Numbered from the stretch's first letter, positions 1 through 64,000 are shown. The stretch: DNA of 64,000 nucleotides from a bacterium (GCA_963675295.2 CAXXKJ010000002.1:2976001-3040000); one strand, 5' to 3'. A program made the numbers and translations. The notes: generated by a model not told the origin, from the letters alone.

Positions 1-2153
1 CTGCGGACGACGCCCAGGTGCGCACGGTAGAGTTCATCCCACATCGCGTCGCCGGCACCGGTATTCTGGTCGCTGCCGTACCACCAGAACCAGTCGGAGC
101 CTTCGGCTGCGTACATCGCCCGTTTCGCACGTTTCATCTGGTCGTGGTACTGCGTCATGCGTCCCTGTCGTCCCGGGGGTGGTGTATCAATGGCGAACTG
201 CAGCTCGTTCCGCACCTTCGCCAGCCACGCCCAACCGCGATTCTCCTCGTCCTCGCCGACCCAAGTCGCGTAGCTCGCGGCGATCCACGATCCCGGCCAC
301 AGCTCGTCTACAGCGGGCAAGGTGTCCAACGGATGTGGACGGATACCGCGTTCCGGGTTGCCATGCAGGTATTCGTTCGGCGTGGTGGTCATCAACCGGC
401 CCTGGTTCTGCAGTTCGCCCAGTTTCCGGTAGACGGCGTGCAGGAACAGGATCGCGTCCGGATCGTGCTCGTACCATTCCCACGCGTTCTCGCCGTCGAG
501 CAGCACGGTCACCAGCGTGGTATCGGTTTCGTTCGCCGGAGCGCGGCTCATAATCTGCCGCATCAGGTCTTCCGCTGCCTGTTCCGGTTCCCAGCGCTGG
601 TAGCGGAATCCGATCAGGTCGCTGAGGTGGGTGTCACGGAAGAACATCGCGACCTGCCCGCCGTTGGGACCGGTGACGCGATACGGCGTCGTCGCCTTCA
701 TCCCGGCGGGTGACGATTTCTGCAGGACGCCGTCCCCGGTTGCGATCCACTCGATGCCGGCGTCCGCGAAGTAATCGACCACCTGCGCCGAGACGGAGCC
801 TTCCGCCGGCCACATGCCGCTGGGCGCGTGGCCAAACTGGTTTTGGTAATAGTTCACGGCCTCGTGCACATGCCAACGCGCGTCCTGCTCGTGTGCGAAC
901 TGGATCGAATCCGGCGCGGAATCGGTGCCGGATTTGCCGGCGTGCAGGTTGGCGATCAACGGCAGGATCGGGTGGAAGTACGGCGTGGTGATGAATTCCA
1001 CCTGACGGCGATAGCTGCCGCGCAGGTCCATGTGGTTGTTCAACGGGTCCAACGCCGCCGCGATACGGTAGAAGGTTGCGACGAGCCGATTGGCGTCATC
1101 CTCGGTCATCGGATGGGACAGCGTCCACGGCGGACCGGCGGTCCGCTTCACGAGATCGTGCAGGGTCAGGTTGAGAGTGGAGCCGTCGTCCGCCACGATC
1201 AGGTTGAAGTCTTTCTCGTAGAACTCCGGGTCAAAATTTGCGAGGTAGAAGAAGCACTTGAGGTTTCGCTTGTCCTGCTCAGTGTAGGTCGCCGGGTCCT
1301 TGTCCTTGAGGGCGAGATATTCCGGCCAGCGTTCCATGATCACGCGGCTGATGCTGAAGCAATTCCATTCGCCCTCAGTCAACAGGGCGTTTTCCTCCGG
1401 GCCGAACTGATCGGTCGGGGTCAGCATCAGGTCGATCCACGGATCGGTCTTGCCGCGGTACTTGCGCAGGAAACCGTCTGCGTCGATGCGTTTCGAGGAC
1501 GGGTCGTAAAATTCGCCCAACCGGTCGACATAGAGCTGAATCTGTTCGAGCAGCACGGGCGTGAAATTGAAGGTGACGTGAATGTCCGGATGCGTCTGCA
1601 GCATCGCGGTCATGTCGTAATAGTCCTTGGTCGTGTGCGTGCGCACCCACGGCGCCACGAGCTGGCCCTTGGCCGCGTCCATGTAGTACGGCTGATGCTG
1701 GTGCCAGATGATGTTGAGATAGACGAAGCCTTCCCCGCCGGGCGCGTCGATCATCGCATCCCCGCCGCCACCTTCCGGCGCACGAAGTTCGACTTCGCCG
1801 ACCGGGTTCATGAACAGGACAGAGTTTTTCTCGCCGTAATTGTTGGTTGTGGACGCCGGATTGGAGGGATCGGGAATCCAGTCGCCGTCGACGATGAACT
1901 TGTATTCATGGAAGCCGACGGACAGTGATGTCGCCGCGTGCCAGACGCCAGCCTCATCCTGTTCCATCGGGATCGCGCGCGGTTCCCAACCGGCAAAATC
2001 ACCGGAGAGGAACACTTCATCCGCGTTCTGATGGTAGAAACTGAAATGGACTTCACCGTTCTCGGCGTACGGTGGTTGACCGGGGTCGGAACACCCTGCA
2101 AGGATCACCAGCACGAACAGGAACGGGATAAGCAGTCGCGTGGAATTAGCCAT
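1..2153 (-). CDS. GH57 amylopullulanase-like lipoprotein with N-terminal CBM48/AMPK-type domain (3' end runs off the window)
   Basis: Not in the ORF track; translated by hand from ATG at 2153 (TAATG overlap with the upstream stop). Starts MANSTRLLIPFLFVLVILAGC (lipobox), then a CBM48-like segment (GDFAGW...EYKFIVDGDWIPDP). GH57 conserved regions are present: WHQHQPYY, GMWPAEGSV, LDGENAW, AEGSDWFWW. Confidence 0.9.
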   Translation of the reverse strand, partial: MANSTRLLIPFLFVLVILAGCSDPGQPPYAENGEVHFSFYHQNADEVFLSGDFAGWEPRAIPMEQDEAGVWHAATSLSVGFHEYKFIVDGDWIPDPSNPASTTNNYGEKNSVLFMNPVGEVELRAPEGGGGDAMIDAPGGEGFVYLNIIWHQHQPYYMDAAKGQLVAPWVRTHTTKDYYDMTAMLQTHPDIHVTFNFTPVLLEQIQLYVDRLGEFYDPSSKRIDADGFLRKYRGKTDPWIDLMLTPTDQFGPEENALLTEGEWNCFSISRVIMERWPEYLALKDKDPATYTEQDKRNLKCFFYLANFDPEFYEKDFNLIVADDGSTLNLTLHDLVKRTAGPPWTLSHPMTEDDANRLVATFYRIAAALDPLNNHMDLRGSYRRQVEFITTPYFHPILPLIANLHAGKSGTDSAPDSIQFAHEQDARWHVHEAVNYYQNQFGHAPSGMWPAEGSVSAQVVDYFADAGIEWIATGDGVLQKSSPAGMKATTPYRVTGPNGGQVAMFFRDTHLSDLIGFRYQRWEPEQAAEDLMRQIMSRAPANETDTTLVTVLLDGENAWEWYEHDPDAILFLHAVYRKLGELQNQGRLMTTTPNEYLHGNPERGIRPHPLDTLPAVDELWPGSWIAASYATWVGEDEENRGWAWLAKVRNELQFAIDTPPPGRQGRMTQYHDQMKRAKRAMYAAEGSDWFWWYGSDQNTGAGDAMWDELYRAHLGVVR

Positions 2154-3436
2154 TATTCCTTCACTCCGGATGTGGAGAAGAATGTCTGCAGGATGTTGTC
2201 CGTGTGAGCACGCCACGCGCCCCAGGAGTGGCCTTCGTGCCACACCTGCCACGTCACGTTATTGCCCTTGCCTTCCAGGGCGTCCTTCAGCGCGGTACTC
2301 GACTGGTAGATGGATGCTTCGTAGGTGCCCGCGTCAAGGTAATACACCACTTCGGTTGGATCGTCCGCGGCGATATCGTTGATCAGTTCGTTGTTGTTGA
2401 CGTACACCGCAGAAGAATGCCCGCCGGCATAACCGAAAACGTCCGGGTGATTGTGCGCGAAGTAAACCGATGTCAGTCCACCCAGCGAACAGCCCATCAC
2501 CGCGCGGGAAGCGGGTTGTGGATCAGTCGGGTAGGTCGCATCGATATACGGCACCAGCTCGTTGACAAACATCCACATGAACGGTTCGTTGAGCCAGTAC
2601 TCTGTCATCCGGTCAATCGGATTGACGAACACGGCGATGACCGGGTTGATCAGCTCCGCGTCGATCAGGTTATCGAGAGTGTTCTTCATGCTGGCGAGGC
2701 TGACATATTCGCCACCGTCATGGACATATATCGCCGGATACGCGCCCTCTGGATCATACCCCGCCGGGAGGTAGACCTTGACACCGCGTGTGTTGTTCAA
2801 CGAATCGCTGGTGAACTGGAAGGTTTCAAGGGTACCGTGCGGGATATCCGGGTTGTAGTCGATCTCCCACGGATCGACGTACTCCGGCATCGCGAGTTCG
2901 GAATTCGGACCGCAGCCGCCGGTGACTTGTCGCGGATTGCGCGGATCGAGGATCCAGTTGTTGCCCGGTGTGACAAACTTGTAGTCGAGACGAGCGTCCT
3001 GCTCGAATGTACGTTCGCGGTAAAAAAGGTTGGTGCCGGCGATCAGTGTCATCGGGTCGTCGCTCGGAGTCCACTCATTATGATCGCCCGGAACCTGCAC
3101 CGCACTGTAGCTGGAAGTGAACAGGTAAACACATTGTTTTTCGACGGTCAACGGGAACCCGTAGTCCTCGGAATCCTCCAGCAGAGTGATGAAAGAATCA
3201 GCCATCGCCTGCCGTTCGTTCTGTGGCGCGGCCATGATATCCGCGAGGAACTGATCCCAATCCGGCGGTTCGTCCAGCTCGGACGTTGGCTCGCTCCGGC
3301 CATACCCGATGCGGGATTGGTCCGTCTTTGTATCGGATTCCGATTTGGTCACGTGCGACTGATCGTCACAGCCCACGCTCAGCAGCGCAATGCCCATCAA
3401 GGACAGCATCAGTACGTTGAAACGGTGTTTCAGCAC
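2153..3436 (-). CDS. Fes/CE1-like alpha/beta-hydrolase (putative esterase) lipoprotein with CBM48-like N-domain
   Basis: Lipobox LSVGC; VPGDHNEW...DYKF...ILDPRNP (CBM48-like); VYLPAGY, HDG, nucleophile motif GCSLGG, C-terminal EGHSW. Confidence 0.85.
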   Translation of the reverse strand: MLKHRFNVLMLSLMGIALLSVGCDDQSHVTKSESDTKTDQSRIGYGRSEPTSELDEPPDWDQFLADIMAAPQNERQAMADSFITLLEDSEDYGFPLTVEKQCVYLFTSSYSAVQVPGDHNEWTPSDDPMTLIAGTNLFYRERTFEQDARLDYKFVTPGNNWILDPRNPRQVTGGCGPNSELAMPEYVDPWEIDYNPDIPHGTLETFQFTSDSLNNTRGVKVYLPAGYDPEGAYPAIYVHDGGEYVSLASMKNTLDNLIDAELINPVIAVFVNPIDRMTEYWLNEPFMWMFVNELVPYIDATYPTDPQPASRAVMGCSLGGLTSVYFAHNHPDVFGYAGGHSSAVYVNNNELINDIAADDPTEVVYYLDAGTYEASIYQSSTALKDALEGKGNNVTWQVWHEGHSWGAWRAHTDNILQTFFSTSGVKE

Positions 3437-3439
3437 ATC

Positions 3440-6400
3440 TTACTCCACAAACAAAATGTCGTACACGTTGGGGTCCGACTCATCCGCCCCCGATCCGGCC
3501 CAGCGTCCACCCTCGGGTGTCACCGCACGGAACTCGCCAATTCCGCCGCCGCCGTGATCGTCTTGGCCACCGACCAACACCGCGATTTTCCAGTGTTCCG
3601 GGTGGGTGCCGAGGTAATCGAGCGGGATGGCGAAGCTGACCGTTTTCGCTTTTGTGTCACCGAGACGATACGCCGGATCGCTGGGCATGTGCGCGGCGAT
3701 GATGCCGCCCTCGGCATCCTCGATTTCGATCCCGCCACCGACGTAAATGAAACGGTCGGCCGCATACTCGCCGGGCAATTCGTAGTTGCTGTTGCGGCGA
3801 ACGTCGGTGCGTAACGCCCCACCCAGATTGCCGCTTCGGATCGTGATGGTCGCAAAGGTCAGCTGGAAGCCATACTCCGGACGCCAGCCCGGATCGCTGA
3901 GATCACGGAACGTGAGGCTGAAGTAGGCCAGGTCATTGTCCGCGCGCATGGTGAAATGCGTCAAATCGAGAATGCCGGGCAGGAACGCCGGATTGGTCGG
4001 GTAGCCGTAAGTCTTACCCTCGACCACGCCGGTGTCGTCGTGCTCAGGATCATCAACGTCCACGATCACCGGCGCTTTTTCGCTCCACGCCTTGATCGTC
4101 TCGTTCGGAATCAATGGGTAGTCCGGCGGTTGCAGCGACGCAATTCCCTCAACGGAACGCGGCTGCAGCAACGGTTCGTCATCCTCGGCGTCAATCAGCA
4201 ACGGGATCGGAACCGACTGGAACGCCGGCAGCATCGGCCCGGCGGGGATGCGCAGCTCGGTGCCATTGTTCTTGCGATCCAGCACCAGTGTCCAGCGCGG
4301 AACATCTTTTGACAGCTCGCCGGATGGATCGGAGATGGTGTCCATCGTATCGAGAATCGAGCGGAACGGCTTGATCCGAATCGGGTCCGAAATCGAATCC
4401 GGCATCAACGCGGTGAAGGTGAAGCGGATGGTCTGCTCGTCAAAGCTGCTGGCAAGCCGGACCGGCTGGCCGTTCATCCAGACAACCGCGTCCACGTCGC
4501 CCAGTTCACGCGGGTAACGTGGGTCAAACTCCCACGCGCCCGGATCGTCATAGATCGGTTTCACGCCGAGGTAGTCCTGGTACAACGTGCGCAGGAACTC
4601 GGCCAGTGACCAGGCTTGCGAGATGGTTCCGCTGGTCTTCGGTTCGGCTGCCCCTTCACGCGGAAGCGCGTCAAGATTCTCGCTCAACGTACCGACACAA
4701 CCCCGGTCGAGAATCTGGTGGACTTCGTCCCGCGCGACCGCGACACCGTGGCGCGACGCTGACTTGTACGGCCCGCTGAGCCACGTCCAGACAATGCCCA
4801 TGTGATACGCGGCATCCTTCGGGTAGAAGATCGTCTCGTGATACGGGTGGAACTCCGAATCGGTCTGCGCGAGACTGGCGACACCCCAACGGTAGACGAG
4901 GCTGTCGCGCATGGTGCTAACGATGGCAGTGCTTTCTTCGTTGGTGATCAGTGGATTTTCACTGGTCAACGGTACGGTCACCGCCCACGCCTGGTTCGGA
5001 CGAACCTTGAGGTCGGGGGAACCGTCCTCGTTGAGGTGATCGACGAGGCCGAGACCATCCTCACGGATGAACCGTTCGCGGAAACTGGCGATCAACTGGT
5101 CACGTTGCGGCTGGTAGTTGACCTTGTGCCCGGTGTATGACAGCATCCACTCGGCGGCCTGAAGTTGCGCCAGCCACAGCGCCTGGATCTCCACCGCCCG
5201 GTTGCCGCGCGGCGACCACGCGCCGTTAACACCTTTCGCGTCCATCCACGTGTCGGCGTCGCCATGAGTCAGCAGACCGTGCTCGTCGACTCGGTGCGTC
5301 ATCGCTCCCTGCACCGTTTTCTCGACCACTCCGCCCGGCTGGCCAAACTCGGTCCACAGGGTACGGTCGCCGGAATAGAGGCCGTACTCGTACAGTTCGC
5401 GCACGAACCACGGGGTGCCATCCGCCGTATTGTAGATGATATCCTCGCCACGCGCGCGGTTCGGCACCTTACCGAAGTCGGGAGACGCCATATCGGTATT
5501 CTGCCACTGCGCGAAACGGCGGAAGATCTGCTCGGCGGCGTCGAATTTGCCCAGCACCAGCGCCGCACCGGGCAGGCTGATGAAGGTGTCACGCGCCCAG
5601 CCTTCGTTGAACCACGGCAGACCCGCCCAGATCAGGCTGTTGTCCTCGGCGAACAGCCCGGCCATGCTAAGTTTCGCCCAGTTGACGGCCCGGTTGATAC
5701 GTTCGTCGTCGCAACGGAAATACGAGCGGTTCAGCTCGTTGAGCAGCCAGTCGCGGCGATCCTGTTGCTGCGCATACTCACTCCGCCGGATCTCGACCCA
5801 GCGGTCGCCGGCGAGTTCGGCCGATTCGCCCCAGGTGAAGGTGAGGTCGAAACCGGGTTCGTTAAACATCGCGCCGTGGATCGCCTTGCCGAGGTGTGTG
5901 GCGAACGGTCCTTTCGCCTCGCGGTTGACGGTCCGCATCTCCGGCGCATTGAACCAGCGCTTGCTGCCAGCGGCCATGAAGACGCTGTCCGTGCCCGCGA
6001 TGCCGAGGTAGTATTGCATCCCGCGGGTCTTGTTCTCGTAAGCTTTCTCAATGGTCAGTGACGACGGGAAGACGAAGAACAACCCGACCTGCGTGTCTTC
6101 GGATTCCCCTTCCCCGCTGCCCGGCACGAACGGTTCGCCGTTCATCGAACAGTTGAAACGGAGGTCATCGCGGTCAACGCCGACCGGCGACACGCGCAGC
6201 GTTACCCCATCCCGCCAGCGGAAAATGACCTCGTGCGGCTTAACGCGAACTTGCGCCCTGGCACGGTCTTTCGGGACACCGTCGATCACCAGGATCCAGT
6301 CGTCAAGCAGCTTGTGATTGCCGACATGCAGCCCCATCCAGCCATCGCTGGCGACGGTTGCCGTGGTGCCGTAATAGAACGACGTACCGGTGCCGCTGAA

Positions 6401-6568
6401 CAGGTAGGGCCTGCCGCTACCAGGCGCGAGATCAATCGCGAGGGAATCGAGATACGACTCGGTGTAGCGGGGCGCGTCGTCTGGCAGCATGGTGGCGCCC
6501 TCCGTGGCGATGGTGAGCACGAGGATGGTCAGAATCGGGATGAAGATCGCTCGTGAACGATGGCGCAT
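3440..6568 (-). CDS. Exported amylo-alpha-1,6-glucosidase (glycogen-debranching, GH133-like) with C-terminal glucodextranase DOMON-like domain
   Basis: AGLPWFNEGWARDTFISLPG, YNTADGTPWF, TWMDAK, RPNQ, YHMGIVWTWL and SQAWS motifs. The C-terminus has DDTG...YPT...LDL...GFQ...GGQD. The ORF track starts at 6616; ATG 6568 precedes a signal-peptide-like stretch. Confidence 0.85.
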   Translation of the reverse strand: MRHRSRAIFIPILTILVLTIATEGATMLPDDAPRYTESYLDSLAIDLAPGSGRPYLFSGTGTSFYYGTTATVASDGWMGLHVGNHKLLDDWILVIDGVPKDRARAQVRVKPHEVIFRWRDGVTLRVSPVGVDRDDLRFNCSMNGEPFVPGSGEGESEDTQVGLFFVFPSSLTIEKAYENKTRGMQYYLGIAGTDSVFMAAGSKRWFNAPEMRTVNREAKGPFATHLGKAIHGAMFNEPGFDLTFTWGESAELAGDRWVEIRRSEYAQQQDRRDWLLNELNRSYFRCDDERINRAVNWAKLSMAGLFAEDNSLIWAGLPWFNEGWARDTFISLPGAALVLGKFDAAEQIFRRFAQWQNTDMASPDFGKVPNRARGEDIIYNTADGTPWFVRELYEYGLYSGDRTLWTEFGQPGGVVEKTVQGAMTHRVDEHGLLTHGDADTWMDAKGVNGAWSPRGNRAVEIQALWLAQLQAAEWMLSYTGHKVNYQPQRDQLIASFRERFIREDGLGLVDHLNEDGSPDLKVRPNQAWAVTVPLTSENPLITNEESTAIVSTMRDSLVYRWGVASLAQTDSEFHPYHETIFYPKDAAYHMGIVWTWLSGPYKSASRHGVAVARDEVHQILDRGCVGTLSENLDALPREGAAEPKTSGTISQAWSLAEFLRTLYQDYLGVKPIYDDPGAWEFDPRYPRELGDVDAVVWMNGQPVRLASSFDEQTIRFTFTALMPDSISDPIRIKPFRSILDTMDTISDPSGELSKDVPRWTLVLDRKNNGTELRIPAGPMLPAFQSVPIPLLIDAEDDEPLLQPRSVEGIASLQPPDYPLIPNETIKAWSEKAPVIVDVDDPEHDDTGVVEGKTYGYPTNPAFLPGILDLTHFTMRADNDLAYFSLTFRDLSDPGWRPEYGFQLTFATITIRSGNLGGALRTDVRRNSNYELPGEYAADRFIYVGGGIEIEDAEGGIIAAHMPSDPAYRLGDTKAKTVSFAIPLDYLGTHPEHWKIAVLVGGQDDHGGGGIGEFRAVTPEGGRWAGSGADESDPNVYDILFVE

Positions 6569-6653
6569 GGCGTTCCCTTGGGTCGGGGCTGGGATTCTGG
6601 TCAGTCTATGTGTCAACTTCAGTGTGAATCAGCTTGTGTATGTCAGCTCCTGT

Positions 6654-6771
6654 GTGTGTCATCCTGAACGCAGTGAAGGATCTCCCAATTGTTACCGGAG
6701 GGTGCAATGACATCGCTGACCGATAACTCGGAGATTCTTCACTTCACTTCGTTCCGTTCAGAATGACACAC
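6654..6771. repeat. REP/MITE-like imperfect inverted-repeat element (GTCATYCTGAACG...GAAGRATC family), copy 1
   Basis: gtgtgtcatcctgaacgcagtgaaggatctcc ... ggagattcttcacttcacttcgttccgttcagaatgacacac. Related copies occur at 32335, 36489 and 59634. Confidence 0.85.
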
Positions 6772-6776
6772 CCACG

Positions 6777-6905
6777 CTATCTTTTACTATCTTTTACGAT
6801 CTGCTACTATCTGTTACTGTCTGTTACTATCTGTTACTTTCTTTGCCTGTCTTTTGCGTCTTTTACTTCTGTTGCATCAGTTGCGTCTTTTGCGTCTGTT
6901 GCGTC
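6777..6905. repeat. Degenerate 10-bp (CTATCTKTTA) then 9-bp (CGTCTKTTG) tandem repeats
   Basis: About 8 copies of the 10-mer followed by about 6 copies of the 9-mer, directly visible. Confidence 0.85.
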
Positions 6906-9900
6906 CTATTTCAAGAGCACCATCTTCCGGCTGCGGACGAAATCACCTGCCTCGAGCCGGTAGAAGTAGACGCCGGACGCCAGGGTCTGGCCGAACTGAT
7001 CCTGCCCGTCGAAGGTGACCGTGTGCGCTCCGGCGGTCATGCGTTCGTTCAGCAGAGTCGCGACCCGTTGGCCGAGCACGTTGTACACCGCCAGCTGCAC
7101 CTGTCCCGGCTTGCCGAGGGTGAACTGGATCTGCGTCGTCGGGTTGAACGGGTTCGGATAATTCTGTCCGAGCGAATAGTTCTCCGGTAGCTGCACATGC
7201 TCCGGCACATCGAGCACGAACGAGGTATCCGCAATCACCCACGCGTTCGCCGTGTACGCCGGCAGGGTGTGGCTGATCGTAGCCAGCTCCGCACCGGTGA
7301 CCTGCGTCGATACGTTGGTGAACACATCGGTCAGGTAGTAGTCTTCGCCGGCTTCGTAGCCCCAGTCATCGACCGGAAGCGTGATATCGACTGACCGTTC
7401 CGCGCCGGAAATGTTGAGCGCGACGACGACGGTGTTCTCACCTTCCATCCAGCGGCCGTAGCTGTAGACGTAGTCGCTGACAGTATTGGTGAGGAACTCC
7501 GATTCAGTGCTGTACAGGGCGGGCAGACGGCGCCGCATTTCGATCAGCGTGCCGTAGAATCCTTCCAGGTTGTACGGATCGTCGTCCCAGCCGATCAAGC
7601 CGCGCTGGCTTTCCTCACCGACCTCCTGCCCGGCGTAGATCAGCGGGATGCCCGGAATGGTCATCAGCATTGTCGCCGCCGACTTGGTCTGCACGGCGGA
7701 GTTCTCCGCGATGTAGCGGACTTCGTCATGGTTTTCCATGAACCGGAACGGGAAGGTGTAGTCCGGATAGTCGAAGCCGAAGTTGGTCACGCGATCATGA
7801 ATACCCTGCGGATCGGTGAAGCTGCTGCCGAACAGGTCACGGAAGCTGTCGCCGGACCCGTGGTGCAGATCCCAGTCGTACGCCGAGTCGAAGCGGTCGG
7901 TGAGGTACGTGAAGTCGTTGACACCGGCTTCCGCGAGCAGGAAGCATTCCGGCTTGATCGTCTTCAACGCGGTCCGCCATTCCGGCCAGAAGTTCGGGTT
8001 GCGTTCCTGCACGCCCCACGCAACGTCGCAGCGGTAACCATCCACGTCGTATTCCTGAATCCACCACTTCGCCATCTCGACCATGTAATGCCGCAAATCC
8101 GGATTGTCGTAGTTCAGGTTCGGCAGGCTGGTCCAGTCGTAGTAGTAGGTATAGTTACCGTTTATGTCTCGGTCGTACCAGTCGTACGTGTTGGACGCTT
8201 CCCCGTTGGCGATGGCGTCCTGCATCCACGGATGTTCAATCGCGGAGTGATTGATCACCTGGTCCATAACAACCTTGATGCCGTAACTATGAGCGGCGTC
8301 GACCAGTTGTTCGAAGTCGTCGAGGGTGCCGTAGTCTTCCTCGATACCGTAGTAATCGGTGATCGCGTAGCCGTGCGTGGACGGCCCCGGGTTGATCGGC
8401 ATCAGCCAGATGCAGGTGTAGCCCATGTTGGCGATGCGCCACATGTTCATGGTGATCGCGTCCAACGACTCGCTGTCGTCGTAGGAACGCACATAGATCT
8501 CGTACACAATCGCCGACTGCACCCAGTCTACGGACTCATCGATGTCGAACGGATCGACACCGTCCGCGTTGACGTCAAACAGGGTACGCGCGTGCGTGAT
8601 GTTGCCGTCCGTATCCTCAAGGGTCAGGTCGAAGTAGTATTCGCCCAGGGTCGCGGGCACTGCACAGGTAGCAACCGACGAACTCGCGCCGGACAGCGTC
8701 ACCGCTTCCGGATTGTCAGGGTCGGCGGTCCACTGGTACATGATCGGCTGATCCTGCGGATCGTAGCTGCCGCCGGCGCTGAGGGTGATCTCGTCACCAT
8801 CGACGGTCACATTCATCTCCGCGACCGGCGCCTGCGGCGTGTTGTGGAAAACTTCGAGTTCGGAGGAGACGCTGGTTTCGTTGTTCAACGTGCCGACCAA
8901 CTGGAAGAGGTTCGAGCCTTCCTGCAGCGTCACATCGTAGGTCAACTCACCGGCGGTAACGGTCCCAAGATCGTAATCGGTTTCGCCATCTGACCAGCTG
9001 TGGTGGATCGTCAGGTCGACGTTATCATCCTCGATCTCGGCGTACAGGGTCTTGCTGTCCTGCACCGTCGACCAGTCGCGCGTCAGCCAACGCAGCACCG
9101 GCCCGGAGGAACCGATGTTCGGGCCGATTTCGTCCGGTGAAATCGCGGCGATGCCCCGGCCTTCGGCGTCCAGGGTAACATTCCGGCCGAGCGTGTGGTT
9201 GGTGAACAGGATGTGTTGCAGCGCGTATTCGTCGACAAACATCATGTCGAACGCGTCCGGATCGTAATCTTCGGCGATACCGCCGTTGTCGAGGCCAATC
9301 TCCCACGAATGGCCCACCGTCGGATCAAAGCCTTCGAAAAAGCTGTAAACGGAGAAGTACCAGTCGCTACCGTAACTGCCCATCACCGCTTCGAGATCGG
9401 CGACCGGCAGCTCGAACTGCCACTGGTCAACATCACCGCTGGCATCGACGGTCACATCGAACGCAGCGCCATATTCCACCGGATCACGGCCTGTGATCAG
9501 GCGGTTGTGGATCGCGGAATCGTACCCGGGCGAACTCGGATCGGCCAGCACCATCTGCACGCCGACGCCGTTAAAATCGCGCAACGACATCTCGGTCGCG
9601 AAATCGGGATTCGTTTCCGGCGCGGTGCCGTCGGTGCTGGAAATCTGGATCATGACGCGGGATTCGTCCCCGATCAGCACCTGTTCCAACGCGAACGCCA
9701 TCGTCTCGCCGGCATCCTCCTCGGTGATGGTCAACGAAACGAGATCTACCGCCGCAGTGGTCGTTGGGGCGGTGTAGCTGCCCGGACCGTCGGCATCAGT
9801 CACCATCGGGTCGCTGTCGAAGGCATGGAAGCCGTCGTCGTCACCATCGACGATGAAGCCCCAGTAGAAGTTCTCCGCGTTGCCTTCGCTGTCGCTGACT

Positions 9901-10844
9901 TCGATTTCGATGGTGTACACACCGGCAGCGAGCCCATCAATCGTGCCGCTCAACTCGCCGGTATCCGTATCGAAGGTATAGGCTGGCGTTCCGGACGGCA
10001 GCAATTCGACGGTAATACCCGTCAGATCCGCACCGGAGGAGGTATCGGTCGGGTAGAACTGCGCCGCGAGCGGTATCGTTTCGTCCGTGCTGAAGGTTTC
10101 ACCGACATAGGGCCGGAAGCCATATCCGTACGGATGATCTTTCGGTGTCGCTTCGACGAGGCTGTTGTTGAACATGCCTCCGTCTGTGCGCGGATTGTCC
10201 GGATCCTGCATCCAGTTGTCGCCGTCGGCATGGAACTTGTAGCCGTACTGAACTTCCATCAGTTGGACGTCGTAGTAGTAGACGCCGCGCTCGTCCGGGC
10301 CGTTCATCGGCATCCCGTCGCCCCAGCCGTTAAAATCGCCCTTGAGGTATACAGTGCCCAGCTGCGCCGGAGTGTATGGGCAGTCAATGCTGCGGGAATC
10401 GAGGGTAAACCGGTGCCAGGTTGTCGCCGGCGCTTCACCGAGGTAGATGTGCCAGTCCGACCCGCCGTTGTTGTCCCAGTCGGTGCCGTTCGTGAACACG
10501 TAGTCCAGCTGTTCGACGGTGGCGTCGGTCTGGATTTCGATGTACCAGACGGTGCCCTCGTAGAAGCTGAGTGGAGATTGCACCGACATGCCCGGGTCAG
10601 CAATCTGCGTGTTCGGCGGCCACATCGATTGCGGCGGCTCGGTCCACTGGTTGATGCCCCAGTGCAGCTTGATGTTGCCGGAGGGCAGCACGCCGGGGTC
10701 GGTATCGTAGTAAATGGTAAGCAGATCGCCCGGTTCCGGATTTTCCGGTTCCCACCAGGAGACCTGCGCGTAACTCGCACTCGCGAACAGCAAGGCAAAA
10801 GTCAGGGTCAACATGGCCATGCGGCCGGTCATGTTCTTCATCAT
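6906..10844 (-). CDS. Multidomain secreted alpha-amylase (starch-binding CBMs, PKD-like domain, GH13, T9SS type-A-like CTD)
   Basis: Signal peptide ending ASYA-Q; CBM-like HWGINQW...WDNNGG and GDFNGW...YKF. GH13 motifs DQVINH, DGYRCDVAW, LAE, FMENHDE. CTD QNYPNPFNPTT...GVYFYRL...KMVLLK. Probable start 10844/10841 after GAGG. Confidence 0.93.
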   Translation of the reverse strand: MMKNMTGRMAMLTLTFALLFASASYAQVSWWEPENPEPGDLLTIYYDTDPGVLPSGNIKLHWGINQWTEPPQSMWPPNTQIADPGMSVQSPLSFYEGTVWYIEIQTDATVEQLDYVFTNGTDWDNNGGSDWHIYLGEAPATTWHRFTLDSRSIDCPYTPAQLGTVYLKGDFNGWGDGMPMNGPDERGVYYYDVQLMEVQYGYKFHADGDNWMQDPDNPRTDGGMFNNSLVEATPKDHPYGYGFRPYVGETFSTDETIPLAAQFYPTDTSSGADLTGITVELLPSGTPAYTFDTDTGELSGTIDGLAAGVYTIEIEVSDSEGNAENFYWGFIVDGDDDGFHAFDSDPMVTDADGPGSYTAPTTTAAVDLVSLTITEEDAGETMAFALEQVLIGDESRVMIQISSTDGTAPETNPDFATEMSLRDFNGVGVQMVLADPSSPGYDSAIHNRLITGRDPVEYGAAFDVTVDASGDVDQWQFELPVADLEAVMGSYGSDWYFSVYSFFEGFDPTVGHSWEIGLDNGGIAEDYDPDAFDMMFVDEYALQHILFTNHTLGRNVTLDAEGRGIAAISPDEIGPNIGSSGPVLRWLTRDWSTVQDSKTLYAEIEDDNVDLTIHHSWSDGETDYDLGTVTAGELTYDVTLQEGSNLFQLVGTLNNETSVSSELEVFHNTPQAPVAEMNVTVDGDEITLSAGGSYDPQDQPIMYQWTADPDNPEAVTLSGASSSVATCAVPATLGEYYFDLTLEDTDGNITHARTLFDVNADGVDPFDIDESVDWVQSAIVYEIYVRSYDDSESLDAITMNMWRIANMGYTCIWLMPINPGPSTHGYAITDYYGIEEDYGTLDDFEQLVDAAHSYGIKVVMDQVINHSAIEHPWMQDAIANGEASNTYDWYDRDINGNYTYYYDWTSLPNLNYDNPDLRHYMVEMAKWWIQEYDVDGYRCDVAWGVQERNPNFWPEWRTALKTIKPECFLLAEAGVNDFTYLTDRFDSAYDWDLHHGSGDSFRDLFGSSFTDPQGIHDRVTNFGFDYPDYTFPFRFMENHDEVRYIAENSAVQTKSAATMLMTIPGIPLIYAGQEVGEESQRGLIGWDDDPYNLEGFYGTLIEMRRRLPALYSTESEFLTNTVSDYVYSYGRWMEGENTVVVALNISGAERSVDITLPVDDWGYEAGEDYYLTDVFTNVSTQVTGAELATISHTLPAYTANAWVIADTSFVLDVPEHVQLPENYSLGQNYPNPFNPTTQIQFTLGKPGQVQLAVYNVLGQRVATLLNERMTAGAHTVTFDGQDQFGQTLASGVYFYRLEAGDFVRSRKMVLLK

Positions 10845-10887
10845 GAACCTCGATGCGTCAGTATCAAAAATGCAGCGCTTGTTTGCG

Positions 10888-12234
10888 TTATTGCAGCTGG
10901 AAGACACGGAAACCGTAACCCGTAACCGTGAACTCGCCATCCAGCGGTGACGAATCAATCACATCCACGAAGTCGCCCGCACCCAGGCTCGGCGAACGTT
11001 CGACCTTCGCGTCTTCTGCTCCGAAGTTGATCGCGACCAGCATCCGTTCGTCGTCGTGAATCCGTTGGAACAACAGGACGTTTTCGTCTTCGTACGGCAA
11101 CCTCACAGTAGATCCCTCGCGGAGTACGGCGTGCTGCGTACGCAACGCCAACAACTCACGGTAGAAGGCTTCGATGTCCGTGTTTCCGGCCTGCCAGTCG
11201 ATCGGTTCGTCTTCGAACAGGCTCGGCTTGTGCGTTTCGCCGATCTCCTGCCCGGTGTACAGCAGGGGTATGCCGGGCAGCGTATAAATCAATGCGCCGT
11301 AAGGCCGCAGATTTGGCCAGCCGAAGGCTTCGGCGGCACGGGGTTCATCGTGATTCTCGATGAACCGCATCGGCTGCTTCCCCGGCGGATAGATCCTGTG
11401 CTTCTGTTCGACTGCGGACCACAGGCTGTCGGTGCTGATCCCGCCGTGTGCGTGGTCTTTCATCCGGTGGTACAGATTCCAGTCGTACGCGGCGTTGAAG
11501 CCGGTGTCCAGAATCCACGGGTCTTCCCATTCCGCCAGCATGAACACATTCGGTTTACGCTCGCGAAGCTGTGGAATCGCCTGTTCCCAGAAATCGGCGG
11601 GCACCATGCCGGCTACGTCGCAACGGTACCCATCGACATCCGCCTCCTCGATCCAGTGGACGAGTGAGCCGATCAGGTAATTCCTCGCACCTTCGCTATC
11701 GTGATCCCAGTCGGTGATGTCTGACCAGTCGGCGACTTCGCGTGTGAAGTTGCCGTTTTCATCCTTCATGTACCAGTCGGGGTGTTCGCTCATCAGGTGA
11801 TGATCATTGGCGCTGTGATTCATCACGACGTCGAGAATGACCGCCATATCGCGTTCGTGGGCTTCCTTGACCAGCGTTTTCAGATCGTCCAGCGTGCCAT
11901 ATTCATCGCCAATTTTGTAATAATCCTGGACCGAATAAGGGCTTCCGGCGGTGCCCTTGCGACCTTCGACTCCGACCGGGAAGATCGGCATCAGCCACAG
12001 GGTTTTGACGCCGAGATTCTGCAACCGGTCCAGATCCGTGGTCAACGCAGCGAGGGTGCCGTCGTCCGAATACGCTCTCAGGTAGACCTCATACAATGGC
12101 TGGCCCATGAACCAGTCCTCCGCGTCGCTGACGTCCGTGGCGGGTGGCGTCTCCTGTTTCGCGCAGCCGAAGCTGATGATGCCGATGGCGATAGCGAACA
12201 GAGTCGCGCGAAGAATCGAATTTCGCAGAGTCAT
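10888..12234 (-). CDS. GH13 alpha-amylase-family lipoprotein
   Basis: Lipobox ISFGC; GSPYSVQDY, DVVMNH, DGYRCDVAG, LAEWE, FIENHDE. Start refined to ATG 12234. Confidence 0.92.
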   Translation of the reverse strand: MTLRNSILRATLFAIAIGIISFGCAKQETPPATDVSDAEDWFMGQPLYEVYLRAYSDDGTLAALTTDLDRLQNLGVKTLWLMPIFPVGVEGRKGTAGSPYSVQDYYKIGDEYGTLDDLKTLVKEAHERDMAVILDVVMNHSANDHHLMSEHPDWYMKDENGNFTREVADWSDITDWDHDSEGARNYLIGSLVHWIEEADVDGYRCDVAGMVPADFWEQAIPQLRERKPNVFMLAEWEDPWILDTGFNAAYDWNLYHRMKDHAHGGISTDSLWSAVEQKHRIYPPGKQPMRFIENHDEPRAAEAFGWPNLRPYGALIYTLPGIPLLYTGQEIGETHKPSLFEDEPIDWQAGNTDIEAFYRELLALRTQHAVLREGSTVRLPYEDENVLLFQRIHDDERMLVAINFGAEDAKVERSPSLGAGDFVDVIDSSPLDGEFTVTGYGFRVFQLQ

Positions 12235-12355
12235 CGTGAATTCCTCACAAGCCACGGAATCCCGTCCCGCGCCCAACGTGACGAGGTGATGGTACAATGT
12301 ACAGGTATGTCCCAGTGCGGTAATCGAAGAAATGGTACCGCACTCTGCTGTCTGT

Positions 12356-12391
12356 AAAAAGGGAGGGAAGACGGCGTGTCCTCCCTCCCCC
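12356..12391 (-). terminator. Intrinsic terminator after the 12431-13924 gene
   Basis: On the minus strand: GGGAGGGAGGAC-ACGCC-GTCTTCCCTCCC-TTTTT. Confidence 0.8.
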
Positions 12392-12430
12392 ATCGTCCTG
12401 CAAACGAACCGGCGCGAGCCGGATCGACGC

Positions 12431-13924
12431 TTACTTCATCAGCATCATCTTCTTCGTCTGGGTCATGCCAAGGGCTTCCACACGATAGAAGTAGACACCA
12501 CTGGACAGCCCGGCCATGTCGAGGTTCAACTCGAACTTGCCGGCGCCAAGCGTGCCCATATCACGGTTGATGACTTCCTGGCCGGTAACGTTGAAGACAC
12601 GCAGAGTGGTCTTGCCCGGAGCCGGAAGCGTGAACGCAATCGTGGTGTTCGGGTTGAACGGATTCGGGTAGTTCTGCTCCAGCGCGAACTCAGTCGGAAC
12701 CGTCGCGGTCGGAACTTCACGGACGCTCAGGTAATCGTCGTAAAGGCTGCCGTTCTCACCGAACTGATCTTCGACGGTCCAGGTCGGCTGGTCAGCCGGC
12801 AGTTCGCGGAAGCGGTTTTCACCCTGTCCGGACTCATTGTCCCAGCCATGGCAGCCGTACTTGTACGTAAAGTTGATGGGAGTACCTTCGGGGAACTCAA
12901 TGGTGCAGGTAAAGATCGAGTCACCAGCGACGAGGTCCGGTGCGATACCATCATCGTACAGGTTGTAGTTACCCGGATCGCCCTGAGTCCAGTTCCAGTT
13001 GTTGTCCCATGGGCCGGTGATGATGAAGAATTCGATGCTGTCGATCTCGGCGTCCACCAACTCCGGGATGCCCACGTCCGCGTGCTTCTTGATCGCCGGA
13101 CGGCCATCAAGGTAGTAGGTGACGGTCAAATCCTGGTTGATCCCACCCGGGTTGTCTGCCCAGTAGACCGGATCAAGGACGATTTCCTTGTAGCCGTTGT
13201 TGTTGTTATCCGGTTCGTCACCGGTCGCGACGAGAATACGGTCACCACCCGGCGGTTCTTCCCAGATAACCGGATCACCCTGGTTGTTGCCCTCATCGAT
13301 GAGGAACTTGTACGGCAGGTCGGTGTTGGTTTCCAGGCTTTCGAACGTAATCAGCGCTGCGTAAATATCCTCACCACCACCCTGCAACGTCAGCTGCGTG
13401 TACCCGCCCCAGTTGCCGAGGGCTTCGTGGCCACCGCGAATGATCACACCGTCTTCCGCCGGGTCGAACGCTTCGGTCTGAATCGCGACCGTCATGTCGA
13501 CCTGGAAGATGATTTCGTACGGATAGGTCGGGTTCGCGGAGTTCTGGTCGTTGAAGAACAGAATGTCCAGAACCGTGTCATCGTCCGGGGCGGTCATCGC
13601 GCGGTCGGCGATGCTTTCCCAGGTCAGGTTCGCAAAGTCTCCGCCGTTGGCGATTACGAATTTGAAGTTGTACTCGGTACCGGCTTCAAGCTCGACAGTC
13701 GTTTCGTACACCAAGTCTTCGTCTGGATCCAGCATACGGTCCGAGGGGTTACCCCAACCGTTCATGGAACCGTTCAGGCCGACGGAATCTGCATCGGCGT
13801 CAAAATTACCCAGCTGATCCTGGATGGACATGTCAACGCGGAAGGTCACGTTGACGGCTGACGCCATCCCGGCGATCAACAACAGGGCAATCGCGATCAA
13901 ACCAACTTTCTGCAACGATCGCAT
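12431..13924 (-). CDS. Non-catalytic secreted protein with three tandem CBM20-like/Ig domains and a T9SS type-A-like CTD
   Basis: Signal peptide; repeated VTFRVDM / IIFQVDM / VTYYLDG...Y(K)F/YKY units; LYDDG..D..AGD motif; CTD EQNYPNPFNP...KKMMLMK. No catalytic motif seen. Confidence 0.75.
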   Translation of the reverse strand: MRSLQKVGLIAIALLLIAGMASAVNVTFRVDMSIQDQLGNFDADADSVGLNGSMNGWGNPSDRMLDPDEDLVYETTVELEAGTEYNFKFVIANGGDFANLTWESIADRAMTAPDDDTVLDILFFNDQNSANPTYPYEIIFQVDMTVAIQTEAFDPAEDGVIIRGGHEALGNWGGYTQLTLQGGGEDIYAALITFESLETNTDLPYKFLIDEGNNQGDPVIWEEPPGGDRILVATGDEPDNNNNGYKEIVLDPVYWADNPGGINQDLTVTYYLDGRPAIKKHADVGIPELVDAEIDSIEFFIITGPWDNNWNWTQGDPGNYNLYDDGIAPDLVAGDSIFTCTIEFPEGTPINFTYKYGCHGWDNESGQGENRFRELPADQPTWTVEDQFGENGSLYDDYLSVREVPTATVPTEFALEQNYPNPFNPNTTIAFTLPAPGKTTLRVFNVTGQEVINRDMGTLGAGKFELNLDMAGLSSGVYFYRVEALGMTQTKKMMLMK

Positions 13925-13939
13925 GTTTACTCTCCTTTG

Positions 13940-13967
13940 TGTAACGTTTGCTATCTAACGTTTGCAA
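13940..13967. promoter_or_regulatory. Tandem LacI-family-like operators (TAACGTTTGC x2)
   Basis: tgTAACGTTTGCtatcTAACGTTTGCaa lies immediately upstream of the RBS of the 13924 gene and matches the GnAAnCGnTTnC pattern. Confidence 0.55.
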
Positions 13968-14001
13968 GTATGCCTTGCGATTTTACTTCCAGGGGGCCAA
14001 C

Positions 14002-15072
14002 TCAGAATTTAAGGTTCAACGAGTACTTGTGCACGTTTCCCAATCGATCAAAGCTCTCGAAAGCGTAGTCAACACCCAGTCCGAACATGCCACTGATGTT
14101 GAACATCAACCCGCCGCCGCAGGTGAATCCGCCGCCGTTATCCGGCTCGAACAGGTTGAACTCTTCATCGTACGTCCCGGGCCGCATCGCCCGCAGGCCG
14201 GCCCGCAGGAAGTACATCTCCTGGAAACCATATTCCATGCCGACATTGTACGATTCGGTGTTGTCGTTCGGCACAACCCAGTCCGCGGCGTACGTTAGCC
14301 GGTGGGATTGGGATTGAATGAATTCGCCAGACACGCCGAGCCGCAGCGTCAGCGGCAGCTTCCACTGGTCGGTATCGTATTCGGCGGTGACGAGTTCGTT
14401 GTTGCCTTCGCGACTGGCGTCCGGGTCATGGTAAACCAGCAGGTCCTTGCCCGACATCTGCATCTTCGACCCGAAGTTGCTGATGTTCATGCCGAGCCGC
14501 ATATCCTTGAACGGCGTCACGAACAGGGTTCCGATGTCGAACGCGTACCCGCTCGCTTTTTCGTTCCAGATTTTCTGGTGGATGTACTTGACCGACCCGC
14601 CGATGCTGAACTTGTCATAGAAGCGGTAGGCGTAGTGCCCGGCAATGGCGAGGTCGTAGCTGTTGAAGAACAGGCCGGTACCGTCCTGCTGCAGCACGGT
14701 GGTCTGTTCCATTTCGCCAACGTTCAGCAGAGTCGTGGACAAACCCACGGTCCCCGCCGCTCCCATTGGAAAAACCGCGCCGATGTATTCGAAGTTCATG
14801 TCGGCGAGCCACGTGCTGTGGACCAGCAACATTTCCATCTGGTTCAGGTTGCCGAGTCCGGCCGGGTTCCAGTACAGCGCGTTGGCGTCGTCCGCAACCG
14901 CAACGAACGCGCCGCCCATCGCCTGCGGACGTGTGCCAATGCCGATGGTGAGGAACGGTGCGGCGGTTGTGCCGACCTTGTTCTGGGCGTACACAGTTTC
15001 AGGCGCGATCAAGCCGGCAAGCAGGACCACCGCCAACAAAGCCGTAGCCAGGGTGCGTACTGTCGTCGTCAT
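14002..15072 (-). CDS. PorV/PorQ-family (UPF0164, FadL-like) outer-membrane beta-barrel
   Basis: GTTAAPFLTIGIGTRPQAMGGAFVA...ALYWNPAGL signature; C-terminal F. Start ATG 15072 after GAGGGA. Confidence 0.88.
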   Translation of the reverse strand: MTTTVRTLATALLAVVLLAGLIAPETVYAQNKVGTTAAPFLTIGIGTRPQAMGGAFVAVADDANALYWNPAGLGNLNQMEMLLVHSTWLADMNFEYIGAVFPMGAAGTVGLSTTLLNVGEMEQTTVLQQDGTGLFFNSYDLAIAGHYAYRFYDKFSIGGSVKYIHQKIWNEKASGYAFDIGTLFVTPFKDMRLGMNISNFGSKMQMSGKDLLVYHDPDASREGNNELVTAEYDTDQWKLPLTLRLGVSGEFIQSQSHRLTYAADWVVPNDNTESYNVGMEYGFQEMYFLRAGLRAMRPGTYDEEFNLFEPDNGGGFTCGGGLMFNISGMFGLGVDYAFESFDRLGNVHKYSLNLKF

Positions 15073-15083
15073 GCGTTGCTCCC

Positions 15084-18000
15084 TCACTTGATCACCGCGA
15101 ATTTGCCAACGTGTTCGCCCCATGGCGAATCAACGTGGTATACGTAAATGCCGTACGCGACATCCAGTCCGTCCATGTTGCGCAGATCCCAGTTCTCACT
15201 GCCGTCAAAGATCGACTCGTTGTGCTCGATCGTATCAACCAGCTCACCGCGCACGGTGTAAATGCGAATGGTGCATTTTCTCGGCAGATGGTTGAAGGTG
15301 ATGCGGCGCTCCCCGCGTCCTGAGGAATACGGGTTGGACGGTTCCTGCACGTTCGCCGCGAGGTACGGATTCGGGTACACCTTGATCCGGTCGAGATCAA
15401 TTTCATCCCGATCGACCTTGGCCGATTCGGAATCGAAGTTGAATACGTCGTCCGTTGCGATCGGGTTGTACTGGCTGAGGTTGAGGACGTCTCCCCCACG
15501 CGGCGGGTAGATATGGCCGAGACCCCGGTCCTCGTTAACCAGTTCCTGGAACAGGATGGCCCAGGTTGCCACCGTATCAATGTCGCCGTCGTTGTCCGCA
15601 TCGTACAGGTCGAGCAGCGAAATCTCACTCTTGTTGTTGATCTTGCCGTCGTTCGTCTCGCCACCTTCCGGCGCCGTGTTGTCCGCGAACAGGATCAGCG
15701 GTTCGTTACCAAGGGTAAGATTCTCGACCTTGAAATAGATCGGCATCGCCGTCCAGTTGGCGAAGAATCCCCTGTGGTATTCCAGGGATGTGTCTACCAC
15801 CTCATTGTAGAAGGTGACACGGTAGTCGGACGCTGTCGAATCCCCGACGAAATTGTCGACCAGGAAACTGATCGGGCTCATGGTGAACGTCAGCATCGAA
15901 TCTTCATCCACGGCGTTGTACAGATCCCAGCCGGACTGCGCAGAGATGAACCGTGCTGGACGGCGGGGTAGCAGCATGAACGCGCGCAATCCTTCGAAAA
16001 TTGGAGTTTCGACGACGTCGAAGAAGCTCTCGACATTCAACAGACCGTCCCCATTGCCGTACGTCGAGTCGAGGAACGTGTCGTACATGTCGAAAACGCG
16101 TTTCGAATTGAACCGGTCAGCCAGGGTCCCGTTTCTGATGACGGTTTTGTAGCCGCCCCGGTCCCCGTAACGCGTGATTTTGTAGCGTGTGGCCCGCCGG
16201 AGTGAATCCGGATCGCTGAAGGTGAACTCATAATCCTTGTTGTCCAGCACCAGCGTCGGGTCAACCACTTCCACGTGAATGAACGCGTCCGCCGATCCTG
16301 CAAGCGGTTCCGCGCTACCTTCGACCGGAGCCTTGTAACCGTTGGCTGTCGGGCTTGGGGTCACGACGACCGTGTTCTGGTCGGTCTTCACTTCGCCGGT
16401 TTCATCAACGAAGATGTACTTGGAAGTTTCCGCCGGAAACACGCCGGTGGAATCGTTGCCGAAGTCGTAGGACGTGACAGCGTAGTAGTACTGTTGCCCG
16501 TTTTCGACCGTTGTATCTGTCCACACGTGCTGTAACCCGGTATCCTCACCGAGGTAGAACGACACGCCGATGTCACCGGCGGAGAAGAATCCGGCCTTTC
16601 CGTCCTTGAGATCGAATTGTTCAATCGGCTTGTGGAATACTTTGCGGCCGAGACCGTCCGTGATGACGTAATTCTCGAGGAAGCCCGGGTCGGTCGCACG
16701 GTAGATCTTGTAGCCTTCGAAGTCGAACTTGTCTTCGACGGGCTGGGACGGATCTTCCGAAAACTCGGCCTTGTCGTCCCAGTACAGGGTGACGAACCCA
16801 TCCCCCGCCACCGCGGTCACCGTCGGCTTCTCTGGTGGGCGGGCGAAGTTGTAGTTGCTGTCGTAAATCTGCTGAACGGTGCGCTTGTTGAGGAACACGT
16901 CCACCGAGTCTTCACCGAAGAACAGCGCGGTGGAGAAACGTTGCGTATTGCCGGACGGGAGCGGGAAATACCCGGAACCGTACATGAAGTCACCATCCAT
17001 CGCCCGGCCGGGGACAACGTCGATGTTACCGGGTTTCATCCGGTTCCACATGTCGTTGTCGTTGCGCAACCTCAGAGCGGAGGCGGACTCGATATCGAAG
17101 TAGTCAAACGAGGTGAGGCCGATCTGGTCGGACTCATCGATGTCCGTCTTGTCGAAGTGCGGTTCACCGTTGTCCGGCTGGCCGTTGCCTTCGCCAAAAT
17201 CCCTGGTGCCTGCCTGGCCGTCAAAGCCGACGTCGTCGGTTCTCGGGTCCCAGTCGCCGTCGTTGTCGATCCCGTCGTTACGGGCTTCGTCAATCATCAG
17301 GTCGTTCAGCCCCGCGCCAGTGAAGTAGTCGATGTAGGCGTAGCCAACGTGGTCGAGGCGCTGGTCAACCGAATCTGACGGCGGCACATAACGTTCGTCG
17401 ATCAACCCGTTGAAGTTGTCGTCGAAGTTGTTGTAGCCATCTTCAATCAGCAGGCTGTCCGCGTACAGCGTGCGGGTCGTGCCGCGGAAATCGTACTCGA
17501 GCACGCCGGACTCAGGCATCGTGACAACGGTACGTTCGTAGGTGTTGTAGTCGATCAACACCAGTTCCGAGTTGGGATTGCGGTGAATCCCATCCTCTGT
17601 CCATTCACGCAATTGCGCTTCGGTGAGAATCGGAGCGTTTCCCGTGTAGTCGCCGTCGTTGTCGATGCCGTCGAATTCGTTGCCCGGAGATTCGAGGAAT
17701 GCGTATCCGATCCAGCCGACATCATGATCATCGTTTACCGGCACCCAGCCGTAGGTTCGTGAGGGGCCGTTGTTTTCATCGTAGGAATAGGTGATGTCGT
17801 TGTCCGGATCGAAGAACGCGAGATCGTCGTCTGTATCCTCGCGGCCACCGGCCAGTGTGCCGACAACCATGCCGAAAACGACCTTATCGTAGTTGTAGTC
17901 ACTGATGTTGGCGATCTCGTACTGCCAGACGATAGCGTCTTCCGCGAGGAAGTGCGACCACTGGAAGCCGCGCGCGGCAACGCGAATCCCCATCCCGCCA

Positions 18001-18776
18001 CGTGTGGTGTCATCCGCGGTCGGGTAATAGATCATTTCGATCGGGTTGTTCTCTTCATCACGCACGATCTCACCGGTTTCCGGATCTTTAAGGTATTCCA
18101 TCCGGAATTCGCGGTCGGCGTTATCATCCATCTGCCAGTAGGATTCCTGGTCAGCGTTGGTGACATCCTTGCCGAAGTAGCCGTTCCATTTCCCCGCCCA
18201 GCCCGGATCGTTCGTGTCCATCTCCCAGAGAATGTCGCGAGCGTCGCTAAATTGTTTATCAGGCCAGAAAACGGGCCACGTTTCGGGTTGGTGGCTCATC
18301 GCAACGAGGCCGGCCGCGCCCGGATCGTCGGAGGCTTGATCCGGCGGGGCACCAAATCCCGGCAGCGCTTCAAACCCCCAGTGGACGCCGCTCGGGCTGA
18401 CATCGTCGGTTCCACGTGGCGACCGGCAGGTGATCACGGAGTGAATCACATCGTTGGACGGGTGGACATACTCGACTCCGACGCAGATCGTCACGTCACC
18501 GACATACTCGTTACCCGTGCCCAACGGCCATTCGCCGGAGATCTCACTGATATTCCCAACGAGACCGTAGTTATAGAAAATCGTCCGGACCTTGTTGCCG
18601 CTATGGATGTTCTCATAGCTGTAAAGCCGATTGCCCTTGTACTGCGACGGCACCTGCGCCTGGCTCACCGGCAGCATCGCCAGGACAAACAACAGCAGCA
18701 ATCCGGTCACGAGAATCTTGTTCATCAATGTTATCCTCAGCTGAATCCGAGGGATGCCCATGTCTGGTCCATTCAC
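15084..18776 (-). CDS. Large secreted protein with DxDxDG Ca-binding-like repeats, FN3-like domain and variant T9SS-like CTD
   Basis: Signal peptide from M at 18725; DGIDNDGD twice plus DDNFNGLIDE; FN3-like VTLYWD...FEGYKIYR...YYYAVTSYD; C-terminal IKVYPNPY...KFAVIK. Start is 18776 (GTG) or 18725 (ATG). Confidence 0.8.
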   Translation of the reverse strand: MNGPDMGIPRIQLRITLMNKILVTGLLLLFVLAMLPVSQAQVPSQYKGNRLYSYENIHSGNKVRTIFYNYGLVGNISEISGEWPLGTGNEYVGDVTICVGVEYVHPSNDVIHSVITCRSPRGTDDVSPSGVHWGFEALPGFGAPPDQASDDPGAAGLVAMSHQPETWPVFWPDKQFSDARDILWEMDTNDPGWAGKWNGYFGKDVTNADQESYWQMDDNADREFRMEYLKDPETGEIVRDEENNPIEMIYYPTADDTTRGGMGIRVAARGFQWSHFLAEDAIVWQYEIANISDYNYDKVVFGMVVGTLAGGREDTDDDLAFFDPDNDITYSYDENNGPSRTYGWVPVNDDHDVGWIGYAFLESPGNEFDGIDNDGDYTGNAPILTEAQLREWTEDGIHRNPNSELVLIDYNTYERTVVTMPESGVLEYDFRGTTRTLYADSLLIEDGYNNFDDNFNGLIDERYVPPSDSVDQRLDHVGYAYIDYFTGAGLNDLMIDEARNDGIDNDGDWDPRTDDVGFDGQAGTRDFGEGNGQPDNGEPHFDKTDIDESDQIGLTSFDYFDIESASALRLRNDNDMWNRMKPGNIDVVPGRAMDGDFMYGSGYFPLPSGNTQRFSTALFFGEDSVDVFLNKRTVQQIYDSNYNFARPPEKPTVTAVAGDGFVTLYWDDKAEFSEDPSQPVEDKFDFEGYKIYRATDPGFLENYVITDGLGRKVFHKPIEQFDLKDGKAGFFSAGDIGVSFYLGEDTGLQHVWTDTTVENGQQYYYAVTSYDFGNDSTGVFPAETSKYIFVDETGEVKTDQNTVVVTPSPTANGYKAPVEGSAEPLAGSADAFIHVEVVDPTLVLDNKDYEFTFSDPDSLRRATRYKITRYGDRGGYKTVIRNGTLADRFNSKRVFDMYDTFLDSTYGNGDGLLNVESFFDVVETPIFEGLRAFMLLPRRPARFISAQSGWDLYNAVDEDSMLTFTMSPISFLVDNFVGDSTASDYRVTFYNEVVDTSLEYHRGFFANWTAMPIYFKVENLTLGNEPLILFADNTAPEGGETNDGKINNKSEISLLDLYDADNDGDIDTVATWAILFQELVNEDRGLGHIYPPRGGDVLNLSQYNPIATDDVFNFDSESAKVDRDEIDLDRIKVYPNPYLAANVQEPSNPYSSGRGERRITFNHLPRKCTIRIYTVRGELVDTIEHNESIFDGSENWDLRNMDGLDVAYGIYVYHVDSPWGEHVGKFAVIK

Positions 18777-18787
18777 GGTTACCTCCC

Positions 18788-21637
18788 TCAGAAGGAAAAC
18801 TTGAAGCCAATACGCACTTCACGCGGCCGGCTGTAGTACTGCGGCCGGTTGTACACCTCGTCCAGCGTGTTGATGGACGGTTCTTCCGACGGCAGGTTCT
18901 GGTAATATTCCTGCGTGTAGGTGGCCCGTCCGGTGTCGGTGAACACGTCGTTTTCGTTTAGGCGGTCGAACAGGTTGCGCACCATCAGCTCGACGCTGGC
19001 CGTGATGCCGGTTCCCTCGAACCACGGCAGGTAGTAGAACGCGTTCAGGTCAACGTTGAAGTAGTCCGGCTTGCGGGCGTCGTTCTCGAACGAGATCTCA
19101 ACGTCCGCTTCTGTGGAGAGATTCTTTGAGGTGTACGGCAAGCCCGAACCATAGTAAGCGATCAGCGACGCACCCCAGATCTTCGGCTGGAAGTAGTTGA
19201 CCGTCGCATTGATCGTGTGACGGCGGTCCCAGTCCAGCGGCAGCAGTTGCTTGATCGGTTGCTGCTCGGCCTTCTGCGCGTTGAACGCATCCTGCGGATC
19301 GGACGCGTTACCCTCCGCGATCTGGTACGTGTAGTTCAACTGGCCGGAGAAACCGTTCGCGTAGCGCTTGTCCAGCGACAGAACGATGCCCTTAACCTCA
19401 CCGAAATCCCGGTTGGTGTACTGGATGTACTTGGTGCCGGCGTCGTAGGTGCTGACAATCCGGTCGGAGCTGACCAGGTTACGAATATCGCGCTGGTACA
19501 GGCTCAGGCCCATCGACATGTCGTCGGTGATTCCCTGCTGCAGGCCAAACTCGTAGGAGATCGTCTTCTCGGCTTCGAGATCCGGGTTACCCATCAAGGT
19601 GCCGGTGCTCGAATTCGGATCCAGCTCCCACTCGGGGTTGGTGTAGAGGTATTCATAGCGCGGACGCTGGAAAAAATGTCCGTACGCGAAGTGCAGCACG
19701 CCGGTCGGGCTGATCGGGTATGCGACACCCAGTCGCGGTGACACCTGGTACTTTGCCGATGCGTCTTTCCACCAGTACGTGTGCCGTGTCGTCAACGGGT
19801 CGTTGGCGTGCGATTCAAGCAGCGGCGAATAGATGTTCGGATCGGCCGGGTCCGCGAGGATCTTGGCGTCCGGATCGAAGTAGTCAAGACGGACACCCGC
19901 GTTCACGATGAAGTTCTTGAATTCGATCTTGTCCTGTACGTACACCGCGCCTTCGAACGGATTGTTGAAGTACTCATCGTGATCGAGGGCTGACGGATCG
20001 CGGATGAAGAAGTCTGAGGACGTTTCATCTTTCGGGTCGAGACTGGACAGCGTAAACTGGTCGTAGTAAATCGTGTTGAAGTTCGTGCTGACGCCGGCGA
20101 CAACGTAGTGAACGTTGTTCACCTGCCAGTTCAGCTTTGTAGTGCCGTTATGCGAGTCGGTGAAACGGCGGAAGTGTTCGTTGTTTGTACCGCCCATCTT
20201 CAGGGTCACGCCCGGGCTGAGGTCGGAGAAGAATGAGCTGACGTAACGATCATCGAATGGATCTTCAAAGGTGTAGTGGTAATACTCCTTGAAGGTATTT
20301 GAATACCCGGTCTCGATAAACGCTCGCTGGCTTAGCGCCCACGTGGCACGCAGCATGTTGGTCCGGCCACGGGAGAAGCGGTGTAGTACGCCTTCCGGGA
20401 CGTACCGCCAGTCGTTATCGTAGTCCTTGTAGTTCCGGTCATCCCAGAGGCTTGAATAGTTCAGCTTGATGTTGTCGGTCAGCTGGTAGGACAGCTTTCC
20501 GTATAAATACAAGTTGCGGTCGGGATTCATCTCGACTGGTTCATCATCACCAAAGATCGGGATCACACCGACCGCGTCATACACTTCCTGCGCCCGTGTG
20601 GTATCGTAGTCATCTGGAAAAGCACTCGGGAACTCACGGAAGATCTCGCCGATGTCCAGATCGGGGCGGACAACCGACCCGTTGTCTGTCACCGTATAGT
20701 GTTCCAACCCCCAGCGACGCTGGCCGTAATACCAGCCGGAGTTGTCGTCCATGCGCCCGTTGATGAAGAACGTCAGCTTGTCGTTTGTATAGGGCACCGG
20801 CCCGGAGAGGCTGCCTTCGTAGTCCTGGATGGCCATCGGGCTGATATCATCGATGTTGTAGAACACATCGTCGTTCGTCGAAAGGTAGTCGCCGAAGCGT
20901 GTGATAACCTGACCGCTGTAACTGCTGCCCCCTTCACGGGTGATCAGGTTGACAACGCCGGACATCGCCTGGCCATACTCGGCGTTGAACGTTCCGGAGA
21001 TGACCTGCAGCTCCTGCACTGCACCCTGGTTCAGCGTGGTCGCCTGGGAGTTGTCGTATGCATCCTGCACCGGGATGCCATCGACCAGGTACACGACCTC
21101 GCCCGACCGTCCCCCGCGGAAGTGTCCGTCCACCACCCCGGCCTGCAGGTTGACCGCTTCCTGCACCCGCGTGATCGGCATCGCCTCCAGGTCTTCCGCA
21201 CCGACTGATGCGGTCGAGAACGTCCGGTCCACCTCGATGATCGGCTTCTCCGCCACGATCGTCACTTCCTCGCCCATGATCGCGGACGGGTCCAGCTCGA
21301 CGTTCAACGTGGTGGTCTTGTCGACGTTCACCTCAACACCGGTGATCGTCTTCGTCGCATACCCCAGCGACGAGACGACAATCTCGTACGTATCCGGCAT
21401 CAGGTTGATGATGAAGTACTGGCCGTCCAGGTCGGTTGCCGCACCACGGGGCGTGCCTTGTACCAGCACGTTTGCCGCCGCGATCGGTTCGCCGGTGGAT
21501 CCGTCCCGCACCACACCCATGATCTTGCCGGTTGTCCCGGCGAGGGCGGTTAAAGGCTGCAGAAAGATGGCGAACAGGAGTGAAGCAAAGATCAGATACA
21601 ACGGAACAGAACAGGATCGAAGGTTCATGAGCGTCAC
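18788..21637 (-). CDS. TonB-dependent receptor with N-terminal carboxypeptidase-regulatory-like domain
   Basis: GTTGKIMG..GAATDLDG; plug RGGRSGEVVYLVDG and ISGTFNAEYG; SPRLG, GNPDLEAEKT; terminal F. Confidence 0.93.
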   Translation of the reverse strand: MTLMNLRSCSVPLYLIFASLLFAIFLQPLTALAGTTGKIMGVVRDGSTGEPIAAANVLVQGTPRGAATDLDGQYFIINLMPDTYEIVVSSLGYATKTITGVEVNVDKTTTLNVELDPSAIMGEEVTIVAEKPIIEVDRTFSTASVGAEDLEAMPITRVQEAVNLQAGVVDGHFRGGRSGEVVYLVDGIPVQDAYDNSQATTLNQGAVQELQVISGTFNAEYGQAMSGVVNLITREGGSSYSGQVITRFGDYLSTNDDVFYNIDDISPMAIQDYEGSLSGPVPYTNDKLTFFINGRMDDNSGWYYGQRRWGLEHYTVTDNGSVVRPDLDIGEIFREFPSAFPDDYDTTRAQEVYDAVGVIPIFGDDEPVEMNPDRNLYLYGKLSYQLTDNIKLNYSSLWDDRNYKDYDNDWRYVPEGVLHRFSRGRTNMLRATWALSQRAFIETGYSNTFKEYYHYTFEDPFDDRYVSSFFSDLSPGVTLKMGGTNNEHFRRFTDSHNGTTKLNWQVNNVHYVVAGVSTNFNTIYYDQFTLSSLDPKDETSSDFFIRDPSALDHDEYFNNPFEGAVYVQDKIEFKNFIVNAGVRLDYFDPDAKILADPADPNIYSPLLESHANDPLTTRHTYWWKDASAKYQVSPRLGVAYPISPTGVLHFAYGHFFQRPRYEYLYTNPEWELDPNSSTGTLMGNPDLEAEKTISYEFGLQQGITDDMSMGLSLYQRDIRNLVSSDRIVSTYDAGTKYIQYTNRDFGEVKGIVLSLDKRYANGFSGQLNYTYQIAEGNASDPQDAFNAQKAEQQPIKQLLPLDWDRRHTINATVNYFQPKIWGASLIAYYGSGLPYTSKNLSTEADVEISFENDARKPDYFNVDLNAFYYLPWFEGTGITASVELMVRNLFDRLNENDVFTDTGRATYTQEYYQNLPSEEPSINTLDEVYNRPQYYSRPREVRIGFKFSF

Positions 21638-22222
21638 CTTGGATAGTCCGTCTACAACCGCATCTTAACCCTGCAAATCGTACGGATGCCCTCAACACGT
21701 AAACGTGCCGCCGGGATACGGCCTTCTCCCGCGCGATTGTACAGGGTGCTGGTTGACGTAATCGGTTTGGGCACGGTGGGCAGGTCGTGGTCGTCGCTGA
21801 TCGTGCTTGTACGTGCCCGGGATACCGCCGGTCCCGCGGTCGGCGGTGCGGTGTTTGTTGCGGGTGAATGGCGACGTGCTGACTCTGAAACTCGCTTTCC
21901 GTTACCCGGCCGTCTCCAACGTTCCTGTATCACACGCCCAGTGATCACCCAAACGGCCAAGTGATATAAAAGTATTGTGTTCTTTTGGTCCTATGCAACG
22001 CTTGGCTCGCATTTTCACATAGTAACTGGTCTCTTCTGTGAGGAAATGCGAGTAAACAATGAAGTTTGCTCTGCAAGATACGAAAAACACGAAACAGATT
22101 CTCGGAGCTGAACACGCATGTTTCGTAAAGAATGAACTTGCAGGAGTCGAGCTGTGTCCGGTAGCTGATGTTTTTGTCATACTGAGCCCGCCGCATCCTG
22201 CTGTTTTCAGGTGTCCTGAGAG

Positions 22223-22255
22223 AAAAAGCGCTCCCCCATTTGCTGGAGGAGCGCT
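22223..22255 (-). terminator. Intrinsic terminator after the 22288 lipoprotein gene
   Basis: AGCGCTCCTCCA-GCAAA-TGGGGGAGCGCT-TTTT on the minus strand. Confidence 0.75.
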
Positions 22256-22287
22256 GTGTATTGCTCAGGTTGCGTACTGCGCAGCAA

Positions 22288-24027
<1,740 letters not shown>

Positions 24028-24141
24028 CGTCTCTCTCCTCTTCAGTCTCTTTAGATCCGTGCGTACGGATCCCATATCCGTTCAAAACGAACTGTGGGGG
24101 TACAGTGTTAGGGTCTTGTGAACTCTACGTTCAGCTCTCGC

Positions 24142-26949
24142 TTAGCGTGTGTATGTAACGCCTACCGACCAGGTACGTCCGCGCTTGTACGTTTCCGTAA
24201 TTTCACCACCTTGGGTGAATTCGTAATCACTGTCCAGCAAGTTCTTTGCAGCGAACTTCACCGCGAACTGCCGGCCAAGCGGTTGACGTGCGGTCAGGTC
24301 GACATCATGACGGGAGGACTCTTTGACATCAGGCAGCCCGTTCGCGCCGGCGTTCGCAATGCGTTCGCCGAACGTGTTGTAGAACAGGTTGACCTGTGAG
24401 CCGTAGTCGGGATGAATGTAGCTCAGGCCGAAGTTGGCCAGGTAGGGCGACTGCCCTACCAACGGACGATTGGCTGAGGTCTGGATCTGACCGGCACCGG
24501 AACCGACTTCGACTTCGGATTCGATCAGGGACAGGTTCGAGGTCACGGTCAGCGTCTGCAGCTGATCATGCAGGATGCCAAGATTCTGCCGGATCTCGAA
24601 TTCGACGCCGTAGTTGGTTGCGCCGACGGCGTTGATGTACGATTTCCGCGGCTGTGCGGTGTTCTCGATGATCATCTCGATCGGGCTGTCGAAGTCCTTG
24701 ACGAAGGCGCTGACCGCGATCAGGTCGGCGACACCGTGGACCATCTCCCAGCGCAAGTCGTAGTTGCGGATCAGGGCCCGGTCGAGGTCCGGATTACCGA
24801 CGACCGAATAGTCGCCGATGAAGTCGGTGAATTCGAACTCGGACAATTCACGGAAATCTGGACGGGAAACCGTCTGGCTCGCCGCGAACCTCAAGTTCAT
24901 CCGCTGGCGCAGCGTGTAGCGCATGCTGATCGCCGGCAGAACATCACCGGTCGTCAGGTCGGACTTCGTCGGTGGGTTGTTCGAAATGTATGGGGTGAAC
25001 GATTCCACCTTCTGTTCCGAATGCTCGTAACGCGCGCCACCCGTGACGAACAAACGGCTGGTGACCGGCATCTCCGCCATCATGTAACCGGCGTACAACT
25101 GCTGCTTGGCGGTGTAGCTGTCGGTCGGTCGGGTGTATTCAGCGAGACGCCAGCCACCGGCGTTGATGTTATCCTCGGCGAATAACACTTCCGGTTCCTG
25201 CGAGAGGAAATCGGAATTGTTGAAGTTGGCGTTCTCCGACGCGGCCTGCGTCATCTCGAACTCGTAACGGTGATAGTCCGAAATGCGATCTTTGTACATC
25301 GCAGACCCACCGGTCTTCAGCTCGAGGGAGCTGGTCCGTCCCATCGGCTTGAAGGTCCAATCGAGTCCGCCGCTGTAAGTGTCGTCGCGCAGATCGTTGA
25401 AGATGCGGCTGCCGGAATACGTTTCATCGGCGAACTGGAAGATGCCGCCGCCGGTGTCTTCGTACTGGGTTTCGCGCGTGTCCGGTTCATATCGCGTGCC
25501 ACGGCTGTACGTCGCCTGCCAGTTGAAGGTGGACGACATCAGATCTGGCGCGGCAATGTTGCCGAAGAGTTGGTTGGTCAAGGTCTGTTCGGCGACGAAG
25601 CGCAGTCGGGTGGAACGGATATCCGTACCACGGTCATCGTTGTAGCCGCCGAAGGTGCGGACTTCGTCGCTCACATCGCGGCTGTACAGCATGTTGAAGT
25701 TGATGCTGTTAAGGTCGCTTAAGTACCAGCGCATCGCGGCCATCGATCCGAGGCCGACCGACTGGGTGTAGCTTTTATAAGCGTAATCGTGCCACAGCTT
25801 GACGGTGCCCGGGGTGTTGCCGCCGGTGTAGATGTTCTTGTCGCCGTCGATGAAGCTGCTGCCCTTGGAATACAAGCCTGAGACCATGAAGCCGAACGGT
25901 TTGCCGGCAAGCTGGGTCTGGTTGCCGATGGACACTGAGTAATTCATGTTCGGCATCGCTTGCATGTCAGTCGGCGACCAGTTGTTGTCGAACGACTTGC
26001 CGAATTCAGCGATTTCGTTCGGGTCGTAGCCACCCTCACTGAACTGGCCCGACTCGTTGATTTTCTCGGTGGCGTTGGCGACGATGTCCGGCAACGCACG
26101 CGTGCCGTCATCAAAACCGACCCAGTCGAGGTTGCCACCCTGGTAGGACTTGAAATCGTTGAAGGTGGTCGCGGTATTGTAGCTGAACGAACTGGATCCC
26201 GTCACCTGCAGTGTCTTCGGCAGCGACAGCGTGCTCATGTTGACCACACCGCCCGCGAACTCACCGTTCTGGTCCGGCAGGAACGACTTGCTGATCGTCA
26301 CCTGGTCCATCAGGTTGGACGGGAACAGCTCGAGCGACACCGCGCTACGGTTCGGCTCGGTGCCGGAAATCGCGGCGTTGTTCAGGGTAACCTTTGAATA
26401 ACGCACACCCAGCCCGCGCACGATCGGGTCGCCCTTGTCGACGGACACGCCGGTTGCACGGCGGACGACATTCGCAACGTCCGGGTCCGGCAGCTTCTTC
26501 AGCACCTCTTTCGAGACGGCGTCGGTGATCGCGGCTTCTTCCAACCGCTCTTCCAACTCCCGTTCCTGGCTGCCCTGTTCGGAACCGGCAGTGAAGGTTA
26601 CCGTTTCCAGCGTCACGCTCGACGCGGTCAGTGCCACATCGAGGTTGTATGCGTGTTCATCACTGACATCAATCTGCGGTACGACCTTCGTGTCGTAGCC
26701 GAGCATCGTGATCCTGGCGGAATACTGACCGGGGGCAACGTTGAAGATGACGAACATGCCGTCAAGATCGGTCGCCGCGCCGCGCGCCGTGCCTTCCAGC
26801 ACAATGTTCGCGCCGGTCAAGGGTTGACCCGTTTCCACATCGGTGATGACACCGCGGACCGTGCCCGCGATCGCTGCGCTACCAGCAAAAGCTACCAGCA
26901 ACGCGACCATCAGCAAACCAGCGAAACGCTTCAACTCGGTATATCGCAT
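24142..26949 (-). CDS. TonB-dependent receptor (probably phosphate-starvation associated)
   Basis: GAATDLDG N-domain; plug VRGLGVRYS...LELFPS...GEFAGG; SRPDFREL, GNPDL, GQSPY. Confidence 0.9.
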   Translation of the reverse strand: MRYTELKRFAGLLMVALLVAFAGSAAIAGTVRGVITDVETGQPLTGANIVLEGTARGAATDLDGMFVIFNVAPGQYSARITMLGYDTKVVPQIDVSDEHAYNLDVALTASSVTLETVTFTAGSEQGSQERELEERLEEAAITDAVSKEVLKKLPDPDVANVVRRATGVSVDKGDPIVRGLGVRYSKVTLNNAAISGTEPNRSAVSLELFPSNLMDQVTISKSFLPDQNGEFAGGVVNMSTLSLPKTLQVTGSSSFSYNTATTFNDFKSYQGGNLDWVGFDDGTRALPDIVANATEKINESGQFSEGGYDPNEIAEFGKSFDNNWSPTDMQAMPNMNYSVSIGNQTQLAGKPFGFMVSGLYSKGSSFIDGDKNIYTGGNTPGTVKLWHDYAYKSYTQSVGLGSMAAMRWYLSDLNSINFNMLYSRDVSDEVRTFGGYNDDRGTDIRSTRLRFVAEQTLTNQLFGNIAAPDLMSSTFNWQATYSRGTRYEPDTRETQYEDTGGGIFQFADETYSGSRIFNDLRDDTYSGGLDWTFKPMGRTSSLELKTGGSAMYKDRISDYHRYEFEMTQAASENANFNNSDFLSQEPEVLFAEDNINAGGWRLAEYTRPTDSYTAKQQLYAGYMMAEMPVTSRLFVTGGARYEHSEQKVESFTPYISNNPPTKSDLTTGDVLPAISMRYTLRQRMNLRFAASQTVSRPDFRELSEFEFTDFIGDYSVVGNPDLDRALIRNYDLRWEMVHGVADLIAVSAFVKDFDSPIEMIIENTAQPRKSYINAVGATNYGVEFEIRQNLGILHDQLQTLTVTSNLSLIESEVEVGSGAGQIQTSANRPLVGQSPYLANFGLSYIHPDYGSQVNLFYNTFGERIANAGANGLPDVKESSRHDVDLTARQPLGRQFAVKFAAKNLLDSDYEFTQGGEITETYKRGRTWSVGVTYTR

Positions 26950-27193
26950 ATCTGTTTCCCAACCTTCATGTCGGTTCAAAATACTTTTTAACGATCAGGT
27001 AAACACAACTCTAATCGTTTAGTAATCTTTTCGTATCCAAAATCAAATGATTTTGGATCAGGGGTTAGTATGTTCTGTCTTCAGCCTTCTTATCGTTCAG
27101 AACCGTTTGTAGTCACGTAGGCTGAAAACCATGCTGTCGCTTGAAAAATCCATCGTTTGAGGGGGGTAGTTAGCGGGCGATTGATACGATTCG

Positions 27194-27220
27194 GTTGGGA
27201 AGTTGTTAGAGTTTTATTAG
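27194..27220 (-). promoter_or_regulatory. Candidate PhoB/OmpR-type box: three direct repeats with 11-bp period
   Basis: Minus strand CTAATaaaactCTAACaacttcCCAAC, in the AT-rich region upstream of the TBDR. Confidence 0.4.
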
Positions 27221-27409
27221 CACCTCCTAACGTCCTATCATATTATTTTATTTAAATTTACAAGCGAGACCTCCAGAGACACCGGCCTTTTCAGCTGTCA
27301 TTTGTGATGGCTGAAATCACAATCGACATGAAAAGAAATGATCGCGGGGTGGGGTTGAAATGTTAGCGCGGGCCATACTAGCGTCTACAGCCCGTGGAGT
27401 GGATGCGGC

Positions 27410-29221
27410 TCAAAGGGATTCGAGCAGATCCAGCTGGTTGATGAGGTGTTCCGATTTCGGAAGCTCGAGGGTAAACGTCGTTCCGACGCCGATTTCGCTG
27501 TCGAGACTGACCTTGCCGCCGTGCGCGAGTGCGATGTGTTTCACAATCGCCAGCCCGAGTCCGGTCCCCCCTTCGGCACGACTGCGGCCCTTGTCGACGC
27601 GGTAGAAACGCTCGAATACGCGCGGCAGGTGTTCCTGGGCGATACCGACGCCCTCATCCTCGACCTCGAGCAGGATACGCTTCTTTTTATCCATCACGCG
27701 TACGCGCACGGTTGTGCCGTTATCGCTATACTTGATCGCGTTGGTCAGCAGGTTGATCAGTGCCTGTTCGATCAACGGTGGATTGATCACGGCACGCACA
27801 CCCTTCTCACCTTCCCTCACGATAGTCGTTCGGTGCGATTTCGCAATCTGCTCGACGGATGTCAGCGCGCTGTTCATCACGTCGTCGAGATTGGCTTCTT
27901 CCAGCTCGATACCCAATCCCTCGGCGTCCCGCTCGATCCGGGCGAGGCTGAGCAGGTCCTCGATGATCCTTTCGAGGCGTTCACTTTGGCGCAGCACGAT
28001 CTGCAGGAACTGCCTCGCGGCCTCGGGATCTTCGTAGACAGTTTCCTCGAGGGTCTCGATGTAGCCGATGATCGAAGTGACCGGAGTCCGCAGCTCGTGG
28101 GAAACGTTTGCGACGAAATCTCGGCGCGCTTTTTCCAGCCTGCGGAGACGGGTGACGTCATTAAGCACGACCACTGCGCCCATGCTTCGGCCGTCCTCGT
28201 CGCGGAGCGGCCGGCCGTGAATCTGGATGTAGCGTGGATCGAGGTCACCGAGCAACAGCTCATCTTCGACTTCGTCCTCGGTCTGCAGCGACTTGCCGAT
28301 AAAGTTGCGCAGATCGGAATTCTCGATGACGTCACGAACCGTGCGTCCACGAACTTTCGACCGTTTCAGCGAGAACATCCTCGCGGCGGCTTTGTTGATT
28401 GAGATCAGCAACCCCTCGGCATCCACCGCGAGCACGCCGTCCGAAATGGAGGTGAAGACGGCGTCCTGTTCATTGCGTTGCCGTTCGATCACCCGGATGC
28501 GGTCATCCAGCTGAATCAGCATAAGGTTGATCGCTTCTGCGAGCGCGGCAACTTCCTCCCCACCTTCCTCGGGCAACCGTCCCTCGCGGTCACCAGCCGC
28601 CACCCGGCGCGCGTACAACTTCATCTGTTCCAACGGTTGCGAAATGCGGCGGGCATTAACCCAGCTGACAGCAGCCGCGGCGAGTGCGACGATCAACGAC
28701 CCGAGGCCGATCGTGATCAACAGGACGCGGATGGTATCGTTGACCGATTTCAGCGATTTCGAGGTACGGATGATCGCGAACACTTTCTCATCGTGGAGCA
28801 GGGGGACCGCGACGTACATCATATCGGTTTGCAGCGTTGCGGAGAAGCGGCGGCTGCTGCCGGTTTCGCCATGCAAAGCGGTTTTCACTTCCGGACGGTT
28901 GTTGTGCAGGTCCATTTCGTGCGGATCGTGCTCAGAGTCCGCCAGCACGACGCCGTCAGGGCGAATGATGGTGATACGCGTGTCGGACCGGTGGCCGAGC
29001 GTTCGCACCACCTGGTTCAAACTGTCGGGTTGACTGGTTTCGAGCAGAGTGAGGATTTCCGGCTCGATCAGGCGCGCGCGGGCTGCGAGGTTGTCCTCGG
29101 TTTCCGCCATAAAGAACGAGTGCAGCATGCTGGCAGTGAAAATGGTCACCACCAGGATGGAGATCAGCGTGATCAGCAGGTAGGATGGAAATAACTGCCA
29201 GACAATGCGGCGTCGCTTCAT
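27410..29221 (-). CDS. phoR: Phosphate-regulon-type sensor histidine kinase (HAMP-PAS-HisKA-HATPase)
   Basis: HNNRPEV periplasmic motif, DFVANVSHELRTP, FERFYRVDKGRSR, GGTGLGLAIVKH. Confidence 0.85.
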   Translation of the reverse strand: MKRRRIVWQLFPSYLLITLISILVVTIFTASMLHSFFMAETEDNLAARARLIEPEILTLLETSQPDSLNQVVRTLGHRSDTRITIIRPDGVVLADSEHDPHEMDLHNNRPEVKTALHGETGSSRRFSATLQTDMMYVAVPLLHDEKVFAIIRTSKSLKSVNDTIRVLLITIGLGSLIVALAAAAVSWVNARRISQPLEQMKLYARRVAAGDREGRLPEEGGEEVAALAEAINLMLIQLDDRIRVIERQRNEQDAVFTSISDGVLAVDAEGLLISINKAAARMFSLKRSKVRGRTVRDVIENSDLRNFIGKSLQTEDEVEDELLLGDLDPRYIQIHGRPLRDEDGRSMGAVVVLNDVTRLRRLEKARRDFVANVSHELRTPVTSIIGYIETLEETVYEDPEAARQFLQIVLRQSERLERIIEDLLSLARIERDAEGLGIELEEANLDDVMNSALTSVEQIAKSHRTTIVREGEKGVRAVINPPLIEQALINLLTNAIKYSDNGTTVRVRVMDKKKRILLEVEDEGVGIAQEHLPRVFERFYRVDKGRSRAEGGTGLGLAIVKHIALAHGGKVSLDSEIGVGTTFTLELPKSEHLINQLDLLESL

Positions 29222-29227
29222 GACGTC

Positions 29228-29923
29228 CTATTCCCGGAAACGGTAGCCGACGCCACGGACGGTTTCAATCAGATCAGCGGCGGATTTCAGTTTTTTGCGC
29301 AGACCGACAATCTGCACGTCCACGCTGCGATCCGACACCGGGTGATCCTCGCCTCGGACAGCGTCCACGATCTGGTACCGGGTGAACACCCAGCCCGGCC
29401 GTTTGGCGAGCAGATGCAGGATCTTGAACTCGGTGAAGGTGAGATCGATAACTTCACCATCAACCGCGACCTCGTGCCGTCCCGGGTGAATCTTCAGCCC
29501 TTCGCGTTCGATAATCGCTTCTTCGTCCGAGCTTTCTTCGCCGACGCCCCGCCGTAACACGGCTTTAACTCGCGCGATCAGCACTCGCGGACGGAACGGC
29601 TTGGTGATGTAGTCGTCGGCGCCGAGCTCGAGACCGGTGACAATATCCGGTTCCTCGCCCTTGGCGGTGAGGATGATGACGCGGATGTTTCTCAGTTCCG
29701 GATCATTGCGTACGGACTTGCAAACCTCCAGCCCGTCCATGCCGGGCAGCATCAAGTCGAGGATCAGCAGATCCGGCCTGCGATCGGCGCAGATGCGGAG
29801 ACCTTCTTCGCCGGTCGGGACATCGCTGACCGTATAGCCTTCCCGCTCGAGGTTGTATTTGATCAACCCGCGAATATCTTCTTCGTCCTCAACAATGAGG
29901 ATATGCTCCTTCGGCATGGTCAC
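29228..29923 (-). CDS. phoB: OmpR-family response regulator PhoB/PhoP
   Basis: VEDE, LDLMLP, GADDYITKPF, DRSVDVQI..LRKKL, IETVRGVGYRF; adjacent to phoR. Confidence 0.82.
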   Translation of the reverse strand: MTMPKEHILIVEDEEDIRGLIKYNLEREGYTVSDVPTGEEGLRICADRRPDLLILDLMLPGMDGLEVCKSVRNDPELRNIRVIILTAKGEEPDIVTGLELGADDYITKPFRPRVLIARVKAVLRRGVGEESSDEEAIIEREGLKIHPGRHEVAVDGEVIDLTFTEFKILHLLAKRPGWVFTRYQIVDAVRGEDHPVSDRSVDVQIVGLRKKLKSAADLIETVRGVGYRFRE

Positions 29924-30166
29924 TCCGTGGTGCGGTACGCCTGTTCACGTGTGAAAACCGGTGCAAGCTGGAATCTAGCTAACAAGTGTGCTCGAATCCA
30001 ATTGTCCGGTTTTTTCCCCATGGATGGGAGTATATTCTACCGCTGGCGCGGCATCCCTGCCATCCGTCAACGGTTGGAAAGAGCCGACGCATTATTGAGA
30101 ACATGTTAGAGCCATATTTACCTCTTGTGCGTTCTCAGTTTGGGCAAACCTTACGGATTGCAGGCT

Positions 30167-30856
30167 ATGGATCGCGAAACAACCCTGAAAGTACTGGACT
30201 ATCTCAACAGCTACCTCACCGAGAACAAGCGACAGAAGTTTGAGCAGGTGCTGGACCAACGCACGCGCCACATCACCGTCGTGCTCGAGGATATCTATCA
30301 GCCGCACAACTCGTCCGCGGTGATCCGCAGCTTGGACTGTTTCGGGGTTCAGGATCTGCACATCATCGAGAACAAGAACCGGTTCACGTTGAACCCGAAC
30401 ATATCGGCGGGCGCCTCCAAATGGACCACGATGCACCGTTACAACAAACGGGATACGAACAATACGCCGTCGTGCATCGAGAGGTTGAAGGAGCGCGGCT
30501 ACCGCATTTACGCAACCACGCCGCATGTGGACGACGTCGATTTGCCGGATCTGTCGATCGAGGAACCGCTTGCACTGGTCTTCGGCACCGAAGACACCGG
30601 CGTGACACCGGAGATGCTCGAGGCTGCGGACGGCTTCGTGCGCATCCCGATGTTCGGCTTCACGGAAAGCTTCAACATTTCGGTGTCGGTGGCGTTGACG
30701 CTGTACGATCTCACCACCCGCCTGCACCGCAGCGCGGTGAACTGGAGTCTGAGCGATGACGAGAAGCTGGAGCTTCGTCTGAACTGGGCCCGGAAGGTGC
30801 TGGCGCGTCACAAGGGCTTGGAACAACGCTTCCTCGAGGAACAGGGGTTGGTGTAA
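30167..30856 (+). CDS. trmH: SpoU/TrmH-family RNA 2'-O-methyltransferase
   Basis: VVLEDIYQPHNSSAVIRS, FGTE, IPMFGFTESFNISVS. Confidence 0.85.
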   Translation: MDRETTLKVLDYLNSYLTENKRQKFEQVLDQRTRHITVVLEDIYQPHNSSAVIRSLDCFGVQDLHIIENKNRFTLNPNISAGASKWTTMHRYNKRDTNNTPSCIERLKERGYRIYATTPHVDDVDLPDLSIEEPLALVFGTEDTGVTPEMLEAADGFVRIPMFGFTESFNISVSVALTLYDLTTRLHRSAVNWSLSDDEKLELRLNWARKVLARHKGLEQRFLEEQGLV

Positions 30857-30962
30857 GTGCGTAAATAGAGCGAAGAGAGCATGGAGCTGCGAGCCATGCG
30901 ACCGATTGAGGTGACCGAGCGTCCTGTGGTTGAAAGCAACACACGTGTGGTGCAAGAAACAG

Positions 30963-31481
30963 ATGAAAACGTTTGAAGAGTTGCTGAAACCTGTCTACCC
31001 CGAACTCGTGCGGTATTCGCGTGCGATGGCTGGCTCGAGTGCGGATGGTGACGACCTGTTGCAGGACGCTCTGCTGAACGCGTGGCGGAAGTTTCACACG
31101 TTACGTGACCCGGACGGCTTCAAGTTCTGGATGTTGAAGATCATCAAGAACGCGAACATCAGCCGCGAACGGTCACGGAGGTTCAAGAGCTGGATTGGTC
31201 TGGACGCGTTGCAGCGTGTCCCGTCGCCGGAACCGATGCCGTATGAGGACAAGGAACTGGTGCGGACCGCGTTGGCGAAGGTGCCGAAAGATCAACGTGA
31301 AGCGGTCATCCTCTACGAGATTCTTGGAATGTCGGTGAAGGAGATCGCGCAGCAGCAGAAGGCGAGTGAGTCGGCGGTGAAGAACCGGCTGTCGCGTGGA
31401 CGCAAGCGTCTGCGGGTTGAGGTGTCAGCACTCACAACATTGGAGAAGGGTCATGGACAAGCGTTTGCCGAAAGCTGTTGA
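30963..31481 (+). CDS. ECF RNA polymerase sigma factor
   Basis: DDLLQDA...FKFW (region 2) and EIA...VKNRLSRGR (region 4). Confidence 0.88.
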   Translation: MKTFEELLKPVYPELVRYSRAMAGSSADGDDLLQDALLNAWRKFHTLRDPDGFKFWMLKIIKNANISRERSRRFKSWIGLDALQRVPSPEPMPYEDKELVRTALAKVPKDQREAVILYEILGMSVKEIAQQQKASESAVKNRLSRGRKRLRVEVSALTTLEKGHGQAFAESC

Positions 31482-32214
31482 GCACGGGCTGCGCGAGCTG
31501 TCCGAGGAACAGCCGGACAACTTCCAGCTCGAACGCTCCCTGGCCCGAGTGCGTCAACACCACTCCCACAGGAGAAACCGATTCATGAACAAGACTTGGA
31601 TTCCGGTCGCGGTTGTCGCGGTGGTTTTAGCCGCCCTGTTGCTGATCCCGGCGACGTACACGGTCACGGTTGGTTCGATTGTTGAAATCAAGGTTCCGAG
31701 CATGGACCAGTCTGTCGCGATGAACCTCGCGCAGGCAACCCGGGACCTGCCCGGCGTGCAGAGCGCCAACATGATGATGACTCCGGACGGCCTGACCTTG
31801 CGTTTCGCCAGTTCGGAAACAAACCAGTCCGCGATCAAGCATACCATTCTCGATGCGGCGAAACCGATGCTCGCCGGCATGGACTACGATGTCAGCACCG
31901 AGGCAGTTACGGTCGAGCGCGGTGGCAACGCCCTCGCGGCGATCACCGGCGGCACGATTCGTCTCAACGTAGCCGGCATGAGCGACGACGAAATCGAAGC
32001 CGCGATTGCGTCGGCAATTGTCGGCCAGGGCATGACCCCGACGATGGTCGATGTGCAGACCTCGGCGAATGGCGAACGTGAGATTCAGATCGAGATGGAA
32101 GGTGACATTCCGGACGGTGAAGAACGGACCTTCCAGTTCGAATTCCAGGGTGATGGCGAGGGGGCCGAAGTGCAGGCGCAACGCCAGATTGAATGGCACG
32201 AAGAGACGGAATAA
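31453..32214 (+). CDS. Putative anti-sigma factor (single TM, extracytoplasmic domain)
   Basis: Overlaps the ECF sigma 3' end; short N-domain, one hydrophobic helix, acidic C-terminal domain. Confidence 0.6.
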   Translation: MDKRLPKAVEHGLRELSEEQPDNFQLERSLARVRQHHSHRRNRFMNKTWIPVAVVAVVLAALLLIPATYTVTVGSIVEIKVPSMDQSVAMNLAQATRDLPGVQSANMMMTPDGLTLRFASSETNQSAIKHTILDAAKPMLAGMDYDVSTEAVTVERGGNALAAITGGTIRLNVAGMSDDEIEAAIASAIVGQGMTPTMVDVQTSANGEREIQIEMEGDIPDGEERTFQFEFQGDGEGAEVQAQRQIEWHEETE

Positions 32215-32243
32215 CCCACACCGTCCTGAGTGTCATGGAACCG

Positions 32244-32276
32244 GAAAAGGTCACCGCGCGCGGTGGCCTTTTCTTT
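32244..32276 (+). terminator. Bidirectional intrinsic terminator
   Basis: GAAAAGGTCACCGC-GC-GCGGTGGCCTTTTCTTT. Confidence 0.8.
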
Positions 32277-32551
32277 GGTACTCGGTGGTCGGTACTCGGT
32301 AATCGGTACTCGGCAGGTTATGATTATATTTCATATCATTTTGAACGTGACGATGAGTATATAATACTCTTCAGCATCGATCTTGACTGATTAAACCCGA
32401 TCTTCTTCAATTCGTTCAGAATGACGTGGCTTTCTAATATAATTACCACGGACTTAAGTCCGTGGTAATTATGTATATGTCCGATGTCTACGGCCAGTAG
32501 TTCACTACCCGCAGCCCATAGACTACAGCCAATAGTCTATCGCCAATAGCC
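32277..32551. repeat. Composite repeat cassette: heptamer run, GTCATTCTGAACG-family element (32335-32425), perfect 34-bp palindrome (32439-32472), heptamer run
   Basis: GGTACTC/GGTAATC x5; gatcttcttcaattcgttcagaatgac; ataattaccacggacttaagtccgtggtaattat; degenerate TAGACTA/CAGCCAA heptamers. Confidence 0.85.
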
Positions 32552-32553
32552 TG

Positions 32554-34212
32554 TCACTTCTTCCACGACACCCGCGCGGCGATGGGCATCCGCCGTCCCG
32601 CTCCGAACGCTTTCTGACTGACACGCAACCCCGGCGCGGCCTGCCAGCGTTTGTATTCATTGATCTGCACCGTGCGCACAACCCACTCCACGATCTCCCG
32701 ATCATATCCGCGTGCGACGATTTCCTCCGGTCCCGCACCTTCCTCGAGGAACGCTGCGAGGATACCGTCAAGGATATCGTATTCGGGTAACGTGTCCTGG
32801 TCCTTCTGATCCGGTGCGAGTTCGGCGGAGGGCGCCTTGGTGATGATGATGTCGGGGATAATCTCGTGGTCCCGATTGTACCAGCGGGCGAGGCGGTAGA
32901 CATTCGTTTTCAACAGGTCGCTGATCACCGCGAGGCCGCCGTCCATGTCGCCGTACAGCGTGCAATACCCCACCGCCAGTTCGCTCTTGTTGCCAGTGGT
33001 CAGCAGGAGTGCGCCGGTTTTGTTTGAGAACGCCATCAATAGCGTACCACGAATTCGCGCCTGCAGGTTTTCTTCGGTCACATTCGGCGGCAACCCGGCG
33101 AACGGTTCAGCGAGTGCGTCGTTGAACGAGTTGAAAATCGGCGCGATGGGAACGGTATCACAGCGAATTCCGAGGTTTTTCGCGAGCTGCACGGAGTCGT
33201 CGACTGAACCGGACGACGAGATGTGCGACGGCATGGTCACGCCGCGCACATTTTCTGCGCCTAGCGCGTCCACGGCGATGCACGCAGTCAACGCGCTGTC
33301 GATTCCGCCGGAAAGGCCGATAACCGCGTGTTTGAAGCCGCACTTGCGCATGTAGTCCTTCAACCCGAGCACCAGAGCGCGTCGCAGCGACTCGAGTTCC
33401 GGCAGATCCTCTGCGACTTCCGGAACGTTCACAGCGGCGGTGTCAACCACGCGGACGTCCGCTTCGAACGCCGGCAGCAGCTCGATTAACCGTCCCTCAC
33501 GGTCGCAAAGATTCGACCGACCATCAAAGATGAGTTCGTCGTTCGCCCCGACCTGGCAGACTGAGAGGAATGGCACGCCATGCTTGCGGGCGTGGAATCC
33601 GTTCCGCTCGAAACGGTTGACTTCCTTGTGCAGATTGTATGGCGAGGCGGTGATGTTGATTAACAGTGTCGCGCCGTGGTCGGCGAGGTACTGGATCGGG
33701 TTGTCGGCGTAGATCAGGGTCTGCTCGAACTCGGGATCGTTCCAAGCGTCCTCGCAGATGCCGACACCCAGCGTCTCACCGGCGAACTCGACCACGTGAT
33801 AGTGGTCCGCGCCACCGGAATCGAAATAGCGGAGTTCGTCAAAGACGTCATACGTCGGCAGCAGCCACTTGTGCTGTTCGAGCAGGATCTCGCCATTCTG
33901 GATCAGCAGGGCGGCGTTCGCCAAACCTTTGCCGCGTGTGTTGCCGTTGCGCCGAGGTGTGCCAAACAGGATGCCGAGGTTCGGATAGTCTTGTGACAGC
34001 TCGAGTAGCTCCTCCACCCCATCCTCGACCAGGTCGAGGAACCAGCGGAAAGTGATCAGGTCGCGTGGTGGATAACCGGACAGGACGAGTTCCGGGTAGA
34101 CGACGAGGTCGACATTCGAGGTGTCGATGGAGGTCAGGGCGTCGGCCATGCGGCGGACATTTCCGTGTACGTCACCGACTACGGGATTGATTTGCGCGAC
34201 TGCGATACGCAT
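32554..34212 (-). CDS. nadE: Glutamine-dependent NAD+ synthetase
   Basis: MRIAVAQIN, PEL..SGYPP, K.LLPTYDVFDE.RYF, ICED, GLSGGIDS, ENLQARIRG, TGNKSE, PSAEL. Confidence 0.95.
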   Translation of the reverse strand: MRIAVAQINPVVGDVHGNVRRMADALTSIDTSNVDLVVYPELVLSGYPPRDLITFRWFLDLVEDGVEELLELSQDYPNLGILFGTPRRNGNTRGKGLANAALLIQNGEILLEQHKWLLPTYDVFDELRYFDSGGADHYHVVEFAGETLGVGICEDAWNDPEFEQTLIYADNPIQYLADHGATLLINITASPYNLHKEVNRFERNGFHARKHGVPFLSVCQVGANDELIFDGRSNLCDREGRLIELLPAFEADVRVVDTAAVNVPEVAEDLPELESLRRALVLGLKDYMRKCGFKHAVIGLSGGIDSALTACIAVDALGAENVRGVTMPSHISSSGSVDDSVQLAKNLGIRCDTVPIAPIFNSFNDALAEPFAGLPPNVTEENLQARIRGTLLMAFSNKTGALLLTTGNKSELAVGYCTLYGDMDGGLAVISDLLKTNVYRLARWYNRDHEIIPDIIITKAPSAELAPDQKDQDTLPEYDILDGILAAFLEEGAGPEEIVARGYDREIVEWVVRTVQINEYKRWQAAPGLRVSQKAFGAGRRMPIAARVSWKK

Positions 34213-34759
34213 CAGGGTGAGGTCTCCGCAAACTGTGTTCAAACATCGGGAAAGTACGTGTTCATGCGTCACAACTCAGTCTCGAACAAGGTTCCGGAGA
34301 GCAGGCGGGATGTCAAGAGGCAGCTCGGGGATGTTGCTCCGGGGTGACACCTTGTTCAGACGAAAATGGAAGCAGAATTCGGCTTGTACTGCCGATCATG
34401 AGGATCAGGAATTGCGCACAACAAGAAGTCGGGCTCGTGTGGTGAACGCGAGTCAGAGAGCCGTTTTTCCAGTCCCTCTCTTGTGGAATTGGGCGCTGGC
34501 ATTGGCCTGAATTCAGCTCGTATGTTGTTTTCGTTGAACCTGAACCGGATTCTCATCATTTTCGTTCCCGTTCGAGAACGCGAATTTTCTGGGCGGCGGA
34601 TTTATATTGAGATCACGGTTCGGGTTCCATGGGCTGTTCGCAGACTTCTCAGCGCATTATCTTCTGCGGATATCATGGGATTCAGCCGTGGCTGGCTGAA
34701 GGGAGATGACCAGGCGGGTCAGGACGACAATGCCCGTCTGCAACGGGAGAAGGGGACGC

Positions 34760-36217
34760 ATGCGACTCGAGACTGGTCGGTTGCTGCTGCTGTTTATCCT
34801 CGTAGTCTTTGCCTCAACTGCAGTTGCGGACATTCCCATCAACGAGCGGGTCAGCATTGACGGGAACCTGCGCTTCCGCGGCTTCATTGACGAACGCGAT
34901 TTCGATTCGGTCAACACCGATCCCGCCTACTACGCCACCATGCGCACCATGATCGGGTTCAAGATCCAGGCGACGGACGACGTCCTCTTCCGCGCCAAGA
35001 TCCGTGATTCCCGGTATGTTGGCGTCCCGTATACGAATACCGTCCCCGGCGGTGTTGATGCGACCACGGTCAACACGCAATCCACGAGTCAGCTTGAACT
35101 GCAGGAAGGGTATCTGTTCGCCAACGATATCCTCGGTACCCGTCTCGACCTCCAGATCGGCCGGTTTGAGATGGAGTATGGGCGCGGACGATTGCTGGGC
35201 GCGTCCGGGTGGAATGTTGAGGGGCCGCGCGCGTATGACGGTCTCCGCTTTATGTGGCACAAACCCGGCTTCCAGTTGGACGTTTTCGCGTCGATAATCC
35301 GGGACTATTCGTTCGGCACGATCTGGCCGAATTATCGTACTCCGAACGCGTGGGTCGGCGGAATTTACCAGTACTCGGAAAGCGTCGGCTACAACGAGCA
35401 GAAACGATACCTGGCCGGTGTTGCGGCCAGTTTCATGGACGGCGCGCTGCAACCACTCCTGTTGATCGACTACGACACTTTTGATAACACCTACACCTAC
35501 GAGTCCGGTGACTGGGTGCCAGGCACCATCGCGGCGCAGAAAGAGCAGGAATTCTGGATCACCCCGGCGCTGTACACCAGCTTCACTCTCAGCGAAGACG
35601 GCGGCAGCCGTTGGGAATTTGAAGGTGATTTTGCCGCGCAGGTTGGCGCGACCAACGATAACGGCGCCTATCCGGACAGCTACAGCCTGCTCAGCTTCCT
35701 CGCGGCGCTGGAAGTCCGTGTGCATGGGAATGATCGTAGCGCTCCGTTCGTCGGAATCGGCGCGGATTACACCGGCGTTGGCGAAGGCGATGGCGATCCG
35801 CAGGATGTCTACGTGTTCTACCAGGACTATTACACGCAGCACGCGTTCCGTGGCGCGATGGATTACTTCTGGAATGTCAATAACGGTCTCATCGACGGCT
35901 TCCTCACCTTCGGTGCCACACCCACCGATTGGCTGTGTCTTAAGGCGGACGTGCACAACTTCAGCTTCGCAACGTCGCAGGGGCGTGTACGTCCCAATGG
36001 CAAGATCGAGAACCTGAAGCAATTAGGACAGGAAGTTGATTTGCTGGCGGGCTTCAAGATCAAGAAGGGGTTCCGTCTCGACGCCGGGTACAACATGTTC
36101 TTCCCGACGGAAGAGTTCGCGATGCGTCTGAACCAGACGGTGTACACTCGGGGTGTGCCGAACCAGTCGGACGCGTTCAGCTACTTCGCGTACCTGGTCT
36201 TCACGACGATGTTCTAA
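34760..36217 (+). CDS. Alginate-export (AlgE-like) outer-membrane beta-barrel
   Basis: Signal peptide; LRFR..DER, IGRFEMEYGRGRLLG..GW..RAYDG, LGQEVDL; terminal F. Confidence 0.75.
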   Translation: MRLETGRLLLLFILVVFASTAVADIPINERVSIDGNLRFRGFIDERDFDSVNTDPAYYATMRTMIGFKIQATDDVLFRAKIRDSRYVGVPYTNTVPGGVDATTVNTQSTSQLELQEGYLFANDILGTRLDLQIGRFEMEYGRGRLLGASGWNVEGPRAYDGLRFMWHKPGFQLDVFASIIRDYSFGTIWPNYRTPNAWVGGIYQYSESVGYNEQKRYLAGVAASFMDGALQPLLLIDYDTFDNTYTYESGDWVPGTIAAQKEQEFWITPALYTSFTLSEDGGSRWEFEGDFAAQVGATNDNGAYPDSYSLLSFLAALEVRVHGNDRSAPFVGIGADYTGVGEGDGDPQDVYVFYQDYYTQHAFRGAMDYFWNVNNGLIDGFLTFGATPTDWLCLKADVHNFSFATSQGRVRPNGKIENLKQLGQEVDLLAGFKIKKGFRLDAGYNMFFPTEEFAMRLNQTVYTRGVPNQSDAFSYFAYLVFTTMF

Positions 36218-36222
36218 AAAGA

Positions 36223-36662
36223 TGGGCTCGAGGGCTCAGGGCTCAGGACTCGGGGCTCGGGGCTCGGGGCTCGGGGCTCGGGGCTCGGGGCTCGGGGCTC
36301 GGGGCTCGGGGCTCAGGAAAATATGTGGCCGTGTCTGTTTACAGACGCGGCCGTGTTGCTCTGGGGCTGCGGACTCTGGACTGCGGACTGCGAGAAGATA
36401 ATTACCACGGACTTCAGTCCGTGGTAATGACAGGGAGTCATCCTTAACGAAGTACAGGATTTCCAACTTATTCGCGCGTAAGTAGCATGTCATTCTGAAC
36501 GAAGTGAAGAAGATCGGACTTGATTAACCGTTATCGAGGCTGGATCTTCTTCATTCCACTTCGTTCCATTCAGAATAACACACAATTACATTCCATCGAT
36601 TACTGACAACCGATTACCGCCAATCGACCAATGGCTACCGATTCCCGCAAACCGACAACCGC
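36223..36662. repeat. Composite repeat cassette: (GGGGCTC)-type x13, palindromes, GTCATTCTGAACG-family element (36489-36579), CGATTAC-type heptamers
   Basis: Directly visible; attaccacggacttcagtccgtggtaat at 36401-36428; ggccgtgtctgt-ttac-agacgcggcc at about 36327-36352. Confidence 0.9.
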
Positions 36663-37904
36663 CTACCGTCCTCCAAGATCCGGTCTTCGACTCAAGCCGA
36701 GGGTGTAGCCGAGAAACAGCCCCATCGCGATCATGATCTCGCCGTCCAGCAGGTAACATTGGGTCAATCCTGCAATCACCAGCCCGCCGAAACCGAGCAC
36801 TCCCCCCTGTGCCAACAGAGACGGCAGGTCGCCGTGATCCGGTGTCAGCCAGAACAATCGCACCCCGAGCACGACCACACTTCCCACCACCAGGGCCATC
36901 AGGATCAGGCCTGGGAAACCGCTAACCGCCAGTAGCCAGAGCGGATCGCTGTGCGGATGCGCGAGCGAGACAAAATCATGGTTCGGATCAACGCGTTGCT
37001 CGGCCTGAGTGCGCCACTGTCCCGGCCCGACTCCGGTGATCGGATTCTCCTGCCCCATCGCCCACGCCGCCTGCCACATCAGCACCCGATCCTGCTCGCT
37101 GTGCGTGGACAGGTTCGCGGCGTCCTGGATGCGTGTGCGGAACCCGTCCGAGAACGTGAACAGCCCCGCAATGACCACCACTCCGGCCGCCAGCGAGATG
37201 ATTGCGACCTTTTTGTTGCGGGTCAGCAGGAACAGGACGATCATCCCTGCCAGTCCCATCCACGGGCCACGCCGGAACGCGAGCACGATCGACAGCAGGA
37301 TGACCGCCATCCCGGCCCACGCCCAGAACGCCTGCGCCTTGCGTTGCTTCACCGCCCACGGCAGCAGCGCGAGGAAATACAGCATCTGCATTCCGGCGAA
37401 GGTCAGCGCCATGTTCAGCAAACCGACCGGCAGGTAGAACGGAACCACCTCATCGGGCATTGTCTCGATGAACTGACCGTAGAGGAAATCGGTGCCGGTG
37501 AAGTATTGCACGATCCCATTCACCGCGCTGAACACCCCGGCGATCATCAACGCCGGGATCAGCCAACGGATCGCGCCGTGTTGCTGCACGAGATGATACA
37601 CGGCGTAGAACCCGAGCAGCGCGACAAGGAATTTGGTCGCGAGGAAGTTGAGCCCGTCCATGGGCGCTGGGGATGCGATCGCGGCAATCGCCAGCCACGC
37701 CAACAGCGCGGCGATCAGGTAGTGGGTGATCGTGGATTTTACACGTGGTGTCCAGCCATTGAACAAACCGATCACCGCAACGAGAAAGCCAAGTCCGGCG
37801 AACACCTGCGCGAGGAAGATGCCGGTGACGATGGAAAACGTGAACGTGGCCAGCCACGCGGCGGTCAGCCAGGGTGTTTTCGCGGAGGAAGCTTTGGCGG
37901 TCAT
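36663..37904 (-). CDS. O-antigen ligase-family (Wzy_C) membrane protein
   Basis: Multi-TM; RRGPW, R..MW..A..M..ENPITGVGPG, HPHS. Confidence 0.85.
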   Translation of the reverse strand: MTAKASSAKTPWLTAAWLATFTFSIVTGIFLAQVFAGLGFLVAVIGLFNGWTPRVKSTITHYLIAALLAWLAIAAIASPAPMDGLNFLATKFLVALLGFYAVYHLVQQHGAIRWLIPALMIAGVFSAVNGIVQYFTGTDFLYGQFIETMPDEVVPFYLPVGLLNMALTFAGMQMLYFLALLPWAVKQRKAQAFWAWAGMAVILLSIVLAFRRGPWMGLAGMIVLFLLTRNKKVAIISLAAGVVVIAGLFTFSDGFRTRIQDAANLSTHSEQDRVLMWQAAWAMGQENPITGVGPGQWRTQAEQRVDPNHDFVSLAHPHSDPLWLLAVSGFPGLILMALVVGSVVVLGVRLFWLTPDHGDLPSLLAQGGVLGFGGLVIAGLTQCYLLDGEIMIAMGLFLGYTLGLSRRPDLGGR

Positions 37905-38066
37905 GAATCACTCGGGCGGTTTCAACATTCGCGCGCCAATATAGCACGGCCGGGCATGAACCCGCGCGGAACGGGCGGCTCCGGTGCGGCTTAGACACGC
38001 GCGCGTTGCCGTGATCCGCTCTCGCCCGTACCTTGTCGCGAAATCGTCTCACAGATCGCGTGAGCC

Positions 38067-39242
38067 ATGGCTCAGAACCGTTGCCGCATCCTCATTTTCA
38101 CCCAGAACGACTGGTTCTTCCACCTGCATTTCCTCGCGTTGGGGCAGGCGTTGGCGGACACCGGTGCCGATGTGTCGCTGGCGTGTCTCGTCGACAAACA
38201 CGGCGAACGGCTGGAGGAAGCCGGTCTGCGTGTACTGGCGCTCAGCAGTCTCGATGTGCGCAGTCTCGGTCTGAAAGCGCAGGCGAAGACGGTGCTCGAG
38301 CTGGTGCGGTTGATCCGTGCTGAACGGCCGGACATGGTATTGACCATCTCGCCGAAACCGGCGGTGCTCGGATCGTTCGCGGCGAAACTGGCGGGTGTGC
38401 CGTCGATCCTCAGCCTGATGACCGGGCTTGGCTTCCTGTTCGCTGGCGAAAACGAGCGATTGCAGGTGCTAAGACGCGTGGTGCTCGGCGCGCTGAAGTG
38501 GTCGCATACGGGTAACGGTAGCCGCATCCTGTTCCAGAACAGCATGGATCGGGAGTTGTTGATCAAATCGGGCGTGATTCCGGACAATAAGGCGCCGCTG
38601 GTCGGCGGAGTCGGCACCGACCTCTACACGTTCAAGCCAGGCAAACGCAACAACGATGTCCCGGTGATCGTTTTCGGCGCACGGATGATCCGTGACAAGG
38701 GCGTGCTCGATCTGGTCGAGGCGGCGCGCCTGCTGCATGAACAGGGGCTGAAATTCCGCGTTAAGCTTTGCGGCGATCCCGACCCTGGCAACCCGAACTC
38801 GCTGACCACGGACGAACTGGTCGAAATCCACGAGGAGCGCTACGTTGATTGGCTCGGGCATGTCAGCGACATCGAACGAATCCTCGCCAACGCCGACATC
38901 GCGTGTCTGCCGACGTATTACCGTGAAGGGATGCCGAAATTCCTCCTCGACAGCGCGGCGGAGGGGTTGCCGTTGGTGACCACCAACGCTCCCGGCTGTA
39001 CTGATGTCGTCACGCACGGCATCAACGGCCTGATTGTCCCGCAACGCAACCCGGAAGCGTTGGCGGAAGCCTTGCGTCAGTTGATCGAAGATCCGGCGCG
39101 TCGTGAAGCGATGGGACACGCCAGCCGTGTTCGCGCAGAAGCGGAATTCTCTGCGGAGTCGTTTGTCGAACGCATGTTCGCCGTGTTCGATGACGCGGCG
39201 GTCGCAGCGGGCCGTCCCGGCTGCGTCTTCCCCACTCGCTGA
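38067..39242 (+). CDS. GT4-family glycosyltransferase (CapM/WbuB-like)
   Basis: NDWFF..H, TGLG, FQN..D, ARMIRDKG, YREGMPK.LL. Confidence 0.88.
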   Translation: MAQNRCRILIFTQNDWFFHLHFLALGQALADTGADVSLACLVDKHGERLEEAGLRVLALSSLDVRSLGLKAQAKTVLELVRLIRAERPDMVLTISPKPAVLGSFAAKLAGVPSILSLMTGLGFLFAGENERLQVLRRVVLGALKWSHTGNGSRILFQNSMDRELLIKSGVIPDNKAPLVGGVGTDLYTFKPGKRNNDVPVIVFGARMIRDKGVLDLVEAARLLHEQGLKFRVKLCGDPDPGNPNSLTTDELVEIHEERYVDWLGHVSDIERILANADIACLPTYYREGMPKFLLDSAAEGLPLVTTNAPGCTDVVTHGINGLIVPQRNPEALAEALRQLIEDPARREAMGHASRVRAEAEFSAESFVERMFAVFDDAAVAAGRPGCVFPTR

Positions 39243-39356
39243 GCCGGAATATCCCTCTCGCTGACTGGAGTTGGCTCTCAAAGTTCAAGTAACCGCTCAA
39301 GTTTCCGGCCACGTTTCCCGATAACAGAAACGAGGTTGTCTCTGGTTGGGAGTATC

Positions 39357-40370
39357 ATGCGCAGGCTGGTCGTTCCACTCATCGTGCTGCTGCTAGCGTC
39401 AACGGTGCTGGCGAAAACGGACATCGTGATCGATCCGGATTACGATCCACGCATCCCTCTGCGTGTGGTAGTCCTCCCCGCAATGAAGGATCGCAGCCTG
39501 AAAGTGGTTAACGAACGCACCGTCTCCGCAATGCTCAGCACCGAGCTGCTGAAGCTGTACGAGGTGAGCGACCTGCTGCGGTTCGAGGCGGCGTTGAGCG
39601 GGCAACGGTTGAGCCTCGACAACGCGTTCACCGCCGCGTCCCGTGAGACCATTCGTGAAGTGACCGGCGTCGACGCGATCATCAACGTCGAGGTGTACCG
39701 CTGGGAGGAAGGCGTTGGCGGAATCCCGTTCCTCGGACGCAAGAGCGGCACCATCGCCATGCGGATCAACATGCTCGATCCATATACCGGGCGGGCGTAC
39801 TGGAGTGTCAATCGTCTCGAGGACGTGAAACCGGGGACGGTGTTCCTCGACCGCACGACGGAGCTGTTCCGTGACCTGGTCGATGAACTCGGTGACGAAC
39901 TGACCGACATCGCCGAAGAACTGAGCGAGGCGGACTCGTACGCCGAACTCGCCGCGACGCGGGAACCATGGCAGCGCATGGAAGGCTACAGCCGCCGCAC
40001 GTATGACGGCGAAGACGGTGTCGAGCGTGGCTTCATGCCCTACATGACGCCGGAAGCGGCGTACATCGAAGCCTACCGCGGCTATGGCTACCAGCCCGAT
40101 ACCGACAAGCAGGCGTATGACGCCCCGATTTCGCCGGACACACGGTACGAGGACATTGAGGGTGAACGTGTGCCGGTGCTGCCGAACATGGGGTATGAGG
40201 CGGAGTTGTACGACCGCGCGTTCCACGCCGCGCTGGATTCGTTGATCCAGTGGTCGAAACGCGATTCGCTGGGGCAGCTTATCGTGCCGCCGGACTTGCC
40301 GCAGTTCGAAACACTGCCGCCGTTCGAACTTCAGGAAATGCCGGAGGATTCGGTGGAGGTGGAAAACTAA
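39357..40370 (+). CDS. Exported hypothetical protein (possibly CsgG/DUF799-like N-domain, acidic C-terminus)
   Basis: Signal peptide; RVVVLP...GVDAII...TGRAYWS pattern. Confidence 0.5.
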   Translation: MRRLVVPLIVLLLASTVLAKTDIVIDPDYDPRIPLRVVVLPAMKDRSLKVVNERTVSAMLSTELLKLYEVSDLLRFEAALSGQRLSLDNAFTAASRETIREVTGVDAIINVEVYRWEEGVGGIPFLGRKSGTIAMRINMLDPYTGRAYWSVNRLEDVKPGTVFLDRTTELFRDLVDELGDELTDIAEELSEADSYAELAATREPWQRMEGYSRRTYDGEDGVERGFMPYMTPEAAYIEAYRGYGYQPDTDKQAYDAPISPDTRYEDIEGERVPVLPNMGYEAELYDRAFHAALDSLIQWSKRDSLGQLIVPPDLPQFETLPPFELQEMPEDSVEVEN

Positions 40371-40798
40371 TCCTGCGGCTTTGGTTCAGAGCTGGATGAC
40401 GATTCCGGGTGAGAGCTGTCGCTTTCGCCCGTTTTCGTTTGCGGAGTCTTGTACGGCGCGGGATCGTCGGGCCGGCGTTGCGGTTCGATCGCATCCGGGT
40501 ACGGAAGCTCTGGCGGGACGTACTCGCCGTCGGCGTCCGGTTGCGGGTCACGGGACGCGGTGGGATTATCCGGCTTTCGTGGTCCGCGGATCGGGTTACC
40601 CTTCATCGCGGACGCGGCTTCCTTCATTTCCTCTTCGATGCCGATGCGGTTGATTTCACGGCGGACCTCATTCAACGAGCGGCGCATCGTTGAGGACCAT
40701 TTCCCCATCATGCGCGCCACACGTGGCAATTCCTTTCCGCCGAACAACAGCAGCACGACGAACAGGATGAGCAGAACTTCACCGCCGCCGGGAAACAC
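40367..40798 (-). CDS. tatA: Twin-arginine translocase TatA/TatB-family subunit
   Basis: GGGEVLLILFVVLLLFGGKELP..AR..GK; long Pro/acidic tail suggests a TatB-like subunit. Confidence 0.8.
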   Translation of the reverse strand: MFPGGGEVLLILFVVLLLFGGKELPRVARMMGKWSSTMRRSLNEVRREINRIGIEEEMKEAASAMKGNPIRGPRKPDNPTASRDPQPDADGEYVPPELPYPDAIEPQRRPDDPAPYKTPQTKTGESDSSHPESSSSSEPKPQD

Positions 40799-40801
40799 GG
40801 A

Positions 40802-41908
40802 TTACGCCTTCCGTTCGGGGTTATCGTCAACGTCTCCGGCCGGGCCGGTTTCGTCACCATCAGTGGTATCGTCATCGCCGGACTCATCGGGCTCGTGCCC
40901 TTCGGGCGGGTCGAGTTCCCCGCGTTCCTTCATCCGGCGGATGCGTTCATCCCTAATATCCTCAACCGTGAGGCCACGCGCCTCTTTCTTCACCGGTTGC
41001 GGCTCGGAGGGTGATTCGGTAGATACGGTTGCGGTGTCGCGTGGAACGGTGTTGACGTCGTCCTCGAGGTCGGAATCGTCCTCCTCGGGCTCGTTGCTGC
41101 CGGAGTCCGCGCCTGAACCATCCCCTTCTCCATCGCCGTCGCTGTCGCCATCATCCGACATGAACTCCTCGCGTTTCTTCTCGTACTGTTTCCGCGCGAC
41201 AATAGCGAGCAGGATACTGGCTTCGTAAAGGATGACCATCGGCAACGTGAGCACTGCCTGAGTGAAGACATCCGGCGGAGTGATCAGCGCGGCAAGGATG
41301 AGGAAGGTGATGATCGCGTGCCGGCGGTATTTGCGCAGGAACGGCGGCGTGACCACGCCGAAGCGCGCGAGGAAGTAGATCAGCAGCGGTAGTTCGAAGA
41401 CAACGCCGAATGCGAGCAGCAGCCGGAGGACAAAATCGACATATTTCCCCAGCGACCACGCGTTCTGGATTTCCTGCGTACCGAAGCTGAGGAAAAAGCG
41501 GGTGGCGTACGGCAGCACGTACATCGAGAACGCCGCCCCGGTGATGAACAGCAGGCTGGAGAAGAACACGACCGGCATCACCAGCTTGCGCTCGTGCTCG
41601 AACAACCCGGGCGCGACGAACGCCCAGACCTGGTAGAAGACCCACGGCGCGGCGGCGACCAGTCCGGCGACAAACGCGATTTTTAGCCGGACGATGAACC
41701 CTTCCGCAGGCGCGAGCAGGGCGAGGCTGGCGGAGGTTTCATTCTCGAACGGTATCAGCAACCAGCCCTGAAAAATCGGGGCAAAATAGTAGCAAACAGC
41801 AGCAGCGAGCATGATCCCGGCCAGCGCGCGCCACAGGGACGACCGCAGTTCGTCGAGATGATCGAAGAACGTCATCTCTGCGGGATTCTTTTTCTCGCGT
41901 TTGCTCAT
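40802..41908 (-). CDS. tatC: Twin-arginine translocase subunit TatC with long acidic C-terminal tail
   Basis: [34 protein letters not shown]. Confidence 0.93.
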
Positions 41909-42600
41909 GCGTTCACGAATTGACTGATCACCGACTCGAAGATCGCCCGTCCGTCATCGTGGACGATCAACGCGTCGCAGCGGCGTTCCGGGTGCGGCAT
42001 CATGCCAAGCACGTTCCCGCCTTCGTTAATGATACCGGCGATGTTGTTCACCGATCCGTTCGGGTTGGACGCTTCGTCCACCTCCCCGCTCAACGAACAG
42101 TAGCGGAAGAGGACGCCGTTACGGTCTTCAAGCCGTTTCAGCTCATCTTCGGCGAGGAAGTACGATCCTTCGTGGTGCGCGATCGGGATGCGCAGCACTT
42201 GGTTCGGCGTGCATGCGCTGGTGAAACGGGTGTCGGTGCGTTCAACACGGACCGGCTGGTCCTGGCAGATGAATCGCAGACTGTGGTTCTGCCGCAATGC
42301 GCCCGGCAGCAGACCGGATTCGGTCAGCATCTGGAAGCCGTTGCAGATGCCGATCACGATCCCGCCTTTGTTTGCAAAGGCGATGACCTCGTTCATCACC
42401 GGGCTGAAGCGTGCGATGGCACCGGAGCGGAGGTAGTCCCCGTAGGAGAATCCACCCGGCAGCAGGATACCGTCGACATCGCCGAGCTCGGTTTCCTTGT
42501 GCCAGATGAAGCGCACGTCCTGGCCGAACCCACGGCTTAGTACGTCATAGGCGTCACGGTCGCAATTGGAGCCGGGAAAGACAATCACACCCCACTTCAT
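41905..42600 (-). CDS. purQ: Phosphoribosylformylglycinamidine synthase subunit PurQ
   Basis: [37 protein letters not shown]. Confidence 0.96.
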
Positions 42601-42848
42601 GCGCTCTCCCCGGCGACATGGACCTTGAAGCCCTCAACGTTTTCGTTGGCCAGCAAGGTGTCCGCCATCTCTTCGGCACGCTTGATCGCGGTGGCTTCGT
42701 CCGTCTCGTTGACGTCGAGCACGATCCGTTTGCCAACGCGAACACCGTTCACTTCGTCATAGCCGAGCTGATGCAGAGCCTGCATCACGGCTTTGCCCTG
42801 CGGATCGAGGATGCCCTCTTTCGGCATGACTTCGACAATCACTTTCAT
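42597..42848 (-). CDS. purS: FGAM synthase subunit PurS
   Basis: ILDPQG.A, VRVGK, LLAN. Confidence 0.93.
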
Positions 42849-42852
42849 GGTA

Positions 42853-43539
42853 TCACTCTCCGGGACGGTCAGAGTCCTCTTGCAGACGGTGGAATTTGTG
42901 CATCAGGGATGGCCCGAGGAAGGCGTACACGACCATCAATGACAGCGCCGCGAGACCGGGCGACAGGAAGAACAGGACGATATGCACACCCCAGATCAGG
43001 AATGTCAACGGCCGGGATAGTAACCCCAGCGACGGATGTGTCAGCTTGCCGTACGGCAATTTGCACACGGCCAGCGATGAGAACGCGGCGGCGGTCACGG
43101 GCGGAAGCCACGCAAGAAATCTGTGTTTCTGAGCCAGGGCACAGGACCCGGTCACCGCGATCGCGGTCGCCGGGGACGGCATGCCGGTGAACCAGCCCGG
43201 TCCTCCGCCACCGGAGGCAAACCGGAACAGCCGGAACAGAATTGATGCCGGGTACAGCCAGCCGAGGAACCGGTACGATTTCGCCTTGTTCAGGGACAGC
43301 AGCATGAATGCCGGTACGAGGCCGAAGCTGGTCATGTCGGCGGTGGAATCGAGCTCGCTGCCGCGCCGCCCGACGGAGCCGCTTCGGCGTGCCGCCCAAC
43401 CGTCGAGGACGTCCAGAATTCCGGCAACGATCATCGCGATCACCGCAGCGCCGGACTTTTTCTTGCGAAACAATGCCAGGCTGATCAGGCCGGAGCCAAC
43501 ATTGCCGAGGGTGAACCAGGTCGCGGTGTTGCGATTCAC
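42853..43539 (-). CDS. pssA: CDP-alcohol phosphatidyltransferase (phosphatidylserine synthase-like)
   Basis: FTLGN, DVLDGWAAR...G.ELDSTAD..SFG, RL.RF, FTGMPSP; adjacent to psd. Confidence 0.8.
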   Translation of the reverse strand: MNRNTATWFTLGNVGSGLISLALFRKKKSGAAVIAMIVAGILDVLDGWAARRSGSVGRRGSELDSTADMTSFGLVPAFMLLSLNKAKSYRFLGWLYPASILFRLFRFASGGGGPGWFTGMPSPATAIAVTGSCALAQKHRFLAWLPPVTAAAFSSLAVCKLPYGKLTHPSLGLLSRPLTFLIWGVHIVLFFLSPGLAALSLMVVYAFLGPSLMHKFHRLQEDSDRPGE

Positions 43540-44204
43540 TGTGGATCACCCCCGTCTGGCGCGGACATTGGTGCGTCCCTGCCGCTGCCTTCCGCGACAA
43601 CGGTGACGCCTCCGAACACCTTCTCCCCCACGCCAACTTTCACCTTCATGCCCGGCGGGAGAATGATTTCGCTGCGTGAGCCGAAGCGCACGAATCCGAT
43701 CCGTTGACCGGCGAGGATCTCTTCGCCAAGCTCCAGCGGCAAGACGATGCGGCGCGCAATCATGCCGGAGATGGCGGAAAACTGCAGCGGCCCGTGCATC
43801 GTCATCATGTCGACAGTGACACGCTGGTTCACGTTTACCGATTCTTCTTTCGCCGCGGAGACAAACTTGCCGGGAATGAACTCGTAGCCGGTGATGATCC
43901 CGGTGGCGGGCGAACGCAACGCATGCACGTTCAGCAGCGAGAGGTAAACTTCGATTTTCACCCGACCGTCGTTCATCGGGATAATGTCGGTGATGACACC
44001 ATCCGAGACGGAAACGACGGTCTGCGGGTCGGGCTGTGGCCGTGCGGGATCGCGGAAAAAGTAGAGCATTGACATCCACAGCAACAAAAAGAGCCCGGCA
44101 GGTATGAACAGCCAGGCTTTCTTGCGCCAGATCCCGAAAAACGCGCTGCCGAGGAACAGCAGCATCGGGAGGATGACAAACCAGAATCCTTCCGCGGCAA
44201 TCAT
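43536..44204 (-). CDS. psd: Phosphatidylserine decarboxylase proenzyme
   Basis: FFRDP.R, LNVH, G.IARRI, RFGSR self-cleavage motif. Confidence 0.88.
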   Translation of the reverse strand: MIAAEGFWFVILPMLLFLGSAFFGIWRKKAWLFIPAGLFLLLWMSMLYFFRDPARPQPDPQTVVSVSDGVITDIIPMNDGRVKIEVYLSLLNVHALRSPATGIITGYEFIPGKFVSAAKEESVNVNQRVTVDMMTMHGPLQFSAISGMIARRIVLPLELGEEILAGQRIGFVRFGSRSEIILPPGMKVKVGVGEKVFGGVTVVAEGSGRDAPMSAPDGGDPQ

Positions 44205-44214
44205 CGTCGTGAAC

Positions 44215-44922
44215 CTATGCTGAGACGATCCGTTCCAGCAATTCCTGGTAGACCTTGTCCACTCGCCCCATATCGTAGCGGAACCGGTCCTTGTCCATCT
44301 TCTTGTTGGTCTTGCGGTCCCAGATGCGGCAGGTGTCGGGGCTGACCTCGTCCGCGATCAGGATATTGCGATCATGCTTGCCGAACTCGAGCTTGAAGTC
44401 GACGAGCATCAGGCTGCGGCGGTCGAAGAATGATTTCAGGATCGCGTTGACCTTGGACGCGATGCGGCTGATCATCTTCATCTCTTCCGGCGTCGCGTGA
44501 CCCATCGCGTACGCGTGGTGTTCGTTGATCATCGGATCGCCGAGCCGGTCGCTCTTGAGGCGGTATTCGATGATCGGGTACTTGAGCGTGCTGCCTTCTT
44601 CGAGGTCATAGGTTTTCGCGAGGCTGGCGGTGGCGACATTACGCACCACGACCTCGATTGGAATCATCTCGAGCCGGCGCACCAACATCTCGTTGTCGCT
44701 CAGTTTGCGGGCGAAATGCGTGCCGACGTGGTAGTTCTCGAGGTACTGGAAGAGGTACGTGGACACCGAGTTGCAGAGCGCACCCTTTCCGTCGAAGCGG
44801 CCACGTTTCGTGCCATGGAAGGCGGTGAGCTCATCCTTGAACACCATGATGAGCTGATTGACGTCTTCGGTAATGAACAGCTGTTTGGCCTTACCTTCGT
44901 AGAGAAGATCCTTCCGTTCCAA
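44215..44922 (-). CDS. purC: SAICAR synthetase
   Basis: LYEGKAK, IPIEVVVRN, VDFKLEFG, ADEVSPDTCRIWD. Confidence 0.96.
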   Translation of the reverse strand: MERKDLLYEGKAKQLFITEDVNQLIMVFKDELTAFHGTKRGRFDGKGALCNSVSTYLFQYLENYHVGTHFARKLSDNEMLVRRLEMIPIEVVVRNVATASLAKTYDLEEGSTLKYPIIEYRLKSDRLGDPMINEHHAYAMGHATPEEMKMISRIASKVNAILKSFFDRRSLMLVDFKLEFGKHDRNILIADEVSPDTCRIWDRKTNKKMDKDRFRYDMGRVDKVYQELLERIVSA

Positions 44923-44957
44923 CGTATATCCTCCCGTAAGGAACTTCGAAACCGGGT

Positions 44958-46256
44958 TTATTCGGCGAACCCGATCCGCTGATAGATGGTGTTGGTGTGG
45001 CGCAGGGCATGGTGCACATCGAATGCCTGTTCGACCTGTTCCGTCCCGATACGTTCCACCAGCTCGCTGTCGGCGAGCGCGGCCTCCTTGACCGATGCGC
45101 CGCGATCGACGGCGTCATGCGCAATGCGCTGCACCAATGCGTACCCCTCCTCCCGGGTCAGCCCGGAACGCACCAGTGCGAGCAATAAACCTTCTGAAAA
45201 AACTGCGCCGCGAGTCAGGTCGAGCACTTCCTGCACTCGTTCTTCATCAACGACGAGGTTCTTCACCAGCCGTGTGGTCAGGTTGAGCAGATAATCCAAC
45301 GCGATGGTTGAATCCGGCAGGATCACCCGTTCTACGGAACTGTGCGAGATGTCTCGTTCATGCCACAGTGCGATGTCGTCGAATGCGGCGTGCATGTTGG
45401 CTCGCAGCAACCGCGCCATCCCGCAGATCTTTTCCGCGTTGATCGGGTTCCGCTTGTGCGGCATCGCGGAAGAACCCTTCTGCCCCTTGGCGAATCCTTC
45501 GCGCGCTTCCCTGACCTCGGTCCGTTGCAAATGCCGTACTTCCAGCGCAATGGATTCTAAGATGGAGCCAATTAACGAAATAGCCGCGAGGAAGTCCGCA
45601 TGACGGTCTCTCGAGACGATCTGCGAAGAGATCGGAGCGGCATTCAAACCCAGCTCCGCCATGACTTCCAGCTCCATTTCGGGGTCGAGATGGACATACA
45701 TCCCGACCGCCCCGGACAATTTCCCGGTGCAAACCCAGTCATATCCTGACGCGAGCCGCTGCTTTGCGCGATCAAGCTGTTCGTGGAACCGGGCCCAGCG
45801 CAATCCGAACGATACTGGTTCGGCGTGAACCCCGTGCGTCCGTCCGATAGACGGCAAATCCTTGTACTCCAGCGCCTTTTCGCGCAACGCCTCAAGCAGC
45901 GGATCAACACCGTCGAGCAGGATTTTTCCCGCCGCCTTGAGCTGCAACGCCAGCGCAGTGTCAAGCATGTCCGACGACGTCATACCGAGATGCACCCAAC
46001 GCGATGCTGGACCGACGTGTTCCGCAACGGACGTCAGGAACGCGATCACGTCGTGATGCGTGGTGCGTTCGATCTCGTCGATTCGAGCGATGTCGTAGCC
46101 GGCCTTGGCGTGAATCGCGTCACGGTCCTCCTGCGGAATGATGCCGCGTTTGGTCCACGCGTTGACCACGGCCAACTCGACCTGCAACCACGAATCATAT
46201 TTGCCTTTATCCGTCCAGATCGCACCGATTTCCGGGCGAGTGTAGCGATCAATCAT
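44958..46256 (-). CDS. purB: Adenylosuccinate lyase
   Basis: MIDRY, HDVIAF, GRTHGVHAEP, GSSAMPHKRNP, HERDISHSSVER. Confidence 0.96.
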   Translation of the reverse strand: MIDRYTRPEIGAIWTDKGKYDSWLQVELAVVNAWTKRGIIPQEDRDAIHAKAGYDIARIDEIERTTHHDVIAFLTSVAEHVGPASRWVHLGMTSSDMLDTALALQLKAAGKILLDGVDPLLEALREKALEYKDLPSIGRTHGVHAEPVSFGLRWARFHEQLDRAKQRLASGYDWVCTGKLSGAVGMYVHLDPEMELEVMAELGLNAAPISSQIVSRDRHADFLAAISLIGSILESIALEVRHLQRTEVREAREGFAKGQKGSSAMPHKRNPINAEKICGMARLLRANMHAAFDDIALWHERDISHSSVERVILPDSTIALDYLLNLTTRLVKNLVVDEERVQEVLDLTRGAVFSEGLLLALVRSGLTREEGYALVQRIAHDAVDRGASVKEAALADSELVERIGTEQVEQAFDVHHALRHTNTIYQRIGFAE

Positions 46257-47494
46257 GACTGAGGAACCTCCACCAACTGCATGTGCACCACTTCGGAATC
46301 ACCGTCACGGAAAATCTCAAAGTCAAGCACGTCACCGACGCGCAGGTCGTGGTTCTTGAAGTACCGGTCCAACGAGCGGATGCTTGCGATTTTGACTCCG
46401 TTCACCGCCATGATGATGTCGCCTGGCAGCATCCCGGCCTTGTCCGCCGGGCCGTCCGGTTCGATGCTCATCACGATCACACCCGCCAGCGACGGATAAC
46501 GCAGGCTGTTCGCCACCGGCCAGTTGAGGTTGTCGATCACCATACCGGTCCAGACTTCGTCATCGATCTCCGCACGTGCACGGAGGTTATCGACAACGTG
46601 CAGCACCGTCGGCGCCGGAATAGCGAACCCGATGCCGATGGAACCGGTGGACCCGTCGCCGCCGGTGAAGATAAACGTATTCACCCCGATGACCACACCC
46701 TCAGTGTTGATCAACGGTCCGCCGGAATTGCCCGGGTTGATCGCGGCGTCGGTCTGGATCATGTCGGTATACTGGCGGCCATCTTCCTGGCGATTGAACG
46801 TGCGCCCCAGCGCGGAGACGACACCCACCGACACACTCGGCTGATCATTCACCTTAAACAGGCCGAACGGGTTACCGATCGACATCACCCACTCACCGAC
46901 GAGCAAATCTTCCTCGTCCGCCACTCGCAGCCACGGCAAATCCCTGCCACTGACTTTCAGCAGCGCGATGTCGGTGTCGTAGTCCGTGCCGAGTACCTCA
47001 GCGGCAAAGGTACGGCCATCATTCAATGCGACGATGATTGAGTCGGCGTCGTTGACCACGTGCTCGTTGGTAACGATGTAGCCGTCCGGGGCGATGATGA
47101 ACCCGGAGCCGTAGTTTTCGATCTGCCGCTCGTAGATCCTTTGCGGGAAGAACCGGAAAAAGCGCTGGTAGAACGGATCATCGGCCATCGGGCTGCGCTG
47201 CCTTACGGTCCGTGTCTTGGTCACGGTTATGCCGACAACGGCCGGCGAGGCATCACGAATCGCCTCAGTGATCTCCGTCCGGCGGCCGACCGCGTGGACT
47301 TCCGGCAGCTCCTGCGACAGGTGTTCGTCGCGGAGCGTATCCGGAAGCTCGATCTGCTGCGAGATTTCCTCGACGGCAGACGGCCCGCGTTCCCAGCGGG
47401 TGCGTTCGATCTCCATCCCCGTCCACATCAAGCCGACGGCGATCGCACCGAACACGAACCCGAAGAGAAACCAGCGCCAGACCTTACTCTTCAA
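46253..47494 (-). CDS. HtrA/DegP-family serine protease with one PDZ domain
   Basis: GSGFII, TNEHV, DIALLK, IQTDAAINPGNSGGPL; N-terminal TM. Confidence 0.92.
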   Translation of the reverse strand: MKSKVWRWFLFGFVFGAIAVGLMWTGMEIERTRWERGPSAVEEISQQIELPDTLRDEHLSQELPEVHAVGRRTEITEAIRDASPAVVGITVTKTRTVRQRSPMADDPFYQRFFRFFPQRIYERQIENYGSGFIIAPDGYIVTNEHVVNDADSIIVALNDGRTFAAEVLGTDYDTDIALLKVSGRDLPWLRVADEEDLLVGEWVMSIGNPFGLFKVNDQPSVSVGVVSALGRTFNRQEDGRQYTDMIQTDAAINPGNSGGPLINTEGVVIGVNTFIFTGGDGSTGSIGIGFAIPAPTVLHVVDNLRARAEIDDEVWTGMVIDNLNWPVANSLRYPSLAGVIVMSIEPDGPADKAGMLPGDIIMAVNGVKIASIRSLDRYFKNHDLRVGDVLDFEIFRDGDSEVVHMQLVEVPQS

Positions 47495-47498
47495 CCGT

Positions 47499-48149
47499 TT
47501 ACCCCTTCTGCGGCGTCTTCTTCGCGTCCGCGAGGAATTTTTCCAGACCGATGTCGGTCAACGGGTGCTTCATCAACTGCTTGATCACGCCGAACGGCAC
47601 GGTCGCCACATCCGCGCCCATGCGGGCGGATTCGACCAGGTGGATCGGGTTGCGAACGCTGGCGACGAGAACTTCGGTCTCGAACATGTAGTTCGCGTAA
47701 ATCTGGACGATCGTGTCGATGAGCTCCATCCCGTCCTGGCTGATGTCGTCCAGCCGTCCGACGAACGGGCTGATGTATGCCGCGCCGGCCTTTGCCGCGA
47801 GCATCGCCTGCATTGGCGAGAAGCACAGCGTGTTGTTCACCTTGATGCCCCGATCGGAAAGCGACTTGGTCGCCTTCAGGCCGTCCAGGATCAACGGAAT
47901 CTTTATCACGACGTTATCGCCGTATTTCATCAGCTCTTCGGCTTCCCGGATCATGCCGTCGTAATCGGTCGCGAGGACTTCCAGCGACACCGGACCGTCG
48001 ACCATCTCGACGATTTCCTGCGCGACCTCCTCGAAAGTGCGGCCGGTCTTGGCGACGAGGGACGGGTTGGTGGTGACGCCGTCCAGCACGCCCATGTCCT
48101 TCGCTTCCTGAATCTCTCGAATGTCCGCCGAATCGATGAACAGCTTCAT
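47499..48149 (-). CDS. tal: Transaldolase / fructose-6-phosphate aldolase (FSA/TalC type)
   Basis: [43 protein letters not shown]. Confidence 0.9.
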
Positions 48150-48229
48150 CTGCTTCCTCAAGGCTAAGGTGGATCTGTCAGGTGAAAGTCTTTCCCGCCA
48201 TTCGGCGTCAGAAAGAGCTAAAATACATA

Positions 48230-49018
48230 TCAGGGTTGAGCAAGATAGCCGTCCCACAGAGAGGCCGGGGGGTGATCGAGACGGTCATCTTCGTCATATA
48301 CCACCCGCAACAAGGCCAGTCCCTGCGGTGGTGCCGGAGGCGGCACCCGCCCCTCTCCGGCGTTCAGCGCCGCGATCAGCGGCTCACGCTCCGCTGTCCC
48401 ATTCGCCAGCGCGACAATCGCCCCGGTCAGGGTACGCACCAGCCGCCGGATAAAGCGGTCGGCCTCGATGATCATCACCCAGCCGAACGCGTCTTCCCGC
48501 CACAGGATGCGCCGCACGTCGCAGATGGTACTCTCATCCGCCTCCGGGCTGGTCGCGTATGCCCGGAAATCGTGCTTGCCGAGAAACAACCTGGATGCGT
48601 CGTCCAGCTTCGCCGGATCGAACCGTGTGTCGACTGGCCAACCGTACCGTCTCAGGTACAGGTCCGGCGTTCTCAGCAGACGGTACGCGTAGGTCCGGCC
48701 GCGTGCGTCGAACCGGGCGTGGAAATCGTCCGCGACCGTCCGGGCCCGCCAGACGTGTACATCGTCCGGCAGCAGCGAATTCATCGCCTTGACGATGACC
48801 TTATCCTCCCGCTCGACCGGCGCGTCGTAATGAATCACCTGCATCACCGCGTGCACACCGGCGTCAGTGCGGCCGGATGCGTAGGTGCGTGTTTCCAGCC
48901 CGCCGTGGAACTGCGTCAGCGCGCTCTCGACCTCGCCCTGGATGGTGCGTCCGGACGGCTGTATCTGCCAGCCGAGGAAGTCGGTGCCATCGTAGGACAG
49001 GTTGAGACGAACGCGCAT
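48230..49018 (-). CDS. truA: tRNA pseudouridine(38-40) synthase
   Basis: [34 protein letters not shown]. Confidence 0.94.
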
Positions 49019-49073
49019 CGGGCAGGGTGCTCCAGTTGCTGCGAATCACTGGGAAGATAACCGCAATCTCGAG

Positions 49074-49892
49074 TCAGGCAAATGCCGCGAGCACCCCCCA
49101 CAACGCCAGCGGCAACATTGACGCCAGCGTGATCATGGTATCCGCGCCGCGCCAGTCAGAGAGCCCGTACCGAGTTCGCACCGCTCGCGGATCATACCCA
49201 CGCAGGACCAGCGTTTCCGCGAGATCGTCCGCCCGGCGTAATGCATTCGCCAGCAACGGGATAAACAACGGAATCCACGCCTTCACCCGTGACAGTACAC
49301 CCTTGCCTGGATCCCAGCCACGCGCACGCAGGGCTTTGCGCAGTGTCAGCGCCTCTTCGTACAGCGTCGGCACGAATCGCAATGTCATCCCTAGTAGCAG
49401 GGAGAACGATCCGACCGGAATGTTCAGCCGTGCCAGCGGGGACAGCAGCACATCCATCGCGCGGATCGCTTCCAGCGCCGTAACCGCCAGCGACAAGGTG
49501 ACACCGAGCAGCACCAGTGCCGACAACCGTCCCGCGAGTAATCCACCGTTGATCAATCCTTCTCGGGTCAGGTTCCACTCCAAACCGGGGACAGTCCACA
49601 AAATGTGTCCGGGCGTGGTGAACGCGTGCAGCAGCAGCGTCAACCCCAGCATCCACGCAACCGCGACCAGTCCCAGCGCCAGGCGGGCCAATGGTGGTTT
49701 GCCGGCGTACACGAAGCCGCCGATGAACACCGCGACCAGCGCCAGCCCCCACCCAAGCGGCAGCATCACCGTCTGGATGATGAGCAGCAGACCCACGAGC
49801 AAACGGGCTCGCGGGTCGAAACGTTTCAGCGGAGCGGTCGCGTTGTCCCACGCGCCAGACTCTCCGGCCGATATGGCGGCAGCCTCACTCAC
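49074..49892 (-). CDS. ecfT: Energy-coupling factor transporter T component
   Basis: DPRARL, LRFVP.L.EE...A.RARG, R.A..LAE.L.LRGY (two XRX motifs). GTG start at 49892 overlaps the upstream stop. Confidence 0.85.
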   Translation of the reverse strand: MSEAAAISAGESGAWDNATAPLKRFDPRARLLVGLLLIIQTVMLPLGWGLALVAVFIGGFVYAGKPPLARLALGLVAVAWMLGLTLLLHAFTTPGHILWTVPGLEWNLTREGLINGGLLAGRLSALVLLGVTLSLAVTALEAIRAMDVLLSPLARLNIPVGSFSLLLGMTLRFVPTLYEEALTLRKALRARGWDPGKGVLSRVKAWIPLFIPLLANALRRADDLAETLVLRGYDPRAVRTRYGLSDWRGADTMITLASMLPLALWGVLAAFA

Positions 49893-52230
49893 GGACGACG
49901 GCAACCTTTCCCGTTTTGCTCGATCCGTCCGGACCGGTAACGACGATGTAGTAGACACCGCTGCCGACAAATTCGCCGTCTTCGTTGCGTCCATCCCAGC
50001 CTTCGGCGGAGGCCTCGGTGAAGTCGATGGTACGCACCAGCCGGCCGGATAGTGTGAAGAACCGGATGTCGGCGTCCGCCACCAGGCTTGTCGTGCCGAA
50101 ACGCAGACGGTCGGAAGATTTGCCGACCAGGAACGGTTGTGGCGCGACCTCGATATCGCCCAGTTCATCCGCGAAATCACGGTACGGTGTGGTGACGACG
50201 GACAGCCCGATGTTGGTGCCGACGTACATCTTGCCCGTTCTCGAGTCAATCGTCAGCGCGGTGATCTGGTTGTCCACCAACCCGCTCGGGTAGGCTCCTT
50301 CCTCGGTGGTATAGTGCTCGATCCAGGTGAAGCGGTCACGTCCGAGTACGCCGATGCCGAAATCGGTCCCGACCCAGATCTGGTCGAGTGGATCGATTTC
50401 CAGCGCGGTGATCGACTCACCCAGCGCGCCGTAGACCCTTGTGAAAACGATGTTGTCGGCAGGCAGGTTGGTATCGATGTAGAACAGCCCTTCCGGTGTG
50501 CCCAGCCACAGCAGCCCGTCCGCGCTCATCTTCATGTCATTGACATGATCGTAATCCGCACCATCGTTTGAGGAGTAGTACTTGAACTCGTCGTCCTCGG
50601 TGTGTTCCGGGGTGCCGTTCGGATTGAACATGATCAACGGATAGTCCGCCTCGGCACGCAAAGAAGCGATCCACAGCCGGCCCTGGCTGTCCATCTCGAT
50701 CACGCTGATATCGCTCGAGTACATTCCCTGCTGCGGTCCATACCGCACCCAGTCGTTCATGTCCCAGTTGTCCGGGCCCTGCACGAACCAGCGTTCCGGG
50801 ATGTAAACCAGCGTGCTGTCGTTGTAGGCGGCCATGTTCGCCACCCACAGCCCGCCGCTGGGATCCTTCTCAAATCCGTTAACGACCACATAGTTGTTCG
50901 GTGGCGTGCTCACCGGCGAGAACTCTGAGTTGGTCGCATCCAGCGCGATCAAGGTGTCGGATTCTTCCACCGACGGGCGGATGTAATAGACCCCATTACC
51001 CCAGGTGCCGATCCACGTTCCGCCGTAGGAATCGAAGTCGATCGCCGTCATTGCGGTTGACCGGCCCCACGCACCCTGCGGGTTGTTCGCTTCGGCGTAT
51101 GGATACCAGGTACCGTCTGAGAGGCGATAGACACCGCCAATTCGCGAGCTGCGTGCAGCCATCCAGACGTCACCACTGGGCGATGTGCCGAGCCTCAGCA
51201 CCTGATCGCCGCCGGGGGTGTTCGGCAGGTAATAGTCGAAATCGTTGCCGTCCCAATTGACCACTCCGCCGAAATATTCCAGATTGGTGTCCACAGCACC
51301 CCAGATTTGATCGTCGAATACGGCCAACGCCCAGAACTTGGCCGTATAATCTCCGTCAACCAGTCCGAAATCGCTGTTGCCCGGGGTTTTGCTGTAGAGA
51401 CCGTTCCCACGTCCAGCATAGAGGGTACCGTCCGGTTTCGCGGTCAAATCGAACACACTACGGGTGCTGGTGAAGGTGTCGAATGAGTTGCCGTTCCACT
51501 TGAACATGTCGCCGAGATAATAGCAGAAGTACAGTTCGCCCTGCACCACCTTGAGGAACTGCACGCCTTCCGTTTCAATGCCGGGCAGGATATCCTGATT
51601 TCCAAAAACCTCCCAGACATTCACGTCAAGCAGGTTCGCATCCAGGTCAGCTCTGGCGATTCCTCGGCTGCTGGCGACGAAAACGTCACCACAGTAGATG
51701 GCAATGTCGGTGATCTCAGTCGGACGTGACCAACTGGCAAATCCGCGGTAGGTTTCCAGCACCACCCACAAATCTTCCGTCTCGTATCGGTCGAGACGGG
51801 ACAGCCCCTGGCTGGTACCGACGAAGATGCGTCCGTTCGAGATGTGGATGTCATTGATACCTTCGACCGACTGGTCGTTGTAGAAGTCGCGCAAGGAAAA
51901 CACAACGTCCTTGTCAGCCGGGTCGAGAATGTCGATGCCGCCGTTGGTGTGCCCGATCCAGAGATAGCCAGTGGTGGAATCGTACTCGATGTCGGTGAGG
52001 AAGTTGGAAAACAGGCCGTCGTCGATGTTCAGCACCTCGAGCGCCTGCGTTTCCGGGTCAACATGCAGCAGTCCACCCTCGGACGCAGCCCAGATGTCGT
52101 CATTGGCAACGAGAATGTGTTCCGGTCGCCAACCAGAGGTGATCGTTTCCCAATCTTCTGCTTGGGCAGAGCTCACCAGCAAAAGAAGGACGGTAGCAAA
52201 CAGGACGACGAGAGAGAGATGAGATTTCAT
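49885..52230 (-). CDS. PorZ-like beta-propeller protein with C-terminal FlgD/CTD-like Ig domain
   Basis: Signal peptide; repeated D.xG.LWIGT..G propeller blades; C-terminal VAPQPF...WDGRNEDG..V.SGVY..V...GKVAVVR, as in T9SS PorZ. Confidence 0.75.
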   Translation of the reverse strand: MKSHLSLVVLFATVLLLLVSSAQAEDWETITSGWRPEHILVANDDIWAASEGGLLHVDPETQALEVLNIDDGLFSNFLTDIEYDSTTGYLWIGHTNGGIDILDPADKDVVFSLRDFYNDQSVEGINDIHISNGRIFVGTSQGLSRLDRYETEDLWVVLETYRGFASWSRPTEITDIAIYCGDVFVASSRGIARADLDANLLDVNVWEVFGNQDILPGIETEGVQFLKVVQGELYFCYYLGDMFKWNGNSFDTFTSTRSVFDLTAKPDGTLYAGRGNGLYSKTPGNSDFGLVDGDYTAKFWALAVFDDQIWGAVDTNLEYFGGVVNWDGNDFDYYLPNTPGGDQVLRLGTSPSGDVWMAARSSRIGGVYRLSDGTWYPYAEANNPQGAWGRSTAMTAIDFDSYGGTWIGTWGNGVYYIRPSVEESDTLIALDATNSEFSPVSTPPNNYVVVNGFEKDPSGGLWVANMAAYNDSTLVYIPERWFVQGPDNWDMNDWVRYGPQQGMYSSDISVIEMDSQGRLWIASLRAEADYPLIMFNPNGTPEHTEDDEFKYYSSNDGADYDHVNDMKMSADGLLWLGTPEGLFYIDTNLPADNIVFTRVYGALGESITALEIDPLDQIWVGTDFGIGVLGRDRFTWIEHYTTEEGAYPSGLVDNQITALTIDSRTGKMYVGTNIGLSVVTTPYRDFADELGDIEVAPQPFLVGKSSDRLRFGTTSLVADADIRFFTLSGRLVRTIDFTEASAEGWDGRNEDGEFVGSGVYYIVVTGPDGSSKTGKVAVVRE

Positions 52231-52300
52231 GCCGCGCAAGCTCCTCGCTGATGGTTCAACGTGAGTGTTCTGAGGATGCACCGGGCGGCCGTGGTACGAG

Positions 52301-52774
52301 TTACAGCTTCGCCAGTTTGCCGTACAGGTTCGCCATTTCGACGGCGGTCTGCGCGGCGTGGAAACCACGGTTGCCGGCCTTGGTGCCCGCGCGTTCGATC
52401 GCCTGTTCGATGGTTTCAGCGGTCAAGACGCCGAAGATCACCGGAACCTGGCCTTCCATCGCGGTTTGCGCCAGCCCTTTCGTCACCTCGGCGGCGACGA
52501 GATCGTAGTGCGACGTCGCACCGCGAATCAATGCGCCAATTCCAATGACGGCGTCCACCTTGCCACTCTTCGCGAGACGGCGGGCAACTCCCGGAATCTC
52601 GAACGATCCTGGAACCCAGGCGACGGTGACGTCATCCTCGGACCCACCCATGCGGCGAATGGCGTCCAACGCACCATCCAGCAGCTTGTTGGTGATGAAC
52701 TCGTTGAACCGGCTGACCACGATGCCGAAGCGTAAACCCTTGGCATCCAGTACACCCTCTATCACCTGCGGCAT
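52301..52774 (-). CDS. ribH: 6,7-dimethyl-8-ribityllumazine synthase
   Basis: [33 protein letters not shown]. Confidence 0.96.
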
Positions 52775-52943
52775 GAACATTCTCCGTGATGTTCCCGAAC
52801 TCCGCCGGAGCGGAACGGTATCCTGGTTAACTTACACGTCTGAGCCCGCCATCCCAAACGGTTTGACGGAGCCATCCACCCTCTACCCTGCCTCTCGCAA
52901 CAAGTAAACCTCATTGCTCTGGACCTGCGGCTGCTGCGAAATA

Positions 52944-52999
52944 CATGCCCTCGGGCTTCAGCCCGGGATAATCCGCGTTTGCAAGCAAACATGGGCACG
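52944..52999. repeat. Structured two-hairpin repeat, homologous to copies at 55767-55937
   Basis: catgccc-tcgggcttcagcccggg-ataatccgc-gtttgcaagcaaac-atgggcacg. Confidence 0.75.
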
Positions 53000-53016
53000 T
53001 CAGATTGCTGAGCACG

Positions 53017-54225
53017 TCAGGTTGTTTTAGCGATCCGGTTTTGTCCGTTGTGCCCAAGCGAACTGTTCAGCACCAACAGCACCGCCACCGGAAGCAGGAT
53101 CGGCAGCAGGTATTTCTCCCAGTTCTGGTACGACAACGGCAGCACAGCGATATAGCTGGCGATCACCAGCAGCAATCGTGCGCCGGTGTTGGTGAATCCT
53201 CTCCGAATCGCATCCTTGTTCGACGCGAAAAGGTTGAACAATACGACACAGCCGAACACAAACGCGACCAGCAACACACCATGCACCACCAGATCTGGCA
53301 GCACTGCGTTCATCGCTTTGTGGACCAGCCCGACGGTATCAATCCCCATTTGCACCACGGTTACCTGCGACGCCCTGACCGGGAATAACAGATAGAAACC
53401 AGCAGCGGCCGGGATGATCCAAACCGAACCTTTCATCACCCGGATCAGCTTCCACGCCAACAGCAGCAAAGGGGCACTGTACACCACGAGCATCGCGATC
53501 AGGGTGGTGAACGTGTGCGGATTCCATCGCAGCGGTTCGTTCAGCGTCCATTTCGCCAGTCCCGCCGGTGGACTCAGCCCTCCCCATTGCAACATCAGCA
53601 GCAGCAACGGAAACATCGGCAGAATGGCGGCGATCAACCACCAGATACCCTGCCGTTTCTCGCTGCGCCAGACACCGAGCAACCCGATCAGTCCGGCTGA
53701 CAGCAGGAATGAGACCGCGTATTGCCGTGTCAGCAATGCAAGCGCAGCAGTCACGAGGAACCACAGCGGTTTATCGTCGAGCAACGCGAGGATAATGCCG
53801 AGCACAAAGACCTGGAACAGCATGTCGGTGTAGATGAACGCGCCGGCACCGGTGAAGTACGGATTGATCAGCAGCCACGCGGTCACCAGCAGCGCCTGCC
53901 AGTCGTGCCGGGTGCACCTTCGCAGCATGACAAAACTTAGCAGCGACGCGATCCCCGCCAGCAGCATCGACAACGGGCGCAGATTCGCCAAATCAGTGCC
54001 AAAGAGCCTGCCCCAGGCAGCGTACGCGACAAACGTCAGCGGCGGCACAACCTCGGGATAATCCCAGTGTTCAACATCGCCCTGTGAGAACAGCAGCACC
54101 GTGTCGTGGAAATGGTCCTCGTCACCCCACGGCGGACGGTCGAATCCGCCGGTCGCAAGGAGCAGCGTGCTCGCCAATACGACCGGCAGCAGGAACGCCA
54201 CCACCATCCACAGGGTCCGGGTCAC
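53017..54225 (-). CDS. Polytopic membrane glycosyltransferase (GT-C fold, PMT/ArnT/ALG10-like)
   Basis: About 10 TM helices; GDE..F in the first loop, P.PPL, YTD and RQ motifs. Confidence 0.65.
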   Translation of the reverse strand: MTRTLWMVVAFLLPVVLASTLLLATGGFDRPPWGDEDHFHDTVLLFSQGDVEHWDYPEVVPPLTFVAYAAWGRLFGTDLANLRPLSMLLAGIASLLSFVMLRRCTRHDWQALLVTAWLLINPYFTGAGAFIYTDMLFQVFVLGIILALLDDKPLWFLVTAALALLTRQYAVSFLLSAGLIGLLGVWRSEKRQGIWWLIAAILPMFPLLLLMLQWGGLSPPAGLAKWTLNEPLRWNPHTFTTLIAMLVVYSAPLLLLAWKLIRVMKGSVWIIPAAAGFYLLFPVRASQVTVVQMGIDTVGLVHKAMNAVLPDLVVHGVLLVAFVFGCVVLFNLFASNKDAIRRGFTNTGARLLLVIASYIAVLPLSYQNWEKYLLPILLPVAVLLVLNSSLGHNGQNRIAKTT

Positions 54226-54259
54226 GGTTCAGCCGTTGTCACTGGTTCCACGGAACGGG

Positions 54260-55561
54260 CTACGCGTTTTCGATCAGATGCCCCATCTTTTCCCGCTTGG
54301 TACGCAGGTAGCCGAGGTTCTTCTCGTTCGGCTTGATATCGATCGGAACCCGGTCAGCGACTTCCAGTCCGTATCCCTGCAGCCCGACGATCTTCTTCGG
54401 GTTGTTGGTCATCAGACGGATCTTTCGCACACCGAGATTCTCGAGAATCTGTGCGCCGACGCCGTAGGTTCGCAGGTCAGCCGCAAAGCCGAGCAGCACA
54501 TTCGCCTCGACGGTGTCGTGCCCCTGGTCCTGCAACTTGTAGGCGTGCAATTTGGCCTCGAGCCCGATACCGCGTCCTTCCTGCCGCATGTAGAGGAAGA
54601 CGCCCTTGCCCTCCTGCTCGATCATCTCCAGCGCGCGGTCACGCTGTTCGCCGCAGTCGCAGCGCTGGCTGCCGAGAACGTCCCCGGTGAGGCATTCGCT
54701 ATGGACACGCACCAGCACCGGTTCGTCCGGCTCCCATGTGCCCTTCACCAACGCCACGTGTTCCTTGTTATTGCCCAGTTCGCGGAAGTGAACGAGCTGG
54801 AAATCGCCATGCTTGGACGGCAGCGGCACCTCGACCCGGCGCTCGACCAACCGTTCGAAATGGCGGCGGTACTCGATCAGATCCTTGATCGTGTACATCC
54901 GGATGCCGGTCTTCTTGCTCATCTCGGTCAGTTCTGGAACGCGTGACATGGTGCCGTCATCGTTCATGATCTCGCAGATAACCGCCAGCGAATTCAGTCC
55001 GGCGAGACGAGCCAGGTCGGTGGATCCCTCGGTGTGTCCGGCGCGGCGCAATACGCCGCCATCCACCGCGATGATCGGGTGGATGTGGCCGGGTCGGGCG
55101 AAATCTTCTGGCCGCGAGGTCGGATCGGCGGCCTTCAGCACCGTCGCAGCACGGTCGGGTGCGGAGATGCCAGTCGTCGTTACCCCGACGGCGTCAATGG
55201 TGATGGTGAAGTTGGTGCTGTGCAGCGCCGTATTGTTCGAGACCATCGGCTGCAGGTCGAGTTCGGCGGCCCGTTTCTCATCCAGAGACAGGCAGATCAT
55301 CCCACGGCCTTCCTTCGCCATGAAGTTGATCGCTTCCGGGGTAATTTTCTCCGCCGCCATCACGAGGTCGCCCTCGTTTTCCCGGTCTTCGTCGTCCACG
55401 AGAATGATCATGCGGCCTTCACGCATGTCCTCGATGGCCTTCTCAATCGGGTGGAAGATCGTTTCGTTGACCGAATCGGCAGCCTTGTTCTCACTGGTGC
55501 CGTTGGAATTGGAATCGTGGCTCATGTCACGGTTCGTCTCGTTGCGAGTGTTCTCACTCAT
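54260..55561 (-). CDS. ribBA: Bifunctional DHBP synthase / GTP cyclohydrolase II
   Basis: VDDEDRENEGD, RPGH, R.GHTE, VRVHSECLTGD..GS.RCDCG, QEGRGIGL, TNNP.K. Confidence 0.96.
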   Translation of the reverse strand: MSENTRNETNRDMSHDSNSNGTSENKAADSVNETIFHPIEKAIEDMREGRMIILVDDEDRENEGDLVMAAEKITPEAINFMAKEGRGMICLSLDEKRAAELDLQPMVSNNTALHSTNFTITIDAVGVTTTGISAPDRAATVLKAADPTSRPEDFARPGHIHPIIAVDGGVLRRAGHTEGSTDLARLAGLNSLAVICEIMNDDGTMSRVPELTEMSKKTGIRMYTIKDLIEYRRHFERLVERRVEVPLPSKHGDFQLVHFRELGNNKEHVALVKGTWEPDEPVLVRVHSECLTGDVLGSQRCDCGEQRDRALEMIEQEGKGVFLYMRQEGRGIGLEAKLHAYKLQDQGHDTVEANVLLGFAADLRTYGVGAQILENLGVRKIRLMTNNPKKIVGLQGYGLEVADRVPIDIKPNEKNLGYLRTKREKMGHLIENA

Positions 55562-55687
55562 CCTGCCACTCCCATGACTGTATCGTGAATCAAGCTTTCG
55601 TAGTGACTGTATCGGTGTAGCGCACTTGCTGTCGTATTGTTTGGCACGCCAAATCCGCGCCAGTTGTATATCCTGCCCCAGGAATTC

Positions 55688-55974
55688 ATGTGTGGGTTTG
55701 TCCCAATCTACATGTCTGGGTTTATCCCAATCTTAAAAGAGCAGTGTGCCCCTTATGGCTTTGCTGTGTGCCCCGACCAGCTTGCTGGTCGGGATCATCC
55801 GCCTATCAATGTGCCCCTGATGGCTCTGCCAGCAGGGATCATCCGCGTCCGCAAGCGGACACGGGCACGATACGGGGACACACCAACCAGCTGTTTCAAC
55901 TCTCTCGCATCCGCGTCCGCAAGCGGACACGGGCACGATATGGGGACACTTTGGGGACAAAGTGTCCCCGTATC
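55688..55974. repeat. Mosaic of direct and inverted repeats between ribE and ribBA
   Basis: 23-nt direct repeat catgt(g/c)tgggttt(g/a)tcccaatct x2; structured units at 55767, 55810 and 55908; 42-nt direct repeat at 55840/55908; palindrome ggggacactttg-ggga-caaagtgtcccc. Confidence 0.85.
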
Positions 55975-55985
55975 CTACCCTTCGA

Positions 55986-56624
55986 TCAGAAACCGGCTTC
56001 CCGCAGTTTGTCCATCGTCAGGCCGCCGGCGGTGTGCGGGCCAAGCATGTTGCGGACATACTTCGCGATCAGATCCCACTCGACATGCACCTTCTCCCCC
56101 GGTTTCAAGAGATGCAGCGTGGTCTGCTGCCAGGTGTGCGGGATGATCTCGACCTCGAAGGCGTCGTCCAACCGTTTCGCGACGGTCAGGCTGACACCGT
56201 GCAACGCGACCGATCCCTTCTCCACGATGAACGGCGCATCCGCTTCCGGCAGCTCCAGCCGCAGGCGTGTCGATCCGGCCAGGGGCTGGACGTTCAACAA
56301 GTTGATCATGCCATCCACATGTCCCTGCACGAGGTGGCCGCCGAGCCGGTCGGTAGGACGCATCGCCCGTTCCAGGTTGACCGGATCGCCGGGCTTGAAC
56401 TCGCCGAGGCGGGTGCGTTGCAGAGTCTCACGCACCACTTCGACGGTGAACAGGTTCTTCTCAAGGGTGACCACGGTCTGGCAGGCACCGTTCAGCGCGA
56501 TGCTGTCGCCGATTTTGACGGTCCCGTCGAGGATCTCGTGCGCTTCGACGGTCAACGTCGCGCCCTCGCCACGGGGACGGTTCCCCCGGATGGTTCCGAC
56601 TTCTTCAATCAATCCGGTGAACAT
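55986..56624 (-). CDS. ribE: Riboflavin synthase
   Basis: MFTGLIEE, GDSIALNG.C.TV, VNLER, GGHLVQGHVD, KGSV..GVSLT. TGATG coupling with ribD. Confidence 0.96.
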   Translation of the reverse strand: MFTGLIEEVGTIRGNRPRGEGATLTVEAHEILDGTVKIGDSIALNGACQTVVTLEKNLFTVEVVRETLQRTRLGEFKPGDPVNLERAMRPTDRLGGHLVQGHVDGMINLLNVQPLAGSTRLRLELPEADAPFIVEKGSVALHGVSLTVAKRLDDAFEVEIIPHTWQQTTLHLLKPGEKVHVEWDLIAKYVRNMLGPHTAGGLTMDKLREAGF

Positions 56625-57730
56625 CAGCGGTTCTCCCGGTGAATCACACGCGCGGCGACATGCAGATCGTTGCCGATCTTGCGCCACTGCATCGGCGCGA
56701 GACGGATTGCGTCGTGCACTTTCAGGATGCCGAGGTCGCTGATCGCCTCGATGCCGGTACCGATCAGCATCGGCGCGACCACCACCTCCACCTTGTCGAC
56801 CAGGTCCTGGTCGAGGAACGATGTCCAGATCCGGCTGCCACCTTCGACGAGCAGCGATCCGACCCCGAGCTCACTGATGATGTGATGGACCTGCCGTAGA
56901 TCAACTCGTCCGTTCTCATCCGGATCGGTGTGGAACAGGGACACGTTCGGGTTGTTCGCCCACGCCGGCACCGGCGCGTCCTTGAGGCCGAACACCCAGG
57001 TCGGGGCATCGTCCGGCGTGTTGATGATCTTTGCCTTCGGATTCATGCGGAACTGGCTGTCAACCACAATCCGCACCGGGTTGCGACCCGGCACATGACG
57101 GACGGTCAGCTGGCAATCGTCCGCGGCGACGGTTCCCGATCCAACCAGCACAGCATCGTGCATCGCGCGCAGCAGGTGGGCGTAACGCAGGCTCTGCTTG
57201 CCGGATATCCACTGGCTGTGGCCGGTGATCGCTGCAATCCGGCCGTCGAGCGACTGGGCGATCTTGAGCGTGACCCATGTCCGCCCGGTCGCCGCTTTCT
57301 TCAGGTATGGCTGGTTGAGCAACGCGGCTTCGTCCTCGAGCAGGCCAACCTCGACCTCGACGCCCGCATCCCGCAGTTGTTGAAATCCTTTACCGGACAC
57401 CTTCGGGTTCGGATCTTCCATCGCGGCGACAACACGCGCAATGCCGGATTCGAGGATTCGTTCGGTACAAGGTGGTGTCTTCCCGTAATGGCAGCATGGC
57501 TCGAGGTTGACATAAAGCGTTGCACCTTTCGCCAGCTTGCCGGCTTTCTTCAGCGCGTGCACCTCGGCATGCGGACCACCGAACCGCCGGTGGTAGCCGT
57601 CTCCAACGATGACGCCGTCCCGGACCACCACCGCGCCGACCATCGGATTTGGCGCAACCCAGGCCCGTCCACGGCGTGCGAGCATGATTGCACGCGCCAT
57701 CATCTGCTCGTCGAATGTCTTTTCTTTCAG
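56624..57730 (-). CDS. ribD: Diaminohydroxyphosphoribosylaminopyrimidine deaminase/reductase
   Basis: PNPMVGAV, HAE, LEPCCHYGKTPPC, SLDGRIA, SQWIS, VEGG. Start uncertain (CTG 57730 or ATG about 57703). Confidence 0.95.
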   Translation of the reverse strand: MKEKTFDEQMMARAIMLARRGRAWVAPNPMVGAVVVRDGVIVGDGYHRRFGGPHAEVHALKKAGKLAKGATLYVNLEPCCHYGKTPPCTERILESGIARVVAAMEDPNPKVSGKGFQQLRDAGVEVEVGLLEDEAALLNQPYLKKAATGRTWVTLKIAQSLDGRIAAITGHSQWISGKQSLRYAHLLRAMHDAVLVGSGTVAADDCQLTVRHVPGRNPVRIVVDSQFRMNPKAKIINTPDDAPTWVFGLKDAPVPAWANNPNVSLFHTDPDENGRVDLRQVHHIISELGVGSLLVEGGSRIWTSFLDQDLVDKVEVVVAPMLIGTGIEAISDLGILKVHDAIRLAPMQWRKIGNDLHVAARVIHRENR

Positions 57731-57747
57731 CGTAGATCCCTCACAAA

Positions 57748-57783
57748 TACAAAAGCCCCAACGGTTTGCTACCGTCGGGGCTG
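57748..57783 (-). terminator. Riboswitch expression-platform terminator
   Basis: Minus strand AGCCCCGACGGT-AGCAA-ACCGTTGGGGCT-TTTGTATTT, between the FMN aptamer and ribD. Confidence 0.8.
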
Positions 57784-57880
57784 AGATGGACACATGCAGG
57801 GAGCCCGTTTCTCCATGAAACGGTCTCTCCACGCATCGTTAAAGATGCGTAACGTTGTGGTCCGGGGACAGATGTCCCCT

Positions 57881-58031
57881 GCCTTCTCCCATCCGGACTT
57901 TCACCGTCGGCACCGGAATTTCACCGGTCCAACCTGTAGGAGGGCTGACGAGCCACCATGGCTCTCGGGCTCCTCCGATCAGGGTCGCGGGCTCTCACCG
58001 CCGGTCTGGAATTGCACCAGGCCCCGAAGGC
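57881..58031 (-). ncRNA. FMN riboswitch (RFN element)
   Basis: Minus strand GCCTTCGGGGCCTGGTGCAATTCCAGACCGGCGGT.AGAGCCCGCGA...GGACCGGTGAAATTCCGGTGCCGACGGTGAAAGTCCGGATGGGAGAAGGC, upstream of ribD. Confidence 0.96.
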
Positions 58032-58353
58032 GTGAAAAATATAGCTGTGTTCAGGGTCACGGCGCAATCTGCCGAGAGATACCATCTTTTGTGAAACTTG
58101 TGGCTCTTGTCATTTTCTTGGATCTCAAGAGTGTATACTTACAACCGACAAGAAAAAGTGAGCATTGGGTCTTGCTTGCCGGGAGCTTGTAACGTACGTT
58201 CGGTGCGGCGTGGAAGGTGCACGGCTGAGGGGGACCCCACCTTCTTGTCTCACGGGATAGCAGATTGCTTCCATTTTCGGCTCACTTGGACTTGGATGCG
58301 TACTGTGTATCTGGTTAGCTTGGCCGTGTAGGCGCTGGAGGAGCATTTTTTCG

Positions 58354-58887
58354 ATGAGTGAGATGAGTACCGCGACTTCAGTGGAACGCACATCCCCAGG
58401 GCAGGATTCGGATGTGAAGAATTCGTCTTCCAGTCAGGCCAGCAGATCCCCGAACACGGACACTGTGTCTCGTCCAGGCAGCAACGGTCATACACCGGAT
58501 AAGACGTTGGACAACAATTCCGCAACGGCATACATGCAGGTTTCCGGACCACAGCAACCCGGCTCGCAGAAGTTCATTGAGAAGGCCGGTACCATTTTCG
58601 GCGCGTTTGGCAAGTTCATGTACAACACGTTCAGTTTCGCGATGTACATGGTGGGCTTGTTTGGATTCCTCTGCGGTGCATCGGTACCGATTGTGACTCT
58701 GTGGTTCTTCCTCAATGTGGACGTCACCATCCGCTGGTGGCACATCATCCTTGGCGTTGGCGGAAACATCGGGATCTTCATTGTCTCGATGAACATGATC
58801 CGTGATCTGTACGTGCAGCCGTTGATCGAGAAGATCGAGGCGGCGCAGTCGAGGGCGACGTGGGGCGAACCGCCGTCACGTCACTGA
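58354..58887 (+). CDS. Hypothetical membrane protein (disordered S/T-rich N-terminus, 2 TM helices)
   Basis: GGAGGAG upstream; two hydrophobic segments; followed by a terminator. Confidence 0.6.
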   Translation: MSEMSTATSVERTSPGQDSDVKNSSSSQASRSPNTDTVSRPGSNGHTPDKTLDNNSATAYMQVSGPQQPGSQKFIEKAGTIFGAFGKFMYNTFSFAMYMVGLFGFLCGASVPIVTLWFFLNVDVTIRWWHIILGVGGNIGIFIVSMNMIRDLYVQPLIEKIEAAQSRATWGEPPSRH

Positions 58888-58912
58888 GATACGCCGGTTG
58901 TGAAGCGACTCC

Positions 58913-58936
58913 AACGCCCCGGCCGGGGCGTTTTCT
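58913..58936 (+). terminator. Intrinsic terminator
   Basis: AACGCCCCGG-CCGGGGCGTT-TTCT. Confidence 0.7.
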
Positions 58937-59174
58937 CATTCCCCGCGGCTCCAGGGGAGCGATTCTTGCTTAAGTCTGGTTCAGATTAAATTGATTGTCC
59001 AAGTGTTCCAAAACGAACAAGCGCTGTCGGTCCTCCGGGAATCTCGAGGAAAAACGAGATTGGAGTGGAAATTTGGTCGGCGACGTACGTACGTTAGGAA
59101 CGCTTAACAAGTTGAGAAGGATACTATTTGTCCCGAGCCCCCCAATTGGCGCGGGCACAGAAGATTAACTGGAG

Positions 59175-59549
59175 ATGCGCCCGATGAAGAACGTATTTGT
59201 GCTCTTGCTCGCAATTGTGATGACTGGTGGACTGTTGGTTGGCGCGAACGCGGTAAATGCCGGAAACGCGGTGACCAAGGCGGATATGGGAAGCTGCTGC
59301 CCGTCCACGACCACCACGATCCAGATGCAGAAGATGGACAGTGGTTGCTGCCCGGGTGAAGCGGTTCAGGCCCAGAAGACCGACAGCTGCTGCCCCGGCG
59401 AAGCTGCTCCGATCACGGCTGAGAAGGAATCCAGCTGCCATGGCGACATTCAGACCAAGACCATCTCGGGAGATGACTGCCCGTCGGCCGGTCATTGTCC
59501 GGAATCCGGCAAGGCCCAGATGGAAAGCCCGAGCAAGAAGTCGATCTGA
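59175..59549 (+). CDS. Small exported Cys-rich repeat protein
   Basis: Signal peptide; SCCP, GCCPGE, SCCPGE, SCHG, DCP..HCP; own terminator. Confidence 0.7.
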   Translation: MRPMKNVFVLLLAIVMTGGLLVGANAVNAGNAVTKADMGSCCPSTTTTIQMQKMDSGCCPGEAVQAQKTDSCCPGEAAPITAEKESSCHGDIQTKTISGDDCPSAGHCPESGKAQMESPSKKSI

Positions 59550-59578
59550 ACTGCTTGACGTACGATTGTTGAGATACG

Positions 59579-59602
59579 AAAGCCCCGCGATGCGGGGCTT
59601 TT
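59579..59602 (+). terminator. Intrinsic terminator
   Basis: AAAGCCCCGC-GAT-GCGGGGCTTTT. Confidence 0.8.
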
Positions 59603-59633
59603 CTCATCACATTAATTGTGGATCAGCCAGTAG

Positions 59634-59765
59634 GTCATTCCGAACGGAACGAAGAGAAGTGAGGAAGATCCAGCTTTGGGTTTGTGGGAAGAATGTGAAC
59701 TGTAGTAGAATCCATTCCGTAGCTGGACCTTCTTCGGCCGCAAACTGACGCGGCCTCAGAATGAC
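59634..59765. repeat. GTCATTCYGAACG-family inverted-repeat element, copy 4
   Basis: gtcattccgaacggaacgaagagaagtgaggaagatccagct ... agctggaccttcttcggccgcaaactgacgcggcctcagaatgac. Confidence 0.8.
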
Positions 59766-59779
59766 GCGTTCCCCACCAT

Positions 59780-60520
59780 TCATTTGTTGAAGCTGGCAAT
59801 TTCCTGTTTCGATAGCTTGCGGTAGGCGGCAGGTTTTAGCGATCCCAGCTGCACCTCACCGATTCGTACCCGCACCAGTTCCTTGACTTCGAGGTCGATC
59901 GTATCCGCCAGGCGCCGGATATGATTCTTGCGGCCTTCCTTGAGCACCACACGCACATACGACCCGACCGGTTCCGCCTTTTCGCAGCCGAAAGTGCGTC
60001 CGTCCTCTTCGAACGTGGCAGTCGCGAGGCGTTTGGCCGACGGCGTCGGCCGGCTGCCCTTGAAGCGCACGAGATACTCTTTTTCCTTCTCAAAGCTGGG
60101 GTGCATCACATGGTTCGCCCAGTCACCGTCGCTGGTGACCAGCAGCAGGCCGGAGGATGCCCGGTCAAGCCGTCCGGCGGGAAACAGGCGACGTTTGAAC
60201 GGGATCAGCACATCGAGCGTTTGTCCCTTCTCTTTCCCCTTGACGAAGGTCGAGAGCACGCCCGGCGGCTTGTTCAGCGCGAGGTAAATGTGCGCCTGTT
60301 CGCGAGGAATGACCTTGCCGTCGACTTCAATGGTCACTTCGCCCGGGTCGACCTTGCTACCCAGTTCACGGACTGCTTTGCCGTCCACGAGGACTCGGCC
60401 TTCGACCATCATCTGCTCGGCCTGGCGGCGGGACGCGACCCCCCGTTTCGAGAGTAACGCGCTGAGCCGGATGAGGCCGTCATCGGGTTTCGATTTCGGT
60501 TTCGGTTTTTGTTTAGCCAT
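59780..60520 (-). CDS. S4-domain rRNA pseudouridine synthase (RluB/RsuA family)
   Basis: GVASRR, V.VDG, LNKP.G, GRLD..SSGLLL.T.DG, EKEY, EGRK..IRR. Confidence 0.9.
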   Translation of the reverse strand: MAKQKPKPKSKPDDGLIRLSALLSKRGVASRRQAEQMMVEGRVLVDGKAVRELGSKVDPGEVTIEVDGKVIPREQAHIYLALNKPPGVLSTFVKGKEKGQTLDVLIPFKRRLFPAGRLDRASSGLLLVTSDGDWANHVMHPSFEKEKEYLVRFKGSRPTPSAKRLATATFEEDGRTFGCEKAEPVGSYVRVVLKEGRKNHIRRLADTIDLEVKELVRVRIGEVQLGSLKPAAYRKLSKQEIASFNK

Positions 60521-60528
60521 GCTGGAAG

Positions 60529-61317
60529 CTACTGCTCGGAAGCGAAGACTTGCTCGAGGAATTGGTCAATGGTCTCGCGGGCCTGTTCTGCGAGTTCGGG
60601 GTCGTACGCCGCGCCACGGACTGTCGTCGGCGCGTCCGGATCCATGAATCCGCGCTGTGCACGGCCATAGACCACGAGTTCGTAGTCCACCCCACCCTCG
60701 CGCATCTCGTCGATGAATTCATGCAATTCGGACTTGCCGAGGTACGGATCGGAGTCGGCGTGCAGCACCAGCACGCGTCCCTGGATCTTGCGGCCATCAC
60801 TGGCGGATGCCGGTTTGATCGAGGCATTCACTGCGACGGTTCCGGCGAGACGTGCTCCGGTGCGCGCGAGTTCGAGCGCGGCGGTACCGCCAAACGCCTG
60901 CCCCATCACCGCGACCCGTTTCGCGTCCACGATCCAGTACTCTTTGGTGAAGGCGTCGAACGCACGGAACGCGCGTTTACGGAAGAAATCCCGGTCGGCG
61001 TACAGTTCTCGGGTCGCTTCCTTCGCCTCTTCGGCGTTGCGGGGACGAACGTCCCGGCCGAACAGGTCGGCGACCATCACGATATAGCCCGCACCGGCGT
61101 ATTGCCGGGCCAGCTCGATGTCTTTCGGCTGCGGACCGCGCCAGTCGTGGAACAGGATCAGTGCGGGACGTTTGTTGTCGGCGGCGTCGTTGTAGACGAC
61201 CGTTCCTTCGAGCGGGACGCCGTTGTGGTCATATTCCAACGGTTCTTCAAGGATGGAGGCGAACCCGGCCTGCGTGAGCAGGAGGAACAGTGTCGAAACG
61301 ATCAGCAGGTTGCGCAT
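60529..61317 (-). CDS. Exported dienelactone-hydrolase-family protein (catalytic residues apparently substituted)
   Basis: HDWRG, ADLFG, G..FGGT.ALELAR.G, VLVLH..DP, YG.A..GF. Confidence 0.8.
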   Translation of the reverse strand: MRNLLIVSTLFLLLTQAGFASILEEPLEYDHNGVPLEGTVVYNDAADNKRPALILFHDWRGPQPKDIELARQYAGAGYIVMVADLFGRDVRPRNAEEAKEATRELYADRDFFRKRAFRAFDAFTKEYWIVDAKRVAVMGQAFGGTAALELARTGARLAGTVAVNASIKPASASDGRKIQGRVLVLHADSDPYLGKSELHEFIDEMREGGVDYELVVYGRAQRGFMDPDAPTTVRGAAYDPELAEQARETIDQFLEQVFASEQ

Positions 61318-61329
61318 GGTGACGGCCTG

Positions 61330-63048
61330 TTACCAGATCTTGTCGATCTCGGCGCCGGTGTAGAAGCGCTTGAGGATTTCGTCGTAGGTCATCCCGTCCA
61401 CAGCCATCGCGCCGGTAGCGGTCTGGTCGAGGCCGACGCCGTGCCCGAATCCACCGCCGATAAACGTGAGTTCGACCGGCTCGCCCATGTCGCCCATCAC
61501 CATGTCGACGACAAAGCACGAGCTGTACAGTGCGCTTTCACTCAACGCACGGCGGATGTTCAGCTCGCCGTGGATGATGTGATTACGATGGCTGCCGAGC
61601 AGTTCGAGTTCGACGATCCGTCCGGAGACACCGCGCTTTACAGGATGCACGGCGATCAGCGTACCGATGTCGAAGCCAAGCTTGCGCTTGAGAATGTCTT
61701 CCAGTTCACGCCGGGCGTAGGTCACTTCCCAGCGGAAATAGCGGGCGTTGCGGTCGAGAATGTCGATCCCGGTGCCGCGCGGATTGGACCACGAAACCGG
61801 GTGCGAACGGATCCATTTGTTGACATCGTCTTCGTTCGTAAGATCGTACTTGAACTTGCTCGGATCCTTTACCACGGGAATGCCTGTCAGATACGGCACC
61901 GCAGGCGGGTTCCAGAATTCCTGGCTTTCAGTGTGTCCGCCGCTGTTGGCGCAGAAGAACGCCTCACAGACGGTGTCACCGTATTTCAGAACCTGGCCAG
62001 CGGTTTCCTCCACGGCCCGGGTGGTGATATCATGATGCCGTGTGGTGCCGGAATACACCTGGAAGGCGACCGTCGCCGGGAAGTCGGCTGTGTCGGACGC
62101 CGGTCGTGTCGACAGCGTTGAAACGGTATAGCTGCGAGCCGCAACTGCCTGCGCCTTCAACGCTTCCAGCGGATAGCTGTGGTGCATCTCGGATGGTATC
62201 ACACCCTTGAGGTACTCGTCCAGCGGCAATTCATTGATTGCCATCAGGTTGCCGGTATTGCCGATCAGGACTTCGAGTGCGCCCTTGTAGGTACGATCCT
62301 CGGTGTGTTCCCAATGAAAGCCAACTCCGACACGGATCGAATAGACGGTGATTTCAGCGTCGCCGTCCGGTACGATCCGGAAGCCCTGCTTGACAATGGC
62401 AGAGCGGTCATACTCGGAATCATACACCTCGACCGTACCCTGCGCTTCCGTGATCCTGTGGCGGAGCACGTGCGGCGTCCAGGTTGTGTCGATTTCGTAC
62501 AACTTGTCGATCATCGGCCGGGCGTCGCTCTCGCGTTCGAACGCGCCGAGGATGACGCGCCAGACCTGACCGTGATGCACGAGAGTACCACCGATCCTAA
62601 TGTCGCGTCCGAGCGGCAGCACGCGTGCCTGATGGCCTTTGCTGGTCAACCGGTCCGCGATTTCGCGGGCGGCATCTTCATCGGTCAGGGTGTCCACAAG
62701 GACGCTGTAGACGTACTTGGCGGGTTCTGATTTATCAACCCTGCTTCGCCAGAGTAGATCAGACTCAATGCCGGTGAAAACCTTTTCGCCGGCGAGGTTG
62801 TAAATGCTGAACGATCCGGAAATGCGGAAATCAACGTGGCTGTAGCGTTCTAGCAGACGCACGCGTACCGTGGGTTCGGCCGCCGTCTCGACTGCCGCAT
62901 CAAGCTGAGGGGCATTGGAGTCGTGGTCCGGGGGAGAACTACCGGGCTGCTTTTTTGTCGACGCCATACTCGTCTCCAGCGCGAGGACCGTCCATAGCAT
63001 CAAGCATGCGAGCAAACTAATGATGAACCGTTTGTCAAACGTTCGCAT
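61330..63048 (-). CDS. SpoIID/LytB-domain protein with SPOR-like domain
   Basis: INELPLDEYLKGVIPSEM, EALKAQAVAARSY, FQVY.G, GFGHGVGLDQ.GA, IL..FY.G. Start uncertain (track gives 63144). Confidence 0.88.
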   Translation of the reverse strand: MRTFDKRFIISLLACLMLWTVLALETSMASTKKQPGSSPPDHDSNAPQLDAAVETAAEPTVRVRLLERYSHVDFRISGSFSIYNLAGEKVFTGIESDLLWRSRVDKSEPAKYVYSVLVDTLTDEDAAREIADRLTSKGHQARVLPLGRDIRIGGTLVHHGQVWRVILGAFERESDARPMIDKLYEIDTTWTPHVLRHRITEAQGTVEVYDSEYDRSAIVKQGFRIVPDGDAEITVYSIRVGVGFHWEHTEDRTYKGALEVLIGNTGNLMAINELPLDEYLKGVIPSEMHHSYPLEALKAQAVAARSYTVSTLSTRPASDTADFPATVAFQVYSGTTRHHDITTRAVEETAGQVLKYGDTVCEAFFCANSGGHTESQEFWNPPAVPYLTGIPVVKDPSKFKYDLTNEDDVNKWIRSHPVSWSNPRGTGIDILDRNARYFRWEVTYARRELEDILKRKLGFDIGTLIAVHPVKRGVSGRIVELELLGSHRNHIIHGELNIRRALSESALYSSCFVVDMVMGDMGEPVELTFIGGGFGHGVGLDQTATGAMAVDGMTYDEILKRFYTGAEIDKIW

Positions 63049-63147
63049 GCGACCGAGGCTGTATTCTCCTGGTCTCACCAACGTGTGAACCCTCCCCCCG
63101 GATAGCCCCACACGTGGAAAATTTATGTCAGTGGCATCAGCCACGTT

Positions 63148-64000
63148 CTAATCTTCGTTTTCGCGCGCGAGCCATCCCTTTTCGAGAAAGGCTGCGTGCA
63201 GCACACGGACCGCTTCATCGGCCTGTTCACGAGGCACGGCCAACCACAGTTCTGCTCCGGCGGAAACAATGCCCGCCACCGGGATGTTTGCGTCGAACAA
63301 GGTAACCGTCACACAACGGTGCAGACCCGGGGTATTCTCTCGTGCCTGAACGATGGTCAGCCCGCTGTAAATCCCCTCCTCTTTCGAGGCGGCAACCTCC
63401 CAGCAGAGCCAGGTTTCATCGCTGTGAATCAGGCGTTCCAGCTTGTACGCGTTTTCGGGTTCGACATCCTGGCGCGTCAACTTCAACCCATCGCGCCGTG
63501 CGATACCGACAATCGTCGGGCACCCGTAAGGGCGGTTTGTGATGATTGTTCCCACCTTGTCCGTGGTGGTTCTCCCGATACGCAAAGGTACTTGCTGCTC
63601 TCCTGCCAGTCGAGCCGCTTCGCTCTGGAGCACGCTGGAACCCCCACGCGCCATGCGTTGAGCGGTCTCATAGTCAATTTCGGTCAACAATTGCGCCTGA
63701 TCGACGATGCGCGGATCGGCGGTGAACATGCCGTCCACATCCTTCATCAGCTCGCATCGTTCCGCTCCGATCGCCTTCGCCAGCGCGATTGCGGTGAGGT
63801 CGCTGCCGCCACGTCCGAGGGTTGTAATCTCCTTCTGGATCGACACCCCCTGGAAGCCAGCGACGACCACCACCTGGTCATGTTCCAACGCTTCGAGCAG
63901 CCGTACCGGGCGCACATCGACAATATGCGCTTCTCCGTGCGCGGTGTCTGTGATGATGCCCACTTGGCTTCCGGTGTAGCTCACGGCCTTGACACCTTCG
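63148..64000 (-). CDS. lysC: Aspartate kinase (5' end beyond the window)
   Basis: [40 protein letters not shown]. Confidence 0.88.

Follow-up and report, generated by a model that had tools for sequence, protein, structure and literature searches.

A TonB-dependent receptor, a large secreted protein, and a PorV/PorQ-family barrel form a conserved gene trio that probably takes the place of SusC/SusD at glycan loci

Three consecutive, co-directional genes in a 64,000-nucleotide stretch of bacterial DNA (the window; GCA_963675295.2, CAXXKJ010000002.1:2976001-3040000) encode a TonB-dependent receptor (TBDR), a large secreted protein of an unnamed family (here BIG), and an outer-membrane barrel of the PorV/PorQ family. 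A preliminary description of the window had treated these genes as a unit, and they do travel together: among the 80 best-scoring of 550 loci, which were those surveyed, the trio was complete in 44/44 with enough flank. The arrangement recurs in every related locus with full flanks and is far beyond chance. We take the trio to be a novel form of glycan uptake by a TonB-dependent route, for which a literature search found no prior description, and it probably takes the place of the SusC/SusD pair. The reading that we favor, with modest confidence, is that the three proteins form one outer-membrane glycan-uptake module in which BIG is held by the barrel beside the receptor and plays a SusD-like role. 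The features concerned are collected in Table 1.

Table 1. Positions of the features discussed, counted from the first nucleotide of the window
Feature	Position	Strand	Remarks
Alpha-glucan enzyme row	3-12393	minus	Pfam and NCBIfam
GH57 + CBM48	3-2252	minus	runs past window edge
Esterase	2153-3436	minus	
GDE_C (amylo-alpha-1,6-glucosidase) + Glucodextran_C	3440-6616	minus	
GH13 + CBM48-like + type-A CTD	6906-10958	minus	
GH13	10888-12393	minus	
Fourth gene	12431-13924	minus	2 x CBM20 + type-A CTD (Pfam CBM_20, Por_Secre_tail)
Barrel ORF	14002-15123	minus	373 aa; 356 aa from internal ATG 15072
Barrel	14002-15072	minus	PorV/PorQ-family outer-membrane barrel, 356 aa from ATG 15072
BIG ORF	15084-18776	minus	1230 aa from GTG 18776; 1213 aa from ATG 18725
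BIG	15084-18725	minus	1213-aa secreted protein, unnamed family; GTG 18776 alternative gives 1230 aa
BIG C-terminal sorting domain (CTD)	15087-15431	minus	divergent type-A, PorZ-like T9SS sorting domain (predicted)
BIG variable region	15426-16325	minus	residues 801-1100
BIG FN3-like segment	16326-16829	minus	residues 633-800, by eye in alignment
BIG Sec signal peptide	18657-18725	minus	
TBDR	18788-21637	minus	ORF, 949 aa
Upstream boundary region	21638-22255	minus	between trio and preceding TBDR2-lipoprotein unit
PorZ-like T9SS component	49885-52368	minus	NF052228 211 bits, full length (cut-off 260)

The preliminary description gave gaps of 11 nt between neighboring genes of the trio. The first is real by arithmetic when counted from the TBDR stop (18788) to a GTG at 18776, and the second when counted from the BIG stop (15084) to the ATG at 15072, not to the first ATG of the barrel ORF at 15123. 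A Shine-Dalgarno-like motif is found at both potential BIG starts (GTG 18776 and ATG 18725). The alignment of BIG homologues begins at ATG 18725, 5' of the signal peptide MNKILVTGLLLLFVLAMLPVSQA, and for this reason that start was preferred; the TBDR-BIG gap is then 62 nt. Across loci, the spacing from TBDR to BIG had a median of 16 nt (30 nt or less in 51/63) and that from BIG to barrel a median of 11 nt (47/60), which suggests co-translation. Upstream, an intrinsic-terminator-like hairpin (22227-22255) closes the preceding TBDR2-lipoprotein unit, and the TBDR is preceded by a non-coding leader of ~590 nt containing a 17-nt inverted repeat (22006-22052); no Rfam families were found in 12000-27500.

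The receptor has a signal peptide, a SusC-like N-terminal CarboxypepD_reg domain, a plug, and a 22-strand-type barrel (Pfam CarboxypepD_reg, Plug, and TonB_dep_Rec_b-barrel), with PF07715 and PF00593 both above cut-off, the plug and beta-barrel pair by which TonB-dependent receptors are recognized. Assignment to the SusC/RagA family was rejected, as TIGR04056 reached 70.9 bits where the cut-off is 368.25 and matched the N-terminal domain only. This domain is also all that the receptor has in common with the other TBDR of the window. Judged by its sequence, the trio receptor belongs to a distinct subfamily outside the SusC family.

A same-strand TBDR homologue lay upstream of BIG in 66/66 loci with room for one, and the gene following the receptor was BIG or the barrel in all 66, the barrel standing between the two in seven loci. 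The barrel adjoined BIG in 64/67 loci with room, the exceptions being L003, L030, and L061. Since the survey covered the 80 highest-scoring of 550 loci, remote members of the BIG family may not keep the trio. Co-phylogeny, which the preliminary description held to be a test of the unit, came out in its favor: the three gene trees were congruent, with patristic distance correlations of r 0.86 for BIG and receptor, 0.81 for BIG and barrel, and 0.85 for the remaining pair (0/999 permutations as high), a congruence to which common descent and linkage would contribute in any case. In each of the three trees, cassettes of one MAG grouped according to cassette type. The trio spans at least six phylum labels, and Ignavibacteria and Bacteroidota-labelled MAGs also carry it, so its earlier restriction to non-Bacteroidota FCB lineages has to be given up.

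These linkages bear on the alternative that the barrel serves BIG only, in its secretion or shuttling, like PorP/SprF for type-B cargo or PorV for type-A cargo. BIG would then act alone, making no contact with the receptor, whether by adhesion, as a scaffold, or by binding insoluble glycan, and the genes would be neighbors because they are co-regulated as part of a glycan locus. We regard this as unlikely, if still credible: BIG bears a T9SS-like tail, its contact with the receptor is one that we infer, and sections of PMC10202324 describe cargo genes as generally lying close to those of their cognate barrels. However, coupling to BIG is no looser for the receptor (66/66; median gap 16 nt) than for the barrel, the receptor co-diversifies with BIG more strongly, and in seven loci the barrel gene stands between those of receptor and BIG.

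BIG has a type I signal peptide, with no lipobox in 20 aligned N-termini. At least 5957 homologues were found, all annotated 'hypothetical'. Clustering of the family at 50% identity gave 4790 representatives, many of which match mature residues ~450-816 only (numbered from Gln24). No Pfam family matched BIG at E<=0.01 or at E<=0.1, and no solved sequence relative was found in structure-database sequence searches. Residues 40-800 are conserved (mean column identity 0.46-0.73), and this N-terminal two thirds holds Asp-rich, Ca-type repeats. The protein had been labelled 'Ca-motif/FN3', of which the first half stands, as repeats of the DNDGDWD type can be seen in the alignment with almost no variation. 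For the second half, a profile search related the FN3-like segment weakly to a protein of Fn3 type with a solved structure, 3mpc_A (E 0.013), and Pfam fn3 gave no match. Residues 801-1100 are variable, with a mean column identity of 0.30-0.43 across 49 sequences and of 0.58-0.79 within GH94-type and GH26-type cassettes, and are a candidate specificity module. Reg_prop beta-propeller repeats occur in the C-terminal part of 6/17 distant or long relatives, and some relatives carry other modules of ligand-binding type (an alpha-glucan water dikinase Ig-like module and Laminin_G_3). No recognizable carbohydrate-binding module was detected in BIG with Pfam, and because such modules are recognizable in the fourth gene, BIG may not be the glycan binder.

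As previously noted for this window, starch-active genes follow the trio, encoding a CBM20 surface protein, GH13, GDE_C, and GH57. The first of these, the fourth gene, would by its domain content encode a non-catalytic, starch-binding surface protein with a SusE/F-like role. A homologue follows the barrel in many loci (a cluster of 46), and among the 38 members scanned Por_Secre_tail was present in 35 and CBM_20 in 24. Flanks elsewhere differ in their CAZyme sets, as had been foreseen, and comprise alpha-glucan, GH66, GH94/PF10091, GH26/GH130, and GH29/GH43/GH51/GH88 contexts, with LacI, TrmB, or hybrid kinase-type regulators nearby and inner-membrane sugar transporters alongside. While this glycan context changes, the N-terminal 800 residues of BIG stay constant. 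The reported lack of SusD also held: SusD-type families were absent from 41 ORFs of the window (11 searched at E<=0.01, 30 at E<=1e-5), and none was found in the flanks of related loci among 38 cluster representatives and 142 singletons drawn from 403 flank ORFs.

That BIG is itself a surface enzyme of a new family, glycan-processing or debranching and tethered beside an importer, is improbable in this light. The many invariant Asp, Glu, and Trp in its N-terminal 600 residues and its lack of a known family would fit such an enzyme, but a glycosidase domain is expected to vary with substrate, and the same conserved region stands beside enzymes for alpha-glucan, dextran, beta-glucan/cellobiose, mannan, and mixed plant glycans. 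Most of the invariant acids lie in Ca-type DxDxDG-like repeats, and BIG matches no Pfam CAZyme family and no solved enzyme.

The C terminus of BIG reads IKVYPNPY...GKFAVIK, exactly as first described. A family-specific insert of ~15 residues (E..P....GRGER) follows YPNPY, and E30, G38, R39, and G40 of the domain are invariant. Standard models detect it poorly: the Por_Secre_tail models (PF18962/TIGR04183) matched 1/20 BIG members at E<=0.1, and the type-B model CHU_C matched 4/20 with a best E of 0.008. By profile comparison with hhalign, the domain aligned with neighboring type-A CTDs (probability 96.7%, E 3e-10, 65 columns) and with the PorZ tail of the window, represented by a single sequence (98.3%, E 2e-14, 92 columns). 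The tail thus appears homologous to T9SS CTDs and closest to that of PorZ, and its earlier classification as type B is replaced by that of a predicted, divergent type-A, PorZ-like domain. PorZ, which PorQ holds on the cell surface, is accordingly the precedent. The PorZ-like gene of the window includes PorZ_N_b_propeller, and its presence shows the organism to possess type IX secretion.

For the barrel, the description as PorV-like was upheld by a match to the PorV/PorQ family NF033709 over profile positions 1-326 of 326 (219 bits, cut-off 90), whereas the suggestion of a PorP/SprF barrel was not, as PorP_SprF gave no match. Scores stayed below the equivalog cut-offs of PorQ (101/220), PorV2 (88/325), and PorV (82/250), PorQ being the best-scoring ortholog model, and the same pattern of family match and sub-equivalog scores was seen in 49/49 cassette barrels. 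Pfam matched UPF0164, PorV, and Toluene_X. The barrel is, as far as sequence can tell, a cassette-specific paralogue and not the single housekeeping PorV, in line with the dedicated barrel of the preliminary description. Some genomes have more than one cassette (MAG pairs L007/L011, L043/L070, and L058/L080; tandem copies in L069 and L079), and AU tests rejected a clade of same-MAG barrels for two of the three pairs (p 3.9e-6 and 1.2e-31) and did not for the third (p 0.062), the pairs having been defined by MAG identity after the FastTree tree had been viewed.

It is very improbable that the barrel is a FadL-like substrate channel with BIG and the receptor as unrelated neighbors: the Toluene_X/FadL match that points this way is weak (E 2e-7, 37 residues), it is the PorV/PorQ family that the barrel matches over its full length, its closest relative of solved structure is PorV of F. 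johnsoniae (6h3i_F, E 3.8e-4), and strict pairing with a CTD-bearing protein fits a CTD-binding barrel. Scarcely credible is a housekeeping part in type IX secretion or attachment, which the family resemblance to PorQ/PorZ might suggest, given sub-ortholog barrels, two or more cassettes in some genomes, their embedding in regulated glycan loci, and a separate full-length PorZ-like gene in the window.

Under the favored reading, the module would head the starch/glycogen locus of the window and other glycan loci elsewhere, and the receptor would import oligosaccharides with TonB energy. We infer that BIG stays on the cell surface, its PorZ-like CTD uncleaved and bound to the co-encoded PorQ/PorV-like barrel. 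This retention is modelled on known pairs: PorZ is anchored by PorQ and PorU by PorV, according to the parts of PMC5562754 consulted, and sections of PMC10202324 state that the PorZ CTD is retained to bind PorQ and that cognate PorV-like barrels may shield CTDs from cleavage. Tethered in this way beside the receptor, BIG would work with it through the constant N-terminal two thirds, and the variable region would suit the glycan class. BIG may capture substrate or hand it over, in the manner of SusD, any lid action being conjectural; the fourth gene would supply a SusE/F-like function and the CTD-bearing GH13 a SusG-like one.

A fuller version, to which we give rather less than even weight when all its parts are taken jointly, is an importer of new architecture that spans phyla, in which a PorZ/PorQ-derived pair and a new TBDR subfamily form a stable three-protein complex. 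A T9SS-displayed, barrel-tethered protein of ~1200 aa, with an N-terminal fold unseen before, would replace the SusD lipoprotein of Bacteroidia, and its variable region would set specificity. The cassette would have been duplicated and exchanged as a unit among Ignavibacteria, Calditrichota, Marinimicrobia, Cloacimonadota, and WOR-3.

The polysaccharide diets of bacteria are as a rule predicted from SusC/SusD loci, the standard marker, and the tools that search for glycan loci rely on SusD. If our reading is true, glycan degradation is under-called in these five lineages and their relatives, which are abundant in sediment, ocean, and bioreactor, and the trio could serve there as a simple genomic marker of glycan loci. 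Type IX secretion would gain a second use, with PorQ/PorZ-like pairs as general tethers of nutrient-uptake machines to the cell surface, not confined to the secretion apparatus, and thousands of 'hypothetical' proteins with neither a Pfam model nor a solved relative would acquire a function.

Among known systems, the Slam clusters of Proteobacteria (TbpB/TbpA type) likewise combine an importer, a surface partner, and a dedicated outer-membrane barrel, and a TonB receptor is present in 120/185 Slam-lipoprotein clusters according to part of PMC5449769. The likeness is one of analogy only, as the families are unrelated (Slam is a DUF560 barrel with a lipoprotein partner), metals or haem take the place of glycans as substrates, and the export route is another. 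A Slam-dependent system was rejected for the trio on the barrel family and on the lipobox-free type I signal peptide of BIG. SprB/SprF-type systems (type-B CTD with PorP/SprF) share a dedicated neighboring barrel for one T9SS cargo, which remains on the surface with an uncleaved tail (described in sections of PMC10202324), but differ in both barrel and tail family, as set out above. Closer are the PorQ-PorZ and PorV-PorU pairs, which likewise join a PorV/PorQ-family barrel to a secreted protein, the known pairs holding that protein on the surface via its retained CTD (parts of PMC5562754 and PMC10202324); like PorZ, some BIG relatives have Reg_prop propellers. In contrast to these pairs, barrel and BIG are encoded together, some genomes have more than one copy, and a TonB receptor and CAZymes accompany the genes; the barrel falls below the PorQ cut-off, and BIG matches PorZ by its tail alone, with a family-specific insert there and an unrelated N-terminal 800 residues.

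A 'sus operon' has been reported in Melioribacter roseus (Mros0764-0758), the layout of which, compared by its published description, is that of the alpha-glucan cassettes here. These genes are either true Sus homologues or the trio labelled Sus by position; the name M. roseus was absent from the best 120 matches of a Melioribacteraceae BIG, most of which are nameless. Relative to SusC/SusD loci in general, the trio has a receptor outside the SusC family, no SusD-like TPR lipoprotein, a non-lipoprotein partner of ~1200 aa with a predicted T9SS tail, and an obligatory third gene. Yet in both systems a regulated glycan locus begins with a TBDR whose N-terminal domain is of the CarboxypepD_reg type, the gene for a surface protein directly follows the receptor, next come a CBM protein without catalytic function and a GH13 at the surface, and there is one cassette type per glycan class.

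Gene identities were assigned with Pfam and NCBIfam along a minus-strand gene row that runs without a break from ~21.6 kb to the window start (see the table below). The row is headed by a trio: a TonB-dependent receptor (TBDR), a large secreted protein without any family, here called BIG, and a PorV/PorQ-family barrel. The 11-nt gaps given for the trio in the preliminary description hold with GTG 18776 as the start of BIG and an internal ATG (15072) for the barrel. For BIG, ATG 18725 appears preferable to the GTG because homologues align from there and a signal peptide follows directly. With its listed TTG start (10958), the 1350-aa GH13 shares ~70 nt with the 3' end of the GH13 gene before it (window 10888-10958). 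Its signal peptide starts deeper in the ORF (MMKNMTGRMAMLTLTF...), and a downstream position is thus probable for the true start. The same description had reported that SusD is lacking, and indeed a scan of 41 window ORFs turned up no SusD-type family.

Between the trio and a TBDR-lipoprotein pair upstream of it lie a strong terminator-like hairpin (12-bp stem) and a 590-nt leader, and the trio is therefore the head of its own unit. The pair directly upstream, which ends at the terminator, is a different two-gene uptake pair; it consists of a second TBDR of the TonB-Xanth-Caul type, unrelated to that of the trio, and a 595-aa lipoprotein (lipobox FAGC) with a weak SusE-like N-terminal match (E 0.003). 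The leader upstream of the trio's TBDR contains an inverted repeat of 17 nt, with 82% complementarity and a spacer of 13 nt, that may be an operator; the window has no adjacent regulator gene, and LacI or TrmB is present in many related loci. A sigma-70 promoter scan gave no more sites than shuffled sequence, and an Rfam scan of 12000-27500 found no family.

Features of the gene row and of other parts of the window
Feature	Position	Strand	Basis
TBDR, CarboxypepD_reg N-terminal domain, plug and barrel	18788-21637	-	Pfam, NCBIfam
BIG, 1213 aa (1230 aa from upstream GTG), without any family	15084-18725/18776	-	Pfam, NCBIfam
PorV/PorQ-family barrel	14002-15072/15123	-	NF033709, 219 bits (cut-off 90)
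Protein with two CBM20 modules and type-A sorting tail	12431-13924	-	Pfam, NCBIfam
GH13	10888-12393	-	Pfam, NCBIfam
GH13, 1350 aa, type-A tail	6906-10958	-	Pfam, NCBIfam
GDE_C + Glucodextran_C protein; esterase; GH57 + CBM48	rest of row	-	Pfam, NCBIfam
Inverted repeat in leader	22006-22052		
Terminator-like hairpin	22227-22255		
Upstream TBDR-lipoprotein pair	22288-26979	-	
Second TBDR (of the pair)	24142-26979	-	
Alginate-export-like porin, O-antigen ligase-like (Wzy_C) gene, GT4 glycosyltransferase	34706-39242		
PorZ-like T9SS gene; PorZ N-terminal propeller, Reg_prop	49885-52368	-	NF052228, 211 bits full length (cut-off 260)

A scan with one genome per species matched 595 stretches, of which 550 were relatives; the 80 best-scoring loci were retained with flanks of ≤10 kb, and every ORF in them was searched with phmmer for the trio, the window's proteins serving as queries. 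The trio proved conserved as a set, with all three genes in 44/44 loci with full room among the best 80 of 550; these are the closest relatives, and remote members may differ. A same-strand TBDR of the trio's subfamily lay just upstream of every BIG copy that had 1.5 kb or more of sequence before it (66/66), and the barrel adjoined BIG in 64 of 67 loci with room (downstream in 57, between TBDR and BIG in 7; the misses were L003, L030 and L061). When each ORF was counted from its first possible start codon and the seven loci of other gene order were omitted, the TBDR-BIG junction had a median of 16 nt (≤30 nt in 51/63) and the BIG-barrel junction a median of 11 nt (≤30 nt in 47/60). By record title, complete trios occur in Ignavibacteriota, Calditrichota, Fidelibacterota (Marinimicrobia), Stahliibacteriota (WOR-3), Kryptoniota, Cloacimonadota and Bacteroidota-labelled MAGs, and also in single MAGs labelled Acidobacteriota, Alphaproteobacteria or Verrucomicrobia, labels that we do not trust. 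Tandem cassettes (L069:1724-15268 and L079:1-23678) and several cassettes per genome (MAG pairs L007/L011, L043/L070 and L058/L080) were seen, each cassette with its own barrel. In L030 and L061, another TBDR comes directly after BIG, probably that of a next cassette.

The 403 flanking ORFs were clustered, and 38/39 cluster representatives plus 142/147 singletons were scanned; SusD was absent from all of these. The trio stands beside different CAZyme sets: alpha-glucan (GH13, GH77, GH31, GH97 and glycogen phosphorylase), GH66 dextranase (L007), GH94 with PF10091/CBM30 (L011, L013, L016 and L038), GH26 and GH130 with GH2 mannosidase, CBM9 and epimerase (L043, L046, L057, L065 and L066, all in the order TBDR-barrel-BIG), and GH29/GH43/GH51/GH88 (L047). 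The mannan-type set (GH26, GH130, GH2 beta-mannosidase and epimerase, once with a sulfatase; e.g. L043:16915-18465, L043:21581-22768 and L046:19367-21994) spans Marinimicrobia and Ignavibacteria MAGs. Flanking regulators were of the LacI, TrmB, AraC or hybrid-kinase type and transporters of the ABC, SSF or MFS type. In many loci the gene after the barrel encodes a protein with a T9SS type-A tail (cluster of 46; Por_Secre_tail in 35 and CBM20 in 24 of the 38 members scanned), which from its domains would be a SusE/F-like binder; that the CBM20-like matches in the flanks were tail matches only was ruled out by domain scan. A SurA-like PPIase/chaperone gene (SurA_N + Rotamase; 29 copies) is a frequent neighbour that in many loci either immediately precedes the TBDR or immediately follows the cassette (e.g. 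L035:~5000-7100, L046:13523-15067, L050, L067 and L070), as is a GDSL/TPR gene (23); neither is present in the window's row.

Three protein trees were built from 48 complete trios and the window. Patristic distances correlated between trees (r = 0.86 for TBDR-BIG, 0.81 for BIG-barrel and 0.85 for TBDR-barrel; 0/999 permutations as high), values that shared ancestry inflates. The paralogue pattern is the stronger argument: for the three two-cassette MAGs, each cassette grouped in all three trees by type across organisms and not with its genome-mate. Constraining genome-mates to group in the IQ-TREE barrel tree was rejected for two pairs, L007/L011 (p 3.9e-6) and L043/L070 (p 1.2e-31), and was not rejected for L058/L080 (p 0.062). 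GH94-type and GH26-type barrels were each confined to a single side of a branch that had 100% support.

A word-indexed search returned at least 5957 BIG homologues among 7999 candidates, all annotated as hypothetical and almost none with a precomputed Pfam domain; where named, the organisms were Calditrichaeota, KSB1, Cloacimonetes, WOR-3, Gemmatimonadetes and Bacteroidetes, and a cultured carrier is Ignavibacterium album (IALB_0487). When 1.84 billion representatives were searched exhaustively, BIG matched 4790 clusters at E≤1e-3, with 2104 remaining at 1e-10 and 532 at 1e-30; many of the 4790 representatives match BIG over mature residues ~450-816 only. Searches of solved-structure sequences with a whole-BIG profile and four sub-region profiles gave noise, apart from a weak Fn3-like match at residues 633-800, and Pfam at E≤0.1 gave only sporadic weak tail matches in 20 members. 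An alignment of 49 sequences shows a conserved stretch at residues 40-800 (mean column identity 0.46-0.73) followed by a variable one at 800-1080 (0.30-0.43), after which conservation returns in the tail; no lipobox was found in 20 aligned N-termini. Among 17 long or distant relatives, six (P0291, P0299, P0300, P0313, P0324 and P0287; 1360-1590 aa) carry Reg_prop propeller repeats, the type found in PorZ, in their C-terminal part, a hint that the BIG family and PorZ may have more in common than the tail. Others have a starch-related Ig-like module or one of the Laminin_G_3 lectin type.

The window barrel and all 49 cassette barrels matched the PorV/PorQ subfamily model and missed every ortholog cut-off, PorQ being the best, still sub-threshold, ortholog model. 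These scores, together with the separation of genome-mates in two of three tree tests, rejected a housekeeping PorV. Among solved structures, only F. johnsoniae PorV proved related (E 3.8e-4). PDB entries 8gl6-8gln reportedly show substrate CTDs (C-terminal sorting domains) docked on PorV. The preliminary description had invoked a type-B CTD with a PorP/SprF barrel, a precedent that did not hold up: the barrel had no PorP/SprF match, and curated models matched the tails of 20 members weakly throughout (Por_Secre_tail 1, CHU_C 4 and FlgD_ig 4). In profile-profile comparison the BIG tail matched type-A tails from cargo encoded nearby (96.7%, E 3e-10), to which it appears homologous, and it is seemingly closer to the tail of the window's PorZ-like protein (98.3%, E 2e-14, 92 columns, 37% identity), for which ordinary type-A tails scored lower (88%, E 3e-6). 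In the BIG tail, YPNPY is followed by a conserved insert in which E, G, R and G are invariant. The PorZ-like gene, which has no adjoining PorQ-like gene, indicates from gene content that a type IX secretion system (T9SS) is present in the organism. The surface-glycan cluster at 34706-39242 could be relevant to LPS anchoring of type-A T9SS cargo. In Porphyromonas, PorQ is described as holding PorZ, and PorV as holding PorU, on the surface (PMC5562754); a review states that the PorZ tail is retained and binds PorQ, and suggests that cognate PorV-like barrels shield tails from cleavage (PMC10202324).

We infer a mechanism in which the TBDR would import oligosaccharides, and BIG, exported by Sec and then type IX secretion, would be tethered beside it through an uncleaved PorZ-like tail on its own PorQ-like barrel. 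The constant region of BIG would work with the TBDR and the variable region would suit the glycan, while the CBM protein would bind, and the tailed GH13 cut, starch at the surface. The 'substrate-binding lid' of the preliminary description is the least secure part of this model because BIG has no recognisable CBM. Among the alternatives, a barrel acting as a secretion-only factor survives best, although we consider it unlikely; that BIG is an enzyme is improbable. We give little credence to a barrel serving as a channel, and still less to the trio as a housekeeping part of the T9SS.

No prior description of the trio or of BIG, and no mention of locus tags IALB_0486-0488 or MROS_0760, was found in a full-text literature search that included few subscription journals. 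In Melioribacter roseus, the genome paper describes a starch operon with 'SusC, SusD, SusE (Mros0761-0759)' (PMC3534657); its layout is that of the cassettes seen here, and these genes may be the trio. In the accessible text of the paper on the Caldithrix abyssi genome, TonB receptors come up for B12 and thiamine only. We class the system as a form of TonB-dependent glycan uptake that involves a surface partner, in which a new protein family is combined with a putative re-used type IX tether. Its working may be likened to that of SusCD with SusE/F/G, although both defining features of SusCD are missing, the TBDR falling outside the SusC family (70.9 versus 368 bits) and SusD being absent. From PorQ-PorZ the trio would borrow the tethering principle, its proteins not being PorQ or PorZ orthologs. 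The same logic, with unrelated proteins, may be recognized in the Slam-surface lipoprotein-TonB receptor clusters of Proteobacteria, 120/185 of which are reported to contain a TonB receptor (PMC5449769).
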